Notes: generated by a model from the letters alone, not told the origin. Positions 1 through 64,000 are shown, counted from the stretch's first letter. The stretch: 64,000 nt of DNA from a virus (IMGVR_UViG_3300046648_000324:6401-70400); one strand, 5' to 3'. Translations and numbers: made by a program.

Positions 1-798
1 GACGGCGACGCCAAGGAAGACCCCAAGTCCAGGAAAAAGGACAGCCGGATCCCGCTGGCGCGCCACAAGGAAATGCTGGACAAGGCGCGCGGCGAGCGCG
101 AGGCCCTGGCCGCCGAGAACGCGCGCCTGAAGGCGGCCGCCGCCGGCCAGGCCGTCGCGGCCGACCTCGACAAGATCGAGACGCGCTTGATCGCGATGGA
201 GACCGAGTACAGCAAGCTCTTGGCCGACGGCGAGATCGACAAGGCGACCGCCAAGATGGCCGAGATCCGGCGCCTGGAGCGCTCGATCGGCGAGCAGAAG
301 GCCACCCTCCAGGCCGAACAGGCCGAGGCCCGCGCGGTCGAGCGGGTGCGCTACGACACCGTGGTCGAGCGGGTCGAGCAGGCCTACCCGGCGATGAACC
401 CGGACCACGAGGAGTTCGACGCCGACGCCGTGGCCGAGGTGCTGGACGTCAAGGGCGCGTTCGAGGCCAAGGGCGCGACCCCGTCGGCGGCGCTGCAGCG
501 CGCCGTCAAGTACGTGCTGGGCGCGGCCAGCGCGCGCGAAAGGACCGCGGTCGAGGTCACCCCGCGGGTCGACAAGGACGCCGCCGTCAGCGCCGCCGCC
601 GAGCAGCGCAAGGGCGAGGCCCTCAAGCGCAACATCGCCGCCGCCAAGGCTACCCCGGCCGCGCTGGGCAAGGTCGGGGTCAACTCGGACGAGAAGGGCG
701 GTTCGCTGACGTCGGAGACGGCGATGAAGATGAGCCAGGACGAGTTCGCCAAGCTGGACGAGAAGACGCTGGCGCGGCTGCGCGGGGACGAGCTGTGA
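1..798 (+). CDS. Capsid scaffolding-like protein (5'-truncated by window edge)
   Basis: Frame is open from base 1 (DGDAKEDPKSRKKDSRIPLARHKEM...); charged coiled-coil with C-terminal 'MSQDEFAKLDEKTLARLRGD'; lies upstream of the major capsid gene. Confidence 0.7.
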   Translation, partial: DGDAKEDPKSRKKDSRIPLARHKEMLDKARGEREALAAENARLKAAAAGQAVAADLDKIETRLIAMETEYSKLLADGEIDKATAKMAEIRRLERSIGEQKATLQAEQAEARAVERVRYDTVVERVEQAYPAMNPDHEEFDADAVAEVLDVKGAFEAKGATPSAALQRAVKYVLGAASARERTAVEVTPRVDKDAAVSAAAEQRKGEALKRNIAAAKATPAALGKVGVNSDEKGGSLTSETAMKMSQDEFAKLDEKTLARLRGDEL

Positions 799-871
799 TC
801 AGCCCGTTCGCGATGTGGCTGATCCTGTTCAGCCCGCCACCACCACCACCACCACCACCGAAAGAGACCCC

Positions 872-1060
872 ATGACCAAAGCCGTCCGCATCGAAAACGC
901 CGACACCGCCGCCTACAAGGTGGTGGTCGAGGTCTACGAAAAATCCCACATCGAGGGCATCCCCGACACGCTGGTCACCTCCAGCGGCCTGGACTTCCCG
1001 ACCGCGATGCTCAACACCTGTATCACCAGCACCCGCTACCTGGTCGTCAGAGAAGCCTGA
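872..1060 (+). CDS. Small hypothetical protein (62 aa)
   Basis: ATG at 872 after a purine-rich GAAAGAGA; MTKAVRIENADTAAYKVVVEVYEK...; phage-like codon usage. Confidence 0.6.
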   Translation: MTKAVRIENADTAAYKVVVEVYEKSHIEGIPDTLVTSSGLDFPTAMLNTCITSTRYLVVREA

Positions 1061-1170
1061 TGTACGGCGACGACGCCTGGGGCCTGGCCGCGCTCGGCCT
1101 GGGCGTGCTGCTGGTGGTGTTCGGCGCACTGTGCCTCGGGCTCGGCTACCTGGTCGGCTGCCTGGTCTGA
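1060..1170 (+). CDS. Small membrane protein (36 aa)
   Basis: TGATG coupling to the previous ORF; MYGDDAWGLAALGLGVLLVVFGALCLGLGYLVGCLV is one hydrophobic helix. Confidence 0.5.
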   Translation: MYGDDAWGLAALGLGVLLVVFGALCLGLGYLVGCLV

Positions 1171-1310
1171 ACACTGGTGGAGGATACGGGGCTACGTAGT
1201 TACCCGCACGGCAAGGCTGGTGTCGCTACATGCCTAGATTGACGATTCTTTAATCCCCCGCCAGCTTTATACCAGCCAGCACCGAGCCCTGTAAAGGGGT
1301 GGCTCTACAC

Positions 1311-1354
1311 TCTAAAATAGATCGCTTGCGCGGTCTATTTTTTTGTCTTAGAAT
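1311..1354 (+). promoter_or_regulatory. Sigma70-like promoter for the capsid gene, with an operator-like palindrome just upstream; overlaps an intrinsic terminator
   Basis: TTGCGC(1326-31)-17 nt-TAGAAT(1349-54); TCTAAAATAGATCG at 1311-1324; hairpin AATAGATCGC/GCGGTCTATT followed by a T-run. Confidence 0.6.
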
Positions 1355-1480
1355 CACTTTACGTCCGGGCACGATACGCCCGCCAGGCCCGTCCAGGGCC
1401 CCTTCGTACGATCGAACGACACTCGATTAGAGCTAGTACCCAGTCTTTTCCTTAACCGTCTACGTGCGAAGGATGCCGCC

Positions 1481-2593
1481 ATGGCACTCACCAATTTTGG
1501 TCTGCTGACCAACGAACAAAAAACCGTCTGGTCGCGCGACCTGTGGAAGAACGCCCGCAACCAGTCGTTCGTCGGCAAATTCCTGGGCAGCGGCCCGGGG
1601 TCGATGATCCAGCACATCACCGAGCTGAAGAAATCCGAGAAGGGCGCGCGCGCCGTCATCACCCTGCTGGCCGACCTGACCGGCGACGGCATCGCGGGCG
1701 ACCGCACGCTGGAAGGCAACGAAGAGCAGCTGCAGACCTTCGACCAGGTGATCCGGATCGACCAGCTGCGCCACGCCAACCGCCACGAAGGCAAGATGGC
1801 CGACCAGAAGTCGATCGTCGAATTCCGCGGCAACAGCCGCAACGTGCTGTCCTACTGGCTGGCTGACCGCATCGACCAGATGGCGTTCCTGACCATGGCC
1901 GGCATCGCCTACACCAAGAAGCCGAACGGCGCGACCCGGGTCGGCTCCGACCTGCCGTACCTGGAATTCGCCGCCGACGTCACGGCGCCGTCCAACGGCC
2001 GCCGCTTCCGCTACGACAACACCGCCAAGGGCGTGGTTGCCGCCGGCGCCTCCAACGCCGTCACCGCCACCGACACCGTGGCCTGGGAGATGTTCGTCGC
2101 GCTCAAGGCCGCCGCCAAGGACCGCTACATGCGCGGCGTGATGGAAGGGTCGGAAGAGACCTACCACGCGTTCCTGACCCCGACCGCGATGGCCAACCTG
2201 AAGCTCGACCCGACCTACCTGCTGAACCTGCGCCACTCACAGAACGCCGGCAAGAACGACACCTTGTTCACCGGCAGCTCGGTCAAGATCGACGGCATCT
2301 ACCTGCACGAGTTCCGCCACGTGCCCAACACCTCGGGCGCCGCCTCCGGCGCCAAGTACGGCGCGGCCGGCACCGTCGACGGCTGCCAGGTGCTGTTCTG
2401 CGGCGCCCAGGCGCTCGGCATGGCCGACATCGGCGCCCCGGACTGGGAAGAAAAGGGCTTCGACTACGAGAACTCGCAAGGCATCAGCGTCGGCAAGATC
2501 CTCGGCTTCCTGAAACCGAAATTCGGCTCGATCTACGAGAACGGCTCGGTCGAGGACTTCGGCGTGATCAGCTGCTACGTCGCCACGAAATAA
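1481..2593 (+). CDS. Major capsid protein, N4-gp56/DUF4043-like
   Basis: 370 aa; 'TELKKSEKGARAVITLLADL.GDGI.GD.TLEGNEE.L', 'IRIDQLRHA' and 'LFCGAQAL' are typical of this MCP family; follows the scaffold gene. Confidence 0.85.
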   Translation: MALTNFGLLTNEQKTVWSRDLWKNARNQSFVGKFLGSGPGSMIQHITELKKSEKGARAVITLLADLTGDGIAGDRTLEGNEEQLQTFDQVIRIDQLRHANRHEGKMADQKSIVEFRGNSRNVLSYWLADRIDQMAFLTMAGIAYTKKPNGATRVGSDLPYLEFAADVTAPSNGRRFRYDNTAKGVVAAGASNAVTATDTVAWEMFVALKAAAKDRYMRGVMEGSEETYHAFLTPTAMANLKLDPTYLLNLRHSQNAGKNDTLFTGSSVKIDGIYLHEFRHVPNTSGAASGAKYGAAGTVDGCQVLFCGAQALGMADIGAPDWEEKGFDYENSQGISVGKILGFLKPKFGSIYENGSVEDFGVISCYVATK

Positions 2594-2645
2594 GCCTGCC
2601 GCGCCGCCCTGAGCGGGCGGCGCGCACCTCGCACAAGGAACCGCC

Positions 2646-3140
2646 ATGAAACTGCTCGCCTCGCGCACCGCCCAGTACCCACTGACCTCGAACTTCACGT
2701 TCAACTACAACAACTGGGTCGTCGATTCGGTCGACCTGACCGCCAAGACGCTCGGCTCGACCACCGCGGCCGCCACCGACCCGGCCCAGGCCGGGCTGAC
2801 CGGCCCGGTCGCCAACACCATCGTGTTCGACGCCATCCCGATGCCGGTCGGCGCCGTGATCACCGGCGGCGAGGTGATCGTCGAGACCGCGTACGCGGGA
2901 TCGACCGCCGCCACGCTGTCGCTGGGGATCGCCGGCACCACCACCGCGCTCGCTTCCGCGGTCGACCTGAAAACGGCCGCCCGCACCGCGCTGACCCTGA
3001 CCACGCCGCTGCTGGCCAACGCCGGCCAGAACCTGCGCGCCACCATCGCCTACACGGTGGCCAACGCCACCGCCGGCAAGGTGCGCGTGAACCTGCAGTA
3101 CCTGGTCGACGGCCGCAGCCAGGAAGTGCAGATCGTCTGA
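2646..3140 (+). CDS. Capsid decoration/cement-like virion protein
   Basis: Directly after MCP with AAGGA RBS; Thr/Ala-rich beta protein 'IPMPVGAVITGGEVIVETAY'. Confidence 0.6.
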   Translation: MKLLASRTAQYPLTSNFTFNYNNWVVDSVDLTAKTLGSTTAAATDPAQAGLTGPVANTIVFDAIPMPVGAVITGGEVIVETAYAGSTAATLSLGIAGTTTALASAVDLKTAARTALTLTTPLLANAGQNLRATIAYTVANATAGKVRVNLQYLVDGRSQEVQIV

Positions 3141-3147
3141 CGCCGCC

Positions 3148-3175
3148 AGGGCGGCGCCCCGGCGCCGCCCTTTTC
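3148..3175 (+). terminator. Intrinsic terminator
   Basis: AGGGCGGCGCC-CC-GGCGCCGCCCT followed by TTT. Confidence 0.5.
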
Positions 3176-3200
3176 CCCACCTGACTGATTGGAGCAGTGC

Positions 3201-3578
3201 ATGAAATTCACCCTTAACCGCGACAAGGTCATCTGCTCCACGACGGGGCATGCGATCGCCTTCGCCAAGAATGTCGCCACCCACGTGCCACCGGCGCTGT
3301 GGAACGAAGTGCTGGCCGCCGGCGGCGTGCCGGAAGACGAGCTGCCGGCCGAAAAACGCGCCGACACGCGCGAACCGGAAGACCCGGTGGCGCGCCGCGC
3401 CGTCATCACCACCGCCTTCGAGCAGCTGGTCCTGGGCGCCAGGCGCGAGGACTTCACCGCCACCGGCGCCCCGCACGTCAAGGCCCTGACCGCCCAGATG
3501 GGGTTCGCGCTCGACGTCAAGGAACGCGACCTGCTGTGGCAGGAATTCAAGCTGAACGCGGCCACCACCAGCGCGTGA
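3201..3578 (+). CDS. Hypothetical virion-associated protein
   Basis: GGAG RBS, ATG 3201; within the head operon. Confidence 0.65.
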   Translation: MKFTLNRDKVICSTTGHAIAFAKNVATHVPPALWNEVLAAGGVPEDELPAEKRADTREPEDPVARRAVITTAFEQLVLGARREDFTATGAPHVKALTAQMGFALDVKERDLLWQEFKLNAATTSA

Positions 3579-3582
3579 GCCG

Positions 3583-4233
3583 ATGGACTCGACCACCCTG
3601 CACGACCAGTTCCGGCGCGACGTCGACGACCGCGTCGCGCCCTACCTGTGGTCGAGCGACGAGGTGTTCGGCTACCTCGACGACGCCCAGAAACTGTTCT
3701 GCCGCCTGACCGGCGGCATCGGCGACGCCAGTACCAGCCTGACCCTGCTGTCCTACACCGCCGGCGCCGCCACCCTGGCCTGCTCGCCGCTGATCCTGAA
3801 GATCCGCGCCGCCTATGACGAGGCCACCGGCACGCCGGTCGAGATCGTCAACATCGAGGACATGGCCGCGCGTGGCATGCGCTTCGACGGCCGCAGCGGC
3901 CCGCTGCGGGCGCTGGTGGCCGGGATGGAACCGGCCAGCCTGCATACCTGGCCGCTGCCGGCTGCCAGTGGCGGCGTGCGCCTGGTGGTCGAGCGGCTGC
4001 CGCTGGCCACCATCAGCGACTTCGACCAGACGCTGGAAGTGGCCGACCACCACCAGCACGGCCTGAGCCTGTGGATGCGCGCGCGCGCCTACACCAAGCA
4101 GGACGCCGACACCCTCGACGCGCGCCGCGCCGACAACTTCAACACCCAGTTCCGCGCCTATTGCGACGCCGCCCGCCGCGAGAAGGACACCGTGCGCCAC
4201 AAGCCGCGCGTGGTGGCCTACGGCGGCATCTAG
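3583..4233 (+). CDS. Head-tail adaptor / tail tubular A-like protein
   Basis: 'FRRDVDDRVAPYLWSSDEVFGYLDDAQKLFCR' N-terminus and 'RAYTKQDADT' C-terminus are typical of podophage adaptors; position. Confidence 0.65.
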   Translation: MDSTTLHDQFRRDVDDRVAPYLWSSDEVFGYLDDAQKLFCRLTGGIGDASTSLTLLSYTAGAATLACSPLILKIRAAYDEATGTPVEIVNIEDMAARGMRFDGRSGPLRALVAGMEPASLHTWPLPAASGGVRLVVERLPLATISDFDQTLEVADHHQHGLSLWMRARAYTKQDADTLDARRADNFNTQFRAYCDAARREKDTVRHKPRVVAYGGI

Positions 4234-4254
4234 CCCTTTAAAGGAGCCCGTACC

Positions 4255-4659
4255 ATGGCCATCCAGCTGTCTGTCGCCGCCCGCAACGCGCGCCTCGACG
4301 CCATCGAAACCACCGCCGGCACCTCGGCCAAGCTGCGCCTGCTCTCGGGCAGCGCCCCGGCCGACTGCGCCACCGCGCAATCGGGCACCTTGCTGTGCGA
4401 GATCGCGCTGCCGTCCGACTACCTGGCCGCCGCTTCCGGAGGCAACAAGGCAAAAACCGGCACCTGGTCGGGCAGCGGCGCCGCCGCCGGCAACGCCGGC
4501 TACTTCCGCATCGTCGACAACGCCGGCACCACCTGCCACATCCAGGGCACGGTAACGGCCACCGGCGGCGGCGGCGACATGACGCTCGACAATATCAACA
4601 TCGCGGTGGCGCAGGTCGTGACGGTGGTGACCTATACCCTGACCGACGCCAACGCGTAA
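4255..4659 (+). CDS. Virion structural (tail-associated) protein
   Basis: AAGGAG RBS; 'RNARLDAI...SGSAPA...GTLL...AGYFRI'; paralogous to 10256-11029. Confidence 0.7.
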   Translation: MAIQLSVAARNARLDAIETTAGTSAKLRLLSGSAPADCATAQSGTLLCEIALPSDYLAAASGGNKAKTGTWSGSGAAAGNAGYFRIVDNAGTTCHIQGTVTATGGGGDMTLDNINIAVAQVVTVVTYTLTDANA

Positions 4660-4664
4660 CGGCC

Positions 4665-5624
4665 ATGACGCTCAAACACACCAAGGTCTCCGCGGCCGGC
4701 GCCAGCGCCGACCCGGCCAAGGTCGGCGGCGACGACTGGAACGCGGACCACCAGGCCGACACCGACGGCCTGCTGATGGCGGTCGCCAGCAGCACCCCCA
4801 GCACCCCCAGCGCCGGCACCGGCAAGGTGTATGCGACCGACCTGGTGGCGGGGCGCGCGCTACCGGCCTGGCTCGGGCCGGAAGGGGGCGCGCGCACGCC
4901 GCTGCAGCCGTTCCTGGGGCGCTGCAAGGTCGGCATCTACCAGGCGATTGGCGAAGCGACCGGCACCCAACTGTACGGCGTGTCGAGCTCCTCGAACGGC
5001 GGGGTCTCCGGTGGCCGCACCATCACCAACACCAACCTGTTCACGGCGGTGCGGCGCTCGGTGTTCCCTTCGAGCGGCAGCGCGGCCGGCATCAGTTGCG
5101 GGGCGCGCTTCAACTCCACCACGTCGTGCTGGATGCGCGGCACCGTCGCCGGCACCGGCGGCTTTACCAATGTGTGGCGCTTCGGCGTGTCGGATGCGGC
5201 GGCGGTGAGCGACGCGCGCCTGTTCTGCGGGCTGGTTGGCACAACCGCCGCGCTCGGCAACGTCAACCCGTCGACCCAGCTCAACATCATCGGGGTCGGC
5301 GCCGATTCGGGCGAGAGCACGCTGTCGATGATGTCCAACGACGCCAGCGGCACCGCCACCAAGGTCGCGCTGGGCGCCAACTTCCCGGCCAACACCCTCA
5401 GTACCGACCTGTACGAACTGGCGCTGTTCAGCGCGCCCTGTGGCAGCACCGTGTACTACCGGGTCGAGCGCCTGAACACCGGCGATGTCGCCACCGGCAG
5501 CCTGACCACCGACCTGCCGGCCGCCGGCCAGTTGTTGTCGCTGCAGCTGTGGCGCAACAACGGCACCACGGCGCTGGCCGTCGCGGTCGACCTGGTTTCG
5601 ATGTACATCGAAACCGATTACTGA
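4665..5624 (+). CDS. Tail fibre/spike-like protein
   Basis: ATG 4665; N-terminal 'KH.KVS...DWNADH' motif seen in fibre-like proteins; Gly/Ser/Thr-rich beta C-terminus. Confidence 0.6.
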   Translation: MTLKHTKVSAAGASADPAKVGGDDWNADHQADTDGLLMAVASSTPSTPSAGTGKVYATDLVAGRALPAWLGPEGGARTPLQPFLGRCKVGIYQAIGEATGTQLYGVSSSSNGGVSGGRTITNTNLFTAVRRSVFPSSGSAAGISCGARFNSTTSCWMRGTVAGTGGFTNVWRFGVSDAAAVSDARLFCGLVGTTAALGNVNPSTQLNIIGVGADSGESTLSMMSNDASGTATKVALGANFPANTLSTDLYELALFSAPCGSTVYYRVERLNTGDVATGSLTTDLPAAGQLLSLQLWRNNGTTALAVAVDLVSMYIETDY

Positions 5625-5640
5625 CCCCCAGGAGCCCCGC

Positions 5641-6078
5641 ATGGCCGACTACTCGATTTCCTCCCCCAGCGGCACCATCCGCCTGACCGCCACCGGCGAG
5701 ATCGTGCCGCAGGACGACACCACGCTGGCGTTCCAGACCTATTGGGCCTGGGTGCTGGCCGGCGGCACCCCCGACCAGTTGACCGACCCGCCGGTGCAGT
5801 ACCCGCGCATCACCGTGACCGCGTTCCAGATGCTGCAGGTGCTGATCAACCAGGGGCTGGACGAGCAGGTCGAGTATGCGGTGATGAACAGCGGCGACAA
5901 GCTGCTGACCGCGGCCTACCGTTTCGCCAATGTGTGGGCCTCGGACTGCGCGCCGCTGCAGGCCAACCTGTACCAGATCAGCATGGACGAAGCGGGCGCC
6001 TACGCGCTGTTCCAGGCGGCGGCCGGGATGCCGGTGCTGGCCGACGAGACCGCCATGCAGGCAACGGCAGTGCTGTAA
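5641..6078 (+). CDS. Putative tail fibre assembly/chaperone protein
   Basis: AGGAG RBS; follows the fibre gene; 'FQTYWAWVLAGGTP' motif. Confidence 0.5.
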   Translation: MADYSISSPSGTIRLTATGEIVPQDDTTLAFQTYWAWVLAGGTPDQLTDPPVQYPRITVTAFQMLQVLINQGLDEQVEYAVMNSGDKLLTAAYRFANVWASDCAPLQANLYQISMDEAGAYALFQAAAGMPVLADETAMQATAVL

Positions 6079-7317
6079 ATGACGGCGGCGTTTGACAGCG
6101 GCGCGTTCGACGCCGGCGCATTCGATGTGCCGGCCGTCGTCGCTGCTGTCAGCGCCACGCTGGGGGCCGCCAGCGTAGGGGGCAGCGCCGCCGTCGCAAC
6201 GGCGGCCGCGCTGACCAAAACGTTAGGCGGGCTGACCACCAGCGCCGCCGCCACGCTGGCCACCAGTGCTGCGCTGGCGAGCACCTTGGGTGCGGTCAGC
6301 ACGAGCAGCGCAGCCGCCGTGGCCGTGGCCGCCAGCAGCAGCGCCACGCTGGGCGACCTGGCGCTGGCCAGTGCCGCCAGCGGGGAAGTGGCGGCGACGG
6401 TCAGACGGACCCTTGACGTGCTGACACTGGTCGCCAGCAGCGGCATTGCGCGCACGGCCGATGCCGCGCTGCTGCTGGCCCCGGCCACCATGACCGCCAG
6501 TGGCGCGCTGCCGGTGGCGGCAGCGGCCAGCGACACCCTCGGCGCCGCGCAGGTCGCTGCCAGCGGCGGCGTTCCGATCGACGCCAGCACCAGCCGCACC
6601 CTCGGCGTGCTCGCCGCCAGCGCCGCCGGCGCCGTCGGCAGCAGCAGCGCCCTGACAACCAGCCTGACGCCGGCCACCGGCGCCGCCACCGGCGCCGTAC
6701 CGGTTGCCGCCAGCAGCACCAGCACCCTCGGCGCCCTGACGGTAGTCGCCGCCGGCGCCGCCGCGCGCACGGCCGCAGCCTCGCCGCTGCTGGCCCCGGC
6801 CACGCTGGCGGCGGCGGCGGCCGCACCGGTGGCGGCCAGCGCCGCGCCCCCGCTCGGCGTGGCGCAAGCGACAGCCAGTGCCGCCGTTCAGCTCGCCGCG
6901 GCCGCGGCCGCGGCGCTGGCGCCACTGGCGCTGACCAGCAATGCCGGCGCCGGCACCGGCGCCGCGCTGGCGCAACCGCTGGCGCCGCTGGCAGGGGCTG
7001 CGGCGGGCGCCGTGGCCACCGCCGCCAGCGGCGTGCGCGCGCTGGATGCGCTGACGCTCGACGCCCAGGCGGCGCTGCACGCGCCGTCCACGCCGTCGGC
7101 GCTGCGCTCCGTGCACGTCGGCGCCAACGCCCGCGCCATCCCCATCGCCGCCAACGCCCGCGCCATCGCCATCGGCGCGGCCGTGCGCGGCGTGCGGCCC
7201 GGCGCCGGCGTGCGCGTGCTGCACATCGGCGCCAGCGCCCGCCGCGTGCGCCCCGGTGCCATCACGCGCGTGCTGCAGGTCGACACCACCATGCTTGCCA
7301 AAGGACCAACGCCATGA
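6079..7317 (+). CDS. Ala-rich repetitive virion protein
   Basis: 412 aa; 'AFDSGAFDAGAFD' start; about 20-aa Ala/Thr/Leu repeats. Confidence 0.65.
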   Translation: MTAAFDSGAFDAGAFDVPAVVAAVSATLGAASVGGSAAVATAAALTKTLGGLTTSAAATLATSAALASTLGAVSTSSAAAVAVAASSSATLGDLALASAASGEVAATVRRTLDVLTLVASSGIARTADAALLLAPATMTASGALPVAAAASDTLGAAQVAASGGVPIDASTSRTLGVLAASAAGAVGSSSALTTSLTPATGAATGAVPVAASSTSTLGALTVVAAGAAARTAAASPLLAPATLAAAAAAPVAASAAPPLGVAQATASAAVQLAAAAAAALAPLALTSNAGAGTGAALAQPLAPLAGAAAGAVATAASGVRALDALTLDAQAALHAPSTPSALRSVHVGANARAIPIAANARAIAIGAAVRGVRPGAGVRVLHIGASARRVRPGAITRVLQVDTTMLAKGPTP

Positions 7318-7634
7318 GCACCAGCACCTACTACCTCGACGCCCGTGGCCGCCTGACGATCGACAAGGACCCCGGCGCGACGCTCGACTACCCGTTCGAC
7401 TGGTCCGATTTCCTGACCCCGCTGGCCGACAGCATCGCCTCCGCCAGCGCCAGCGCGGTCGGGGTGACGCTGGTCGGCACCCCCGCCGTCAGCGGCAACG
7501 TGGTCACCATCTGGGCCCAGGGCGGCAGCGTCGGCCAGGCCGCCGCGATCACCTGCACCATCACCACCGCCTCGGCACCGGCGCGCATCGAGCCGATGAC
7601 GATCCAGCTGAAGATCACGCCGAAAGTGGCATGA
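7314..7634 (+). CDS. Fibre/tail adaptor-like small virion protein
   Basis: ATGA overlap; 'DKDPGATLDYPFDWSDFL...VTIWAQGG' motif. Confidence 0.65.
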   Translation: MSTSTYYLDARGRLTIDKDPGATLDYPFDWSDFLTPLADSIASASASAVGVTLVGTPAVSGNVVTIWAQGGSVGQAAAITCTITTASAPARIEPMTIQLKITPKVA

Positions 7635-7651
7635 GCACCCAGGAGAAGCGC

Positions 7652-7981
7652 ATGGAAAACCGAATGATCGCCCCGCCGCCCGACGCCGGCAGCCCCGAAC
7701 CGGATTGGCACGACTATGTACGGATCAACTTCAGTGAGCACGCCGAGCGCCTGGCGGAGTTCGAGAAAAAGCTCGACGCCAACAGCGCGGCCACCGCCCG
7801 CGTCGAATCGTCGACCCGCGACATCGTCGAGATGATGGAGAGCTGGAAGGGCGCGATGAAGACGATCGGCGCGGTCGGCACCGCACTGCGCCCGCTGACC
7901 TGGATCCTGGCGTTCTGCACCGCGCTGCTGGGGCTGTGGGCGGCGGTCAAGCAGGTGTGGGGCGGTGGGGGCGGCAAATGA
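7652..7981 (+). CDS. Membrane-anchored lysis-cassette protein (holin/antiholin-like)
   Basis: AGGAG RBS at 7641; coiled coil plus one C-terminal TM helix; coupled to the endolysin. Confidence 0.55.
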   Translation: MENRMIAPPPDAGSPEPDWHDYVRINFSEHAERLAEFEKKLDANSAATARVESSTRDIVEMMESWKGAMKTIGAVGTALRPLTWILAFCTALLGLWAAVKQVWGGGGGK

Positions 7982-8457
7982 GCTTCGACGCCGCGTTCGC
8001 GGCGCTGCTGGGCAACGAAGGCGGCTACGCCGACCACCCGGACGACCCCGGCGGCGCCACCATGTGGGGCGTCACCGAGCGCGTCGCGCGCCGCCACGGC
8101 TACCAGGGCGCGATGCGCGAGCTGCCGCTGGCGCAGGCCAAGGCGATCGCGCGCGCCGAATACTGGGATATGTACCTGTGCGACCAGTTCGACGCGCGCA
8201 TCGCGTTCGCCCTGTTCGACGCCGCCTACCACGGCGGCCCGGCCGCGCGCTGGCTGCAGCAGGCGCTTGGCGTGGCCCAGGACGGCGTGATCGGCGCCAA
8301 GACCATCGGCGCGGCGCGCGCGGCCGACCCGCTGGCCGTGGTCCAGCGCCTGGCCGCCTACCGCCTGCAGTACCTGACCGGCCTGCCCGGCTGGGTCACG
8401 TTCGGGCGCGGCTGGGCGCGCCGCATCGCCAACAACCTGTTGCAAGGAGCAGCGTAA
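7978..8457 (+). CDS. Endolysin, glycoside hydrolase family 108
   Basis: 'NEGGYADHPDDPGGATMWGVT' catalytic motif; 'DGVIGAKT' and 'FGRGWARR'. Confidence 0.93.
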   Translation: MSFDAAFAALLGNEGGYADHPDDPGGATMWGVTERVARRHGYQGAMRELPLAQAKAIARAEYWDMYLCDQFDARIAFALFDAAYHGGPAARWLQQALGVAQDGVIGAKTIGAARAADPLAVVQRLAAYRLQYLTGLPGWVTFGRGWARRIANNLLQGAA

Positions 8458-8879
8458 TGGATATCACCGGCATCGGTTCGCTGCTCGACATCGGCGGCAA
8501 GATCATCGACCGCGTGTGGCCCGACCCGGCCACCCGCGACGCCGCCAAGCTCGAGCTGTTCAAGGCCCAGCAGGCGGGCGAATTCAAGGAAACGGAGCTG
8601 GCGGTCGCGCTGGCCCAGGCCCAGATCGGCGTCAACGCGGCCGAAGCGACCAGTGCGTCGCTCTGGGTCAGCGGCTGGCGCCCGTTCATCGGCTGGACCT
8701 GCGGCGCCGCCTTCGCGTTCAAGTTCGTTGTCGGCCCGCTGGCGGCCGTGCTGATGGCCGTGGCGGGGCACCCGATCACCTTGCCGGTGTTCGACTTCAG
8801 CGAAATGAGCACCGTGCTGCTGGGAATGCTGGGCCTGGGCGCCATGCGCTCGGTCGAGAAGATCAAGAAAGTCGCTTAG
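8457..8879 (+). CDS. Holin (3TM / GTA-type)
   Basis: 'IIDRVWPDP', 'VSGWRPFIGW' and 'LLGMLGLGAMRSVEK' family motifs; TAATG coupling to the endolysin. Confidence 0.88.
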   Translation: MDITGIGSLLDIGGKIIDRVWPDPATRDAAKLELFKAQQAGEFKETELAVALAQAQIGVNAAEATSASLWVSGWRPFIGWTCGAAFAFKFVVGPLAAVLMAVAGHPITLPVFDFSEMSTVLLGMLGLGAMRSVEKIKKVA

Positions 8880-8943
8880 GTCGCAACAGCCCCAGCGGGG
8901 GTGGGTCGCGAGCGGTTCCATGCCACCGCAAAACCCCCGATGA

Positions 8944-8985
8944 GGTCGCCACGGCGCTCCAACGCCGTGGCGGCCCACCTTTTTT
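8944..8985 (+). terminator. Intrinsic terminator after the lysis cassette
   Basis: GTCGCCACGGCG-CTCCAA-CGCCGTGGCGGC hairpin, then CCACC and T6. Confidence 0.5.
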
Positions 8986-9006
8986 GACCACCCTACCGGA
9001 GCTCCC

Positions 9007-10224
9007 ATGAGCAACCCGACCTTCTACGCCTTCGCCGGCATCCGCACCACGCTCGCCCCCGAACGGCTGGGGCGCGCGGTGCGCCAGGGCGGCGGCATCG
9101 ACCAGCGCACCGACCTGGTCGAGGCCACCAACATCGACCTCGACGACAGCGGCCGCGCCAGCCGCCGCGCCGGCCAGACCCGGGTCGTGGCCGGCGCCAG
9201 CCACTCGCTGTTCGCCGCCGCCGGCACCTGCCTGTTCGTGCAGGACGGCGCGCTCAGGCAGCTGAACCCGGACTACAGCAGCAGCGTGCTGGCGACCGGC
9301 CTGGCCGACGCCCCGCTGCGCTACACCGAGGTCGACGGCAGCATCTACTGGAGCGACGCCAGCCGCAGCGGCGTGGTGGTGGCCGGCGTCGCCCAGTCGT
9401 GGGGCCTGCCGCTGCCGCCGGCCCAGCCGGACGCCGCGCTGGTGGCCGGCGCGCTGGGCGCCGGCAGCTACCAGTACGCGCTGACCTGGCTGACCGCCGA
9501 CGGCCAGGAATCGGGCACCGGGCTGGCCGCGCGCGTGCAGCTGCCCGCCGGCGCCGGGCTGGCCTTCAGCTGGCCGGCGCCGGCCGACCCGCGCATCACC
9601 CAGGCGGCGCTGTACCTGAGCGAGCCGGACGGCGGGGTGCTGTACCAGGCGCTGGTGGTCGACGCCCGGGCCGGCAGCGCCACGTTCCGCGGCGGCGCGC
9701 TGGCGCTGCCGCTGGCGACCCAGTGGCTGGACCCGCCGCCGCCCGGCCAGGACCTGGCCTACCACCGCGGCCGGATCTGGATCGCGGCCGGCGCCCACCT
9801 GTTCGCCACCGCCGCGCTCGGTTACGGCTACTGCGACCTGCGCGACTACCTGGCCCTCGACGGCAGCTTGATCCGCTTCGTGGTCGGGCTCGAGCACGGC
9901 CTGTACGTCGGCACCGAGCGCGCCGTCTACTTCGTCAAGGGCGACAGCTTCGCCGAGATGACGCTGGAGCCGGTGGTGGACGGCTACGGCGTGGCCGGCT
10001 CGGCCATCGTGGTGGACGGCTTCGCCGCCACCGCCAGGCCACAGCTGGCCGGCGTGCACTGCGCGCTGTTCGCCTGCGCGCGCGGGGTGTGCCTGGGCAC
10101 GCCGGATGGCGGCGTCACCAATTTGACTTTAGATCGGTACCAATCTAAGATAGATCTAAATGGGTCTGCCGTGCTTCGCGAGAGTGCAACGCTGACCCAG
10201 TACCTGCTGGCGATGCACGATTGA
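9007..10224 (+). CDS. Tail nozzle / DNA-stabilisation-like virion protein
   Basis: 405 aa, GGAG RBS; beta-propeller-like 'NIDLDDSG...RRAG' and 'GLYVGTERAVYF'. Confidence 0.6.
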   Translation: MSNPTFYAFAGIRTTLAPERLGRAVRQGGGIDQRTDLVEATNIDLDDSGRASRRAGQTRVVAGASHSLFAAAGTCLFVQDGALRQLNPDYSSSVLATGLADAPLRYTEVDGSIYWSDASRSGVVVAGVAQSWGLPLPPAQPDAALVAGALGAGSYQYALTWLTADGQESGTGLAARVQLPAGAGLAFSWPAPADPRITQAALYLSEPDGGVLYQALVVDARAGSATFRGGALALPLATQWLDPPPPGQDLAYHRGRIWIAAGAHLFATAALGYGYCDLRDYLALDGSLIRFVVGLEHGLYVGTERAVYFVKGDSFAEMTLEPVVDGYGVAGSAIVVDGFAATARPQLAGVHCALFACARGVCLGTPDGGVTNLTLDRYQSKIDLNGSAVLRESATLTQYLLAMHD

Positions 10225-10255
10225 GCCCAACATCTAAATTAGATCGGATAGCGAC

Positions 10256-11029
10256 ATGACCCTCAGACTGAGCGCTGGCCTGCGCAACTTCGTCAACCAG
10301 AACGGCAGCATCCGCGATGCGCTGGCCGGTGGCGAGATCCAGATCTACAGCGGCGCCCAGCCGGCCACCGCCGAAACGGCGCCGTCCGGCACGCTGCTGG
10401 CCACGATCACCGCCGCCTCGGCCGCGCGCACCGCCGAGGTGCTGGCCACCGGCACCGTGACCCTGACCGGCGGCGCGGCCGGCTCGGTCAACACCCTGAC
10501 CGTCAACAGCATCTCGATCATCGACAGCGCGGTCCCGTTCAACACCTCGCTGGCGCAGACCGCGACCGACCTGGCGGCGATGATCAACAACAGCGCCTCC
10601 TCGCCCGAGTACACCGCCAGCGCCGCCGGCGCGGTGGTGACGATCAGCGCGCGGCGCGGTTCGGGCGCCGGGCCGAACGGCTTCGCGGTGGCCTCGACCG
10701 TGACCACCCTGACCAAGACCGATGCCAACCTGGCCGGCGGCGTCAGCGCCGCCAGCGGCCTGCTGTTCGGCACCTCGGCCGCCGGGGTGCTGGCCAAGCG
10801 CGCCAGCCAGACCTGGTCCGGGGTGGCGGTGGCCACCGGCACCGCCGGCTGGTTCCGCTTCGTCGGCGCGGTGGCCGACCCCGGCACGCTCGACACCAGC
10901 GAGGCGACGGTGCGCATGGACGGCGCGGTCAGCACCTCCGGCGCCCAGCTCAACATGTCCTCGACCTCGATCACCAGCGGCGCGACCCAGACCATCGCCT
11001 CGTTCCCGATCACGCTGCCGACCTCGTAA
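10256..11029 (+). CDS. Virion structural protein (paralogue of 4255-4659 with an insertion)
   Basis: 'LSAGLRN...IYSGAQPATA...GTLLATIT...GTAGWFRF...RMDG'. Confidence 0.75.
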   Translation: MTLRLSAGLRNFVNQNGSIRDALAGGEIQIYSGAQPATAETAPSGTLLATITAASAARTAEVLATGTVTLTGGAAGSVNTLTVNSISIIDSAVPFNTSLAQTATDLAAMINNSASSPEYTASAAGAVVTISARRGSGAGPNGFAVASTVTTLTKTDANLAGGVSAASGLLFGTSAAGVLAKRASQTWSGVAVATGTAGWFRFVGAVADPGTLDTSEATVRMDGAVSTSGAQLNMSSTSITSGATQTIASFPITLPTS

Positions 11030-11052
11030 GGTCCGGCTAACCGGGGGAAGCC

Positions 11053-12375
11053 ATGGCGATTGACGGCAGCGTCACTCTCGGCGTTGCCGACGGAGCCTAC
11101 CCGGCGCTCGGCGCCGACGGCCTGACCGGCACCGCCAGCAACGCCAGCGTCTCGCTGACCGGCGCGTCGCTGTTCCCGAGCGCCAGCGCGAGCGGCCTGG
11201 CCGGCACCATCGGCGACGGCGACAGCCGCCCTGGCGACCCCGACAACATCCCGCAGGACCTCACCCCGCTGACGCTCGACGGCGTGCTGGCCGGCGAACA
11301 CCTGTTCAGCGGCGTGGCCACGCTGCCGGTCTACCGGCTCGACGACGCCAGTCTCGAGCCGCCACCGCTGCTGCCGACCTACGACCTCAGCGCCGACGGC
11401 GTGTCCGGCACGCTGGGCGTCGGCACCGCCACGCCCCCGCCCTGGGCGCTGGCGGCGGCGCTGCTGGCCGGCGGCGCCGGCGCCGGCGCCGCGCAGCTGC
11501 CGCTGCCCGCGGTCGCGGGCGACACCGGGCCCGGCGCCGACATCACGCTGGCGCCGTTCACGCTCGGCACCGCGCTGCTGGCCGGCACCGTGGCCGGCGC
11601 CAGCGTGCTGCTGGACGCGCCCCAGCTGGCCGCCAGCGCGCTGCAGCACGGCCTGGGCGCCGGCGCCGCCGTGCTGGACCTGCCGACCCTGGTCGCCACC
11701 ACCGGCGCTGCCAGCGCCCGCTACGACGGCGCCGCCCAGCTCGAGCACGCGCTGCTGGCCGCCAGCGGCCTGGCCGGCGCCAGCGCCAGCGGCGCCGCGC
11801 AGCTGGCGGCGTGGCTGGCGGCCGGCGTCGCGCTGGCCAGCAACAGCGGCGCCGGCAGCATCCACCTGGCCCCGCCCGCGGTCGACGGCGCCCAGGCCGC
11901 GCGCGCCCAGGCCGCGCTGTACCGGATGCTGGCGATCAACACCCGCACCAACGCCGTCACCGAATACAGCAACATGGCGTTCAACAGCTTCGCCACCTTC
12001 AACGGCGTGGTGCTGGGGGCCTCGGCCGACGGCATCATGGCGCTGCAGGGCGACACCGACAGCGGCGCCCCGATCGCGGCCAGCATGACCAGCGGCCAGC
12101 TCGACTTCGACAGCGCCCAGCACAAGCGCGTCAGCGCCGGCTATGTCGGCTACCGCGCCGACGGCGTCCTGACCCTGGCCCTGGCGGTCGACGGCGTGCC
12201 CGCCACCAGCAACACGCTGGCGCCGCGCGCGGCCGGCCTGCACCCGAGCCGCACGCCGTTCGGGCGCGGCGCGCGCGGGCGCTACTGGCAGTGGCAGCTG
12301 GCCAACAGCGGCGGCGCCGGGTTCACCCTCGACGCGCTCGCGTTCGACGTCGACGTGCTGGCGCGGCGGGTCTGA
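11053..12375 (+). CDS. Tail-associated virion protein
   Basis: 440 aa; C-terminal 'INTRTNAVTEYSNMAFNSF...GRYWQWQLAN' domain. Confidence 0.7.
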   Translation: MAIDGSVTLGVADGAYPALGADGLTGTASNASVSLTGASLFPSASASGLAGTIGDGDSRPGDPDNIPQDLTPLTLDGVLAGEHLFSGVATLPVYRLDDASLEPPPLLPTYDLSADGVSGTLGVGTATPPPWALAAALLAGGAGAGAAQLPLPAVAGDTGPGADITLAPFTLGTALLAGTVAGASVLLDAPQLAASALQHGLGAGAAVLDLPTLVATTGAASARYDGAAQLEHALLAASGLAGASASGAAQLAAWLAAGVALASNSGAGSIHLAPPAVDGAQAARAQAALYRMLAINTRTNAVTEYSNMAFNSFATFNGVVLGASADGIMALQGDTDSGAPIAASMTSGQLDFDSAQHKRVSAGYVGYRADGVLTLALAVDGVPATSNTLAPRAAGLHPSRTPFGRGARGRYWQWQLANSGGAGFTLDALAFDVDVLARRV

Positions 12376-13730
12376 TGGCGCGCCCCGAACTGGTGTTCAA
12401 CGAGCCGGTCGCCACCGGCGCGGTGCGCGTCGAGCTGTACGGCGACGCCGCCCGCGCCGGCCACCACCTGAACACCGCGCGCGGCGTGCTGGGCATGCTG
12501 CGCTGCATGTATGGCGTCAACGAGCGCATCGCCGCCGGCGAGCCGGGCGGGTTCTATGTGCACCGGGTGCTGCTGGCCGATGGCACCCAGATCGAGGCGC
12601 TGACCAACAACGGCCTGGACATCGTGCGGATCCACGCCGCGCCGCCGCCCGCGCCGGCCCGGCGCCGCGCCCCCGCACCGCCGCGCCGCCAGGTCATCCG
12701 GCGCGCGCTGGCCTGCGGCTCGCTGTCGGTGCGCGACGCGTTTCTCTGGCGCGAGGGTGACGAGCGCGGGGTCCTCCCCCTGCCAGCCCCGGACGGCGGT
12801 TTCGGCGAACTGCAATCCAACCATCCGACCGGCGTGTCGGCCAACGGCGAGGTCAGCGGCTTTTGCCTGTACACCACCGCGACGACTTCCACCGGTTTGC
12901 CGTACCGCTGGAGCGAAGCGCGCGGTTACCTGATGCTGGACCCCGGCGCCGACCAGGCGGCACAGGCCTACGCGATCGCCGCCGACGGCACCGCCGTGGT
13001 CGGCGCCGCCGACGCCCAGCCCTGCTACTGGACGGCGGCCGGCGCGCTGGTCCCGCTGGCGGCGGCGGCGGTCGTGGGCGAAGCCCGCGCCGTCTCGGCG
13101 AACGGCGCGCGGATCGGCGGCCAGGCGCACACCGGCGGCGACGACAGCGGGGCGCGCACCTACCACCTGCTGCTGTGGACGGGCGGAGAGCTGACCGAGC
13201 TCGCCAGCGTGACCAACCAGACCGGCTGGATATCGTTCGGCTACGTCGCCATGCACATGGCGGCCGACGGCTCGACGCTGGCGTGGACCGAGATGGTGTC
13301 CGGCAGCTGGCAAGCGGCCTGCTGGACCGAGCACAACGGCATCACCACGATCGGCGCCGCCGGCGAGTTCCTGACCGTGGTCGGGGTGTCGGCCACCGGC
13401 ACCGTGGTCTACGTGTACGACGAAGCCGCCAGGGTCGGTCGGCGCTGGGACATGGCGCAGCAGCGCTTCCGCGACGACGACGCGCCGGCTGGCGCCACCG
13501 ATGGTGCCGGCGGCCGGGCGCTGGGGATGCTGGCGGGCGAGCCGCAACAGCGCGCGCCGGGGGCCGAGGAGGACGCCCCCCTCGAACTGTTTTCTACCCA
13601 GAACACCGCGAACCTGACCCTGGTGCGCGGCGGCACGACCACGGTCCAGGCGCTGGGCGGCGCGGGTGTGAGCATCACCGGGATCGCCATCGCCACCCCC
13701 ATTGTCGACATCACCGAAAGCCTACCATGA
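12375..13730 (+). CDS. Tail protein with HAF-like extracellular repeats (candidate receptor-binding protein)
   Basis: TGATG coupling; repeats 'GVSANGEVSG', 'AIAADGTAVVG', 'AVSANGARIGG', 'MAADGSTLA', 'GVSATGTVV'. Confidence 0.6.
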   Translation: MARPELVFNEPVATGAVRVELYGDAARAGHHLNTARGVLGMLRCMYGVNERIAAGEPGGFYVHRVLLADGTQIEALTNNGLDIVRIHAAPPPAPARRRAPAPPRRQVIRRALACGSLSVRDAFLWREGDERGVLPLPAPDGGFGELQSNHPTGVSANGEVSGFCLYTTATTSTGLPYRWSEARGYLMLDPGADQAAQAYAIAADGTAVVGAADAQPCYWTAAGALVPLAAAAVVGEARAVSANGARIGGQAHTGGDDSGARTYHLLLWTGGELTELASVTNQTGWISFGYVAMHMAADGSTLAWTEMVSGSWQAACWTEHNGITTIGAAGEFLTVVGVSATGTVVYVYDEAARVGRRWDMAQQRFRDDDAPAGATDGAGGRALGMLAGEPQQRAPGAEEDAPLELFSTQNTANLTLVRGGTTTVQALGGAGVSITGIAIATPIVDITESLP

Positions 13731-15670
13731 GCTTCCAAACCGCCGCCGCGCTGGGCTCGCCCCTCGTCTCGTCCAACCAGGACCGCGCCGGCCCGCTGGT
13801 CACCTCCGTCATGGCCCAGGCCGGCGCGCTGGCGCAGCAGGCCCAGACCACGGCGCTGAGCGCGATCGGCGCGCTCGGCGCGTTCAACATGACGCTGACG
13901 CCGCTCGCCGCGCCGGCCGCGCCGACCCCGCAGGTGGCGGTGCCGCCGCTGGGCGCCGCGCCGGCCGACCTCGACTTCGCCGACCGCTTCCCGAGCGCGC
14001 CGGCATCGCCGCTGCTGGTGCCGGTCGGCAGCTTCGCGCTGGACGCGCCGCCCGAGTACGACGTGGCGCGGCCGCTGCTGGTCGACATCCCGCTGCCGGA
14101 CCCGCTGGACGTGCTGGTGCCGGCGGCGCCGGTGCTGGGCGCGATCGCCATCCCGGTCGAGCCCAGCTTCATGCTGCCGCTGGTGCCGACGCTGCTCGCG
14201 CTGAACCTGCCGGACGCGCCGACGCTCGAGCTGCCCGCCTTCACCGACCAGCTGGGCGCGGCGCCGGACGCGCCGGCGGCCAGCTTCAGCTACGCCGAGC
14301 TGGCCTACGACTCGGCGCTGCTGGGCCAGCTCAACGGCCGGCTGGCCGCGCTGGTGGGCGGCGCCAGCACCGGGCTCGCCCCGGCGGTCGAGCAGGCCCT
14401 GTGGCAGCGCGGGCGCGAGCGCGAGGACCTGCTGGCGCAGGGCGCGGTGGCCGAGGCGACCCGGATGTTCGCCGCGCGCGGCTTCTCGATGCCGTCCGGC
14501 ACCCTGGCGCGGCTGGTCCAGCAGGCCTTGCAGGACGCGGCCGGGCGCGACGCCGCGCTGTCGCGCGAGATCATGATCAAGCAGGCCGACCTGGAGCAGT
14601 CGAATTTCCAGTTCGCCTTCAATGCCGCGATGGCGCTCGAGACCCAGCTGATTGGCCACTTCGACGCGGTCCAGAGCCGCGCGCTGGAGGCGGCCAAGTT
14701 CACGTTCGAGGCGGTGCTGCAGCTGTTCCAGGCCCGGGTCGCGCTGTACCAGGCCGACGCCCAGGCGTTCGCCGCCAAGGCCGAGGTGTACAAGACCCGG
14801 CTGCAGGGGGCGCTGGCGCGGCTCGAGGTCTACAAGGCCGAGCTGGAAGGGCAGCAGCTGGTCGGCACGCTGAACCTGCAGCTGGTGCAGCAGTACACCG
14901 CCCAGCTGGAGGGGGTCAAGACCACCGCCGAGGTGTACCGGACCCGGGTCGAGGCGGCCCAGGCCCAAGTCGAGGCCCAGAAGCAGCAGGTCGGCATCTT
15001 CGTCGCCCAGCTGCAGGGCTACGACAGCCAGGTCAAGGCCAAGGCCACCGAATACGAGGGCTACGCGACCCGCGTGCACGCCGAGCTGACCAAGGTGCAG
15101 GCCTTCGGCGAGCAGGTCAGCGCCTACAAGAGCCGGACCGAGGCCTACGGCACCCTGGTCAACGCCAAGCTGGGCGCCCAGGCGATGGACTTCAAGCAGC
15201 TGCAGGAGTTCCCGCTCGAGATGTACCGGCAGCGGGTGACCGCCTACCAGGTCGCCGTCTCGGCCGAGGCCGAGCGGCTGCGCGCCGAGGTCGGCGCGTT
15301 CGAGGGCCGGGTGCGCGCGTTCGCCTCGACCGAGACGGCCAAGGCGGCCCAGGTCGGGGCCCAGGTCGACGTCGCCCGGCTGCAGACCCAAGTCTACACC
15401 AGCAGCGCCCAGCTGCAGCTGCAGGCCGGCGAATCGAACCTGAAGCTGGCGGTGTCGTCGGCCGAGACGGCGCAGGCCTCGCTGCGCGCCGCCGCCCAGG
15501 TGGCGGGCCAGCTGGCCGCCGCCGCGCTGGCCGCGCGCAACGTGCACGCCTCGATCCAGACCACCGATTCGATCAGCACCTCGAACAGCGCGTCGATCAG
15601 CAACACCAACATCGCGTCGAACTCGGGCAGCAGCAGCGAGAGCGAGATCACCAGCAAGAGCGGCTCGTAA
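13727..15670 (+). CDS. Pro-rich / coiled-coil virion (internal or ejection) protein
   Basis: ATGA overlap; 647 aa; Pro-rich N-half, 'ARGFSMPSG' motif, long Y/F heptad coiled coil. Confidence 0.75.
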   Translation: MSFQTAAALGSPLVSSNQDRAGPLVTSVMAQAGALAQQAQTTALSAIGALGAFNMTLTPLAAPAAPTPQVAVPPLGAAPADLDFADRFPSAPASPLLVPVGSFALDAPPEYDVARPLLVDIPLPDPLDVLVPAAPVLGAIAIPVEPSFMLPLVPTLLALNLPDAPTLELPAFTDQLGAAPDAPAASFSYAELAYDSALLGQLNGRLAALVGGASTGLAPAVEQALWQRGREREDLLAQGAVAEATRMFAARGFSMPSGTLARLVQQALQDAAGRDAALSREIMIKQADLEQSNFQFAFNAAMALETQLIGHFDAVQSRALEAAKFTFEAVLQLFQARVALYQADAQAFAAKAEVYKTRLQGALARLEVYKAELEGQQLVGTLNLQLVQQYTAQLEGVKTTAEVYRTRVEAAQAQVEAQKQQVGIFVAQLQGYDSQVKAKATEYEGYATRVHAELTKVQAFGEQVSAYKSRTEAYGTLVNAKLGAQAMDFKQLQEFPLEMYRQRVTAYQVAVSAEAERLRAEVGAFEGRVRAFASTETAKAAQVGAQVDVARLQTQVYTSSAQLQLQAGESNLKLAVSSAETAQASLRAAAQVAGQLAAAALAARNVHASIQTTDSISTSNSASISNTNIASNSGSSSESEITSKSGS

Positions 15671-15688
15671 AACTTAAAGGAACACGAC

Positions 15689-18565
15689 ATGGCAGACATC
15701 AACCTGCGCGCGGCAGCCAAGAGCATCCGGGACCGGTTCAGCCGCACCCCGCCGGCGGCGGCCGCCCCCGTCGAGCCCGCTCCAGCCCCGGCGCCGGCGC
15801 CCGCCCCAGCGGCGACCCCGGCGGCGTCCGGGCCGATCGCGCGCCCGCCCGGCCTGCGCCCGCCCAACCCGAACGCATTCGAGCTGCCGGCCGAGCCCGC
15901 CGGCCCGGCCGGCCAGGGCACCTTGCGCCCGAACGGCGGCTTCGGCAAGCCGCCCGCGCCCAATGTCTGGAGCCCGCGTCCGGCCAGCCCGACCGTTACC
16001 GCGGCGCCGGAGGTGTGGAGCCCGCGCCCGGCGGCCCCGGCGGGCAACGTGTGGCGCTACCCGAACGCCCCTGACACGCCGTTCCCGGCGCAGCAGCGCC
16101 TGCCCGCCCCGGCCGCGCCGGCAGCAGCTGCCCCGCCGTTCGAGGCCGCGCCCGAGTCGCCGATCAAGGTCGGCCAGATGTCGCCCCAGGCCGAGGCCCA
16201 CTACGCCAGCCTGCGCGCCGCCCCCGGCGCACCGGGCGCCGGGCTGCAGCCGGGCGACTGGGTCAAGCCGGGCAGCCCGTTGCCCAAGGCCCCGCCCGCC
16301 CCACCCGGCGCGCTGAGCCGGGTGGGCTCGGCCGTCGCCAACTCCAAACTGGTCAGGTACGGCCTGAAGCCGGCCGCCGCGATCTCGGGCGCGGTCGAGA
16401 CCGTGCAGGGCCTGCGCGCCGGCGACGCCGGCCAGACCGCGTGGGGCGTGGCCGACACCGCCGCCGGGCTCGGCCTGTATGCGCCTTCGGCGCCGGTGAA
16501 GGCGGCCGCCGGCACCTACCTGGGCATCCGCGCCGGCTACGGTGCCGGCCAGGCGCTGCCCGAGGGCGTGCGCGACGGCATCGGCTCGGCCGTCAACCAG
16601 GGCGTGCGCGGGCTGGGCCACCTGTTCGGCCAGGACTGGGGCGTGTCGGAGAAGGATGCGGCCACGTTCGCCGCCAACCGGGCGCTGCCGGATGCGCCCA
16701 AGCCTCCGGTAAGTACCGCCGTACCGGCGCCGGCCAGTACCGCCGTACCGGCGGAGCCGGTGCGCGGCGTGCCGGGGGCCGACGACGGCAGCCTCGCGCC
16801 GCAGGAAGCGGCCCCGAGCTATGCCGCACCGGCGCCACAGGAGGAAGCGGCGCCAGCGGCGCCCGCGCCGCAGAGCGACGCCGACCGCGACCTGCTGCGC
16901 CGGGTCAGCGTGGTCGATGCCACCGGCCACCCGCAGGGCACCACGTTCGAGCAGGACGGCAAGCAGTACGCGGTGCAGCCGTACGGCACCGATGCCACCG
17001 GCCAGACCCCGCTGCGCGGGCTGTCGATCGACGGCCGCGCCGGCTTCGGCGTCGCGCCGAACCAGACCATCAGCCAGTACGACGCCGCCCAGGCGCGTGC
17101 CAATGCGCCTGGCGCGCCCGCCAGCGCCGGGCTGCGCGCCCAGGACACGGCCCCGGCCGCGCAGGCAGCCGCCGCCCCGGCCAACCCGGCCGTCGCCGGC
17201 TTCGCCCAGCAATACGGTGCCGCCGCCGAGCGCGCCGGCCGGGCGCTGGGGGTCGAACCGCAGCTGCTGCTGGCTCAGTGGGGCAACGAGACCGGCTGGG
17301 GCAAGAGTGTGATCCCCGGCACCAACAACCTGGGCAACATCAAGGATGTCAGCGGCCGCGGCGCGCGCGCCACCGACAACGCCACCGGTTCGCGGGACGC
17401 CTACCTGCAGTTTGCCTCGCCCGACGCGTTCGCCGACCACTATGTCGGGATGATCCAGCGCAAGTACCCGGGCGTGGTCGGCGCCGGTACCGACGCCGCC
17501 AAGTTCACCGCCGGGCTCAAAGGCTACGCCGAAGACCCGCAGTACGCCCAGAAGGTGCAGGCCGCCCGCGCGATGCTGGGGGGCGCCGGCCAGCAGCCGG
17601 CGGGTCTGCCGTCCGCGCCTGGCCAGCCACTCCCGCCAAGCCTGCGCGCGCCGGGTCTGCCGTCCGCGCCCGGCCAGCCACTCCCGCCAAGCCTGCGCCC
17701 ACCGCAGCAAGGGCAAGCGGGCAGCGCCCCGGGCGTGGTCCACATGATCGAGGGCACCACCCAGTCGGTGGCGGTGCAGCAGCCCGACGGCAGTTTCGCC
17801 AAGGTGCCGCTGGCCACCTACCAGGCCGGGCTGGCTGCCGGCGCCCCCGATGGCGGCGCCAAGAAATTCCTGGCCAACCAGGCCGAGGGCATCGCCGACA
17901 CGGTCGACCCGAAGCGCGTCGAACGCCAGAAGGCCGCGGCCGAGATGGAGCTGGCCCGCGCCACGCGCGAAGCCGCCATCGCCAACACGAACCGCGACAA
18001 CGTCCGCGCCGACCTGGCCCAGCGCGAGGCGTCCGACAAGCACCTGCACGAGTTCCTGTCGGGCCTGCTGGTCAAGCAAGACGACAAGGGCGCCACCATT
18101 CCCGACCTCGACCGGGTGGCCGAGGCCGGCCGCCTGATGCACAACGAGGTGGGCGAGAAGATCCGCCAGCTGCAGCAGGATTTCCCGCAAGGCCACCCGA
18201 AGCGCGCCGCCGCGCTCAGGATGATCGACGAGCTCGAGACCAAGGGAGTGGGCGCCTTCACCGACGCCGACCGCCAGGTGATGGCGTCGCAGTACCAGAT
18301 CATGGACCGCGTGCGCGAGAACCACGGGCCGTGGACGCCGGGCGGCTCCGAGTTCGTGCAGGGCCCGCTGTCGGGCTACGCGATCGACGACGACGCCACC
18401 AAGGCGCATGGCGGCAAACTGATTGGCAGCGACATGGCGGTGCTCAAGAACGGCGCCCGGATCCGCAAAAACGACCTGCGCTACGACAAGACCAGCAACC
18501 GCTTCTTCGTCGACGTCGGCAAGGCGCCGACGCGCAACTTTGACGCTGGCCTGAGGGGGTACTGA
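15689..18565 (+). CDS. Internal virion/ejection protein with a GH73 (FlgJ-like) peptidoglycan hydrolase domain
   Basis: AAGGA RBS; 'LLLAQWGNETGWGKS...NNLGNIK...YAEDPQYAQK' at about 17200-17580. Confidence 0.8.
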   Translation: MADINLRAAAKSIRDRFSRTPPAAAAPVEPAPAPAPAPAPAATPAASGPIARPPGLRPPNPNAFELPAEPAGPAGQGTLRPNGGFGKPPAPNVWSPRPASPTVTAAPEVWSPRPAAPAGNVWRYPNAPDTPFPAQQRLPAPAAPAAAAPPFEAAPESPIKVGQMSPQAEAHYASLRAAPGAPGAGLQPGDWVKPGSPLPKAPPAPPGALSRVGSAVANSKLVRYGLKPAAAISGAVETVQGLRAGDAGQTAWGVADTAAGLGLYAPSAPVKAAAGTYLGIRAGYGAGQALPEGVRDGIGSAVNQGVRGLGHLFGQDWGVSEKDAATFAANRALPDAPKPPVSTAVPAPASTAVPAEPVRGVPGADDGSLAPQEAAPSYAAPAPQEEAAPAAPAPQSDADRDLLRRVSVVDATGHPQGTTFEQDGKQYAVQPYGTDATGQTPLRGLSIDGRAGFGVAPNQTISQYDAAQARANAPGAPASAGLRAQDTAPAAQAAAAPANPAVAGFAQQYGAAAERAGRALGVEPQLLLAQWGNETGWGKSVIPGTNNLGNIKDVSGRGARATDNATGSRDAYLQFASPDAFADHYVGMIQRKYPGVVGAGTDAAKFTAGLKGYAEDPQYAQKVQAARAMLGGAGQQPAGLPSAPGQPLPPSLRAPGLPSAPGQPLPPSLRPPQQGQAGSAPGVVHMIEGTTQSVAVQQPDGSFAKVPLATYQAGLAAGAPDGGAKKFLANQAEGIADTVDPKRVERQKAAAEMELARATREAAIANTNRDNVRADLAQREASDKHLHEFLSGLLVKQDDKGATIPDLDRVAEAGRLMHNEVGEKIRQLQQDFPQGHPKRAAALRMIDELETKGVGAFTDADRQVMASQYQIMDRVRENHGPWTPGGSEFVQGPLSGYAIDDDATKAHGGKLIGSDMAVLKNGARIRKNDLRYDKTSNRFFVDVGKAPTRNFDAGLRGY
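17601..17699 (+). repeat. 51-bp in-frame tandem repeat (GLPSAPGQPLPPSLR x2)
   Basis: CGGGTCTGCCGTCCGCGCCYGGCCAGCCACTCCCGCCAAGCCTGCGC at 17601 and 17652. Confidence 0.85.
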
Positions 18566-21500
18566 TGGGAATCCTGGCCGACATCGACGCCCTGTACGCC
18601 GGCGCGCCCGCCAAACCGGCCGCCCCGCTCGCCCCCGCGCAGCCGTCCGCCTTCAGCCGCGGCCTGCGCGCCGGCGGCGCCGACCTGGCTGGCCAGGCCC
18701 GCGCGCTGCTGGGCCAGGGCGCGGAGCTGCTCGGCGCCGACCAACTCGCCGCCGAGCAGCGCGCGGCATCGGTGGCCGCGCAGCAAGAGGGCGCCAGCAT
18801 CATGGAAGGGCTGCCGCAGAGCTACCACGACGTGCACGGCCTGCGCGATGCCTGGGACTATGCCACCGGCCTGGTCGGCCGCGCCGGTCCGGGGCTGGTG
18901 CCGATGGCCGCCGGCGCCGCCGTCGGCGGCATTCCCGGCATGATCGCGGCCACCATGCCGTCGACCATCGGCGCCCAGTTCGAGGCGCAGCAGGAAGACC
19001 CGGTGGCGGCCGCCAAGCCGGTTGGCGAACGGACCCTGACCGGCGCCGTGGCCGGCGGCGCCGAGGCGGCCGTGATGGGGGTGGTGCCGGGGGTCATGGG
19101 CGGCAAGCTGTTTGCCAAGGCAGCGACCGGGGCCGCGCGCGTGCCGCTGGGCCAGGCGGTGGCCACCAACCTGGGCGAGGCGGTGGTCGGCAATGCGGTG
19201 GCCGGCAACGTCGCGGCGCGCATCGGCCAGGGTGCGGCCGGCGCGCTGAACCCGGCGCGCGACACCAGCCAGGACGAAGCGCAGCAGATGGAAGCCACCG
19301 TCGGCGGCGCCGTGATGGGCGCGCCGTTCGCGGCACTGGGGGTGGCCGGTTCGCGCCGCGCGCCCAAGGCGCCGAAGGAACCCGCGCCGGCCAAGCCGGG
19401 CGCCGCCACGCCGGATGCGCCGGCCACGTTCGAGCAGCAGCTGGCCGGCCTGTCCGCGGCGCTGACGCCGGACCACGTCACCGGGCGCGAGCATGCTGAC
19501 GCCGCGATCGACGGCACCGAGACGCCGGCCACGATGGCCGGGCGCGACGCCGCCGGCGAAGACCAGGCGCGCACCAAGGCCCAGGCCAAGGTCGCCAAGC
19601 TGCTGGCCGACCCCGAGGCGGCGCACCTGCACGCCGAGCTGAACCAGCTGGACCCGGTCACCACCAGCGGCCAGCAGCGCATTGGCGAACTGAACGTGCA
19701 GCACTTCACGGCCCAGAAGCGCAAGGCCGACCTGGCCGCCGACAATGCCACGCTCGACGCCGCTTTGAGGTCCGCGCCGGAGGAAGCGGGGGAGGCGGCC
19801 AAGGACTACTCGGGCGCCGAGGCCAAGGTGTACGACCTGATGGACGGCCCCGAGTGGGCCGACTTCAGCGCCGAAGACAAGCAGGCAGCGGTAGCGCTGC
19901 TGCGCAAGGCGGTCGAGACCGGCGAGCGCACCGGCGAGATCCCGATGCTGCGCGCGGCGCGCACCGTGATGCGCGGCCAGGACCTGGCCGATCGCCTGCT
20001 GCGTGTCTACCACGTGCTCGGTTCGAGCGACCCGGCGCGGCGCGAGCAGTTCTTCGCCGCGTTCGCCAAGATGAACGCGCACATCAAGCGCGACGATGGC
20101 CTGCGCTACGCGGTCAAGAGCGCGCTGCCCCAACACCTGCGCGGGATCGGCGACGATCAGGTCGACGCGTTCATCGACGGCATGAAGGCGGTCTCGGGCG
20201 AAAACCTGAGCAAGTCGATGGGCGCCAACGAGATGAAGGTGGCCAAGACCCGCATCGACGACCACCTGTTCGACATCTTCGGTGACAAGGCCGAGGGCCT
20301 GATCGGGGCGTTCGCCAAGCACGCCCAGGACAGCGAGGAACTGGTGCCCGCGGGGCTGGAGGAAAAGGCCAAGCTCAAGTCGGCCGCCGACGAACACGCC
20401 GAGGGCGACGAGGCGAACCCCGCAGTCGAGGGCTCCGGCGAGGGCGCCGCCCCACGGCGCGAGGGGGTCGAAGCCGACACCGACAACGGCGACGTGCACA
20501 TCTACTACGGGCGCAAGCCGGACGCCAAGGACCGCTCGCCGTTCGTGCTGAACGACGCGGCGCACGCCAAGCTGTACCCGCACGACAGCGACGCGACGCG
20601 CCCGCAGAGCAAGCGCATGGCCAGGGCGGCGGCCGAGAACCCGGTGCCGCCCGACCCGTACGCCGAAGACCCGGGCGCGCCGCCGCGCAACGTGCGCTGG
20701 ATGGGCGCGCGCGAGTTCGCCGAGCTGCACGGGATGGATCAGGAGCAACTGGCGCGCCACACCGGCGGCAAGCCGGACGACTACGGGCTGGCCGTGGTGC
20801 GCGTGCCCAAGCAGGACGAGTTCAGCTTGTCCGACGCCGACCTCGACGGCATGCGCTTCGGCCGCCACACCATGGCGACCGACCCGGTCACCGGCAAGCA
20901 GGTCGAGAAGCACACGGCCCCGGCGTCGGGCTGGCTCAAGAGCGAAAAGGCGCGCGAGACCGCGTTCGAGGTGGGCGAGCACCTGTTCGATGCCACCCGC
21001 GTGGCGTCGTACATGGCGCGCTCGGATGGCCACGGCAAGGGCATCGCGTTTTCCGCCGCCGACGACGCGCACGGCAAGACCTACCGCACCGCGCGCGCGT
21101 TCGCCGAGGGCATCGCGGCGCTGTCGATCAAGCTGGGGCGCCAGATCGAGGTGCCCGAGCACGTGATCGTGGAGCGCGCCAAGGGCGGCCGCCCGGCGCT
21201 GACCTGGGGCGACCTGCAGGACGTGCTGAAGGACGGCACGGCCAGCGCCGCGCGCGCGCTGGCGCCGCTGCGCAACGAGCGCGACAGCCTGTACGCCGAC
21301 CGCGCCAAGGCGGTGGGCGACAAGGCGCAGGCCGCGTTCGCCGACGCGATCGAGGACGTCAACGCGCGCATCGCGCAGGTGCGCAAGGCGCACGGCATGG
21401 ACCGCGAAGCGTTCGATGGCAGCGACAGCACCACCGCCGAGCTGCAAGCCAAGCTGTCGGACCGGCAGGTCGAACTCGAGCGCTCGCAGGAGGCGCAGGC

Positions 21501-24500
21501 CCGGCTCGAGGCGAAGGCCTCGCGCAGCAAGCAGGAAGAGAAAAACCTGGCCTACCACCGCCGCCAGGTCGCGTTCCTGCAGCCGATGGTCGCCTCGCTC
21601 ACCCACACGCTCGAGCAGCGCGCCAACGCCGCCACCTTCAACGAGGCCAAGCTCGGCAGCGAGCACGGCACCGGGCGCGACATCGGCGAGGGGATCGACC
21701 TGCGCCGCGAACAGCTGCGCGCGGCCGAAGCGGGCGCGGCGCAGTACCAGCACCTGCTCGAGCAGCTCAACGCCCACAAGCCCGGCTCGCCCGGCGAGGG
21801 CGCGGTCTGGGCCCGCGAGCGCGAGCGGGTCAAGGCCCAGATCAAGACCAGCTTCAGCCGGACCCCGCGCGACGAGGTCATGGCCAGCAAGCCGTACCGC
21901 CGGATGGAAGGCTACCTGCGCATCGTCGAGAAGCGCGACCGCGCCCAGATCGAGGCGCTGCGCGAGCGCGCGCTGGCCGCCGCCGACGCCAGCGGCAAGA
22001 CGTTCGAGACAGTCGACGGCAAGCCGGTGGTGGCGGCGGCGCGCCGCGGCGAGGACGCCGCCGGCAACCAGGCCCCCGCGCTCGACGCCAGCGGCAAACC
22101 AGTGACCGCTGAAAAACGCCGCGAGACCACCTGGCGCAAGGCGGTCGGTGGCGACGACAGCGGGCTCGGCATCTCCGAAGCCGACCCGCTGGGCAACGTG
22201 CACCACGCCGCAGCCGAGCACGGCACCGAGGACAACCCCGACGCGCTGGGCGAGGTGGCGAGCAAGGTGCGCCAGAAGGCCGGCGAATACACCGAGCCGA
22301 CCGAGCCGCGCGACCTGGCGCCGGTCCTCCCCGAGGCGCGCTGGGCAGCGCTGAACGCGCTGCCCGCCACGCTGCCGAAGAACCTGGGCGCGGCGCTGCG
22401 CGCGCTGATCGACAACGCCGGGATCCTGAGCAAGGCGCACCGCAAGGAATTCGACAAGCTGATCGGCGACGACGGCAAGCCGCGCGACCAGGCCGCGCTG
22501 CGCGCCACCGTCAAGGACCTGGTCGGCAAGTACCGCACCAGCCCGTCCTGGTCGAGCACGGGCGAGCACGCGTTCGCCAATATCGCCAGCGAGGGCGGGC
22601 CGGTGCACGCGGCGATCCTGAAGAAGGTGGCCAAGAGCGAGGATGCGCGCGAGCTGCACACGGCGCTGCTGGACCTGCTGGGGAGCAAGAACCCGAACGA
22701 GCACAAGGCCAGGGTGATCGACGCCATGACCGCCCGCATCGGCGAGCTGATGGCCGAGTACCCAGACACCGGCTATGCGCTGCAGCTGAAGAGCGCGCAG
22801 GAAACCGGCGGCATGCTGACCCCGGCCCAGCAGGCGTTCGCCGACAAGGTGGGCAAGGGCGGGGTGACCTCCAGGCGCACCGTCGACGGCATGCGCACCA
22901 GCGACGACGTGGCAGCGCTGCAGCGGGCCCAGCGCGCGCTGGCCGGCGCCGACCCCGACAACGTGCACGTGGCGCGCGCGCTGGGCGTGATCGAAGACCG
23001 GCTGGCGGCGCTGGAGGGGAAGACCGCGGCCAAGCCGGCCACGGCCAAGCCCGAGCCCGAGGGCACCATGTACAGCCTGGAGTCGACCCGCGTGCATGAC
23101 GAGCTGGAGCGCGACGGCTTCGCCGCCACCCACGACTCGCCGATCCGCCACGATGGCACGTTCAACTGGCGCGCGCACGAGGGCAACGGCGAAGGCAACG
23201 ACGTGTACGGCGCCGGCACCTACCTGTCCACCGCGGAGGAGGTGCATCAGGGCTACAAGAAGCAGTTCACGCGCGCCATCAAGGGCGACGGCTTGATCAA
23301 TAACCCGCACTATCGGGGGCTGCAGGAGCAGCTGGCCGCGCTGCGCTGGGAAGACAAGACCCCGGCCAACGAGCGCAAGGCCGCCGCGCTGCGGGCGGAG
23401 ATGAAGGCGTTCGAGGACCGCTACAAGATCAGCGGGCTGAACGCCGACAAGTCGCCCACCTACCACGTCTCGGTCGACGTCCCGAGGGAGCATCTGATGA
23501 GCTGGGACTATCCGATCTCGAGGCAGAGCGCGTATGTGCAGCAGGCGCTCGCGCGGGGCGCCAAAATGCTCGACGACCCGGACCAGTACCCGCTGCCGAA
23601 GGGCATGCAATTGCGTTCGTTCGATGGCAAGCCGGGCGACGCGCTGCGCAACCGTTTCGGTGCCGAGGTGTACCGCGACCTGGCCATGCTGCTCGGCTCG
23701 AACCGCGACGCGTCCGAGTACCTGCAGTCGCTCGGCATTCCCGGCCACGAATACGCGTCCGACGGCGGCGCCGACTTGGATAGGCCGAACTTCGTCATCT
23801 ACGACGACAGCAGGATCCGCACCAACTACACCGAGCTCTCGCGCGAGCGCCAGGGCACGGCCGCATCAAGCGCCGCCGCCCAGCAGGCGGTGCACGACTA
23901 CGTCAACCGGGTCACCGGCGGCGCGGTCGACGTCAACGCCGCCGCCCAGCTGCTGTACGCCGGCTCCTACCTGAAGGGCGGCAAGGACGCCGCCGGGGTC
24001 GACTACCGGCCGGTGATCAACGTCTCGGTGCATGCGCTCAACCCGCTGTCGACCGCCTACCACGAGTCGCTGCACTGGTTCGCCGACCACCTGCGCCAGC
24101 ACGGCGAGCCGGCGGTGATGGCGGCGCTGACCCGCGCGGCCGACTCGGCCTACGTGCGCAACTTCCTGCGCAACAAGTTCCGCGACCAGCCCGACGCCTT
24201 GAAGCAGGTCGAGGGCGCCAGCGAGGAGCGGGTCGCCTACATGTACCAGTTCCACCGCAACGGCGAGCTGCAGCTGGGCACGCGCGCCAAGACCATCCTC
24301 GACCGCATCGGCGAGCTGGTCAACCGGGTGCTGGGGGTGTGGAGCAACGACGCGCGCGCGCTGCACATCATGGACTACTTCGGCTCCGGCCAGTACGCGC
24401 GCGAGTTCGGCGGCGGCCCGGTGCGCCCCGGCGCGGCGGCAGCGGCGCACAAGGCGATGATGGAAGTCGGGCGCAACAAGACGCTGGACCGGCTGCACGC

Positions 24501-26586
24501 GAATTTCAAGCCGCTGCTCGACGTCGCCACCGCGGCCGCCGGGATCGGCTCGGCGCGGATCCGCGACATGGGGATCCCGGCGCTGACCAAGATCGCCGAC
24601 CTGGTGCGCCTGCACGACACCAAGGAAGGGGTCGACCCCGGCTACCTGCCGGCGGCCGGCATCGCGCGCCGCGCCTTCGGCCAGCAGCTGGTCAAGGCGA
24701 TGGGCGACTTCACCGCCGAGCAGGCCAACGCGGCGATGGCCGCGATCGCGCAGGACCTGACGCCGGTCGACGCCCACCAGGCGCGCCTGATGAGCGCGAT
24801 GCGGCGCACCATGGGCGACGTCCACGCCTACATGCGCGAGGCCGGGGTGCGCATCGGCGCGCGCGGCCTGAACGGCATCAACGGCAGCAGCTACGCGCCG
24901 CGGGTGTGGGACCCGGGCGCGATCGCCGGCCACCAGGACGCGTTCCGCGCGATGATCCAGAAGTACATCGACAGCGGCGACTTCATCGGCTCGGCCGACG
25001 CCCTGATGACGCGCCTGATGCGCGACGAGGGCACCGAGATCGAGCCGGGCACGGTGGCCGGCCCCGGCGACCAGCACGCCAAGACGCGCGAACTGCACTT
25101 CATCACGGCCGCCGACGCGGCGCCGTTTGTCGAGAAGGACGCGCTGCGGATCCTGACCTCGTACATCGCCCAGGGCACCCGGCGCGCCGAGTGGTCGCGC
25201 CGGTTCGAGGCGATGAGCGCGGCCGAGCGGCGCCACTTCGAGACCTTGACCCCGTACGCGCAGCGCCAGTTCGAGCTCGAGCGCGAGCGGCCGCTGGCCA
25301 TGCTCAAGCGCAACGCGGTCGAGCAGGGCGCGACCCCCGACCAGATCAAGCAGCTGGACCGCTACCTGGAGGGCGTCACCGGCCAGCTGGGGCGCGACGT
25401 CAGGCCGGCCACGCGCCGCCTGTTCGCCCAGGTGATGGTGTACCAGAACCTGCGCCTGCTGCCGCTGGGGTTCTTCTCGACCCTGATCGACCCGGTCGGG
25501 GTCAAGGTGCGCGGCGGCACCCTGGGCGACGTGTTCAACAATTTCAAGCGCGGCATCCTGGAAATCCCGCGCGGCTTCCAGAACAACCCGAAGAGCGACG
25601 CCGGCTACCGCTTCGCCGAGGACCTGGGCGTCATCGACTCGGCCGTGCTGCAGCACGTGATGGGCGCCTCGTACGGCCTGGGCGCGGCCGGCAACCGCAC
25701 CCGCGCGCTGAACGAGGCGGTGTTCAAGTGGAACCTGATGGACCAGATGAACACGTCGCAGCGGGTCGGCGCCACCGAGGCCGCGCTGCGCTTCCTGCTG
25801 CGCCACCGCGACGGCGACGCCAGCGAGCACTCGTTGCGCTACCTGGGCGAGCTGGGCCTGAAGCCGGCCGACATCAAGGTCGTTGGCAGCGGGCGCGACG
25901 CCCGGGTCGCGGTGCGCCCCGAGGACTTCAGCGCGGCCGGCTACACCGAGGCGGCCGCGCTGGCCGCGCACCTGAAGATGCGCCAGGCCGTCAACCGCTG
26001 GGTCGACGGCGCGATCCTGCGCCCCGACCAGAGCAACAAGGCGATCTGGATGAACGACCCGATGTACGCGCTGGTCGCGCACATGAAGCAGTTCTCGTTC
26101 GCGTTCCAGGACACGATCCTGAAACGCGTGCTGCACGAGGCGCGCCACGGCAACTACCAGCCGGCGGCGGCGCTGGCCGGCTACATCCCGGTGATGCTGG
26201 CGGCCGACCTGGCGCGCGGCGCGATCCAGGGCGGCGGTTCGCAGCCGGACTGGAAGCAGGGCTGGGACCTGGGCGACTATCTGGCCAACGCAATCCAGCG
26301 CGCCGGCCTGTTCGGGGTCGGCCAGTTCGCGCTGGACGCGGTCAAGGAAGTGCGCCACGGCCACACCGGGATCGGCGCGCTGGGCGGGCCGACGGTGGCG
26401 CAGCTGGCCCAGGTCGTGGCCACCGTCGGCGGCCAGCGCAGTCTGGCGGCGACCACGATCGACGCGATGCCGGCCAACGCGCTGTGGAGCGGCTACCTGC
26501 CCGGCACCACCCGCAGCCACAGCCTGGGCCATGACGGCGACTCGACCGAGTACAGCCCGACCGAGCCGATGCAGATCGACGACTGA
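18565..26586 (+). CDS. Giant internal virion / polyvalent protein with ART-like and zincin (HExxH) domains
   Basis: 2673 aa; 'HDSP...GNGEGNDVYGAGTYLS...GIPG...NFVIYDD' resembles the polyvalent-protein ART fold; 'TAYHESLH'; last gene of the virion arm. Confidence 0.75.
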   Translation: MGILADIDALYAGAPAKPAAPLAPAQPSAFSRGLRAGGADLAGQARALLGQGAELLGADQLAAEQRAASVAAQQEGASIMEGLPQSYHDVHGLRDAWDYATGLVGRAGPGLVPMAAGAAVGGIPGMIAATMPSTIGAQFEAQQEDPVAAAKPVGERTLTGAVAGGAEAAVMGVVPGVMGGKLFAKAATGAARVPLGQAVATNLGEAVVGNAVAGNVAARIGQGAAGALNPARDTSQDEAQQMEATVGGAVMGAPFAALGVAGSRRAPKAPKEPAPAKPGAATPDAPATFEQQLAGLSAALTPDHVTGREHADAAIDGTETPATMAGRDAAGEDQARTKAQAKVAKLLADPEAAHLHAELNQLDPVTTSGQQRIGELNVQHFTAQKRKADLAADNATLDAALRSAPEEAGEAAKDYSGAEAKVYDLMDGPEWADFSAEDKQAAVALLRKAVETGERTGEIPMLRAARTVMRGQDLADRLLRVYHVLGSSDPARREQFFAAFAKMNAHIKRDDGLRYAVKSALPQHLRGIGDDQVDAFIDGMKAVSGENLSKSMGANEMKVAKTRIDDHLFDIFGDKAEGLIGAFAKHAQDSEELVPAGLEEKAKLKSAADEHAEGDEANPAVEGSGEGAAPRREGVEADTDNGDVHIYYGRKPDAKDRSPFVLNDAAHAKLYPHDSDATRPQSKRMARAAAENPVPPDPYAEDPGAPPRNVRWMGAREFAELHGMDQEQLARHTGGKPDDYGLAVVRVPKQDEFSLSDADLDGMRFGRHTMATDPVTGKQVEKHTAPASGWLKSEKARETAFEVGEHLFDATRVASYMARSDGHGKGIAFSAADDAHGKTYRTARAFAEGIAALSIKLGRQIEVPEHVIVERAKGGRPALTWGDLQDVLKDGTASAARALAPLRNERDSLYADRAKAVGDKAQAAFADAIEDVNARIAQVRKAHGMDREAFDGSDSTTAELQAKLSDRQVELERSQEAQARLEAKASRSKQEEKNLAYHRRQVAFLQPMVASLTHTLEQRANAATFNEAKLGSEHGTGRDIGEGIDLRREQLRAAEAGAAQYQHLLEQLNAHKPGSPGEGAVWARERERVKAQIKTSFSRTPRDEVMASKPYRRMEGYLRIVEKRDRAQIEALRERALAAADASGKTFETVDGKPVVAAARRGEDAAGNQAPALDASGKPVTAEKRRETTWRKAVGGDDSGLGISEADPLGNVHHAAAEHGTEDNPDALGEVASKVRQKAGEYTEPTEPRDLAPVLPEARWAALNALPATLPKNLGAALRALIDNAGILSKAHRKEFDKLIGDDGKPRDQAALRATVKDLVGKYRTSPSWSSTGEHAFANIASEGGPVHAAILKKVAKSEDARELHTALLDLLGSKNPNEHKARVIDAMTARIGELMAEYPDTGYALQLKSAQETGGMLTPAQQAFADKVGKGGVTSRRTVDGMRTSDDVAALQRAQRALAGADPDNVHVARALGVIEDRLAALEGKTAAKPATAKPEPEGTMYSLESTRVHDELERDGFAATHDSPIRHDGTFNWRAHEGNGEGNDVYGAGTYLSTAEEVHQGYKKQFTRAIKGDGLINNPHYRGLQEQLAALRWEDKTPANERKAAALRAEMKAFEDRYKISGLNADKSPTYHVSVDVPREHLMSWDYPISRQSAYVQQALARGAKMLDDPDQYPLPKGMQLRSFDGKPGDALRNRFGAEVYRDLAMLLGSNRDASEYLQSLGIPGHEYASDGGADLDRPNFVIYDDSRIRTNYTELSRERQGTAASSAAAQQAVHDYVNRVTGGAVDVNAAAQLLYAGSYLKGGKDAAGVDYRPVINVSVHALNPLSTAYHESLHWFADHLRQHGEPAVMAALTRAADSAYVRNFLRNKFRDQPDALKQVEGASEERVAYMYQFHRNGELQLGTRAKTILDRIGELVNRVLGVWSNDARALHIMDYFGSGQYAREFGGGPVRPGAAAAAHKAMMEVGRNKTLDRLHANFKPLLDVATAAAGIGSARIRDMGIPALTKIADLVRLHDTKEGVDPGYLPAAGIARRAFGQQLVKAMGDFTAEQANAAMAAIAQDLTPVDAHQARLMSAMRRTMGDVHAYMREAGVRIGARGLNGINGSSYAPRVWDPGAIAGHQDAFRAMIQKYIDSGDFIGSADALMTRLMRDEGTEIEPGTVAGPGDQHAKTRELHFITAADAAPFVEKDALRILTSYIAQGTRRAEWSRRFEAMSAAERRHFETLTPYAQRQFELERERPLAMLKRNAVEQGATPDQIKQLDRYLEGVTGQLGRDVRPATRRLFAQVMVYQNLRLLPLGFFSTLIDPVGVKVRGGTLGDVFNNFKRGILEIPRGFQNNPKSDAGYRFAEDLGVIDSAVLQHVMGASYGLGAAGNRTRALNEAVFKWNLMDQMNTSQRVGATEAALRFLLRHRDGDASEHSLRYLGELGLKPADIKVVGSGRDARVAVRPEDFSAAGYTEAAALAAHLKMRQAVNRWVDGAILRPDQSNKAIWMNDPMYALVAHMKQFSFAFQDTILKRVLHEARHGNYQPAAALAGYIPVMLAADLARGAIQGGGSQPDWKQGWDLGDYLANAIQRAGLFGVGQFALDAVKEVRHGHTGIGALGGPTVAQLAQVVATVGGQRSLAATTIDAMPANALWSGYLPGTTRSHSLGHDGDSTEYSPTEPMQIDD

Positions 26587-26597
26587 CGCGTATTCAT

Positions 26598-26650
26598 CCG
26601 GCCCGGCCCGGCAAAAAAGGGGCATCACGCCCCGGGCCGGGCCGGCGGGA
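26598..26650. terminator. Convergent-junction terminator(s)
   Basis: Minus strand GGGGC-GTGAT-GCCCC plus T6, nested within the inverted repeat CCGGCCCGGCCCGG/CCGGGCCGGGCCGG. Confidence 0.55.
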
Positions 26651-26792
26651 TGCGCCAGCTCGCCACCACCAGCATGACGATCAGCGCCGCTGCTGCCCAG
26701 CCATAATCGCCATCGCTGGCCCAGCGCCAGAAATCCACGCCATTGGCCAGCCCGAGCGCCCACTGCAGGCACAGCAGTTGGCGGCGCGACAT
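26625..26792 (-). CDS. Small membrane protein (55 aa)
   Basis: MSRRQLLCLQWALGLANGVDFWRWASDGDYGWAAAALIVMLVVASWRIPPARPGA; coupled to the upstream XRE gene. Confidence 0.5.
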   Translation of the reverse strand: MSRRQLLCLQWALGLANGVDFWRWASDGDYGWAAAALIVMLVVASWRIPPARPGA

Positions 26793-27013
26793 CAGGACGG
26801 CTCCGCGTCGAACTTCTCGAACTTCACCACGATCCGATAGCCCAGGATTTCCGCTATCTCCGTCGCCAGCACGTCTGTCAGGGATTGGTTCTGCTTCTCG
26901 ATATTGGTGATGCTGGTGCGCGTCAAGCCCACCGACTCGGCCAGCGCGCCCTGTGTCATGCCCTTCATTTTGCGCAGCGCCCTGATCGTCGGGCCGAGTG
27001 TATTCTTCTTCAT
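26792..27013 (-). CDS. XRE/Cro-CI family HTH regulator
   Basis: 'IRALRKMKGMTQGALAESVGLTRTSITNIEK' HTH_3 signature. Confidence 0.88.
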   Translation of the reverse strand: MKKNTLGPTIRALRKMKGMTQGALAESVGLTRTSITNIEKQNQSLTDVLATEIAEILGYRIVVKFEKFDAEPS

Positions 27014-27273
27014 CAGGATGGCTCCGCCTCGACCGGCCACAGGCGCTGGAAACCGTCGCTGCGGCGGTAGGCCTTGGCGGTCAGGTCATACACCATGTTG
27101 CCCGGCGCCAGCGCCAGGTAGGTGCGGATGTCGAGCGACGCCTGCGGCATCGACAGCGCGAAGTAATCCATGATCGTGGCCCGGTTGATGTGGCCGTAGT
27201 TGGCCAGCAGGCACTCGATGAATTGCAGGCGCTGTAGCAGCGCCGGGCGCAGGGTGGATAGGTCGGGGGTCAC
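27013..27273 (-). CDS. Stand-alone CapW/BrxR-like winged-HTH protein (no WYL domain)
   Basis: 'RLQFIECLLANYGHINRATIMDYFALSMPQASLDIRTYLALAPGNMVYDLTAKAY' matches the pattern of the CapW/BrxR N-terminal wHTH. Confidence 0.75.
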   Translation of the reverse strand: MTPDLSTLRPALLQRLQFIECLLANYGHINRATIMDYFALSMPQASLDIRTYLALAPGNMVYDLTAKAYRRSDGFQRLWPVEAEPS

Positions 27274-27482
27274 GGGGACGCTCTCACAGGGGTTGGCAAC
27301 GGCGCCATGCGCGCGATGAAGTCGGCCACGGTGCGGTAGTACAGCACGCCGCTGTGGATGTCGCGGTACACCAGCAGCGCCTCGGCGTCCCGTGAGGTGC
27401 CGGCGCCCAGCGCCGAGCCGAGCAGCTCGTAGGCGCCGCCCTTGCCGCTGCAGGTCCAGTGGGTGATCGGGGGCAGGCTCAT
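27270..27482 (-). CDS. Small hypothetical protein (DUF1653-like)
   Basis: 'KGGAYELLG...LVYRD...LYYRTVADFIARM'. Confidence 0.55.
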   Translation of the reverse strand: MSLPPITHWTCSGKGGAYELLGSALGAGTSRDAEALLVYRDIHSGVLYYRTVADFIARMAPLPTPVRASP

Positions 27483-27739
27483 GGGGTGGGCTCCGCGCTG
27501 CGCGGCTGCGATTCGATGTCGATCAGGTGCCGGATCCACTGCTGGGCGCCGGCCTTGGTCAGGTGGGCGCTATCGGGGTCGCGCGCGACCCAGTCTGGCC
27601 AGCAGCCGTGCCAGCCGCTCAGCTGCATGTAGGCGCGCATGGCGCCGACCGACTTGTCGCCGCCGTTCTGGTAGTACAGCAGGAATGCGCGCAGTGCGCG
27701 GTTCTCGCCGTCGTCGTCGAGCAGGTCGCGGGGGCTCAT
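27479..27739 (-). CDS. Hypothetical protein
   Basis: MSPRDLLDDDGENRALRAFLLYY...; ATGA overlaps on both sides. Confidence 0.65.
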   Translation of the reverse strand: MSPRDLLDDDGENRALRAFLLYYQNGGDKSVGAMRAYMQLSGWHGCWPDWVARDPDSAHLTKAGAQQWIRHLIDIESQPRSAEPTP

Positions 27740-28263
27740 TTGAACATCCGTTCCTGGCCGGCCACCTCGAGCAGCTCGCGCGATTTCTGGTCGGCGCCGC
27801 CCTCGAGCACCTGCAGTTCGACCTGGCGCCCGCCGTCGGCCGAGTATTGGGTGACCATGCGGAACACCGCGCGCCGTTCGCGGATCTGCTTCCACTCGCC
27901 CTTGGCGAACAGGAACGGGTCGAGCTCGTAGTCGCCGCGCCCCAGCTTCTTCAGCAGCCCGGCCTTGACGCAGGCGCCGATCGCGTTCTCGACGCTCTTG
28001 GGCTGCTGGCCGACGGTGGCCGCGATGCGCTGCTTGCGGCCCGAGGTCAGGCTGACGATCCCCTCGTAGTCGACGCTGGCCGCGATGTACAGCAGGATTT
28101 CCTGGTGCCCGGCCTGGATGTTGAAAAAGCGCGCGACGTCCTGCACGTACAGCTTGATGTACTCGGGCTCCCTGGCCATCGGCTTTAAGGCCGGGTCGCC
28201 GATGTCGAGCGGTTTGCCGGTGGCGATATCGGTGACGCTGCTCTTGCGGACGGCCTTGCTCAT
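27736..28263 (-). CDS. repL: RepL-like plasmid replication initiator (wHTH)
   Basis: 'EPEYIKLYVQD...KQRIAATVG...VENAIGACVKAGLLKKLGRGDYELDPFLFAKGEW' fits the RepL family pattern; adjacent to an iteron-like region. Confidence 0.7.
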   Translation of the reverse strand: MSKAVRKSSVTDIATGKPLDIGDPALKPMAREPEYIKLYVQDVARFFNIQAGHQEILLYIAASVDYEGIVSLTSGRKQRIAATVGQQPKSVENAIGACVKAGLLKKLGRGDYELDPFLFAKGEWKQIRERRAVFRMVTQYSADGGRQVELQVLEGGADQKSRELLEVAGQERMFK

Positions 28264-28289
28264 CGGGGTTCCTCGCAGGTGTGGTGACG

Positions 28290-28700
28290 GCTGTCAATAT
28301 TATCACCGAGTAATCCCCCAACGCTAGGGGGGTGACCCCCTGCAGCCAGGGGGTGTTTTTTAACAGAATTGTGAAAATCCACGTCAAATGCCCCCTGTTT
28401 CCAGGGGGCGACCTAGCCCTGGAATAATGGGTGTTGTCGGGAATCCCGACCCCCTGGATTGGGGAAGGAAACCCCCCAATCCAGGGAAGAAATCGGGCAT
28501 ACGCCCTTATACTTACTGGGCTCCTGACATCTCTTCTATACACGTTAACTATGCTATATCTCAGGGCTGTTTCCGTGGCTCGCGGCCTGACGCGCTTGCG
28601 CTTGTCGGCTCACCGATTTGCTGCGCAAACCGGCAAGCGGCGTTTTTTTTTTTATTTACCAGCTGTCGCTTTTTGGCACAAGGCCCTCGGCCTGCAGGCA
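28290..28700. other. Putative plasmid origin (oriV) with iteron-like C5..G5 boxes and AT-rich tracts
   Basis: CCCCC-N7/8-GGGGG at 28315, 28336 and 28391; inverted pair CCCTGGATTGGGG/CCCCAATCCAGGG at 28452-28486; AT-rich 28500-28560 and T-run at about 28643; no credible ORF. Confidence 0.6.
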
Positions 28701-28846
28701 ACGGCAACGCGTGCAGACCTGCGGGGACGCGCCAGCGCGCCGGTTTCTCGCTTTAGCGGCGTGGCCCGTCCAGGGCCATCCCCGGCCTGCGCGGCGGTCC
28801 TCCAGACCGGCCGCCCCGCGGCGCCGAGGTTCCACGGACACCTTCT

Positions 28847-28909
28847 CCCTATGGGCGCAGCCCATCACTTCATGCTCGCCCTCATCCTATGGGCGCGCGC
28901 CCATCACTT
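28847..28909. repeat. Direct repeat of small hairpins CCTATGGGCGC(A/GC)GCCCATCACTT
   Basis: Two copies at about 28848 and 28886, each containing the ATGGGC/GCCCAT inverted repeat. Confidence 0.7.
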
Positions 28910-28915
28910 TTTGGG

Positions 28916-29236
28916 TCAGGGGTCGACCGTCTCGCTGCCGTCCGGCGCGCGCCGGCGCCCGGTCATCGGGTCCTTGTGCCAGCCCTGCGGCTCGGTGCCG
29001 GCGGCGCCGTCCCACGCGTCGAGCGCCGCCTTGGCGGCCGCGTAGTCGTGGTAGCACCAGCGCCGCGCGTAGCCGAGCGGCTCCATGTCGGCCAGGATCG
29101 CGTGGGTGAACAGGAAGCGGGCGATGCCGCAGATGCCGGCGTCGCCCTTGGGCGCGACGTCGTGGTAGAGGCCCTCGCCGCGCTCGACGATCAGGGCGAT
29201 CAGGGCGGCGGTGGCGGGGTCGGTGGGGGTGCTCAT
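28916..29236 (-). CDS. Hypothetical phage protein
   Basis: AAGGAG RBS; 'RWCYHDYAAAKAALDAWDG...EPQGWHKDPMTGRRR'. Confidence 0.7.
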   Translation of the reverse strand: MSTPTDPATAALIALIVERGEGLYHDVAPKGDAGICGIARFLFTHAILADMEPLGYARRWCYHDYAAAKAALDAWDGAAGTEPQGWHKDPMTGRRRAPDGSETVDP

Positions 29237-29279
29237 GGCGGGGCTCCTTGAAACGGCGCAGGGTAGCACGGCGCTGCGC

Positions 29280-29525
29280 TCAGGCGCGCGCCGCAGCCAG
29301 CCGGCTGGCGAACACCAGCCGCAGCGCCTGCGCGCACAGCTCGTCGCGGGCGGCGGCCTGGGCCCGTGCCAGCACGAATGCGCGCGCGGCGGCGTCGGTG
29401 GTGAAGATGTTGGAAGCGTCGTCGCGCAGGACCTCGAGCAGCAGCCGGCCGTCCCACACCTCGGCCAGCAGCCAGCCCTGGCCCCGTGCTTTTTTTGCCT
29501 GCTCCGCGTTCCAGTCCTGTATCAT
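29280..29525 (-). CDS. Hypothetical protein
   Basis: GGAGG RBS; 81 aa. Confidence 0.6.
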   Translation of the reverse strand: MIQDWNAEQAKKARGQGWLLAEVWDGRLLLEVLRDDASNIFTTDAAARAFVLARAQAAARDELCAQALRLVFASRLAAARA

Positions 29526-29542
29526 GGCGCCTCCGTGTGATG

Positions 29543-29590
29543 GTATGCAGCAGCATACCGCATCCGGTACCCCGATACATACCTGACTAC
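29543..29590. promoter_or_regulatory. Phased TAC-box array upstream of the par operon (candidate parS/operator)
   Basis: TAC at 29556, 29568, 29576, 29580 and 29588, all in one 4-nt register. Confidence 0.55.
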
Positions 29591-29597
29591 CAACGAC

Positions 29598-29792
29598 ATG
29601 AACTTCTCACTCGAACTGACCTGTGACAACGCGGCGTTCGGCCCCACCTTCGAGGATGCGACGGCCGAGATCGCGCGGATCCTGCGCCTGGCCGCGGTCG
29701 CGGTGGACGCTGCCAACGTGCCGCAGCGGCGCACCGCCTACAACCTGCGCGACATCAACGGCCACATCGTCGGCACCTGGAGCCTGGCGTGA
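29598..29792 (+). CDS. Small conserved phage protein (paralogue of 50546-50761)
   Basis: 'DNAAF...EIARILR...RDINGHIVGTW'. Confidence 0.7.
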   Translation: MNFSLELTCDNAAFGPTFEDATAEIARILRLAAVAVDAANVPQRRTAYNLRDINGHIVGTWSLA

Positions 29793-30457
29793 TCTACCTG
29801 GTGGGGTCGTCGAAAGGGGGCGCCGGCAAGTCGACCGTGGCGGTCAACCTGGCCGCGCTGCTGGCGTCCCTGCGCGGGCGCGACGTGCTGCTGGTCGACA
29901 CCGACCAGGCCCAGCCCAGCTCGTCCCTGTGGGCCAGCCTGCGCGCGGCGCGGCCGGCGGCGCCGCCGCTGTCGTGCGTGGCGTTCGGCGCGGCCAGCCT
30001 GGGCCACGAAGTGCGGCGCGCGCTGCGCAAGTACGACGACATCGTGCTCGACGCCGGCGGCCACGATTCGGCCGAGCTGCGCGCGGCGCTGCTGGTGGCC
30101 GACGTGGTCTTGATGCCGGTGGCGCCGGCGCTGTTCGACATCGCGGCGATGGCCACCGACAGCAAGCTGCTCGACTTCGCGCGCCAGTTCAACCCGGCGC
30201 TGCGGGCCTTCATCGTGATCAACAACGCCTCGACCCATTCGTTTGAATCGGGCACGCGCGACACGCGCGAGCAGGCGCGCCAGCTGGCGCCGAACTACGC
30301 GATGCTGGACACCGTGCTGCGCCGCCGCGCGACCTATGACAGCGCCAAGCTGGCCGGTCTCGGCGTGGTCGAGCTCGGGGCGCGCGACAAGGCGGCGGAA
30401 CTGGAAATGCGCGCGCTGTTCAACGAGCTAGCGATGGCGCTGCCGGAGGGCGCATGA
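29789..30457 (+). CDS. parA: ParA family partition ATPase (type Ib)
   Basis: Deviant Walker A 'KGGAGKST', 'VLLVDTDQ', 'DDIVLDAGG', 'ADVVLMPV'; no N-terminal HTH. Confidence 0.92.
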   Translation: MIYLVGSSKGGAGKSTVAVNLAALLASLRGRDVLLVDTDQAQPSSSLWASLRAARPAAPPLSCVAFGAASLGHEVRRALRKYDDIVLDAGGHDSAELRAALLVADVVLMPVAPALFDIAAMATDSKLLDFARQFNPALRAFIVINNASTHSFESGTRDTREQARQLAPNYAMLDTVLRRRATYDSAKLAGLGVVELGARDKAAELEMRALFNELAMALPEGA

Positions 30458-30675
30458 ACGGCGCGTTACAGGCGCGGCTGCGCCTGATCGATTTCCTGCT
30501 CGACTACTACGGCTCGGTGGCGCGCGCCGAGGTCATGGACTTCTGCGGCATCGGGCCGGCCCAGGCCTCGCGCGACCTGGCGCTGTACCTGGAACAGGCA
30601 CCGGGCAACATGTGGCTCGACCACGCCACCAAGCGCTATCTGCGCAGCTCCTTCTTCGAGAGGCAATTTCCATGA
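30454..30675 (+). CDS. Second stand-alone CapW/BrxR-like winged-HTH protein
   Basis: 'RLRLIDFLLDYYGSVARAEVMDFCGIGPAQASRDLALYLEQAPGNMWLDHATKRY'; paralogue of 27013-27273. Confidence 0.75.
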   Translation: MNGALQARLRLIDFLLDYYGSVARAEVMDFCGIGPAQASRDLALYLEQAPGNMWLDHATKRYLRSSFFERQFP

Positions 30676-30899
30676 GCACCAAGCCGAACAAGTTCGCCGC
30701 CGCCGCCGACTTCATCCGCGCCGCGCCGACCGAGGCCGCCAGCGGCGGTGGACGGCGCCCGCCAGCGGCGGACTCGCGCCTGACGGTCAACATCGACCGC
30801 GCGCTGCACCTGCGGGTCAAGCTGTACGCGGTGGCCAACTACACCTCGATCGGCGAACTGATCGAGGAGTGGATCGAGCAGCACGTGCCGCCGGGCTAG
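30672..30899 (+). CDS. ParG-like ribbon-helix-helix centromere-binding protein
   Basis: Flexible N-terminal tail plus RHH 'RLTVNIDRALHLRVKLYAVANYTSIGELIEEWI'; in the parA operon. Confidence 0.8.
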   Translation: MSTKPNKFAAAADFIRAAPTEAASGGGRRPPAADSRLTVNIDRALHLRVKLYAVANYTSIGELIEEWIEQHVPPG

Positions 30900-30911
30900 T
30901 CCGGCTCGCCG

Positions 30912-31217
30912 CTATTCTTCGCGGTCGAGCACGGAACGCACGTGGTGTGCGATCAGGCCGCCCACGGTCAGCGCGGGGTCGAGCGGATCGAACGGCACCC
31001 CGGCCGCGGCGCAGCGCGCCTCGATTTCGTCGCGCCAGACGTCGGGGAGCGGGCCGTACTGGCACTTTTCATACTCCTCGATGATCAGGGCCAGCAGGTG
31101 CAGCTGGTCGGCCTCGGGGGTGCCGAGCGCCGGGTCGAGTTTGATCAGTTCCTGCACGGCCGCCATCGCCAGCATATAGGCGTCGGCGTCGCGGATCGGC
31201 TTGATCAGGTTGATCAT
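30912..31217 (-). CDS. HigA-like antitoxin N-terminal domain lacking the XRE HTH
   Basis: 'IKPIRDADAY..AMA.VQELI..DP..GTPEADQL.LLALIIEEYEK' is the HigA N-terminal pattern; the C-terminus is unrelated; no adjacent toxin. Confidence 0.65.
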   Translation of the reverse strand: MINLIKPIRDADAYMLAMAAVQELIKLDPALGTPEADQLHLLALIIEEYEKCQYGPLPDVWRDEIEARCAAAGVPFDPLDPALTVGGLIAHHVRSVLDREE

Positions 31218-31220
31218 GGG

Positions 31221-31436
31221 TCAGCTCCTTTTTACCTTGACGGCTTCCAGCACCTGCCCGAGGTGCCGGTAGGCGGTCAACGTCGCGACATAGGAAAAAT
31301 TCCCTGCCGGCGATTCGGCCAGCATGGCGATCAAGCCTTCCCTGACACCGGGGCGGCTCAATGCGCCGCCGATCATGCCAAGGTGGAGGGCCAGCTCGGA
31401 CAACAGCGTCTGGTCGTGTTGGTCTTGGGCGCTCAT
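31221..31436 (-). CDS. Hypothetical protein
   Basis: MSAQDQHDQTLLSEL...; coupled ORF. Confidence 0.55.
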   Translation of the reverse strand: MSAQDQHDQTLLSELALHLGMIGGALSRPGVREGLIAMLAESPAGNFSYVATLTAYRHLGQVLEAVKVKRS

Positions 31437-31726
31437 GCCGCTTCCGGCTCCTGGTCGCCGATGCGGTGGGTGGTGACGCCGGTGATCCCGCTTGGGAGCG
31501 CCGGCTTCCCCGGGACCGGCGCGGCGTCGAGCACCTCGCCCATGAAGCCGGTCCCCTTGACCTTGCCCTGGGTCGCCTTGACCAGTTCGACTTCGACCTT
31601 GGCGCTGTTGATGATGACCTGGCCGAGGTTGCCGATCACGGTGGCGTTTTCGACCGGCACGGTCTTGTTGCGCACGCCTTCGATGGTCTGGAAGATCGCC
31701 TCGCGCAAGTCCTGGATGGTGTTCAT
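31433..31726 (-). CDS. Hypothetical protein (partner of the HNH gene)
   Basis: 'LREAIFQTIE...IGNLGQVIINSAKVEV'. Confidence 0.7.
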   Translation of the reverse strand: MNTIQDLREAIFQTIEGVRNKTVPVENATVIGNLGQVIINSAKVEVELVKATQGKVKGTGFMGEVLDAAPVPGKPALPSGITGVTTHRIGDQEPEAA

Positions 31727-32220
31727 GGTTCCTCTTTGTGTCGTTGGTTGATTTCACGCGTGAGCACGGCTTTGAGCCGGATCAGGCTGGCCAGTTCGGG
31801 CGGCAAGGTGCTCTCCGGGTGGTAGCGCATGATCCAGTCGGCCTTGGCCACCAGCTCCAGGTTGGCCAGGCCGGTGTGCGCCGGGTTGCCGTCGCGGAAG
31901 GTCAGTATGTGGTCGTCGGGCAGCGGGCCGTGCGCCGCCTCCCACACCGTGTGGTGCAGCAGGCGCCACGCTTGCGGCCAGCCGCCTTCGGCCACCTTCA
32001 GGTACTGGTAGCCCTTGGTGCCGTACACCCGCACGCTGCCGGGCGGCAGCGTGTTGTGCGGCGGCCCCTTCGGCTTGGCCAGGCCGAGTGCGCGGGCGCG
32101 GGCGCGCACCGCGTCCGCACTGCGCTCCAGGGCCGCCGCCACCGCGCCCCACGCCAGCGCCGGGACCAGCGCGGCCAGCGCCAAGTCGTCGTCCGCCGAC
32201 CATGGCCTGCGCTGCTTCAT
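31723..32220 (-). CDS. HNH endonuclease family protein
   Basis: 'LHHTVWEAAHGPLPDDHILTFRDGNPAHTGLANLELV' (HNH_3-like, partly degenerate). Confidence 0.75.
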   Translation of the reverse strand: MKQRRPWSADDDLALAALVPALAWGAVAAALERSADAVRARARALGLAKPKGPPHNTLPPGSVRVYGTKGYQYLKVAEGGWPQAWRLLHHTVWEAAHGPLPDDHILTFRDGNPAHTGLANLELVAKADWIMRYHPESTLPPELASLIRLKAVLTREINQRHKEEP

Positions 32221-32227
32221 CGCCTGC

Positions 32228-32560
32228 TCAAGGCTGGTCGCCGGCCAGCGCCTCGTAGGCCGGCATCGCCAGCAGCCAGCCGCGCTCCTGGAATTCCTTG
32301 AACGCGGCGTCGGCCACGCGGCTGGCGAAGCTGGCGATTTCAGCCGGTTCGCGCAGGCGCATCGCCTGGCGTCCGGCCGAATCCTCGCCATCCGGGGTGG
32401 CGGCGATCAGCGCGAAGCGCTCGATGATCTGCATGGCAAAGCCGGCGCGCGGGTCGGGCTGGAACGCCGCATGGGCGACCACGCCGCCTTCGCGCGCGTA
32501 GCGATCCTTTACCGGGACCACGTGCAGGCTCATCATGTCGTTGCTGGCTACTTGGGTCAT
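32228..32560 (-). CDS. Hypothetical protein
   Basis: AAGGAG RBS; 'DGEDSAGRQ' motif. Confidence 0.7.
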   Translation of the reverse strand: MTQVASNDMMSLHVVPVKDRYAREGGVVAHAAFQPDPRAGFAMQIIERFALIAATPDGEDSAGRQAMRLREPAEIASFASRVADAAFKEFQERGWLLAMPAYEALAGDQP

Positions 32561-32584
32561 GCGTGTTCTCCTTGGGGGTGGGGG

Positions 32585-32881
32585 TCAGTGGCGCACGCCG
32601 GGCGCGGCCGGCGGCGCGGCGGTGTCGGTGGCTTGCACGACTTCGACCGTCTGCACCCCCATGCCGGTGGCGAACAGCTGGAAGTAGGTGCCGACCACTT
32701 CCTCGGTCGGGTTGCCCTGGTTGACCGCGTGCTGCACCAGCCCGCCCGCGATGGTGCCGAACAGGTAGGCGGCGCGCCCGAACGCGACGCGCTCGTCCTT
32801 GAGCTGGGTGACGATGCGGTCGCGCAGGGCTTGCTCGGCCTCGGTCAGGGGGCCGGTCAGGTGGGAGGTGTCGGGGGTCAT
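32585..32881 (-). CDS. Hypothetical protein
   Basis: AAGGAG RBS; 98 aa. Confidence 0.65.
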   Translation of the reverse strand: MTPDTSHLTGPLTEAEQALRDRIVTQLKDERVAFGRAAYLFGTIAGGLVQHAVNQGNPTEEVVGTYFQLFATGMGVQTVEVVQATDTAAPPAAPGVRH

Positions 32882-32939
32882 GGGGTGCTCCTTGCAATGG
32901 GGGGTATTGTAGCCGATTGCGCGTGCGCAAACGCAATTT

Positions 32940-33335
32940 TTACCCCGGGCGCTGCCTGACCGTGATGGCGAACCCGGGCAGCTCGATGGTGATCACGTCG
33001 TGTTCGGACGTGATCAGGATGTTGGGCTTGTCGACCAGGGTGGTGCGCGCGCCATACACCTGCGGCGTGGCGCCGGCCCCGTGCACCGGCGCCGGGCCCG
33101 GTTCGCGCCAGACGTAGGCCCAGCGCGAACTGTCGCGCGCGTTCTTGGCCGCCGCGACCCGGGTGGCGTGGCCTTTGCGCCACAGCCCCCCCAGGTAGTC
33201 CGACACCCGGTTGGCCGAGTGCGCCAGCGCGCGGACGTCGGCCCGCTCGTACAGCTCGACGCAGGTCAGCGGGTGGTCGGCCGCCTTCAGCAGCTCGCTC
33301 AGCAGCTGGTACAGGCCGGACTCCATCTTGCTCAT
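32940..33335 (-). CDS. Putative wHTH DNA-binding protein
   Basis: 'PLTCVELYE...VSDYLGGLWRKG...RWAYVW'; operator-like palindrome directly upstream. Confidence 0.6.
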   Translation of the reverse strand: MSKMESGLYQLLSELLKAADHPLTCVELYERADVRALAHSANRVSDYLGGLWRKGHATRVAAAKNARDSSRWAYVWREPGPAPVHGAGATPQVYGARTTLVDKPNILITSEHDVITIELPGFAITVRQRPG

Positions 33336-33368
33336 GGTGAACTTTCGTTTCTATTGAAGATGCGTGAT

Positions 33369-33383
33369 TCTATAATAGATCGG
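33369..33383. promoter_or_regulatory. Operator-like palindrome
   Basis: TCTATAATAGATCGG, a member of the TCTA-N3-TAGATCG family. Confidence 0.6.
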
Positions 33384-33491
33384 ACGAAAGGCTTGCACGA
33401 TTTCATGCAAAACCAGCAAACCGGTGATGATGGCGGCGGCCAGCCGCGCCAGCAGGTCGGCCAGGGTGAGCAGGATCATGATGGGCTCCAA

Positions 33492-33522
33492 AGAAAGAAA
33501 GCCGGCACGCGGCCGGCTTTGG
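33492..33522 (-). terminator. Intrinsic terminator
   Basis: AAAGCCGGC-ACGCG-GCCGGCTTT stem with an A-rich left flank. Confidence 0.5.
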
Positions 33523-33538
33523 GAAGGGATCGGGGTGC

Positions 33539-33928
33539 TCAGCTGGTGGCGGCCACCAGCGCCGCCGCCAGCGCCGGGCGCGTCAGCAGGCGCGCGCGGA
33601 ACGCGGCGCAGGTCAGCGCCTGCTCCCACGCCAGGTCGCGCAGCAGCACCCCGCCCTCGCGGCAGCCGACGATCACCGCCAGGTTGCGCCCCTCGGCGTA
33701 GCGGGCCCGGCCCCACTCCAGCTGCAGCGCCGACAGCGCGATTGGCACCAGGGTGGCGGGCCGGACCGGCAGCAGCACGTGCTTGTACTCGACCCACAGG
33801 TCGCGCGCGCCCGAGTACCAGACATCCCAGGTGCCGCCGTGGTACGGGTTGTGCATCTTTTCATGATACAGCCCGCGCGGCAGGTGGCGGTGCAGCGCCT
33901 GGTAAAAGCTGGTCTCGGGCTTGCTCAC
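33539..33928 (-). CDS. VRR-NUC / Holliday junction resolvase-like nuclease
   Basis: 'KPETSFY...GGTWDVWY...LWVEYK...LSALQLEW' PD-(D/E)xK pattern. Confidence 0.75.
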   Translation of the reverse strand: MSKPETSFYQALHRHLPRGLYHEKMHNPYHGGTWDVWYSGARDLWVEYKHVLLPVRPATLVPIALSALQLEWGRARYAEGRNLAVIVGCREGGVLLRDLAWEQALTCAAFRARLLTRPALAAALVAATS

Positions 33929-34170
33929 GGCGCCGCGCGCAGGCGCGCGATCAGCGGCGCCAGCGCCGGGTCGCATAGCGCCTCGGCCGCCAGCAGGCCG
34001 CCGCTGGCCGCGTCCAGCTTGAGCGCGGACAGCACGCTGCAGGGCGCCTTGCCGTTGGCCAGCCGGCTGATCAGCGAGGGCGGCAGGCCGCTGGCGGCGG
34101 CCAGCTGCTGCTGCTTGACGCCGGGGCGCGCCAGGTAGTCGGCCAGGGTCAGCGTCAGCGCCGGGTTCAT
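33925..34170 (-). CDS. Cro/YdaS-like HTH regulator
   Basis: 'LADYL...KQQQLAAASGLPPSLISRLANG'. Confidence 0.75.
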   Translation of the reverse strand: MNPALTLTLADYLARPGVKQQQLAAASGLPPSLISRLANGKAPCSVLSALKLDAASGGLLAAEALCDPALAPLIARLRAAP

Positions 34171-34763
34171 GCGGCCTCCGCGACCTGGCAGCCGACCCGG
34201 TCGGCGCCGCTCAGCGCGCGCAGGCAGCGCTGCAGGCGGCGCGCCTGGTGCACGGCGTCGGAGGCGGCGTGGTGCAGGTCGGGGTTGGACCCGGCCAGCG
34301 CCAGGTCGCGCAGCGCCGGCAGCTTGGTGATGGTGCGCAGGCAGTTGGTGTTGCGGTACTGCCACGGCACCTCGTAGCCGAAGCTGCGGTAGGCGTGCGC
34401 CAACAGCGGCAGGTCGAAGTCGGCGCCGAAGCTCCACACCTGGGTGGCATCAAGGCCGCGCGGCGCCAGGTAGTCGGCCAGCGCTTCGAGCGCGCAGCGC
34501 AGGGTGGTCTTCGGTTCATGGAACACGCGCTGGGCCTGGTCGCTCTGGTTGAGCCACCAGAGCAGGGTGTCCTCGTCCAGGTGGCGCTGGCCGGCCTCGT
34601 GGTTGGAGTCGATCGAGACCGACAGGTAGAACGGCTGCGGGTCGAGCGCCGCGCCGTACGGGTCGAAGCGCACCGCGCCGATCGACAGGATCACGCTGTC
34701 GGCGCGCGTGCCCAGGGTTTCGGTGTCGAGCATGGTATGGGTCAGATGCGGGGTCAGGTGCAT
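34167..34763 (-). CDS. DEDDh 3'-5' exonuclease (exoribonuclease / ExoVIII-N-like)
   Basis: 'MLDTETLG..SVILSIGAV', 'TLLWW..Q', 'GADFDLP', 'HHAASDA'. Confidence 0.88.
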   Translation of the reverse strand: MHLTPHLTHTMLDTETLGTRADSVILSIGAVRFDPYGAALDPQPFYLSVSIDSNHEAGQRHLDEDTLLWWLNQSDQAQRVFHEPKTTLRCALEALADYLAPRGLDATQVWSFGADFDLPLLAHAYRSFGYEVPWQYRNTNCLRTITKLPALRDLALAGSNPDLHHAASDAVHQARRLQRCLRALSGADRVGCQVAEAA

Positions 34764-34834
34764 GGCTGCCTTCTCTTTCAGGAGGGAGGAAGGCGCGGCC
34801 GCCGGGTCTGCGCCCGGCAGGGCCGCGCCGCGCA

Positions 34835-35098
34835 TCAGGCCGCCTTGGCCGGCATCGCCTTCTCGGCCGCCGCCAGGGTCTTGGCGGCCGCCGCCAGGGT
34901 CTTGTTCAAGCCTTTGAGCTCGTCGGCGTGCGCGCGCGCCAGCGCCTTGGCCGCCGCCGCGTGGGCCTTGGCGGCCGCGTTGACGGCGCCGCTGGCGGCC
35001 TTGTGGACGCCCTTGGCGTCCTTCAGCGCGGCGCTCGCGGCGCGGGTGACGTCGGCCAGTTCGGCAGTGGACAAAATCTTGGAGGGGATGCGTGCCAT
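34835..35098 (-). CDS. Lys/Ala-rich small basic protein
   Basis: AAGGAG RBS; AAK-rich helical sequence. Confidence 0.65.
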   Translation of the reverse strand: MARIPSKILSTAELADVTRAASAALKDAKGVHKAASGAVNAAAKAHAAAAKALARAHADELKGLNKTLAAAAKTLAAAEKAMPAKAA

Positions 35099-35135
35099 GG
35101 TACTCCTTTAGTGTGGATGGGTGGGTGCTGCTGCT

Positions 35136-35378
35136 TTATGCCTGGCCGGCGCGCGCGCCGGGGTGGCGGTACCTGGCGTCCAGCTCGGCGCCGTAGGCCA
35201 GTTCGTTGAGCCGGACCGCGCGCGCGATCAGGCGGTCGATGGTCGACTTGCGCCGGGTCGACTGCGATTCCAGTTCCAGGACGGCGACGATCTCGTCGAG
35301 CGTCAGGTCGGGCAGCACTGCGGTCAGTTGGGTAAACGCGCCGAGGGCTTGCTGCATGTGCCATTTTCTGACAGCCAT
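35136..35378 (-). CDS. Hypothetical protein
   Basis: 'LTLDEI..VLELE...RRKSTIDRL'. Confidence 0.65.
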   Translation of the reverse strand: MAVRKWHMQQALGAFTQLTAVLPDLTLDEIVAVLELESQSTRRKSTIDRLIARAVRLNELAYGAELDARYRHPGARAGQA

Positions 35379-35484
35379 CTTTTCACCTTGGAATCAATTG
35401 TGCGCCGTTTTTCATGGATTTTGCTAGCATTCCACGATTTTTTCTTGAACAGCGGGCGCCGGCCCTCCCGCTGTGGTATTTATG

Positions 35485-36243
35485 TCAAGCCCGGCGCCGC
35501 GGCGGCGCCGCCTTCTTGGCCGGCGCCTCGTAGCCGGACACGTCCGGTTCGGTCAGCAGCCGCTCCATCGCTTCCTTGCGCCGGCCGAAGCACAGCGCCA
35601 GGTCCTCGTTGGGCGCCGGGTTGCCGAAGCGCAGCGACGGGTAGGTGCTGGCCGGGTCGAACGACAGCTCGGTGACCACCCCGACCGGCGCCACCTCGAA
35701 CGTGGTGGCGACCGACTTGACGTAGGCGTCGAACGCCTTCACCGCGGTCGGGCTGGTCTTCATCAGCCACAGCGGGGTGTCGGCGGTGGCGCCCGGCGGC
35801 AGCACGGCCAGGATCCGGGTGTTCTTGCAGGCCTTGCCGTTGCCGTCCGAGCCGAACTGGTTCATCGGGCACACGGCGCAGGTGGCGGCCTGCTGCAGCG
35901 GACTGTTCTTCGACGGCACCAGCTCGCTCGGGTTGAGGCCGAGCGCGAAGCAGGCCGGCGGCGTCACGTTGTTGGGGTCGTACACGCTGTCGTAGAAGCT
36001 GTTGCCGGCGATGAAGTCGACGATCACCAGGTTGATCGGGCCGGCGTGCTTGGTGCCGTCCGGGAACTGGAAGAACTTGTCCTGGGTGATCTTGATGACG
36101 TCGCCGCCGGGCGCGCCCACGCGGTTGGCCAGCTGCTGCACTTCGGCCTTCATCTGGGCGCGCAGGTCGACCAGCGCGCTGCCGCCGCCGCTGGTGGTGG
36201 CGATGTCGGCGCCGCGCGCGGCGGTGGATTTCTTGGTTGCCAT
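35485..36243 (-). CDS. Putative ssDNA-binding / recombination protein with Cys motif
   Basis: 'FYDSVYDP...PACFA...CAVCPMNQFGS.G.GKACKN'; within the replication cluster. Confidence 0.6.
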   Translation of the reverse strand: MATKKSTAARGADIATTSGGGSALVDLRAQMKAEVQQLANRVGAPGGDVIKITQDKFFQFPDGTKHAGPINLVIVDFIAGNSFYDSVYDPNNVTPPACFALGLNPSELVPSKNSPLQQAATCAVCPMNQFGSDGNGKACKNTRILAVLPPGATADTPLWLMKTSPTAVKAFDAYVKSVATTFEVAPVGVVTELSFDPASTYPSLRFGNPAPNEDLALCFGRRKEAMERLLTEPDVSGYEAPAKKAAPPRRRA

Positions 36244-36261
36244 GATGCTCTCCTTGAAAAA

Positions 36262-36657
36262 TTACTGCAGGCTGCGCAGGTTGATCCGGCGCCGCGTGAA
36301 TGGTGTCAGTCCCGGCACCACCCGGTTACCCTGGTACAGCTCGTGCACGGCGAGGTCGGCCACGCGGCGCTGGAACAGGTGAAAATAGTTATGCCGCCGT
36401 ACGAACTTGGCGAACAGCTCGAAGTCGGTGATCGTGAAGCACACGCTCTGGCCGATCGCGGCGGTCGCCTTCTTGCCGCGCCCGCTGTCGATGTCGTCGG
36501 CGTCGAAGCGCGCCAGCAGCTGGGCCTCGAGGGCGTCGAGCTGCGCCTCGAGCGCGCCGATCTCGGCGGCCTTGGCGCGCTTGGCTTCGCGCAGCGCCCA
36601 CATCTGGTCAATCAGGCGCCCCAGCGATGGCGGGCGCGGTGGTAGATCGTCGGGCAT
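36262..36657 (-). CDS. Conserved replication-cluster protein (coiled coil)
   Basis: AGGAGG RBS; 'DFELFAKFV...LFQRRV'. Confidence 0.7.
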   Translation of the reverse strand: MPDDLPPRPPSLGRLIDQMWALREAKRAKAAEIGALEAQLDALEAQLLARFDADDIDSGRGKKATAAIGQSVCFTITDFELFAKFVRRHNYFHLFQRRVADLAVHELYQGNRVVPGLTPFTRRRINLRSLQ

Positions 36658-36678
36658 GACCGATCCTCCTATCTTGTA

Positions 36679-36732
36679 CGATCTATTTTAGATCGGACGA
36701 TGGATCGTAATCCCGCGCGCGATGCCGGTCAA
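36679..36732 (-). promoter_or_regulatory. Sigma70 promoter with a downstream perfect operator palindrome
   Basis: Minus strand TTGACC(36732-27)-17 nt-TACGAT(36709-04); CGATCTA-TTT-TAGATCG at 36679-36695. Confidence 0.75.
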
Positions 36733-36757
36733 GCAGTTTCGGCGTGCGCGCGGGGGC

Positions 36758-36949
36758 TCAGGATGAATCGCGCGTTTCGCGGATCCACCATTGGGGCTGG
36801 GCCAGCGGGTTGCCGGTCAGCGGGTGCTCGTCGATGACCATCGCCTCGGCGTCCCAGCCCGCCGGCGCCCGGTAGCCGCGCACGTCGCCGGGGTCGGTGT
36901 AGCGGCGCCAGCGTTGGGTGCCGGGCGGGTATTGATAGGCGCTTTTCAT
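36758..36949 (-). CDS. Hypothetical protein
   Basis: 63 aa coupled ORF. Confidence 0.55.
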   Translation of the reverse strand: MKSAYQYPPGTQRWRRYTDPGDVRGYRAPAGWDAEAMVIDEHPLTGNPLAQPQWWIRETRDSS

Positions 36950-37239
36950 GGCCGGCCGAGGAAACGGCGGGTGGCCGCCATCACGTCGCCGGCGGCGGGA
37001 ACGTCCACCGTGCCCGACGCCTGCACCGCCCAGCCGCGCGTGCGCATGATGCGCGCCACGTCATTCAGCACGTAGACGGGGATGTCGGCGTCGGGCAGCT
37101 CGACCAGCGCGCCGCACTCGGGGCATTCGCCGGCCGGCATCAGTTCGCCGGGGTTGACGCGGTCGAAGAGGTCGTCGACGCCGTCCAGCTCGGTGCCGCG
37201 CCAGGTGCAGTTGGGGCAGTCGTAGATCGTGTCGCTCAT
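36946..37239 (-). CDS. Zn-ribbon protein
   Basis: AGGAGG RBS; 'CPNC...PGELMPAGECPECGAL'. Confidence 0.7.
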   Translation of the reverse strand: MSDTIYDCPNCTWRGTELDGVDDLFDRVNPGELMPAGECPECGALVELPDADIPVYVLNDVARIMRTRGWAVQASGTVDVPAAGDVMAATRRFLGRP

Positions 37240-37277
37240 GATTCCTCCTTGGGTTGGGTACTGCGGTACATACCGGC

Positions 37278-37607
37278 TTACCACCACGGCTGCCGGGGAT
37301 CGTCCAGCTCGTAGTCGCGCGCGAAGCCGTCGACGAAGCTGGCCGGAGTGTCGCCGGGGCGCCAGTAGCGTTCGACCAGCTCGCCCAGGCAGGCTTCGTC
37401 GTCCCAGCACCAGCGCTCGCGCGCGTGGGCGAACACGGCGGCCAGGCGCGCGCAGCAGTCCGGGCAGCGGTACAAGGTCAGGCCCGGTACCGGATGGATT
37501 TCGGTCATCTGCGCCAGCGGCAGCCCGGCCAGGCACAGGTGGCAGACCCTGCTGTCGCCGGCGGCGTGCGGGCTGATGTCGCTGGCCACGTAGCGGTCGG
37601 CGCTCAT
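37278..37607 (-). CDS. Hypothetical Cys-containing protein
   Basis: CHLC/CPDC; coupled ORF. Confidence 0.55.
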   Translation of the reverse strand: MSADRYVASDISPHAAGDSRVCHLCLAGLPLAQMTEIHPVPGLTLYRCPDCCARLAAVFAHARERWCWDDEACLGELVERYWRPGDTPASFVDGFARDYELDDPRQPWW

Positions 37608-37972
37608 GGCGTCACCCCGTACCGCGCCAGCAGGCGCAGGATGGTGTCGTAGTCGGCTTGCGCGGCCGCGCTCATCTGGCGCAGCGGGCCGGCCAGCAGA
37701 TCGTGGATGGTCGACGCCAGGCCATCGGCCACCCGTTCGGCGGCGTAGACGCCGGCGTCGTCGATCCGCTCGGCGATGAAGGCGGCGCGCTCGGCCTTGC
37801 TGTCGAACACGATCTCGCCGCTGTCGGCCATTTCCACGGCCACCGCGCGGATCGCGTCGGCGTCGTCGGTGGCCCAGACCAGGATGCAGTAATCGCCCTG
37901 CTCGTCGTCGTCGGTGGCCCAGTCCAGCGTGACGCGGTACAGCTGGAGCGGGGGTGCGGGTTTCTTGCTCAT
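37604..37972 (-). CDS. Hypothetical acidic protein
   Basis: MSKKPAPPLQLYRVTLDW...; coupled ORF. Confidence 0.65.
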   Translation of the reverse strand: MSKKPAPPLQLYRVTLDWATDDDEQGDYCILVWATDDADAIRAVAVEMADSGEIVFDSKAERAAFIAERIDDAGVYAAERVADGLASTIHDLLAGPLRQMSAAAQADYDTILRLLARYGVTP

Positions 37973-38358
37973 GTGTGGATGCTCCATTGGTGTTCGACGC
38001 CGGTCGGCTCCAGGCTGACCGTGAACGCGGGCGCCGAGCCGTCCAGCGGCTGGCCCGGGCCCGAGTAGATCAGGCCGCCGTTGAACCAGTTGGCGCCGTC
38101 GGCACGCTTCATCAGGAACTGGAAACTGTGCGCCGCGTAATCCTTGTAGAGCTCGCACACGGCGCTGGCCGGGTTGCGGTGGACCAGCGCCCAGCCCAGC
38201 TTGTCGGCGTCGGCTAGGCCGTCGTAGCCGGGGCGCTCCGGCTCGTTGCCATAGTTGGACAGGTAGGCCAGCTTGTCGGCCAGCAGGCCGAGCACGCCGT
38301 GGTCGCGGGCGAAGCCGACGACATCCTGGAAGTGGTCGGGGTTGTTGATGTGTAGCAT
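37969..38358 (-). CDS. DUF4120-like protein
   Basis: 'CELYKDYAAHSF...NGGLIYSG...FTVSL...WSIHT' terminal motif. Confidence 0.65.
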   Translation of the reverse strand: MLHINNPDHFQDVVGFARDHGVLGLLADKLAYLSNYGNEPERPGYDGLADADKLGWALVHRNPASAVCELYKDYAAHSFQFLMKRADGANWFNGGLIYSGPGQPLDGSAPAFTVSLEPTGVEHQWSIHT

Positions 38359-38503
38359 GGTGGCTCCTTGGATGGAGGGATCGATGAGCCGGTACATACC
38401 GCTGTACCGGCGCGGTTCAGCGCGCGCTGTCGTCGAGGCAGCACAGTGCCTCGACGATGATCCACGCGCAGACAATCTCGAGCAGCAGCATGATTGCATC
38501 CTT

Positions 38504-38722
38504 TCAGTGGCCGCCGAACACATAGCCGCTGTAGACGATGAAGTGGACCAGGTATTCGTGGGCGCCGTGCAGCACGGCCGGGTGCAGCACCCAGACCGCC
38601 CAGTGGTGCTGGCCGAGGCGTTCGATCCAGACCAGCACCCGCGGGTGGGCGTCGACCCAGTGCGGCAGCTGCTTGGCCAGGTACTCGAGGCCGACGAACA
38701 CTACGAAGATGAGCATTTCCAT
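38504..38722 (-). CDS. Small hydrophobic hypothetical protein
   Basis: His-rich, hydrophobic; start position uncertain. Confidence 0.4.
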   Translation of the reverse strand: MEMLIFVVFVGLEYLAKQLPHWVDAHPRVLVWIERLGQHHWAVWVLHPAVLHGAHEYLVHFIVYSGYVFGGH

Positions 38723-38781
38723 GATGGCGCTCGTCCGGGTGACAACGAAAACGGCATGGCGATTCTCCTTGATAGGGGCGT

Positions 38782-38811
38782 AAAAAAGCCGGTACGGGGA
38801 TGCGTACCGGC
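38782..38811 (-). terminator. Intrinsic terminator (also contains TAC boxes)
   Basis: GCCGGTACG/CGTACCGGC stem plus T6 on the minus strand. Confidence 0.7.
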
Positions 38812-38832
38812 GGCGGGGCGGGGCAGGCGCGG

Positions 38833-39171
38833 CTATGCGAGCGGCTTGAAATGCAGCGCGCGCGGGTCGTCGATCATCGCGCCCCAGTCGAGCCCGCCCA
38901 TGGTGCTGGGCGGCACCGGCGCGATGTAGGTGGGCAGCTCGTCGTCATCGAGCTGGTAATGGCGGCGCCATTCGGCCAGGGCCCCGGCCCGCTCGCCGCG
39001 CAGCAGCAGGTCGTGGTCGCCGTCGGCGTCGCGCACGTACCACAGCGGCGCCGGGGCGGGCGCCGGCTGGGCCTTGAGCCAGTTCCAGAAGCGGGCCAGC
39101 ACCACCTGTTCGGCCTCGGGCAGGCCTTCGGTGTACTGGTCCAGCAGGACCCACAGTTCATTGATCGTCAT
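38833..39171 (-). CDS. Hypothetical protein
   Basis: GGAGG RBS; MTINELWVLL... Confidence 0.65.
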   Translation of the reverse strand: MTINELWVLLDQYTEGLPEAEQVVLARFWNWLKAQPAPAPAPLWYVRDADGDHDLLLRGERAGALAEWRRHYQLDDDELPTYIAPVPPSTMGGLDWGAMIDDPRALHFKPLA

Positions 39172-39181
39172 GCGATCCTCC

Positions 39182-41320
39182 CTATTTCGAGTAGTTCGCC
39201 GCGAATCCCCCTTCGGCATTGAGCGGCAGGTCCGGGCACCAGGCCAGCGGCGTCCTCAGCGCGCCCAGCAATTGTTTGAGCGCGGCGGCGCCGGACGCCT
39301 TCTTCACGCACAAGACGCCCTCGTCGTGGGTGATCATCACCAGCCGCCGCGCCGGGCCGTTGCGCCCCTGGGTGACCAGCAGCAGCTGCTCGGCGACGAT
39401 GATGCGCGCCAGCGCCTGCACGATATTCTCGCACAGCAAGCCGCCATAGATCTTCTTGCGCATCCCGTTGCGCCCGGCGTAGCTCCATTCGGGCCAGCCC
39501 TGCTCGCCGATGTGCTGGGCCAGGCCCGGGTAGTGCAGCGCCATGCCGTTGGGCAGCCAGATCTTGCCGGCTTCCCAGCGGATGCAGGACCAGCGCCCGC
39601 TGCGCCCGGCCGCCATGTCCTCGATGATCCGGCTGCAGCGCTCCCAGCCGTGGGCGATCTGGGCGTTCTTGCGGCGGTAGGCGTTGACGATGCCCTTGCA
39701 GCGCTCGAGGTCGAAGTACACGGGCGGGCCGCCCAGCGCGCCCTTGGCCAGCGTCATCTGGAACTTTGGCGGCCCCATCTGGAAACCGAGCCCGAGCACG
39801 CCGACCTTGGCCACGAAGCGCTCGACCTTGTCGTCCCTGGTGATGGTGCGGCCGTAGATGGTGTCGCCGAAGTTGCAGTAGGCGTCGCGCCCGAGCCCGG
39901 CGTCGGCGGCGCGGAACGCGGCCAAGAGGTCGCTTTGCCCCCACAGCCAGGCGTTGACGCGGCACTCGATCTGGCCCGAGTCGCCCACCACCAGCAGGTG
40001 CCCGGGCGGGGCCAGGATCGACAGCCGCAGCGCGCCGCCGCGGGTCAGGTTCTGCAGGTTCATCTTGTTGGTGCCGCCCCAGCGCCCGGTGTGGGCGCGG
40101 TAGTAGGCGTAGCCGGCCGGCAGCGCGGCGCCACCGGCGCCGGCGGTCAGGAAGCGCTGCGCGCGCGTGACCGTGGTCGTGCTCTTGACCGCGAGCCGGA
40201 CCTCGACCAGCTGCTGTAGACGCGCTGCGCGCGCCGCCAGTTTTTCGACATCAGCAGCACGACCAAGATCGAGATCGGCTGACCACGCTTCAGGGCGGTG
40301 CGGCAGTTCGGTGAAGTCGAGGTCGTCCTTGGCGAACGCGTACGCCCATTTATCCTCGTCACGACGCGCTGCCGCTGGCCTTTTAAGCCAGGCCGGGCTG
40401 ATCTTGACAGGTGGCGTAGCGCCACACGCACGTACCAGGTCGCTGAACGCGTCGTTGCTGCCGACAATCTTCTTGGCGATGAGGAGCTGTTTTTCATGGG
40501 CGGGCAGGGCGCGTTCGGCCTTGGTCAGTTTCTTGTCGTCGAAGCCGGCCGTGTCGATCGAGCGCAGCAGCGCTGCGCGCTCGCCCAGCTCGCGCGCCAG
40601 TTCGGCGGTGACACGGGGCAGGTCGACCCGCAGCACCGGGTCGCAGAACATGCGGACGGTGGCGTCGACCAGGTCGAGCTCGACGGCGGGGAACTGGGCG
40701 TGCATGCGCCTGAACACGGCCAGGGTCAGGTCGACGTCGACCGCGCAGTAGGCGGCGGTGGCGGCGTACAGCGCCGGCGGCAGCTCGCGCACGCCCCTGG
40801 TCTGCTCGAGCACGTTGGGCACCTTGTTGCCGACGCCGTAATGGCGCGCCACCTCGTCCAGGCCGGCGCCGATGTCGCTGCTGTGCAGGCCGCGCGCCAT
40901 CGACAGGGTGTCGTAGTAGCGGCGCGGACGAATGCCATAGCGGTCGGCCAGGATGAAGCCGTCGAACGCCGTGTTGTGGCACAGCAGGTCGTGGACCCGC
41001 CAGTCGAGCGCGGCCAGGGTGGCGGCCAGCGCGGCGCCCGGCACCACCACGGTCGGCGCCGCGCCGACCTTGAGCCCGGCCATGTGGGCGCAAAAGCGCG
41101 GGTCGCGCACGTACTCCGAGGTCGACAGCTTGGTCAGCGTGTAGTCGGCGTCATAGTAGGTCTCGAAGTCGAGCACCACCAGGTGGTCCCAGTCGACCAC
41201 GCCCGGGGTGAACGGGGGGCGGACACTGGTATCCTGCGCCGGTACGGCGGTACGTACCGCCGTATTGACCGATGACCCGAGCGCGCGCGCCCAGGCGCCG
41301 TGCGGAGCCGGGCCGCTCAC
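39182..41320 (-). CDS. Family A DNA polymerase with 3'-5' exonuclease
   Basis: ExoI 'LDFET', 'HNTAFD', 'AHTGRW', 'NLQNL', motif A 'DSGQIECR', motif B 'RFVAKVGVLGLGF', 'ENIVQALAR', motif C 'THDE'; GTG start inferred from a GTGA overlap. Confidence 0.92.
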   Translation of the reverse strand: MSGPAPHGAWARALGSSVNTAVRTAVPAQDTSVRPPFTPGVVDWDHLVVLDFETYYDADYTLTKLSTSEYVRDPRFCAHMAGLKVGAAPTVVVPGAALAATLAALDWRVHDLLCHNTAFDGFILADRYGIRPRRYYDTLSMARGLHSSDIGAGLDEVARHYGVGNKVPNVLEQTRGVRELPPALYAATAAYCAVDVDLTLAVFRRMHAQFPAVELDLVDATVRMFCDPVLRVDLPRVTAELARELGERAALLRSIDTAGFDDKKLTKAERALPAHEKQLLIAKKIVGSNDAFSDLVRACGATPPVKISPAWLKRPAAARRDEDKWAYAFAKDDLDFTELPHRPEAWSADLDLGRAADVEKLAARAARLQQLVEVRLAVKSTTTVTRAQRFLTAGAGGAALPAGYAYYRAHTGRWGGTNKMNLQNLTRGGALRLSILAPPGHLLVVGDSGQIECRVNAWLWGQSDLLAAFRAADAGLGRDAYCNFGDTIYGRTITRDDKVERFVAKVGVLGLGFQMGPPKFQMTLAKGALGGPPVYFDLERCKGIVNAYRRKNAQIAHGWERCSRIIEDMAAGRSGRWSCIRWEAGKIWLPNGMALHYPGLAQHIGEQGWPEWSYAGRNGMRKKIYGGLLCENIVQALARIIVAEQLLLVTQGRNGPARRLVMITHDEGVLCVKKASGAAALKQLLGALRTPLAWCPDLPLNAEGGFAANYSK

Positions 41321-41610
41321 GGGCGCGCCCCGCGCGCTTCCTGGTCCAGTTCGTCGACGAAGCACTGCTGGGCCGCGAACAGCAGCGGCTCGGCCTCGCC
41401 CAGGTTGGCCGCGTGCGCCAGGTGCAGCAGGTCGACCACCAGGTCGGCGACGTCGGACAGGGTCGGCTGGGCGTACTGGCCCAGGCCCAGCGCGTGGTGG
41501 GCGCGCCCGGCGCGCGCCGGGTTCGGCACCGCGGCGCGCGGCCGGCCAGGGGGCCACGGCCAGGCCAGTGCCGCGTACAGCGGCAGCTGGGTGTAAGCCG
41601 GGGCGCTCAT
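41317..41610 (-). CDS. Hypothetical protein
   Basis: 'VADLVVDLLHLAH' motif; coupled on both sides. Confidence 0.6.
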   Translation of the reverse strand: MSAPAYTQLPLYAALAWPWPPGRPRAAVPNPARAGRAHHALGLGQYAQPTLSDVADLVVDLLHLAHAANLGEAEPLLFAAQQCFVDELDQEARGARP

Positions 41611-43025
41611 ACGAACAGCCCCAAGAGGTTGTCCATGCGCGCGTGCTTGACCAGCAGGCGCGCATACACGCGCTCGTCGATGGTGCCGGCCGCCAGCACG
41701 TTGATGACCTCGGTCTTGGCGGTCTGGCCGTTCCGGGCCTGGCGCCGGTTGCCCTGCAGGTACCACTCGAGGTCGTAGGTGGGCGAGGCCCAGATCACCG
41801 ACGAGCCGCGGGTCAGGGTCAGCCCGTGCGCCGCGCTCTTCGGGTGGGCGAACATCACGTCGTACCAGCCGGCCTGGTACGCATGCACCATCGCGTTGCG
41901 CTCGGCGTCGGTGGCGGCGCCGTCCAGCACGCAGTAGCGCAGGTTGCGCGCCTCGGCCGCGGCGACCAGCTGGTCGCGCTGGTGCTTCCACAGGAAGAAC
42001 ACCAGCGGGTGGTGGCGCTCGGCGGCCAGTTCGAGCACCAGCTCGTAGCGCCCGGCGTCGAGCACGTGGTAGGTGTCCGGATTTTCGTAGACGGCGCCGC
42101 TGGCGATCTGCAGCAGCTTGGTGGTGACCGCGGCGGCGCTGCTGGCGACCACGGTGGCGCTGGCCGCGCCGCCGCGCGCCAGCGCAGTGAGCTGGGCGAT
42201 CTGGTCGCGCTCCATCGCCAGGTAGGCGGCGTGCTGCGTTGCCGATAAGTGATACGCGGTGCTCCAGATGTGGGTCGGCGGGATGTCGACGCAGTCGTCG
42301 AAGCGGTGGCGCACGCTGATGTCGTGGATCAGGCCATACACCACTTCCTCGGCGCCGTCCTTGTCGGCCCAGGCCAGCATGTTGGCGCCCTGGCCCTGCT
42401 GGGTGGGGCTGCAGACGGCGGCGCGAAAGCCGAAGAACTGCTTGCCCAGGCGGCGGCCGTCGTCCAGGATCCGCACCGGGTTCCACAGGTCGCAGATGGT
42501 GTTGCTGTTGGGCGTGCCCGACAGCACCGAGCGGTACGGGAAGTAGCGCTTGATGTGTTCGAGCGCGCGCGAACGGTTGCTGGCGTGGTGCTTGTAGGCC
42601 GACACCTCGTCGACGATCAGGGTGTCGAAGCGGGCGAAGAACGTGGGTGGTTGCTTGGTCAGCCAGGTGACGGCGTCGGTGTTGGTGATGTAGACGTCGG
42701 CGTCCTGGGCGAAGGCGCGCACCCGGTGCGCGGCGTCGGCCACCGCCACCGTCAGCCCGGGCGCGAACTTGGCGAAGTCGTCGGCCCAGGCGCTCCTGAG
42801 CAGCGACTTGGGCGCGATCACCAGCGCGCACTTGCCGGGTTTCTTTTTCGCCAGGCGGCGCCGCGCGAACGCCCAGATCTGGACCGCGGTCTTGCCGGTG
42901 CCGGGGTCGCTCATGTCGAACAGGATCGGGCTGCTGGCCATCAGCGCCAGGGTGGCGGCCTGGTGCTTCATCGGCGCGTAGCGCGGCGCCGCCGGCGCCA
43001 TGGAGGGGGCGAGGGAATTAACCAC
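41607..43025 (-). CDS. SNF2/DEAD-like helicase
   Basis: 'PGTGKT', 'IVDEVS', 'LSGTP', 'KLLQIASG', 'HGLTL', 'QGNRRQARNGQ'. Confidence 0.92.
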   Translation of the reverse strand: MVNSLAPSMAPAAPRYAPMKHQAATLALMASSPILFDMSDPGTGKTAVQIWAFARRRLAKKKPGKCALVIAPKSLLRSAWADDFAKFAPGLTVAVADAAHRVRAFAQDADVYITNTDAVTWLTKQPPTFFARFDTLIVDEVSAYKHHASNRSRALEHIKRYFPYRSVLSGTPNSNTICDLWNPVRILDDGRRLGKQFFGFRAAVCSPTQQGQGANMLAWADKDGAEEVVYGLIHDISVRHRFDDCVDIPPTHIWSTAYHLSATQHAAYLAMERDQIAQLTALARGGAASATVVASSAAAVTTKLLQIASGAVYENPDTYHVLDAGRYELVLELAAERHHPLVFFLWKHQRDQLVAAAEARNLRYCVLDGAATDAERNAMVHAYQAGWYDVMFAHPKSAAHGLTLTRGSSVIWASPTYDLEWYLQGNRRQARNGQTAKTEVINVLAAGTIDERVYARLLVKHARMDNLLGLFV

Positions 43026-43167
43026 GGCCGTTCTCCTTCACTTCGTCGGCGTAGATCGGGGTGCCGTTGATGTCGTGGTCGACCACGCGCCGTTCGAGCG
43101 GCGGGATGGCGCGGTCGACCAGCTGGCGCAGCAGGTCGTCGAGGTTTGGCTTGGCGGGCTGTTCCAT
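43018..43167 (-). CDS. Small hypothetical protein (49 aa)
   Basis: AGGAG RBS; MEQPAKPNLDDLLRQLVDRAIPP... Confidence 0.5.
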   Translation of the reverse strand: MEQPAKPNLDDLLRQLVDRAIPPLERRVVDHDINGTPIYADEVKENGRG

Positions 43168-43168
43168 G

Positions 43169-43912
43169 TCAGACTCCTACGCTGCAGTGGCCGGTGCCCT
43201 TGGGGCCGTACGGGCACCAGCGGCAGTTGAACACGTTGGGGCTGGGCGGGAACTGCGTGCATTCGGTCACGCTGTGGCCGAGGCGGTCGAAGCGGGCCTT
43301 GAAGCGCAGGCCCTGGGCGCGGGTGAAGCTGGCCTGGCTGATCGCCTCGTCCGGCTGGTCCAGGTACCACAGCTCGGTGTGGATGAACTCGAGCGCCGGG
43401 TAGCGCAGGAACGCCACCAGCGCGTAGAGCTGGGTCTGCTCGGCGTGGGCCAGCTCGTTGCCGAACTTGCGCCCGCTCTTGTAGTCGGTGACCACCGCCT
43501 CGACGGTGGACAGGTGCACCATCGCGTCCAGCTTCAGGCGCAGCCAGGCGTCGCGGCTGTCCCACGGCACCGGCTCCCAGGCCCGGTCCATCGCCCACTC
43601 GCCCTCGAGCGACACACGGCCCTCCTGGTACAGGGTGCGCAGCGACCCGAATTCGGGGGCGAAACGCACCAGTTCCGGGTCGAGGTCGGGCCGGCGCCCG
43701 GCCACGTAGTCCTCGGCCGCCAGGTGCAGGCGGGTGCCGCGGTCGTTCGCATGTTCGAGCTTGCCGGGCGGCAGCGGGCGCTCCGGCTGCGGGATCTTCT
43801 GGCCATACTGCAGCTGGGCGCGCAGCTTGCATTCCTGGAACACCTTGGCCTTGGAGATCGACCACTGGGTGATCGGCACGATCGGGATCACCGGATGGGG
43901 GTGGGCGGCCAT
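43169..43912 (-). CDS. PD-(D/E)xK (Cas4/RecB-like) exonuclease
   Basis: 'WSISK..FQEC', 'RGTRLH', 'KLD..V..DYKSG', 'QLYA', 'CRWCPY...C' Fe-S-type cysteines. Confidence 0.88.
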   Translation of the reverse strand: MAAHPHPVIPIVPITQWSISKAKVFQECKLRAQLQYGQKIPQPERPLPPGKLEHANDRGTRLHLAAEDYVAGRRPDLDPELVRFAPEFGSLRTLYQEGRVSLEGEWAMDRAWEPVPWDSRDAWLRLKLDAMVHLSTVEAVVTDYKSGRKFGNELAHAEQTQLYALVAFLRYPALEFIHTELWYLDQPDEAISQASFTRAQGLRFKARFDRLGHSVTECTQFPPSPNVFNCRWCPYGPKGTGHCSVGV

Positions 43913-43922
43913 GGTCTACCTC

Positions 43923-43973
43923 TCTAAGTTGGATCGAGGCTAGATAGTAGACTTGAACGGGGCAAAAAGTAAA
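43923..43973 (-). promoter_or_regulatory. Promoter with operator-like site upstream of the exonuclease-helicase-polymerase genes
   Basis: TCTAAGTTGGATCG at 43923-36; minus strand TTTACT-18 nt-TACTAT. Confidence 0.5.
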
Positions 43974-43990
43974 CGCCTAAATGGGTCCGT

Positions 43991-44722
43991 TCACCAGGGG
44001 TCGCCGTGTTCGTCGAACTCGCATTCGCTTGTGCGGAGCTCGTCGTCGACATGCTCGTCGCTGTTGAGGTACTCGTCCTCGGCCTCGAGCGCGGCGGCGA
44101 GCCAGCCGGCGAAATCCTCGACGTAGTCGTTCAAGGCGCAGACGACCAGGTCGTCGGTGTCGTCGTCGCGGCTGAGCCGGCAGGTGTAGTGGCGTTCGTT
44201 GGCGATGATGTCGATGCGCTCGTCGGGGTTGATCTCGTCGAGACCGGCCCAGCCGTCGTCGTCGTCGGCCACCCCCAGCAGGCGCCGGGTCAGGTGGCGC
44301 AGCGCGATCTGGTCGTACAGCGCCTGGCCGCGCGCGGCCAGCGCGTGCAGCACGTCGTCGTTGCCGACGTGGGTGGCCAGGCGCGCCGGCGCGCCATTGA
44401 GCAGCGCGATGTCCAGCGTGCCGGAGAAGCAGGCGCCGCCGCCCTGGCAGTACAGCGAGAAGTTGATGTCGGGCTCGGGCAGCGGGGTGCCGCCCACCGA
44501 CTTGTAGGTACGGGTGCCGATCGCGATCCCGATCAGCGCGCCGACCGTGACCGCGTCTTCATAGACAGCATCCCACCAGTCGTCGTCGGCCCCGGCGCGG
44601 CGCCAGGCCGCGCGCGCCACCTCCTTGGCACGAGCGTCGAGCTGGTCGAACGTGTATGGGGGCGGGTCCGCGGCGGTGTCTTCGGCCGGGCCGTGCGCCG
44701 GTACGACTGCGCTGGTGCTCAT
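43991..44722 (-). CDS. Acidic protein of the family often labelled 'antitoxin of toxin-antitoxin stability system'
   Basis: 'YTFDQLDARAKE.AR...WWDAVYED...CQGGGACFSG...LEAEDEYLNSDE.VD...EFDEHG'. Confidence 0.6.
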   Translation of the reverse strand: MSTSAVVPAHGPAEDTAADPPPYTFDQLDARAKEVARAAWRRAGADDDWWDAVYEDAVTVGALIGIAIGTRTYKSVGGTPLPEPDINFSLYCQGGGACFSGTLDIALLNGAPARLATHVGNDDVLHALAARGQALYDQIALRHLTRRLLGVADDDDGWAGLDEINPDERIDIIANERHYTCRLSRDDDTDDLVVCALNDYVEDFAGWLAAALEAEDEYLNSDEHVDDELRTSECEFDEHGDPW

Positions 44723-44723
44723 C

Positions 44724-45113
44724 TCAGGCCCCTTTCTCATCCATCAGGAACGCCAGGATTCGTTCGGTGCCCTTGGGCGAGACCACGTGGTCGCCGTAGT
44801 AGCGGACCAGGTCGTGCCGGACCAGGTGCTGGATAGTCCGGGCAAACTCCTGGTCGTCCCGGTACTGGCCGGCGCGGACCCGGTCGTCGAACTGGCCGCG
44901 ATAGATGTCGAGCAGGTACATCAGCTGGCCGGGGGTGCTGAGCGGGTGTTCCCCCGGCCTGGCCGGGTCGGCCAGGCTGGGCGCGCACATGCTCAGCTCG
45001 AGGGTCGTGCCGGGCGGCCGCGGCCGCAGCAGCGCGATCAGCGCGTTCTCGGCCGCGTCCGGGGTCTCGATGGCCGGGCCGCTGATGCTGCCGACGAACT
45101 TGAATTGTTTCAT
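44724..45113 (-). CDS. Hypothetical protein
   Basis: AAGGAG RBS; MKQFKFVGSISG... Confidence 0.6.
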   Translation of the reverse strand: MKQFKFVGSISGPAIETPDAAENALIALLRPRPPGTTLELSMCAPSLADPARPGEHPLSTPGQLMYLLDIYRGQFDDRVRAGQYRDDQEFARTIQHLVRHDLVRYYGDHVVSPKGTERILAFLMDEKGA

Positions 45114-45382
45114 GGGGTCTCCTTGGGTGGTGGTGGATCGAATGCGGCGATCAGCAGCACCGGATGGTCGGCGCGGTGGAACGTCATCCCCATGTCGAGG
45201 TAGGCGCCGGGGTCGCACGAATACACGTGCCAGTAGGGTGGGCTGGCTTCGCCGCCTGCCACGCGCAGAGCGTGCTTGGCTGCGGCGATGTCGGGGCCCT
45301 TGCCCCAGCAGCCGTCGGCGGTGGTGATCAACAGCCAGTCGCCTGCGCGGCACGGCAGCAGGGTGGTGGGAATGGCGGGCAT
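45110..45382 (-). CDS. Hypothetical protein
   Basis: AGGAG RBS. Confidence 0.6.
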   Translation of the reverse strand: MPAIPTTLLPCRAGDWLLITTADGCWGKGPDIAAAKHALRVAGGEASPPYWHVYSCDPGAYLDMGMTFHRADHPVLLIAAFDPPPPKETP

Positions 45383-45384
45383 GG

Positions 45385-45573
45385 TCAGCTCCTGGTGCGC
45401 AGCGGCTCCGGCTCGCCGCAGTCGACGCTGACCGGCTCGTGCCAGATGCCGGAGTCGCGCGCGTCCTCGATGCTGCCGGCCAGCTCTTCGCGCACGGCGT
45501 CCGCTTCGTCGGGGGTGGCGTCATAGATGTTGACGGTGATCTGATAGTCCTGGCGGGTGGGGGTGGTGCTCAT
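45385..45573 (-). CDS. Small acidic hypothetical protein
   Basis: AAGGAG RBS. Confidence 0.6.
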   Translation of the reverse strand: MSTTPTRQDYQITVNIYDATPDEADAVREELAGSIEDARDSGIWHEPVSVDCGEPEPLRTRS

Positions 45574-45607
45574 GGGGTCTCCTTGGGTGAGTGCTGCAGC
45601 GCGCAGT

Positions 45608-46093
45608 TTAGCGCACCGGGTCGTCGAGGAAGCTGGCCGGCGGCGGCTCGACCCGGATCACTTCCAGCGCGCCGCAGCGGCGGGCCTGGCCGCGGGTTTC
45701 GATCGGGGCCCGCCCGCGCCAGCAGCCGGCGCGGGTCTGGACATTGACCATCAGCACGTCGAGCTTGCCGGGGTAGTCGCCGATCGAGCCGTACTGGTCG
45801 ATGATCTCCCGGTAGCGCGGGCTGTCGGCGGATGACAGCGACCAGGCTTCCGACACCGCGATCGTCATGTCGGCATGGATCGTGGTCGCGGTCCAGCGCA
45901 CCATGGCGCCGGCGATGTCGGTGGCGATTTTTGCCGGCATGTGCTGCTCGACCGGCACCAGGAGCTGCTCCTTGGAGTCGATCACGTAGGTGACCGGGGT
46001 CACCGCCCCTTCGGTCAGCTGTTCGCGGCAGATCGCCATGATCCGCTCGACCAGCGGCGCGACGTCGGGCGGGAAGGTGGTGGGGGTGTTCAT
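45608..46093 (-). CDS. Hypothetical protein (paralogue of 47789-48577)
   Basis: 'SEAWSL...RY.EI.DQYGS...YPG...VQTRAGCW.G.API'. Confidence 0.7.
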   Translation of the reverse strand: MNTPTTFPPDVAPLVERIMAICREQLTEGAVTPVTYVIDSKEQLLVPVEQHMPAKIATDIAGAMVRWTATTIHADMTIAVSEAWSLSSADSPRYREIIDQYGSIGDYPGKLDVLMVNVQTRAGCWRGRAPIETRGQARRCGALEVIRVEPPPASFLDDPVR

Positions 46094-46123
46094 CGGGTCC
46101 TCCATCATTGTTCATCAATAAAC

Positions 46124-46152
46124 TTGACACTTGGTAGCTTCTCTCCTACAGT
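46124..46152 (+). promoter_or_regulatory. Sigma70 promoter
   Basis: TTGACA-17 nt-TACAGT upstream of 46195. Confidence 0.75.
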
Positions 46153-46194
46153 GGGTCCGGGATGCTCCATCAATGAGATAAACGGGGAACAGCA

Positions 46195-47760
46195 ATGAGC
46201 GATGGGGAACGCAGTGGCCGTGTCTATTGGAGTGAGGAAGAATACCTGGCATTGGCGCGGGCGCTGATTGGCCAGGTCGCGGAGTTTGCCAATGCGCGCA
46301 CCGAGCATGATTTGAACGCGCTGGGGCTGGGGATGTCGCTGTTCAAGAGTACGATGGAGCAGGCGTTGGCGCCGGAACGCCGGCGCGACCTGCGCCACCT
46401 GCGCGGGGTGCGCGCGCCGCTGGTGGCGGCATTTGGCGCGCTGCGCGGCGAGCGCGCGATGACCCCGCGCAAGGTGGCGGTGGCGGTGTCCAAGCCGCCG
46501 GCCGAGCCGGTGCACTGGACCGAGCGCGAATGGGAGCAGTTTGCCACCAAGGTCGCCGCGCTGCAGCCGGAGCTGGACCGCACCACGCTGGCCGGCCTGT
46601 CGCTGCGCGCGCTCAACGCGGCCGGGGCCGCGATGGGGCGCCGCCGCGAGTTCCGCGCGCTCGGGCTGGCCAGGAAGGGGCTGCTGCCGGCGTTCGCGCG
46701 GCTGGCGGCGCCGGCGCGCTTCCAGCGGGCGCCGGCGCCGGCAGAACCGGTGCTGTATGTCAAGCCGGAAGCCCCGGCAGCTGAAGCGGAGGAAGCGGCG
46801 GCACCGGAAGCGGGGCCGGACGCGGCGCCAGGCGCGCCGGCCGCCGACGCCAAGCCGAACCTGTGGGCGCGCATCACCTGGAGCCGCGACGAGTGGCTGG
46901 TCGTGGCGGCCGAGCTGCACCGGATGTTCCCGGCCCAGAACTACCCGGCGCGCGAACAGCTGGTCGGGATCAACAGCCAGGACGTGGCGTTCGCCCAGCG
47001 CGTGCTGCCGCTGGCGCGCCAGCGGCGGGCGCTGAAGCTGGTGTCGATGACCCAGATGCGGCCGCAGCTGCAGCAGGCATTCCGCACGCTGGCGGCGCAC
47101 CTGGCGGCCGACGCCGCCCATGCGGCCGAGGCGGCGGCAGCGCCGGCCCCGCCGGTGGCAGGGGCAGCGCCGGCGCCGGCGGCCGAAGCGGCGCCCGCCG
47201 CATTCCCAACCTATATTCCCAGCGAGCCGGGCGCCGCGCCCGACCCGTACCGGGCCGCGTTCGCGCCGCTGGTGGCGCTGCTGGCGGGCGCGGTCGGCGA
47301 CCAGGTGGTCGACCGGTTGAAACCGCTGATTACCCAGCTGCTGGCCGAGGCGCTGGGGGCGCCGGCCGCTGGTGCACTGGGCGCGGGGCAGGCGACGCTG
47401 GCGCCGGCCAGCCTGGCGGCGAGCGCGGTGGCCGGGCCGGCGCCCGCGCCCGAACGGCGCGCGGCGCCCAGGAAGCCGAGCGTCGGCGTGTTCACCAACC
47501 GGCTCGACCCGTGGCGCCAGGAATTGCCGGTGGCGTTCCCGGGGATCGAGTTCACCGTGATCGACACCCCCAAGAAGATCGACGCCATCGCCCGCTGCGA
47601 CAAGGTGGTGGCGATGACCCGCTTCGTCGGCCATGCCGGTTTCGACAAGGCCAAGCGCGCCGGCGGCGAGCGGTTCGTGCCGTGCGACGGCGCCATGACC
47701 GAACTGAAGCGCCTGATCGGGCTTTTGGTGACCAGCGGCGCGCTGGCGGCGGCGGCTTAG
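46195..47760 (+). CDS. Counter-oriented moron-like gene: three W[ST]xxE[WY] helical repeats plus a C-terminal DUF2325-like domain
   Basis: 'VYWSEEEY', 'VHWTEREW', 'ITWSRDEW'; C-terminal 'CDKVVAMTRFVGH...GAMTEL'; has its own promoter. Confidence 0.65.
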   Translation: MSDGERSGRVYWSEEEYLALARALIGQVAEFANARTEHDLNALGLGMSLFKSTMEQALAPERRRDLRHLRGVRAPLVAAFGALRGERAMTPRKVAVAVSKPPAEPVHWTEREWEQFATKVAALQPELDRTTLAGLSLRALNAAGAAMGRRREFRALGLARKGLLPAFARLAAPARFQRAPAPAEPVLYVKPEAPAAEAEEAAAPEAGPDAAPGAPAADAKPNLWARITWSRDEWLVVAAELHRMFPAQNYPAREQLVGINSQDVAFAQRVLPLARQRRALKLVSMTQMRPQLQQAFRTLAAHLAADAAHAAEAAAAPAPPVAGAAPAPAAEAAPAAFPTYIPSEPGAAPDPYRAAFAPLVALLAGAVGDQVVDRLKPLITQLLAEALGAPAAGALGAGQATLAPASLAASAVAGPAPAPERRAAPRKPSVGVFTNRLDPWRQELPVAFPGIEFTVIDTPKKIDAIARCDKVVAMTRFVGHAGFDKAKRAGGERFVPCDGAMTELKRLIGLLVTSGALAAAA

Positions 47761-47788
47761 CGTCGGCCTAGCGGGTCTAGTGTCGGTC

Positions 47789-48577
47789 CTAGTGCCGGGT
47801 GACCGGTGCGCACGTCTCGGCGTAGCGCGCCAGCTGGGCGCGCAGGAACGCCAGCAGCAGCTCCTGGGTCGGGTAGCTGGCCTTGATCATGTCCAGCAGC
47901 GCGGCCTGGGCCTCGGCGGTGGGGGTGGCCCCGAGCCGGGCGAAGCCGTCGCGCATCGCCGCCAGCAGGTCGTCATGGGTGACGCTGCCGTCGTTGATGC
48001 GGCGCGCAAAGTCGGGGTTCAGGAACGTCATGCCGGTGGCGCCGAAGTCGTCCGAGACGGGGGCGCCGGGGGCGGCCAGGAAGCCGGTGTAGCGGCCGCG
48101 GGTTGCCGTGTCCGGACTGAGCGCCGTGTACACGACCGGGCCCAGGGTGCGGCTGCGCGCCTTGCGCTCGATCGGGGCCTGGCCCGACCAGGTGCCGGCG
48201 CGGGTCTCGACCGACAGCGACACGATCTCGGTGTGGCCGGGGTAGGCCGCCAGCGAACCGTACTGGTCGAGGATCGCCTCGTAGCGCGGCAGGTCGGCCG
48301 GGGTCAGCGACCAGGCCTCCGACAGCAGGATCACGACGTCGGCGGCGGCCGCCTGCGCGACCTGGCGCACCAGCGCGGCCGAGGCGTCCTTGGCGGCGTC
48401 GTCCTCCTGGTCCAGGATCACGGTGTCATAGGTCTTGTCGCGCGTGTTGAGCACGAACGCGGTGCCGGTCAGCTCCTCGTTATCTAGCAGCTTGCTGCGC
48501 GCCTGGCGCAGCAGGTTGTCGCAAAATTTATTCAGCTCGGCCGGCATGGCCGGCGCACTGGTGGTGTCGCTCATCAT
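47789..48577 (-). CDS. Hypothetical protein (paralogue of 45608-46093 with a C-terminal extension)
   Basis: GAGGAG RBS; shared SEAWSL/DQYGS/TRAG motifs. Confidence 0.7.
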   Translation of the reverse strand: MMSDTTSAPAMPAELNKFCDNLLRQARSKLLDNEELTGTAFVLNTRDKTYDTVILDQEDDAAKDASAALVRQVAQAAAADVVILLSEAWSLTPADLPRYEAILDQYGSLAAYPGHTEIVSLSVETRAGTWSGQAPIERKARSRTLGPVVYTALSPDTATRGRYTGFLAAPGAPVSDDFGATGMTFLNPDFARRINDGSVTHDDLLAAMRDGFARLGATPTAEAQAALLDMIKASYPTQELLLAFLRAQLARYAETCAPVTRH

Positions 48578-48647
48578 GGTTCTCCTCGGGGGTTGGCGGC
48601 GCCGCTGCCGGCGCGCCGCGATGATAGCGCATCCCCGCCGGCGGGGG

Positions 48648-49796
48648 CTAGATCACGATGCGCAAGGTCTCGCCCCAGGGCGCGACCTTGGCGTTGGTGC
48701 TGCACCACAGCACCGGGTACGGCGGCGGCGCGAACCCGAGCGGCCCTTCGAGGTCGGTCAGGTACACCAGCGCCGCCGGCGCCGGTTCGCCCTGCTCCTC
48801 GCGCGCCGCGACCCAGTCGAACACCGGGGCGAACGCGGTGCCGCCGCCGCCCTTGGCGCGGAAGTGGAACGGCATGCCGGGCTCGATGAGGTCGACGCGG
48901 CGCACCGCGCAATCGCAGTAGAGCACGCGCACCCGGCGCGGGCGCACCTCGGCCACGATCGCCTCGAGCTCGGCCGCCATGGCGTCCAGGGTCGGCCGGT
49001 CCCACATCGAGCCGGAGGTGTCGACCGCGACGTCGAGCGCACCCAGCGCCTCCGTGTGCAGGCTGGGCAGGTACAGGCCGTGCACCAGCATCCGCTTGTT
49101 GGGCCGGGTCCAGCTGTAGTCCTCGGCGCAGCGCTCGGTGGCGAAGCGGCGCAGCAGGGTGCGCCAGTCGACCTGCGGGTCCTTGACCTGCTCGGCCAGC
49201 GCCTCCAGGTGGCTGGGCAGCTTGCCGGCCGCCTTCGCCGCGCTGGCGGCCTGGATCGTCGCCACGGTCCACTCGCGCGCCAGCACCGCGCGCGCGGCGG
49301 CGTCGGCCGCGCCGCCGCCGGGCGTGGGCGGCGCGCGCAGCTCGTCGAGCGCGCCGCCGTCGGCGCCGGGGCCGGGCGCGCCGCCCTGGGGCGGGTCGTC
49401 GGGCAGCAGCGTGTAGATGTGCTCGGCGCTCATGCCGGCGTAGCGTGCATCGCACAGCCAGCCGTCGATCGGGCTGAAGCCGGACGCGGCCAAGAGCAGG
49501 TTGGCGGCGTGGTCGGCGGCGCGGCCCCAGCGCGCCGGCGCGCGCCCGCCGCAGCGCCCGATGTGGTCGAGCACGCAGTGCATGACCTCGTGCGCCACCA
49601 GGGTCAGGCGCTGCGGCGCTGGCAGCCCCAGCAGGAAGGCCGGGTTGTAGAACAGGGTGCGGCCGTCGACCGCGGCGGTCGGGATCCGTTCGTCCTCGGC
49701 CAGCGCCAGGCGCAGCGCCAGGGTGCCGAAGAACGGCTGGTCCAGGATCAGCACGGCGCGGGCGCGGGTCAGCGCCTGGCGGGCTTGCTCATTCAT
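48648..49796 (-). CDS. DUF2201-like metallopeptidase plus vWA-like protein
   Basis: 'PTAAVDG..LFYNP.F', 'HEVMH' (HExxH), MIDAS 'DTSGS', 'GGGGT.F.PVF', 'YLTD'. Confidence 0.88.
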   Translation of the reverse strand: MNEQARQALTRARAVLILDQPFFGTLALRLALAEDERIPTAAVDGRTLFYNPAFLLGLPAPQRLTLVAHEVMHCVLDHIGRCGGRAPARWGRAADHAANLLLAASGFSPIDGWLCDARYAGMSAEHIYTLLPDDPPQGGAPGPGADGGALDELRAPPTPGGGAADAAARAVLAREWTVATIQAASAAKAAGKLPSHLEALAEQVKDPQVDWRTLLRRFATERCAEDYSWTRPNKRMLVHGLYLPSLHTEALGALDVAVDTSGSMWDRPTLDAMAAELEAIVAEVRPRRVRVLYCDCAVRRVDLIEPGMPFHFRAKGGGGTAFAPVFDWVAAREEQGEPAPAALVYLTDLEGPLGFAPPPYPVLWCSTNAKVAPWGETLRIVI

Positions 49797-49989
49797 CGCG
49801 GGTCTCCTTGTCGGTCAGGTCGTCGATCAGCTGGTTGAGCGCGGCGCGCGCGGCAAAATGGCCGCGCAGCGTGGCGGCCAGCGTTTCGCCGGGCGCGCCC
49901 TTGCCGGCCCGGTTCAGGTGGTAGCGCACGGCGCGGGTGCGCGCGACCCCGATCAGCGCCTTGAGCTCGTTCGCCTGGGCCTGGTTCAT
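49789..49989 (-). CDS. Hypothetical protein
   Basis: AAGGAG RBS; MNQAQANELK... Confidence 0.55.
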   Translation of the reverse strand: MNQAQANELKALIGVARTRAVRYHLNRAGKGAPGETLAATLRGHFAARAALNQLIDDLTDKETRDE

Positions 49990-50549
49990 GGCGGGTCTCC
50001 TTCGACGCTGGTGTGGGAATACACGATCTCGGTGCCGTTGACGCGCACATTGTGAATCTTGTTGGCGACCATGAACGCGATCGCCCTGGCGCTGGCCTCG
50101 GAGACCACGCAGGTGGCACAGGTCACGCTGGCGCCGTCCCAGGCGACGTCGTGGCCCCAGATTTGGTAGTGCGCGATGCGGCGCGGCGCCGGATCGAGCT
50201 GGGCGCCGCGCACGGTGCCGCTCCAGCCGCAGGCGGCGCACAGACAGGGGTCGTCGTCGTCCCACTCGTGGCTGCCGTTGTCGCTGGCGTCGGCGTCGGT
50301 GCCGTCCGCCGTCAGCCGCACCCAGACGTGGGCGTTGACGTCGAGCTGGTCGCTGCGGCGGCAGTGCGGACAGGCCATCTCCCAGGTGGCGGCGACAGCG
50401 CGGCTGGCCGCCGGTGGCGGGTCGGCGTCCTCGGAACGGTAGGGTGTGATTTCCTTGCCACACACCGGACAGTCGTCGTCGCATTCGGCGTTCCAGACGT
50501 CGGTCCATTCCTTGCCGCAGTGGCGGTAGTAGTTGCGGAACCAGTTCAT
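49986..50549 (-). CDS. Multi-Zn-ribbon protein
   Basis: 'HCGKEWTDVW..ECDDDCPVCG', 'CPHC...CAACGW'. Confidence 0.7.
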   Translation of the reverse strand: MNWFRNYYRHCGKEWTDVWNAECDDDCPVCGKEITPYRSEDADPPPAASRAVAATWEMACPHCRRSDQLDVNAHVWVRLTADGTDADASDNGSHEWDDDDPCLCAACGWSGTVRGAQLDPAPRRIAHYQIWGHDVAWDGASVTCATCVVSEASARAIAFMVANKIHNVRVNGTEIVYSHTSVEGDPP

Positions 50550-50761
50550 GTCAGGCTCCAGCCGCCGGCCACCTGGCCGTTGATGTCGTGCACGGTCTGC
50601 ACGACCTGGGCGACGCCGGCATAGCTGTCGTGCCCGTAGTCGAGCTGGTCGGCGATGGCCTGCAGGATGCGCGCGACCTCGTTGAGCTGGTCGTGGGCGT
50701 TGCCGCCGCTGATGGTAAATTCGGTGCGGAACGTGGTGCTGCGGAACGTGGTGCTGGTCAT
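50546..50761 (-). CDS. Small conserved phage protein (paralogue of 29598-29792)
   Basis: GGAGG RBS; 'EVARILQAIA...HDINGQVAGGW'. Confidence 0.65.
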   Translation of the reverse strand: MTSTTFRSTTFRTEFTISGGNAHDQLNEVARILQAIADQLDYGHDSYAGVAQVVQTVHDINGQVAGGWSLT

Positions 50762-50849
50762 GGGTCCTCCGGGGAAAAAGGCGATTGTGTGGCGGCCGGG
50801 GTTCTGGCACAATGACCGGACCGTTCCTCACAAGTTCCGGTATTGTCCC

Positions 50850-50878
50850 AGCCCCGCGCACCCCGCGGGGCTTTTTTT
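50850..50878 (+). terminator. Intrinsic terminator oriented against the local genes
   Basis: AGCCCCGCG-CACCC-CGCGGGGCT plus T-run on the + strand. Confidence 0.7.
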
Positions 50879-51614
50879 ACGCCGGCTGCGGCCTGACCAC
50901 CCCGGCTGCCTGGTACAGCGCGGCGCGGTTCTGGGCCAGGTAGGTTTTCAGCGCGTCGGGATAGATCGCCGGCAGCGCCACGCCCAGGCCATGCAGCCTG
51001 CGGCGCAGCTCGCCGCGCTGCATGGTCAGCGGGATCGCGGCCAGCACGCTGGTCGTGTCGGCGTGCAGGGCGGCGATGAAGTGGGCCGGGCTGCGCGCGT
51101 GCTGCGGCGGGCGCGGCAGGTTGTCGAGGGTGAAGCCGGCCACCCGCAGGTAGCCCTGCACCTGCACGGTCTTGCTCTTGATCAGGGCCAGCAGCGCGTC
51201 GCGCGCGGTGGCATCGACCGCCAGCGCGGCGGCCGGCGCCACGGCGCCCAGTACCGCGCCGCTGGCCAGGTCGGCCTGCAGCCCGGGTGCGTAGGGCCAG
51301 CTCTGGCCGCCCAGCCAGAACAGCAGGCGCGCGATGGTGCCGCGGTGGTTGGCGATCGCGCCCAGCCCCAGCTGGCCGAACACCACGTTGGCGCCCTGGT
51401 CGGCTTCGGTCAGGCAGTAGGTGGCGTGGTTGTCGGGCGTGACCCGCACCGCCAGCCAGCCGTCGCAGCCGCTGCACCTGAGGCGGGCGGGCCAGGCGCC
51501 CAGCGACAGCTCGAGCGCGCCGCCGGGGCACAGCTGCAGCAGCGCGCCACGGCCGGGGCACGGGCGCGGGTCGGTGCGCGCCAGCGCGCACAGGTTGGCG
51601 TAGACGTCCATCAC
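50877..51614 (-). CDS. Hypothetical protein
   Basis: 245 aa coupled ORF. Confidence 0.6.
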   Translation of the reverse strand: MMDVYANLCALARTDPRPCPGRGALLQLCPGGALELSLGAWPARLRCSGCDGWLAVRVTPDNHATYCLTEADQGANVVFGQLGLGAIANHRGTIARLLFWLGGQSWPYAPGLQADLASGAVLGAVAPAAALAVDATARDALLALIKSKTVQVQGYLRVAGFTLDNLPRPPQHARSPAHFIAALHADTTSVLAAIPLTMQRGELRRRLHGLGVALPAIYPDALKTYLAQNRAALYQAAGVVRPQPA

Positions 51615-51811
51615 AGTTCCTGCACGCTGGGGGCGATCACGACGATGTAGGCGTCGGTGTGCTTGGTCAGCCAGCGCCGCGTCATCAGGCGGCGCGGCAG
51701 GTCGAGCAGGTTGTCGTGCAGGATCCGGGCGGTGCCGGCTTCGGCCTCGGCATCGGGTTCGTTGGTCTCGTAGGTGACGTCCAGCACCAGGCGGAAAGTC
51801 TTGCGGCTCAT
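51611..51811 (-). CDS. Hypothetical protein
   Basis: AAGGAG RBS. Confidence 0.6.
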   Translation of the reverse strand: MSRKTFRLVLDVTYETNEPDAEAEAGTARILHDNLLDLPRRLMTRRWLTKHTDAYIVVIAPSVQEL

Positions 51812-51821
51812 GATGGCTCCT

Positions 51822-52013
51822 TTACAGGCGTTTGAAAAAGGCAGCGTCGGTGGTGCTGCACACCAGCTCGCTGTGGTGGCGCCCCCAGCGCGGGCCGAGC
51901 GCGGCCAGCACCTCGGCTTCGGCCGCGTCGGGATCGGCTGCGGTCAGCAGGTAGCGGTCGTACTGGTTGTCGATGAAGTGGTAGACCACGACGTAATAGA
52001 CCCAACGGTTCAT
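51822..52013 (-). CDS. Hypothetical protein
   Basis: GAGG RBS, coupled. Confidence 0.55.
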   Translation of the reverse strand: MNRWVYYVVVYHFIDNQYDRYLLTAADPDAAEAEVLAALGPRWGRHHSELVCSTTDAAFFKRL

Positions 52014-52333
52014 GATGTCATCCTCAGGGTGAGTACCGCCAGGTACAGGGTGCGCGCCAGCGGCAGCAGTGGCGGCTCGGCGGTGGCGTGGCGCTCGATA
52101 TAGGCGATCCAGCGCAGGCGGCGGGCGTCATCCCATTTCAGGAAGCGCTGGTAGTTGGCGCGCCAGGCGCGCCAGTGTTCGCCCTGCGCCAGGTCGCGCA
52201 GCGCGGCCAGGTACAGGTCCAGGCGCGGGTCGGGCGGCGGCCGGGTGTCCGGCGGCGCCAGGTCCGGGCGCAGCGGGCTCGGGTCGGGCCCGCGCAGGCG
52301 CTGCGCGGCCCATGGCGGCAGGGGCTTGGTCAT
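52010..52333 (-). CDS. Hypothetical protein
   Basis: AAGGAG RBS. Confidence 0.6.
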   Translation of the reverse strand: MTKPLPPWAAQRLRGPDPSPLRPDLAPPDTRPPPDPRLDLYLAALRDLAQGEHWRAWRANYQRFLKWDDARRLRWIAYIERHATAEPPLLPLARTLYLAVLTLRMTS

Positions 52334-52352
52334 GCAAGGGCTCCTTGGCTGG

Positions 52353-53192
52353 TTATGCGTGCGGCGCGATGCGCAGCAGGTAGTCGGTGGCGCGTTCCAG
52401 GGTCTCGGCGCGCAGCGCGGGATCGCGGCGCAGGTCGGCCGGCGTCACGCGCGCGGCCAGGAAGCGCGCGATGTCGGCGCACAGCGTGTCGAGCGCGGCG
52501 TCGTCCATCACGTTGAGCTTGGGCAGCAGCTCGACCAGCTCGGCCAGGTTGCCGACCAGGCTGTCGCGGAAGATCGGCTTGTCCTTGGCCATCGCCGCCG
52601 CCAGGTGGCCGACCGTCTCCTGCAGCCGCAGCCAGCACTCGCGCCCGGCCGCGGCCTGGCGCTCCTTGACCGTGTCGAGGATGCTGTCGCGGATCTCGTC
52701 GACCGCGGCCGCGGTCAGGTCGACCCGGAAGTCGGCGGCGTCGGGCACCGGCAGGAAGTCGACCTGGACCGCGAAGCGGCCGCTGATCTCGGCTGGCTGC
52801 GGGTAGTCGCGCGGGTCGTACATCGTGCCCAGGTGGCTCTTGGCGGCCGCCACCAGGCGCGGGTAGTCGGCCACGAAGGCGGCGGTCAGGCGCTCGGCCT
52901 CGTCGCGCAGGCCGCGCAGGGTGGCGGTGTAGTCCTGGTACTGGCGCGCCGGCAGCAGGCGGTCGCCGTTGTCGCCCCACGGCAGGGTCATGCGGTAGTG
53001 GTAGTCGCGGATCTTGCCGGCGTGTTTTGTTAATGGATCGAGCGCGGCCTTGTCGACCAAGAGCTTGCTGTAGCGCCCGGCCGCGTGGGCCTGGTGCAGC
53101 GTGTCGACCTCGTGGGTGACGGCCTTGTCGAAGCGGCGCGCGGTCCAGGAACGGATTTGCAGGTTGGCGATCATCGCCTGGTGGTGCAGCAT
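52353..53192 (-). CDS. DUF3150-like protein
   Basis: GGAGG RBS; 'WTARRFDK...KLL...TLPW...RLLP...LG.MYD..DYP'; typically found with phage AAA/vWA genes. Confidence 0.65.
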   Translation of the reverse strand: MLHHQAMIANLQIRSWTARRFDKAVTHEVDTLHQAHAAGRYSKLLVDKAALDPLTKHAGKIRDYHYRMTLPWGDNGDRLLPARQYQDYTATLRGLRDEAERLTAAFVADYPRLVAAAKSHLGTMYDPRDYPQPAEISGRFAVQVDFLPVPDAADFRVDLTAAAVDEIRDSILDTVKERQAAAGRECWLRLQETVGHLAAAMAKDKPIFRDSLVGNLAELVELLPKLNVMDDAALDTLCADIARFLAARVTPADLRRDPALRAETLERATDYLLRIAPHA

Positions 53193-53223
53193 GGTGTCCT
53201 CCAAAACGGTGGGTGGATAGGGT

Positions 53224-53265
53224 GGTACGTACCGGCGTACCGGGGTATGCGGATACCGGCTTACG
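53224..53265. repeat. Phased TAC-box array (longest dispersed copy)
   Basis: TAY at 53226, 53230, 53238, 53246, 53254 and 53262. Confidence 0.7.
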
Positions 53266-53650
53266 GCAGGCTGGTGACGTAGGCGCGGTCGAGCGCGGCC
53301 AGCAGGTCCTCGAGCTGGCCCTGGGCGGTGGCCACGCGCGCGCACGCGGTCTCCAGGCTGTCGCAGTCCTCGGCATCGGACAATTCGAGGAACAGGAACA
53401 GGAACAGGGTGTCGCCGGCGTCACGCACCTGTTGCAAGGTTTCGACGTGGGCGAATTCGCCGTTGGCGTAGGTGCCGAGCAGCACGCGCTGGCTCGGGTT
53501 GATCACGGGGGGTGTGGCGTCAGACATGGGGTCCTCCATACTTAAATGATCGTCGGGGTGGCAGTAGTCGGGCGGCGCGCTCTGGTCGATCGGCTCGAAC
53601 GCGGACGGCGCGCCGCAGAAGCGGCAGGTGTAGGGTTGCGATGACAGCAT
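53261..53650 (-). CDS. Hypothetical protein (possibly two in-frame units; internal start at 53527)
   Basis: N-terminal CRFC module; internal GGAGG-ATG; 'GDTLFLFLFLELS'. Confidence 0.6.
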   Translation of the reverse strand: MLSSQPYTCRFCGAPSAFEPIDQSAPPDYCHPDDHLSMEDPMSDATPPVINPSQRVLLGTYANGEFAHVETLQQVRDAGDTLFLFLFLELSDAEDCDSLETACARVATAQGQLEDLLAALDRAYVTSLP

Positions 53651-53660
53651 CGTCTTCTCC

Positions 53661-53882
53661 TCAGTAGCCGTCGATGTGCTTGGTGGTGAACCGTGCGCCG
53701 GCGGCGTCGAACAGGCGCAGTTCGTTGTAGTCCGGGCCGGGGTCGTTCATGCTACTGGACCACATCTCGGCCTTGGCGCAGCGCGCCAGTTCGTCGTCGG
53801 TCAGGGACACCCTGAGCAGGCGCAGGGTGAGTTGCAGCGCGGCGATCTCCGCCGCGTTGGCGGCGGTCAGTGACAGGTACAT
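53661..53882 (-). CDS. Hypothetical protein
   Basis: AAGGAG RBS; ends 'IDGY'. Confidence 0.6.
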   Translation of the reverse strand: MYLSLTAANAAEIAALQLTLRLLRVSLTDDELARCAKAEMWSSSMNDPGPDYNELRLFDAAGARFTTKHIDGY

Positions 53883-53907
53883 GGCGGTGCTCCTTCGGGG
53901 TGGATGG

Positions 53908-54177
53908 TCAGCGTGCGGTCAGGCGCAGCGTCAGCCAGGCGGCCAGCGCGCGCCGGGAATGCGGGTTGCCGCGTTCGGCGTTGCGCGCCAGGCGCGCGAT
54001 GCCGGCGGCGTCGGTGGTGTAGACGCAGCCGTCGCCGGGGCGCAGCAGCGGGTCCGCGCCGAGCAGCCAGGCGATCCTGGCGGTGTCGCCGGGGCGCGGT
54101 GCGCCGGGCGGGATGCCCAGCCAGGCGCGCAGGCCGCCGTTGATGAACGCGGCGGTGGTCATGGTGGTAGTGCGCAT
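53908..54177 (-). CDS. Hypothetical protein
   Basis: GAGGAG RBS. Confidence 0.55.
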   Translation of the reverse strand: MRTTTMTTAAFINGGLRAWLGIPPGAPRPGDTARIAWLLGADPLLRPGDGCVYTTDAAGIARLARNAERGNPHSRRALAAWLTLRLTAR

Positions 54178-54187
54178 GGTGTGCTCC

Positions 54188-54397
54188 TCAGTCGCCCAGT
54201 TTTGCCCGCTCGGCCTTGCTGTTGTAGCGCTGGCGGGTGTGATGTACCGGAAACGGCTGGTGCGCACGGCGCGACGCTTCGGCCCAGGCCACGTTGCTGT
54301 CTACGCGGTTCAGTTCAACCCACAGCGGGCGCGCACTGCGCAGGTGGCGCCCGCGGCAGGTGCCGAGGTAGCGCCCTTCGCGTACGCGCCGGCTCAC
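54188..54397 (-). CDS. Small basic hypothetical protein
   Basis: GTGA overlap with the AAA stop codon; 69 aa. Confidence 0.4.
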   Translation of the reverse strand: MSRRVREGRYLGTCRGRHLRSARPLWVELNRVDSNVAWAEASRRAHQPFPVHHTRQRYNSKAERAKLGD

Positions 54398-55374
54398 ATC
54401 GTCACCGCGGCGTTGGCGATGCCCCAGCGCACGTAGCCGGCGGTGTCGGCCACGGCCGGCTCGGCGCGCAGGGCGTCGCGCACGGTGACGATCTGGTACT
54501 CGACCGGCATGCGCTCGATGAACGGCAGCAGCTTGTCGAACTGCTTCTTGCCGGTGCGCGCGCCCAGCATCGTGGCCAGCGCGTACAGGGTGGCCATGTT
54601 GGCCGGCACCGGCACCGTGCTCGGGGCCGCGCTGATCTGCTCGAAGGTGGGCAGCTCGCGGTACACCTGCAGGTAGGCGGTCAGCTCGCCCGCGTGGCCG
54701 GCGCCGGTGGTGCCCTTGAGCAGCTCGTACTGCAGCTCGCCGTCGAGCCCGGCCTTGACGATCTCGTCGGCGAAGACGTTGGTGCGCGGGGTCGGGAACG
54801 CGCGCTCGGCGTAGTTGGGCGCGTGCAGCAGCTCGGGCCGGAAGCGCAGGAACGCCACCAGCAGCGGCGACACGCCGTTGGCCAGCGCCCACGCGGTCCA
54901 GTCGTCGTGGCTGACCTCGTAGTCGACGTGGATGAAGCGGTTGGCCAGCGCGGCCGGCATCCGGTTGACCACCGAGCGGTCGGTCTCGCGGTTGCCGGCC
55001 GCCACGATCGACCAGCCGGGCGGCAATACATAGTCGCCGATCTTGCCGGTCAGGGTCAGCTGCATGCCGGCGGCCTGGGTCGCCGGCGCCGCGCTGTTCA
55101 ATTCATCCATGAACAGGATGCCGTCGCCGCCGGTGGGCAGTTCGGCGTCGCGCAGGAACTCCATGGTCTTCATCTTCAGGTTCGGGATCGGGAAGCCCTT
55201 GATGTCGGTCGGGTCGCGCAGCGCCATCCGGAAGTCGACCAGGCGCAGCTTGTCTTCCTGGGCGATCTGGTCGACCACCTCGCTCTTGCCGACCCCGGGC
55301 GGGCCCCAGATGAACACGGCGCGGCGGTGCGCGCGCGCATAGCGCAGCGCGGGCTTGATCATGCTTGGTTTCAT
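54394..55374 (-). CDS. MoxR/dynein-related AAA+ ATPase
   Basis: Walker A 'GPPGVGKS', Walker B 'ILFMDE', 'AAGNR', 'ALANRF', 'FPTPR'. Confidence 0.92.
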   Translation of the reverse strand: MKPSMIKPALRYARAHRRAVFIWGPPGVGKSEVVDQIAQEDKLRLVDFRMALRDPTDIKGFPIPNLKMKTMEFLRDAELPTGGDGILFMDELNSAAPATQAAGMQLTLTGKIGDYVLPPGWSIVAAGNRETDRSVVNRMPAALANRFIHVDYEVSHDDWTAWALANGVSPLLVAFLRFRPELLHAPNYAERAFPTPRTNVFADEIVKAGLDGELQYELLKGTTGAGHAGELTAYLQVYRELPTFEQISAAPSTVPVPANMATLYALATMLGARTGKKQFDKLLPFIERMPVEYQIVTVRDALRAEPAVADTAGYVRWGIANAAVTM

Positions 55375-55521
55375 GTTGTTCCCTCCAAGGAACGGTTGGT
55401 CAAACAGCGACGCCGCCACGCTACCACGTGGCGGCGTTTTTCACTGGCGCCGCGCATTTCAACAAATGCTGAAACGCCGCTAGCCAGTGAAATCGACGGT
55501 ACGGGGATACGTATCCTGTGC

Positions 55522-55692
55522 TCAGCCCCGGCGCAGCAGCGCCCAGGCCAGCGCGCGCGCGCGCACCTTGGCGCGCCGGCGCGCGTGCAGCGCGGCCAGC
55601 AGCGCCTGGGTCTCGGCCCACACCACATCCTCGGCGTGCGCCAGGCGGCGCCGCAGCGCCCAGCGGCGCAGCGCGCGCAGCGCGGCGTTCAT
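55522..55692 (-). CDS. Small Arg/Ala-rich protein
   Basis: ATGA overlap; 56 aa. Confidence 0.45.
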   Translation of the reverse strand: MNAALRALRRWALRRRLAHAEDVVWAETQALLAALHARRRAKVRARALAWALLRRG

Positions 55693-56300
55693 GCCGCGCT
55701 CCAGTCGATGCGGCCGCCGTGCCAGGGGCCGGGCGGCGGCGCGGATGGCGCCGGTGCCGGGTCCGGTTGCTCGTCCGCGGCCGGCGCGCGCGGCGTGCCC
55801 AGCCCGGCCTCGCCGAACAGCGCCGCCACCAGCGGGTCGCGCCGCGCCGGGCCGTCGGGCAGGCGCTTGGGGCGGAACGGGATGTCGTCGGCGATCAGGT
55901 GCACGCCGTCCGGCAGGGCGGCGCCGCGCTGGGTGCTGCGGCCGCCGTCGCGGCGCACCCCGCGCCGGCGGCCGTTGGCGCTCTGGGCGCGCGCGTGCGC
56001 CAGCCAGGCCAGGGCCAGCTCCAGGCTGTCGACCTGGAACCGGCGCGAACCGCTGGCGTCGCCGCCGTGCAGGGTGCGCACCACGCCGTGGCTGACCAAG
56101 AGCCGCGTGTACTTGCGCCCGCCCGAGGGCGAGAACGCCAGGAAGTGGGCGACCTCGAGCTGGTCCATCGGGCCCTCGGCCAGGCGCCGCAGCAGGCGCT
56201 CGGCGGCGGCCAGGGTGCCCGGGGTCAGCGCGCCCAGCGCCGGCGGCGCCTTGGGCGGTGCGGTCATCAGCTTGATGCTGCGGATTGGCGTGGGCATCAT
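55689..56300 (-). CDS. wHTH-like protein with 'RRDPLVAALFG' motif
   Basis: Coupled to the primase stop; HTH-like 'EVAHFLAFSPSGGRKYTRLL'. Confidence 0.6.
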   Translation of the reverse strand: MMPTPIRSIKLMTAPPKAPPALGALTPGTLAAAERLLRRLAEGPMDQLEVAHFLAFSPSGGRKYTRLLVSHGVVRTLHGGDASGSRRFQVDSLELALAWLAHARAQSANGRRRGVRRDGGRSTQRGAALPDGVHLIADDIPFRPKRLPDGPARRDPLVAALFGEAGLGTPRAPAADEQPDPAPAPSAPPPGPWHGGRIDWSAA

Positions 56301-58657
56301 TTCACCGCTTTCAGGGAAGGGACGGCCGCGCTGGGGGCCGGGGCCAGCGCCGCGGCGTAGCCGGGGAAGGCGCCGACGTCGCGCCAGGTGGTCTGCAGCC
56401 CGTACACCGCCTTGTTGTCGACCCACACCTTGGTGGTGTGGATCCGGTGGTGCTTGAGCAGCGAGGTGAACTTGTTGGGGCTGTCCGGGATGTTGCCGAT
56501 CGCGTACTGGAACAGGGTGCGCAGCTCGTCGCGCGAGATGTTGCAGGCGCCGTCGGCGCGGGTCCGTGCCAGCAGGCTGGCCAGCACCTCGCTGTAGGCC
56601 TCGACCTTGTTGTACTCGAGCGCGTTGCTCTGGTAGGCGCGGGTGGTCGGCAGCAGGTCCACGAAGAACTCGAAGTTGCCTTTTAATAGCTGGCTGCCGA
56701 CGGTGTCGAGCGACGACTGGCTCAGTGAAATCATCTGGCTGCGCTCGAGCGACTCGGCCGGGGTGGTGGCGCGCGCGGCGTCGACCGGGTAGGCGGCCAG
56801 GTAGTCGTGGAACCGCTGCAGCTCGGCCGGGATGAGGCGCTCGATCTCGTCGCTGGTGATGACCAGCTTGTGTTCCTGGTAGCGCCCGGTGTTGAAGCGG
56901 CGGTCGTCGGGGTCGATCGCGACCGGGCTGGCCTGGTTCGACGCGAACAGCCACGAACTGTGGTTGCGCACTTCGCGCGCCGCCGCGTACATCGCGCGCA
57001 CCGTGATGTATTCCTCGGTGATGAAGTTCTTCAGGTTGGCCATCACGCCGCGTTCGTTGACCAGCGCGCGCGGCTCGATCTCGTCGACGAACACCAGGAA
57101 GCAGCGCTCGAGGTAGGCGTTGTACGGCTCGTTGAGGTCCTCGGCGCGGCGCGCCGCGGTTTGCTGGTGGCCGAACAGCGGGCGCAGCACCTTGTTCATC
57201 AGGATCCCCTTGCCGGTGCCGGGCACCCCGTGCAGGATCCAGGCGGTGCGCGCGCGGTCGCGCGTCTGCAAAATAAAGGCTAACCAGTTCACGAAGCGCT
57301 CGGTGGTGGCCGCGTCGCTGCCCAGCACATGGTGCAGCAGGCGGCCGATGGTGGGCGGGCAGGCGCTCACCGGCTTGGGCGGCTTCGGGGTCTGCATGTA
57401 GACGCTGGGCTGGAACAGGTTGACCAGGCGCTGGGCCGGGTCGACCCGCACCGTGGCCTGGGGGTCGAACAGCAAGTCCCATTCGGGGATGAAGTCGCCC
57501 AGCGGCATGCCGTGCTGCTTGGCGAAGTGGCGCACCTGGGTCTCGTTCCGGGCCAGGTACAGGTCGAGGTAGTCGTCGGCGGCGTCGTAGGTGCCGCGCC
57601 AGTAGAGCCCGGTGTTGCGGTCGCAGAACGCCAGGTAGGTCACCCCGGCGGAACTGGTGCGCAGCGCCTGCCGGTTCAGCTGCTGCCAGTATTCGGGCAG
57701 CAGTTCCTTGGTGATGTAGGCCGGCTCGCCCTTGAAGTTGTGGATGAACTCGGGGTTGTCCTCGGGGTGGTAGTAGCCCCACGAGTCGCCGCCGTTGAGG
57801 TTGAAGTAGACGAAGCCGCGCTCGGCTTTCATCGAGCTGATCAGGCAGGCGTCGGGCTTGGCCAGCACCTCGGTGGCGCCGTGCATCTTGTATACGGTCT
57901 TCCGCGGCGGGAACCCGAGGGTCGCGCGCAGCTCGGCGGTGCGGGCGTCGGTCAGCGCCCGGTTCTGCGCGGTCGAGGCGACCACGGCTGGCACGGCCAG
58001 GCTCGGTTTGGCGCGCCGCACATGGCTGATCCGTGGGCGGCCGGCCAGCGGGTCGGCCATGCCGGCCAGCACCGGCGGCGCGATGTACAGCAGCTTGTCG
58101 TTCTGGCAGGCGCTGATGTCGAGTGGCCAGCGGATCGCGTTGCCGGTGCGGGTCAGCGCCATCGCGTTCTTGAGCAGCGGGGTCGCGTGGTTGAGCTGGA
58201 CCAGCCATTGCTTGAGCAGCAGCGCCGGCATCGGGGCGGCCAGCAGCATGAACACGTGGGCGCGCAGGTCGCTGTTCTCGATCCCGTACGAGGCGCTCCA
58301 CTGGACGATGTACGAGGTGTCCTCGAACCCCAGGGCTTTGAGCAACGGGTCGACCTCGGCCACGCCGGCCAGGCCGTCGATGTCGAATACCAGCCACTCG
58401 GTGTCGGCGTTGGCGTCGGTGCTGCCGGCGCGCGACTCCTTAATGAGGGGCCGGGTCGGGTTGCCCTTGAGCAGGCAGTGGCCCCTGGCCGCGTGTTTCT
58501 GCAGCAGGCGCGCCATCGCCGCCAGGTCGGGGGCGTGCTCCTCGATGCTGGTGACCTCGTACACGTGCGGGTAGGACGACTTGGTCAGGCTGCCGTCTTG
58601 GGCGCGCTGGTACGACTTGGTGAGCGGCAGCGGGGCCGCCAGGAACGTCAGTTTCAT
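56297..58657 (-). CDS. Primase-helicase (prim-pol N-terminus plus DUF5906/SF3-like helicase)
   Basis: 'WLVFDID', 'RAHVF'; Walker A 'GVPGTGKG', Walker B 'VFVDE', 'FASN', 'DDRRF'. Confidence 0.88.
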   Translation of the reverse strand: MKLTFLAAPLPLTKSYQRAQDGSLTKSSYPHVYEVTSIEEHAPDLAAMARLLQKHAARGHCLLKGNPTRPLIKESRAGSTDANADTEWLVFDIDGLAGVAEVDPLLKALGFEDTSYIVQWSASYGIENSDLRAHVFMLLAAPMPALLLKQWLVQLNHATPLLKNAMALTRTGNAIRWPLDISACQNDKLLYIAPPVLAGMADPLAGRPRISHVRRAKPSLAVPAVVASTAQNRALTDARTAELRATLGFPPRKTVYKMHGATEVLAKPDACLISSMKAERGFVYFNLNGGDSWGYYHPEDNPEFIHNFKGEPAYITKELLPEYWQQLNRQALRTSSAGVTYLAFCDRNTGLYWRGTYDAADDYLDLYLARNETQVRHFAKQHGMPLGDFIPEWDLLFDPQATVRVDPAQRLVNLFQPSVYMQTPKPPKPVSACPPTIGRLLHHVLGSDAATTERFVNWLAFILQTRDRARTAWILHGVPGTGKGILMNKVLRPLFGHQQTAARRAEDLNEPYNAYLERCFLVFVDEIEPRALVNERGVMANLKNFITEEYITVRAMYAAAREVRNHSSWLFASNQASPVAIDPDDRRFNTGRYQEHKLVITSDEIERLIPAELQRFHDYLAAYPVDAARATTPAESLERSQMISLSQSSLDTVGSQLLKGNFEFFVDLLPTTRAYQSNALEYNKVEAYSEVLASLLARTRADGACNISRDELRTLFQYAIGNIPDSPNKFTSLLKHHRIHTTKVWVDNKAVYGLQTTWRDVGAFPGYAAALAPAPSAAVPSLKAVK

Positions 58658-58659
58658 CG

Positions 58660-58915
58660 GAAGGTCCAGACGGGGAAAGTGAGCGATTATTCTACGACAG
58701 ATTGTAGAGCCTGTTAGATCTAATTTTCCAGCCCACAGATGCAGAAGACCGGCAGGTGATCGGAAGACCTAAGTGCTTGATCTCTATACCCTTCTTCTAT
58801 TCTTCTATTCTTCTAACTAACTAACTAAGAAGAAGAAGAGAAGAGAGAGGAGAGAGAGTATATATATATAAGGGAGGTTTTCCGGAATGGAATGGAAGAT
58901 CGGAAGACGGCTTTT
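58660..58915. other. Putative lytic replication origin
   Basis: Non-coding and AT-rich; GGAAG(A/G)-containing repeats, (TTCTTCTA)n, (CTAA)n, a polypurine tract and (TA)6; next to the primase gene. Confidence 0.55.
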
Positions 58916-59011
58916 TCAGGCGCCGCGCGGCGTATTCATCCTTGGTCCCTGGCGCGGCAAACACCCAGCGCCTGCGGTGCCCGTGGGGGTCCGCAGGCGC
59001 TGGGGAGCGCG

Positions 59012-60406
59012 TCAGTCAGGAGCGGGCTTGCGCGCTTGCAGCTCTTCCGGCGTCGGCGGCGGCGCGCGGCGCATGGTTGGCGCCGCCGGCGCGGGCGGGG
59101 TGGTTGGCAGCGCGACCCGGATGTCGTGCCGGCTGTCGAGGCGCTTCTGCTCGAACGCTGCCTGCACCTCGGCGGTCTTGAACGCGGCTTCGATCTCGAG
59201 GCACATGTGGGCCGCGACCTGCCCCAGCTGGCCGAGGCGGGTGTAGTCGACGTCGCGCGACAGCGATTCGACGCTGGTCGCCTTGCATACCTGGTTGAAC
59301 GCCATCGTGCTGAAGCGGTACTGCATGTACAGCGGGATCTCGTGCCACACCTCGTCGGTCAGCGGCTCGGGCCTGGTGTCTTGCAGGGTCTGCAGCACGT
59401 AGGCCCGTTCGGCCGCGAACGCGACCTTGTCCTGCTCGCTGCGCACGGCGGCGATGCGCGCCTTGTCGGCCATGATCCGTCCCAGCGCCGGGTTGTCCGG
59501 CCCCAGCACCTGCAGCTGCAGCGCGTGATAGGCCTCGGCCAGCCCCGCGTTGGGGCCGCCCTCCTGGATCTGGTGCAGGATCTCGTGCGGCATGCGCACC
59601 GGCCAGCGGTCGGCGAACTGGAACGTGGCGCGCTGTTCGTAGAGCATGTGCATGTAGACTCCGGCCAGCGGCTTGGCGTCGAACGGCGGCAGCGCCACGT
59701 AGCCGAGTTCCTCGGTCCGGTCGCGCTCGCGCTCCTGGTCGAACAGCGCCTGGTATTTGCCGAGCACGTCGATGTCGGCGGCAGGCGCCTGTGGCTGGTT
59801 GGCGTTGCGCAGTTCGCGCCGCAGCTGGCTGATGACGGCGAAGCCGAGGCTCATCGAGATCGCATTGCGCGCGAGGTAGGCGCCGATCGGCGACAGCGGC
59901 TCGAGCTCGTCGATGTAGTCGATCACGTTGTAGAGCAGCATGCTCGACGTCGCCGCGGGTGCCAGCGCGGCGGCGGCGGCGTCGCCCGCGTGCGCGATGT
60001 AGTCCTTGGTGGCCAGCCCCATTTCGATGAGGCGCGCGGGGCGTTCGTCGTCCGGCCACGCGACGCGGTGGCTGGCCACGTTGTGGCGCCGTTCGTCGGC
60101 CGGGGCGGGCAGGCTGGTGCCGTCGGCCCCCAGCACCGGGCGCTCGGCCGCGGGCGGCGGGTCGCTGCGCGGCTCGGTGTGCTGGGCCACGCCGTCGGCG
60201 GCCAGCGGCGGCAGGGTGGGTGGTCGGGGGGTGCGGCTGCTGCGCTTGGTGGCTTTGGTGGCCATGGCGGGTTCCTCGTCAGGTGGGGATTGTTCGGCGG
60301 CGATCAGTTGCGCCAGTGGGTCTTGCAGGTCGCTGCGCTCGGGGTCGATCAGGGCGGCGGCGGGCAGCGCCGCGTTCGGGTCGGAATCGTCGGGTGTAGT
60401 GGTCAT
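59012..60406 (-). CDS. Hypothetical protein (464 aa)
   Basis: AAGGAG RBS; consistent codon usage. Confidence 0.75.
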   Translation of the reverse strand: MTTTPDDSDPNAALPAAALIDPERSDLQDPLAQLIAAEQSPPDEEPAMATKATKRSSRTPRPPTLPPLAADGVAQHTEPRSDPPPAAERPVLGADGTSLPAPADERRHNVASHRVAWPDDERPARLIEMGLATKDYIAHAGDAAAAALAPAATSSMLLYNVIDYIDELEPLSPIGAYLARNAISMSLGFAVISQLRRELRNANQPQAPAADIDVLGKYQALFDQERERDRTEELGYVALPPFDAKPLAGVYMHMLYEQRATFQFADRWPVRMPHEILHQIQEGGPNAGLAEAYHALQLQVLGPDNPALGRIMADKARIAAVRSEQDKVAFAAERAYVLQTLQDTRPEPLTDEVWHEIPLYMQYRFSTMAFNQVCKATSVESLSRDVDYTRLGQLGQVAAHMCLEIEAAFKTAEVQAAFEQKRLDSRHDIRVALPTTPPAPAAPTMRRAPPPTPEELQARKPAPD

Positions 60407-60464
60407 GCTGGGCTCCTTCAGGGTGAACCGCGCGCAGCGGGGGTGCGGCGCGCGGGTGCGGCGG

Positions 60465-61523
60465 TTACTGCTCAGGGCGTAGCGCCGGGCTGGTCAGCGG
60501 CATGCCGCTGACGCAGGCGGCCAGTTCGGCGTTGTTGTCGGCCAGGCACATGCTGGTCTCGCCGGCGTCGACGTGGCCTTGCTGGCGCTCGCGCAGGCAG
60601 TGCATGGCGGCGGCCAGGAACCGGCTGTTGCACAGTTCCTTGATCACGTCCGGCACGAACGGCGGTGGCGGGTCGGCGGTGCAGGTGTCGGGCAGCAGCT
60701 TGCACCAGTCGAGCGGCTTGGGTTGCGGCGGCTGGGCCGGGTCGGCCCCGGGCACGGGGGGCGTGAGCGCGCAGTGCAGCACGAAGCCGATCAGGCGGCA
60801 GGTCAGCGACACTTCCTTTTGCAGCAGGGGCGGCGGCGGGTCGTTGCTGCCGCTGCCCGGTTCAACGGCGCTGCCACCGCCGCTGGCACCGCCATTGTCG
60901 GGCGTGGCGCCGCCGGGCCCGGATTCGGTGCCGGGCTGCGGCTGGCCGGATTGGTCGGTGTAGGGCGGCGGGTCCGAGTATTCGGTCTGCATGCGCTGGC
61001 CGCCTCTGGGGTCGGGCTCGACGGTGGCGCTGGCGGCGGCGCCGTTTGGCGGCTTGCTGCGGCTGCTGCGCGGGCGCGCAGCGGTCGCCTGCAGGCTGCT
61101 GGCATCGCCGCGCAGGGTGGCCTCGGTCAGGCGGCTCTGGGCGTCGGCCAGCATCGCGTTGAACAGGCCGACCAGCGCCATTTCGCTGTCGGAGAATGGC
61201 TTGGCGGGGTCACCGTCGCGGTAGAACAGCGACAGCTGGGTGGCGCCGTCGGCGGCCGTGACCAGGATTGGCACCACGCCCGGCAGCGAGGCCACCGGCA
61301 GCAGGTCGAGGCAGGTCTTGGGCAGGATCGGGCTGACCGCGCAGTAGCGCCAGAAGCCGTCGGCCTGTTCCAGTCCGCTGATCACGCCGTTGCCAGCGAG
61401 CGGGTGCGGGGCGCTGGCGCCGTGCGGCAGGGTCATGCTGCTGCGGGTCTGGGCCGGGGCGGCGCTGCTGGCGAGCAGGGTCAGCGCGGCCAGGCTGGCG
61501 CGCGCGAGGGGATGCAGGTTCAT
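60465..61523 (-). CDS. Secreted Cys/Pro-rich protein
   Basis: Signal peptide 'MNLHPLARASLAALTLLASSAAPA'; paired cysteines; low-complexity linker. Confidence 0.65.
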   Translation of the reverse strand: MNLHPLARASLAALTLLASSAAPAQTRSSMTLPHGASAPHPLAGNGVISGLEQADGFWRYCAVSPILPKTCLDLLPVASLPGVVPILVTAADGATQLSLFYRDGDPAKPFSDSEMALVGLFNAMLADAQSRLTEATLRGDASSLQATAARPRSSRSKPPNGAAASATVEPDPRGGQRMQTEYSDPPPYTDQSGQPQPGTESGPGGATPDNGGASGGGSAVEPGSGSNDPPPPLLQKEVSLTCRLIGFVLHCALTPPVPGADPAQPPQPKPLDWCKLLPDTCTADPPPPFVPDVIKELCNSRFLAAAMHCLRERQQGHVDAGETSMCLADNNAELAACVSGMPLTSPALRPEQ

Positions 61524-61610
61524 ACGGGGTTCCTTTCGGTTGGTGGTCCGGGATGGACCACGCCACGCAGGCATGAAGCCCACGCCCCGGGGTGGGGGCG
61601 TGGGCCAAGG

Positions 61611-62042
61611 TCAGTCGAGCTCGTTGCGCTGGGCGCGGCGCAGGGTCGCGCTCATCGACTCGAACAGCACCGCCTGGTGCGCGGCCACCTGCAGCCGCGA
61701 GATCACTGCGTGCGCGGCCAGCGGCGCCAGGTGCGCGTGCAGCCAGTCGCGCAGGTCGTCGGAGGCGGCGCGCGGCAGGTCGCGCACCGGCACCACCGCG
61801 ACGTGGATGGTCAGGAGCTGGCCTGTGCTGTCCAGTTCATAGCTGATCTGCTCGTTGGCGGCGAAGGTCAGTGCCAGCCAGGTCTGCATGCCGGGCGCGG
61901 GTTCGGGTTCGTCGTGCAGGCGGATCGGTCCGGCGTCCTCGAGCATGCGGTCGCGTTCGGCGTTGCTGGCGCCGTCGGCCTCGCCGATCGGTGCGTAGCG
62001 GGCGGCGCGCGGCGTGGCGCGGTGGTCGGGGTCTTTGCTCAT
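61611..62042 (-). CDS. Hypothetical protein
   Basis: AAGGA RBS. Confidence 0.65.
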   Translation of the reverse strand: MSKDPDHRATPRAARYAPIGEADGASNAERDRMLEDAGPIRLHDEPEPAPGMQTWLALTFAANEQISYELDSTGQLLTIHVAVVPVRDLPRAASDDLRDWLHAHLAPLAAHAVISRLQVAAHQAVLFESMSATLRRAQRNELD

Positions 62043-62392
62043 GGTGATTTCCTTGCAGGTTGGGTGGAAGGGAAAGCGGCGTGGAAGCGGTTGAACCAGC
62101 CCGCCTTGTAGTAGCGGCGGCGGCTGGCGGGGTCGTGCGCGAAGTGGCCGAACAGCAGCCGGAACACGAACAGAATTGCTGAAATGAACAATGCAGCCAG
62201 GGCGGCGACCATGGTCCCACTAAAGGAGCCGCCGTGAATCAGGACCAAGGCGCCCGCAATGGCGCAGTCGACCTTGACCGGATGGCTCAGGATCTCGAGC
62301 CGCGCGCGCCAGCTGCATTTCCAGAACGTGAACAGAAAACCGAGCGCGACCAGCCCGGCGAACAGCAGCGTGCCCTGCAGTTCAACGCCCAT
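62039..62392 (-). CDS. Membrane protein (about 3 TM)
   Basis: GGAGG RBS; 'IHGGSFSGTMVAALAAL'. Confidence 0.7.
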   Translation of the reverse strand: MGVELQGTLLFAGLVALGFLFTFWKCSWRARLEILSHPVKVDCAIAGALVLIHGGSFSGTMVAALAALFISAILFVFRLLFGHFAHDPASRRRYYKAGWFNRFHAAFPSTQPARKSP

Positions 62393-62512
62393 GCGGGCCT
62401 CCGTAAGGTGGGGTGAGGGATTGCCGCGCAACCCGGCGCCCCTGTGGCATAGGGGTTCAGCGTCGGGTCGGCGGGCAAGCCGAAGCCGGGCGCAGGGCCC
62501 GGCAGGCTGCGG

Positions 62513-62995
62513 CTACGGACGCGGCTTGGGATCGGCGGTGAACGCCCACGCCACCGCGTTGCGGGTGTCGGCCAGGTCGCGGTCGACCTTGTACGACAGG
62601 AAGTAGGCGGCCGCCTTGAGCAGCAGCTTGCTGCCGAAGTACACCGACAGCAGCGCGCCGATCCACCATGCGGCGTTGATCAGGAACGCCGAGGCCGTCA
62701 TGGTGGCGGCGGCCGCCATGAAGCCGCCGCAGATGGCGGCGCCGACCGGCGACAGCACCACCGCACCGGCCACCACCACGGCCAGGGTCAGCAGGATGCG
62801 GCGCCAGCTGGGCAGGCGAAAGCCCGCCTCGTTGAGCCAGCCGCCGAAGCCGCCGCCGCCGGGGAAGCGGAAGCCGGGATCGTTGGGCGGGGTCGGCGGC
62901 GCACTGGCGGCGCGCGGCGGCTCCGGGATGAACTGCTTGTCGGGGCTGCTGGCGGCGTTGCGCTTGGCTTCGGCGGCATAGTCTTCTGGGGTCAT
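62513..62995 (-). CDS. Membrane protein
   Basis: AAGGAG RBS; 2-3 hydrophobic helices. Confidence 0.65.
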   Translation of the reverse strand: MTPEDYAAEAKRNAASSPDKQFIPEPPRAASAPPTPPNDPGFRFPGGGGFGGWLNEAGFRLPSWRRILLTLAVVVAGAVVLSPVGAAICGGFMAAAATMTASAFLINAAWWIGALLSVYFGSKLLLKAAAYFLSYKVDRDLADTRNAVAWAFTADPKPRP

Positions 62996-63099
62996 CGCAA
63001 AACTCCTTGGTTAAGTGAATGAAACAACGGGACAACATCAACGCAGGCATGACGCGCGCGCCCCGGGGTTGGGCGCGCGCTGCGTGCTGCGTACTGGGC

Positions 63100-63366
63100 C
63101 TAGTGCAGGGTGCGCGGCGGCCACACGTCCCAGATGTCGCTGCCGTCGGCGGCCAGCGGCGTGGCGATGTGGACGTCGCGCGCGGCGGCGCGCTGCTCGG
63201 CCGCGGTGAGCAGGCGCTGCTGGTGGGCGGCGTCGCGCGCCGCTTCCAGCAGGTCGACCACGGCGAGCAGGCGCTGCACGTGGGCGTGGTCGTGCGCGGT
63301 GCAGATCAGGGCGCCGAGGTAGCCGTCCTTGAGCACGTGGCCGGTGGCGCGGTAGGTGAGGGTCAT
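63100..63366 (-). CDS. Hypothetical protein
   Basis: AAGGAG RBS; MTLTYRATGH... Confidence 0.6.
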   Translation of the reverse strand: MTLTYRATGHVLKDGYLGALICTAHDHAHVQRLLAVVDLLEAARDAAHQQRLLTAAEQRAAARDVHIATPLAADGSDIWDVWPPRTLH

Positions 63367-63443
63367 GCTGATCTCCTTCGGTGGTGGAATGTATGAACGC
63401 AGGCATGAGTGCGCGCCCCGGTGTTGGGGGCGCGCACTCGCAC

Positions 63444-63758
63444 TTAGTTGGCTTGGGCCGGGAGCTGGACCCGCACGTTCTGGCCTCCGGCCATCGCCAG
63501 CGCCTTGGCCTTGGCCATCGCTTCCACGCGGTCGAGCTCGTCCTGCGTCGGCACGTACGCGGGGCGCGCTGGCTTGGCGGACTTGGCAGCGGGCCCATGC
63601 GCGCCGACCTTGGCGATGACCTCGAGCGCGGCCACTTGCGCGCGCAGCGCCTTGTTGGCCTCGTTCTTGGCATGCAGCGCGTGGCGCATGAACAGGTTGT
63701 GCTGCTCGCTCTGCTCGTAGGCGGCTTGGAACGCGTTGACGTACTTGGCTTTGGCCAT
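63444..63758 (-). CDS. Hypothetical protein
   Basis: GAGGAG RBS; MAKAKYVNAFQ... Confidence 0.65.
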   Translation of the reverse strand: MAKAKYVNAFQAAYEQSEQHNLFMRHALHAKNEANKALRAQVAALEVIAKVGAHGPAAKSAKPARPAYVPTQDELDRVEAMAKAKALAMAGGQNVRVQLPAQAN

Positions 63759-64000
63759 GGCACTGCTCCTCTGGTTGGCTGGGGGGATGAACACGCGCGC
63801 ACGCATGACGGCGGGCGCACGGTGTACCGCGCCCGCTGTGTGCACTGAGGCAAGGCACGCAGTACCCGGGGGGTGGGGGTCCGAAGAGACTCCTTATCGG
63901 CCCAGAGCGCAGCGAATCCGAAGTGGGGGTGGCCGCAGTCGCCGGGGTGAGGAGGGACCCAGACGAGCGTGGCTGAGCGTTTTTCAGAAAATTATTTTTC

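Follow-up and report, generated by a model that had tools for sequence, protein, structure and literature searches.

The phage encodes two paralogous proteins, P0001 and P0002, which are homologues, by sequence and by fold, of the N-terminal winged helix-turn-helix (wHTH) domain of the CapW/BrxR repressors and which end directly after that domain, so that they are without a WYL or WCX sensor. We tentatively propose that they act as dimers and repress operons of the phage itself via 18-bp palindromes in the promoters, a reading we judge somewhat more likely than mimicry of host defence repressors. The window, the whole stretch of 64,000 nucleotides that was analysed, belongs to a 70.4-kb virus. 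P0001 (27013-27273, minus strand) is an 86-aa protein with a GTG start and P0002 (30454-30675, plus strand) a 73-aa protein with an ATG start; both ORFs lie where the initial annotation had placed them, and their GC3 values (0.91 and 0.88; window GC 70.7%) are consistent with coding sequence. BLASTP aligns the pair without gaps at 32/73 identities (44%, E 1e-18), reproducing the common pattern on which the earlier claim of paralogy had been based.

In phmmer searches of the PDB, P0001 matched CapW (7tb5, E 5.6e-14; 7tb6, 3.7e-9; 9c5g, 2.2e-8) and BrxR (7qfz, 4.9e-5; 7t8k, 4e-4), while P0002 gave matches at E 6.4e-6, 1.1e-5 and 4.6e-5. The BrxR sequence matches fall between 4.6e-5 and 4e-4 in three of four pairs, P0002 against 7T8K reaching only E 1.6. 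AF2 models were obtained at pLDDT 91.9 for P0001, with helices at residues 10-26, 31-38 and 42-55 and wing strands at 60-63 and 68-71, and at 97.1 for P0002, a three-helix winged helix. When these models were compared with the PDB by Foldseek, the best 12 among the matches listed were all BrxR or CapW, with rmsd of 0.5-1.6 Å and TMq of 0.77-0.98 (0.88-0.98 for P0002). P0001 is 43% identical to Pseudomonas aeruginosa CapW over 70 residues in the Foldseek alignment, and phmmer aligns its recognition stretch SMPQASLDI with SVPQASLDI of CapW. The CapW/BrxR assignment of the initial annotation is thus supported by solved structures at the level of both sequence and fold.

Neither protein contains the WYL domain, the single-stranded DNA sensor with its RWHVR motif, or the C-terminal WCX domain and domain-swapped dimer architecture. 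P0001 extends 6 residues past the last aligned wHTH residue and P0002 none, and the match to the PADLOC WYL model is limited to the first 67 positions (E 0.038). The genes next downstream encode an XRE-type HTH protein (after P0001) and a ribbon-helix-helix (RHH) protein (after P0002), with no WYL part. The earlier description of both proteins as WYL-less is therefore correct, and they are without WCX as well.

Homodimer modelling, which had been suggested alongside that description, predicted a symmetric wHTH pair packed through helices 1 and 2 with a score of 0.62 against 0.11 for the best control, a value that may stem from resemblance to solved CapW/BrxR dimers. Of 30 solved homo-pairs, 20 attain the mark applied to this score, as does 1 of 23 single chains. 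At least 82% of the contacts recur between runs, the partner pLDDT is 85 or more, and the interface comprises residues 17-39 and 81. Each protein may accordingly form a homodimer that would keep its recognition helix and wing free for a palindrome of about 18-20 bp. In Stenotrophomonas maltophilia CapW, mutation of R32, or of S42, Q45 and S47 jointly, abolishes DNA binding, as reported in the available part of PMC9122588. All four residues have counterparts in P0001 in the phmmer alignment (R31, S41, Q44 and S46) and three of the four in P0002 (R24, Q37 and S39, with G34 in place of the first serine); R31 is conserved at 90% or above across 67 short proteins.

P0001 lies in an operon on the minus strand that opens with a RepL-like protein of 175 aa (27736-28263). 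The initial annotation had put P0001 in a repL operon: it is downstream of this gene, but the Pfam RepL match (E 0.029) is under the cut-off, and the Atlas feature and structure look-alikes, which are RepL clusters (score 0.97), serve only as a lead. There follow an unannotated 86-aa ORF with ATGA overlaps on both sides and no family or PHROG match (27479-27739), a 70-aa phrog_12584/DUF1653-like protein (27270-27482, E 2e-15) whose stop and the GTG start of P0001 overlap (GTGA), P0001 itself, the XRE-type HTH_3 protein directly 3' of it (26792-27013, Pfam HTH_3 E 3e-10), whose ATG overlaps the P0001 stop (TGATG), and a final hydrophobic ORF of 55 aa with no PHROG match (26625-26792). A terminator-like GC-rich hairpin with a T-run (26588-26655) separates this operon from a convergent 2673-aa virion gene.

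The ParA operon runs on the plus strand from a 64-aa phrog_9027 protein (29598-29792, E 1.5e-9) to a ParA-type partition ATPase of 222 aa (29789-30457; phrog_164, E 1.3e-36; Pfam AAA_31, CbiA and MipZ), P0002 and the 75-aa RHH protein (30672-30899). The ParA stop overlaps the P0002 start and the RHH start overlaps the P0002 stop, each as ATGA. The placement of P0002 between parA and parG is solid on the ParA side; the ParG/RHH_10 likeness of the RHH protein is weak (Pfam E 0.015-0.023, with an Atlas lead at 0.95-0.96 and a weak Arc-like match). P0002 was itself considered as a ParG or type Ib centromere-binding protein and rejected, its fold being a winged helix rather than RHH and the RHH protein being encoded by the next gene. 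Every gene junction in the two operons is an ATGA, GTGA or TGATG overlap, and P0001 and P0002 each appear from this arrangement to be translationally coupled within a plasmid-maintenance-type operon (RepL-like, and ParA with RHH). Both would then be expressed in the plasmid or lysogenic state, with which the results of searching the virus for an integrase, a resolvase or a protelomerase, none of which was found, agree.

The 650 bp of repeat-rich, non-coding DNA preceding the RepL-like gene hold a candidate operator, the perfect 18-bp palindrome CCCCCTG-N4-CAGGGGG (28336-28353), and 55 bp from it a second perfect copy (28391-28408); these are the only two without mismatches in the window. A further candidate, the perfect 18-bp palindrome GGTATGC-N4-GCATACC (29542-29559; 1 match in the window against 0.03 expected), lies in the 72-bp gap between the divergent gene at 29280-29525 (minus strand) and the ParA operon. 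The perfect palindromes are confined to the promoter regions of these two operons. We propose that each protein represses or co-represses, independently of any ligand, the maintenance operon encoding it: P0001 would control the RepL-like operon through the CCCCCTG pair, and P0002 the ParA-RHH operon through the GGTATGC site. In favour of this are the palindromes that CapW and BrxR themselves bind at their promoters, the separate lineage of the short proteins, and a family member with a CI/XRE-type HTH fused to this wHTH, given that P0001 is directly followed by an XRE gene. The recognition helices differ (SMPQASLD in P0001, GPAQASRD in P0002), so the paralogues would read different operators, and their pairing with particular palindromes is part of the proposal. 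A role as the phage's own repressor had been offered earlier as an alternative, by way of TCTA-N3-TAGA operators; we judge the role the somewhat likelier one, but not the route. That motif is real, with 5 sites against 0.04 expected in the window, but all of them (1311, 10144, 10233, 33369 and 36682) lie away from both genes.

Several observations stand against repression of the phage's own operons. Each operon encodes another small DNA-binding protein, the XRE HTH or the RHH, that could own the palindromes, and the plus strand of the first CCCCCTG palindrome also resembles an intrinsic terminator. The window's palindromes were not found in the other loci compared, and no common palindrome was found near the wHTH gene in 68 related viral loci. 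CapW and BrxR bind palindromes of 19-27 bp at their own promoters, according to the available text of PMC9122588, PMC9122589 and PMC9122601, and the 18-bp candidates are shorter. The family has no conserved neighbour, and the homologue in Stenotrophomonas phage Sonora is one of a run of small hypothetical genes, which fits host-directed accessory proteins at least equally.

P0001 and P0002 belong to a previously undiscussed, widespread and mostly phage-borne family of stand-alone wHTH proteins of about 70-120 aa, whose hallmark, a wHTH at the C-terminus with an F-x-R-x-W/F-P-like motif, both display. The family carries the precomputed database label PF26109.1, and no published name was found. 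Short forms account for 67 of 68 loci in one viral scan, and five relatives of P0001 are 79-89 aa long. Members are rare in cultured phages (2/50,697 records) and in species genomes; they include CPT_Sonora_088 of phage Sonora (75 aa, 52.7% identity to P0001) and a 97-aa protein of Pantoea phage vB_PagM_LIET2, both annotated as hypothetical or uncharacterised. In a tree, one 36-row group (SH-aLRT 93) takes in every one of the 30 full-length representatives, and outside it lie 62 of 68 short and 8 N-extended proteins, with P0001 and P0002 in different short subclades. The short proteins therefore do not look like recent derivatives of a host regulator and appear mostly to form an old lineage apart from the full-length repressors. 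Their consensus GISxPQASxD agrees with the full-length one. In one representative (P0023) the CapW/BrxR-type wHTH is fused to an HTH of the CI/XRE type. ParA occurs near a member in 2 of the 68 viral loci, never adjacent in the gene maps, the window's RepL type in none and XRE in 6; the commonest family among 132 immediate neighbours has 4 members. With no conserved neighbour, a rep or par role cannot be general.

The absence of a sensor could also serve silencing of the host. Winged-helix dimers that do not respond to single-stranded DNA might sit on operators belonging to host CapW/BrxR-type repressors and hold CBASS, BREX, Wadjet or R-M operons off while the phage or phage-plasmid replicates. 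We regard this as unlikely, yet as the strongest of the alternatives. The near-identity of the P0001 recognition region to that of CapW, the shared consensus and the predicted WYL/WCX-free homodimer favour it, as far as the dimer score does not simply reflect CapW/BrxR likeness. Anti-defence genes often float among small unannotated genes without a conserved partner, and the stand-alone family is phage-enriched and distributed in just this way. Sonora infects S. maltophilia, the source of a studied CapW-CBASS system, and its 75-aa protein aligns with the CapW of that species at E 3.7e-13; the CapW of P. aeruginosa (E 4.9e-15) is nevertheless closer to this protein than the one from the phage's own host species. 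The available text of PMC11662680 describes CapW-mediated induction as important in protecting against prophage induction, and that of bioRxiv 10.1101/2025.11.13.688357 has WYL derepression priming defence against later attack, so that blocking induction could pay. Basal CBASS expression, however, already guards against lytic infection in the accessible portions of PMC9122588 and PMC11662680, and according to that of PMC9122589 every CapW or BrxR homologue recognises an operator of its own. The CapW-type operator CGCAT-N5-9-ATGCG, found adjoining two full-length plasmid homologues, is absent from the window. Close host mimicry would predict recent copies rather than the separate short lineage of the tree, and the tight coupling of both genes with rep and par genes points to a housekeeping function within the element. 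Our literature search found no paper proposing such a mimic, which is accordingly without precedent.

The same coupling would suit proteins that are not transcription factors at all, P0002 being a second centromere-binding protein or ParA adaptor, set as it is between ParA and the ParG-like RHH, and P0001, beside its repeat-rich region, assisting the RepL-like initiator by binding the origin or iterons. Small wHTH centromere binders do exist, and pNOB8 AspA is among the weaker Foldseek matches of P0001 (E ~0.03-0.06, TMq 0.49-0.52); the likeness is generic to winged helices, however, and BrxR and CapW match far better. Single palindromes are seen rather than the repeat arrays usual for centromeres, ParA is so seldom a neighbour, and all five related virus records checked hold one copy where this phage has two. 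We consider such adaptors improbable. Less probable by far, and in our view hardly to be expected, is that the free wHTH, instead of binding DNA as a dimer in its own right, pairs with the wHTH face of host CapW/BrxR, or with the other paralogue, and so alters DNA binding. The predicted self-interface is formed by helices 1-2, two wHTH domains lie side by side in CapW/BrxR dimers (in the available text of PMC9122588), and, as the genome has two paralogues, a heterodimer could form. Host dimers are, however, held by the domain-swapped linker, WYL and WCX, leaving little room for exchange, going by the accessible parts of PMC9122588 and PMC11662680, and a poisoned repressor would turn defence on and harm the phage.

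Head-only relatives of bacterial defence-operon repressors are thus common among phages. It is conceivable, if rather doubtful, that they form a widespread counter-defence class of constitutive 'super-repressors' on WYL-controlled operators (CBASS, BREX, Wadjet and R-M), blocking damage- or infection-triggered induction, and that in this phage-plasmid-like element their co-expression with the genes for replication and partition secures tolerance of the episome.

Compared with known systems, P0001 and P0002 have the winged helix in common with CapW (rmsd 0.5-0.9 Å to 7TB5 and 7TB6, up to 1.6 Å to 9C5G) and are predicted to share its side-by-side wHTH dimer. CapW also has a linker, WYL and WCX; the two proteins are without all three, and so without single-stranded DNA sensing or a domain-swapped dimer. 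The tryptophan W34 ('WEG'), invariant in 24 aligned full-length proteins, is not kept in the short family and is N25 in P0001. CapW and BrxR adjoin, often divergently, the defence operon that they repress, and full-length plasmid homologues adjoin CBASS, nuclease-helicase or helicase-methylase genes, whereas P0001 and P0002 neighbour RepL-like, phrog_12584, XRE, ParA and RHH genes. BrxR (7QFZ and 7T8K/L) has the same fold (TMq 0.81-0.98), and its palindromes consist of two 10-11-bp half-sites, a kind of site that a dimer of the P0001/P0002 type could read. It differs as CapW does, in its linker, WYL, WCX and defence-operon setting, and where Acinetobacter BrxR contacts bases with an SRQQ motif, a CapW-like S-x-P-Q-A-S stands here instead. 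The Sonora and LIET2 proteins likewise have a wHTH ending at the C-terminus, but in arrays of small genes rather than rep/par operons. ParG, omega, CopG and KorA are small autoregulators encoded within the operons of plasmid rep/par modules, a role in which our literature search found no CapW/BrxR-type wHTH described, and the par operon here already carries its own RHH. P0001 and P0002 resemble them as small, predictedly dimeric DNA-binding proteins co-translated with maintenance genes and accompanied by a promoter palindrome; ParG, omega, CopG and KorA, however, are ribbon-helix-helix or classic HTH proteins, whereas P0001 and P0002 are winged helices of the CapW/BrxR type.

The two short genes of the initial annotation, at 27013-27273 on the minus strand and 30454-30675 on the plus strand, are both present and encode proteins of 86 (P0001) and 73 residues (P0002). 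P0001 has a GTG start codon, which is supported by homologues that start at the same position, and GC3 values of 0.91 for P0001 and 0.88 for P0002 indicate that both ORFs are coding. The products are indeed paralogues, with 44% identity across 73 residues in an ungapped alignment (E 1e-18). Pfam, PHROGs and NCBIfam assigned no family to either protein, and PADLOC gave a weak match to a WYL model and nothing else. A precomputed database label on the proteins, PF26109.1, shows that a Pfam model exists for the domain.

Sequence comparison with solved structures matched P0001 to CapW of P. aeruginosa (7TB5, E 5.6e-14), S. maltophilia (E 3.7e-9) and R. leguminosarum (E 2.2e-8), and to two BrxR structures (E 4.9e-5 and 4e-4); the region matched is the first 70-95 residues of these ~290-300-residue chains. 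P0002 matched the CapW/BrxR structures at E 6.4e-6 to 4.6e-5. AlphaFold models of P0001 and P0002 are confident (pLDDT 91.9 and 97.1, respectively) and consist of three helices and a two-stranded wing. In Foldseek searches of the PDB with both models, all 12 best listed matches were BrxR or CapW (rmsd 0.5-1.6 Å; TMq 0.77-0.85 for P0001 and 0.88-0.98 for P0002), and the next matches, IclR, MarR, pNOB8 AspA and others, were about three orders of magnitude weaker. The available text of PMC9122588 reports that DNA binding by S. maltophilia CapW is abolished by mutation of R32, or of S42, Q45 and S47 together. These positions align with R31, S41, Q44 and S46 in P0001 and with R24, G34, Q37 and S39 in P0002. 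Both proteins stop at or just past the end of the wHTH, leaving no room for the linker, WYL or WCX domains. The agreement of sequence and fold, the aligned DNA-contact residues and the position of the ORF ends bear out the earlier proposal that the pattern common to both proteins is the N-terminal wHTH of CapW and BrxR without its sensor.

A word-index homologue search returned five relatives for P0001 and none for P0002, and an exhaustive profile search was needed. The profile, built from P0001, P0002 and five close relatives, was run against 1.84 billion representative proteins and gave 1954 matches at E ≤ 1e-3, 408 of them at E ≤ 1e-10. Among the best 150 of the 1954, 68 have no more than 10 residues between the domain and the C-terminus (47 of at most 100 aa, 13 of 101-130 aa and 8 longer and N-terminally extended). 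A further 30 are full-length, at ~290-350 aa, and 52 are intermediate, many of them probably fragments. All 31 best profile matches carry the wHTH as their C-terminal domain. The metagenomic representative P0023 (145 aa) fuses a CI/XRE-type HTH (HTH_3, E 1.7e-13) to the CapW/BrxR-type wHTH; the fusion is of note since, in the window, the gene right after P0001 is also of the XRE type. Several other N-extended members contain Cys-x2-Cys pairs, suggesting zinc ribbons.

A quick maximum-likelihood tree of the domain (106 rows, 79 columns) was poorly resolved. All 30 full-length proteins fall within a single 36-row group (SH-aLRT 93), with 62 other short and 8 extended proteins outside it, and P0001 and P0002 belong to separate short subclades. 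Within the limits of this tree, the separate subclades point to old paralogues rather than a recent duplication, and the position of most short proteins outside the full-length group argues that they are not fresh truncations of host regulators. Ten short representatives are either nameless or called 'hypothetical protein'. Our literature searches gave no published description of WYL-less phage homologues, although one may exist.

A pattern scan of IMG/VR, based on a seven-sequence alignment, found 68 loci on contigs of 5-315 kb and 30-68% GC; in 67, at most 9 residues separate the domain from the stop codon, and the remaining protein is full-length. The idea that phages carry almost only the short form, taken from these 67 loci, was dropped when a second viral scan, keyed on the WYL motif, gave 54 viral loci with full-length proteins; full-length forms therefore also occur on viral or proviral contigs. 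The patterns of the two viral scans differ and neither scan amounts to a census, all of our collection scans being pattern-based and incomplete. Across 185,579 species genomes, the motif RLRFIDFL[LFM] picked out two loci encoding a relative, a short one in a MAG and a full-length one. In a viral scan it accounted for 16 of the 52 matches, all 16 being short. The resulting estimate of phage enrichment is rough, as this viral scan had a slightly different pattern set from the species-genome scan. In 50,697 cultured-phage records, tblastn gave two matches, in Stenotrophomonas phage Sonora and a Yersinia jumbo phage. The Sonora member is a 75-aa hypothetical protein (gp88) with 52.7% identity, and the phage belongs to the Mesyanzhinovviridae, which are generally virulent. 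BFVD yielded a single clear structural relative, an uncharacterised protein of a Pantoea phage. Five related virus records that we checked contain one family member each, making two copies in one phage unusual.

Among plasmids, tblastn found 295 records with a relative, and 21 of the 30 listed of these 295 are annotated as 'WYL domain-containing protein', i.e. full-length. Of three of these plasmid loci that were inspected, one adjoins a CBASS operon, one a nuclease-helicase pair and one a helicase-methylase pair. In the promoter gaps of full-length CapW-like genes, plasmids of Paraburkholderia and Haematobacter carry clear palindromes, TATACGCATA-N7-TATGCGTATA and GCGCAT-N7-ATGCGC, at L073 4860-4900 and L074 4955-4985. 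The CGCAT half-site common to both may be the operator core of this CapW-like branch.

The window covers bases 6401-70400 of its IMG/VR virus record, which is of the linear class with a CheckV completeness of 100%, and has a GC content of 70.7%. Structural genes (major head protein, Hc3 head closure and a 2673-aa virion protein) occupy the plus strand to 26586, and from 26625 on the minus strand carries most genes, including those for DNA polymerase, helicase, primase and exonuclease. The last ~860 residues of the 2673-aa virion protein (18565-26586, plus strand) match known internal virion/structural families, the rest having no match; the 958-aa protein encoded just upstream contains an endolysin-like segment. 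No tyrosine integrase, serine recombinase/resolvase or protelomerase was found in the whole 70,400-bp record, which, together with ParA and a RepL-like gene, fits an episomal (phage-plasmid) lifestyle, though it is not proof of one. The record combines ParA, a ribbon-helix-helix (RHH) protein and the RepL-like gene with a complete set of lytic replication genes and with podovirus-like proteins of the internal virion, and is a candidate phage-plasmid of unusual type.

P0001 is encoded by the fourth gene of a six-gene operon on the minus strand. The operon begins with the RepL-like gene (27736-28263; Pfam E 0.029, with a score of 0.97 to Atlas RepL clusters as a lead), followed by an 86-aa ORF without a family match (27479-27739), which has ATGA overlaps with both the RepL-like gene and the third gene, encoding a phrog_12584 protein (27270-27482). 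In the automatically generated ORF list, a spurious ORF of greater length had concealed this 86-aa ORF. After P0001 come an XRE HTH gene (26792-27013) and, last, a 55-aa hydrophobic ORF. A 22-nt direct repeat, 91% identical, lies across two successive gene junctions (26790-26811 and 27011-27032), and the C-terminus of P0001, like that of the XRE protein, is AEPS, with TGATG coming next in the DNA; the repeat looks like the scar of a gene insertion or of module shuffling. Upstream of the RepL-like gene is a lower-GC non-coding region of 650 bp (28264-28915) with several hairpins and palindromes. Its repeats comprise two copies of CCCCCTG-N4-CAGGGGG and the pair CCCTGGATTGGGG / CCCCAATCCAGGG, a run of 11 T (and one more past a single A) lies at ~28645-28657, and six of the nine terminator-like sites of the wider region fall within it. 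We regard it as a candidate origin or regulatory RNA region; Rfam gave nothing above threshold here, and a sigma-70 scan of 26500-31300 found no promoter. P0002 is encoded by the third gene of a four-gene operon on the plus strand, after a phrog_9027 protein and ParA (phrog_164, E 1.3e-36) and before the RHH protein, which is ParG/RHH_10-like. Every gene junction in both operons has an ATGA, GTGA or TGATG overlap, so translation is probably coupled throughout.

Across the family, three approaches (phmmer with the neighbour proteins of the window, de novo clustering and PHROG/Pfam tallies of 132 immediate neighbours) revealed no conserved neighbour, so the general function of the family cannot be a rep/par role. 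In the tallies for short wHTH genes (L003-L070), Pfam gave two MvaT_DBD and one H-NS C-terminal domain, both xenogeneic-silencer types, and PHROGs gave three single ParB-like matches.

P0001 is predicted to form a homodimer, with a score of 0.62 compared with 0.11 for the best control. In calibration, 20 of 30 proteins with a solved homo-pair structure reached the mark, as did one of 23 with a solved single-chain structure. Runs agreed in at least 82% of their contacts, and partner pLDDT was at least 85. The pass may mirror likeness to known structures, since CapW and BrxR dimers have been solved with their wHTH domains side by side. The predicted interface (residues 17-18, 21-22, 24-26, 30, 32-33, 36-37, 39 and 81) involves helices 1 and 2 and leaves the recognition helix (42-55) and wing free. 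Judged from this model, a P0001-type dimer would be expected to recognise a palindrome about two turns long. Of the two kinds tested, the window contains exactly three perfect 7-N4-7 palindromes: the CCCCCTG-N4-CAGGGGG copies upstream of the RepL-like gene, 55 bp apart, and a single GGTATGC-N4-GCATACC within the 72 bp that separate the ParA operon from a divergently oriented gene. TATGC/GCATA pentamers were considered as a match to the Paraburkholderia CapW promoter and rejected, their orientation being opposite and their spacing different.

Since palindromes lie upstream of both operons and the recognition helices of the paralogues differ (SMPQASLD and GPAQASRD), the best reading is that each paralogue would repress its own operon, alone or jointly with the XRE or RHH protein. 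This reading is weak: the palindromes could just as well belong to the XRE and RHH proteins, and one palindrome is also terminator-like; the window's palindromes are absent from the other family loci examined; no common palindrome occurs near the wHTH gene in the 68 viral loci; and the family lacks a conserved neighbour. The initial annotation had offered TCTA-N3-TAGA as the operator. The motif is real, with five sites (1311, 10144, 10233, 33369 and 36682) where 0.04 are expected, extending to (CGA)TCTA-WWW-TAGATCG with a -10-like hexamer (e.g. TATAAT, TAAAAT) in each core. They are located ahead of the major head gene, among the early genes, and at or slightly beyond the end of the gene at 9007-10224, and probably act as phage promoters or as operators of a different regulator.

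Alternatively, the phage wHTH may occupy WYL-controlled defence operators of the host and block their induction, as the initial annotation proposed. The DNA-binding surface is nearly identical to that of CapW, the family is phage-enriched, with members among varied, mostly unannotated genes, and the member found in an S. maltophilia phage aligns with the CapW of that species at E 3.7e-13. A phage would have reason to block induction given its published protective role, the available texts describing WYL-mediated induction as counting against prophage induction (PMC11662680) and as priming against later attacks (bioRxiv 10.1101/2025.11.13.688357). However, the short lineage appears old and separate from the full-length one in our poorly resolved tree, and full-length homologues differ in operator specificity according to the accessible part of PMC9122589. 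The candidate sites at plasmid loci also differ (TATACGCATA-N7-TATGCGTATA, GCGCAT-N7-ATGCGC and a GCGTA-type site), and the Sonora protein is nearer to Pseudomonas CapW than to the CapW of its own host species. CapW-like sites (CGCAT-N5-9-ATGCG) are absent from the window, although the targets of such a mimic would be in the host. On balance we consider host-operator mimicry unlikely, though by no means negligible, and repression of the phage's own operons remains our preferred reading.

Many anti-phage and anti-plasmid systems are under the control of WYL-domain repressors (CapW, BrxR and relatives), and the purpose of this control is described as an open question in the available texts of PMC11662680 and bioRxiv 10.1101/2025.11.13.688357. 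A phage family made up of precisely their DNA-binding half offers a direct handle on why such control exists. If its members bind host operators, phages and phage-plasmids would have a new, transcription-level means of disarming inducible immunity; if they bind phage operators, the CapW/BrxR DNA-binding module would be a phage regulator of long standing to which bacteria attached a sensor afterwards, or its history would have run the other way. Sonora gp88 provides a cultured entry point to the family, and both readings are open to simple experiments. In comparison with CapW and BrxR themselves, the phage proteins have the defining DNA-binding domain in common, but lack the WYL and WCX domains and the defence-operon neighbourhood. 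P0001 and P0002 are therefore neither CapW nor BrxR but a WYL-less variant of them.
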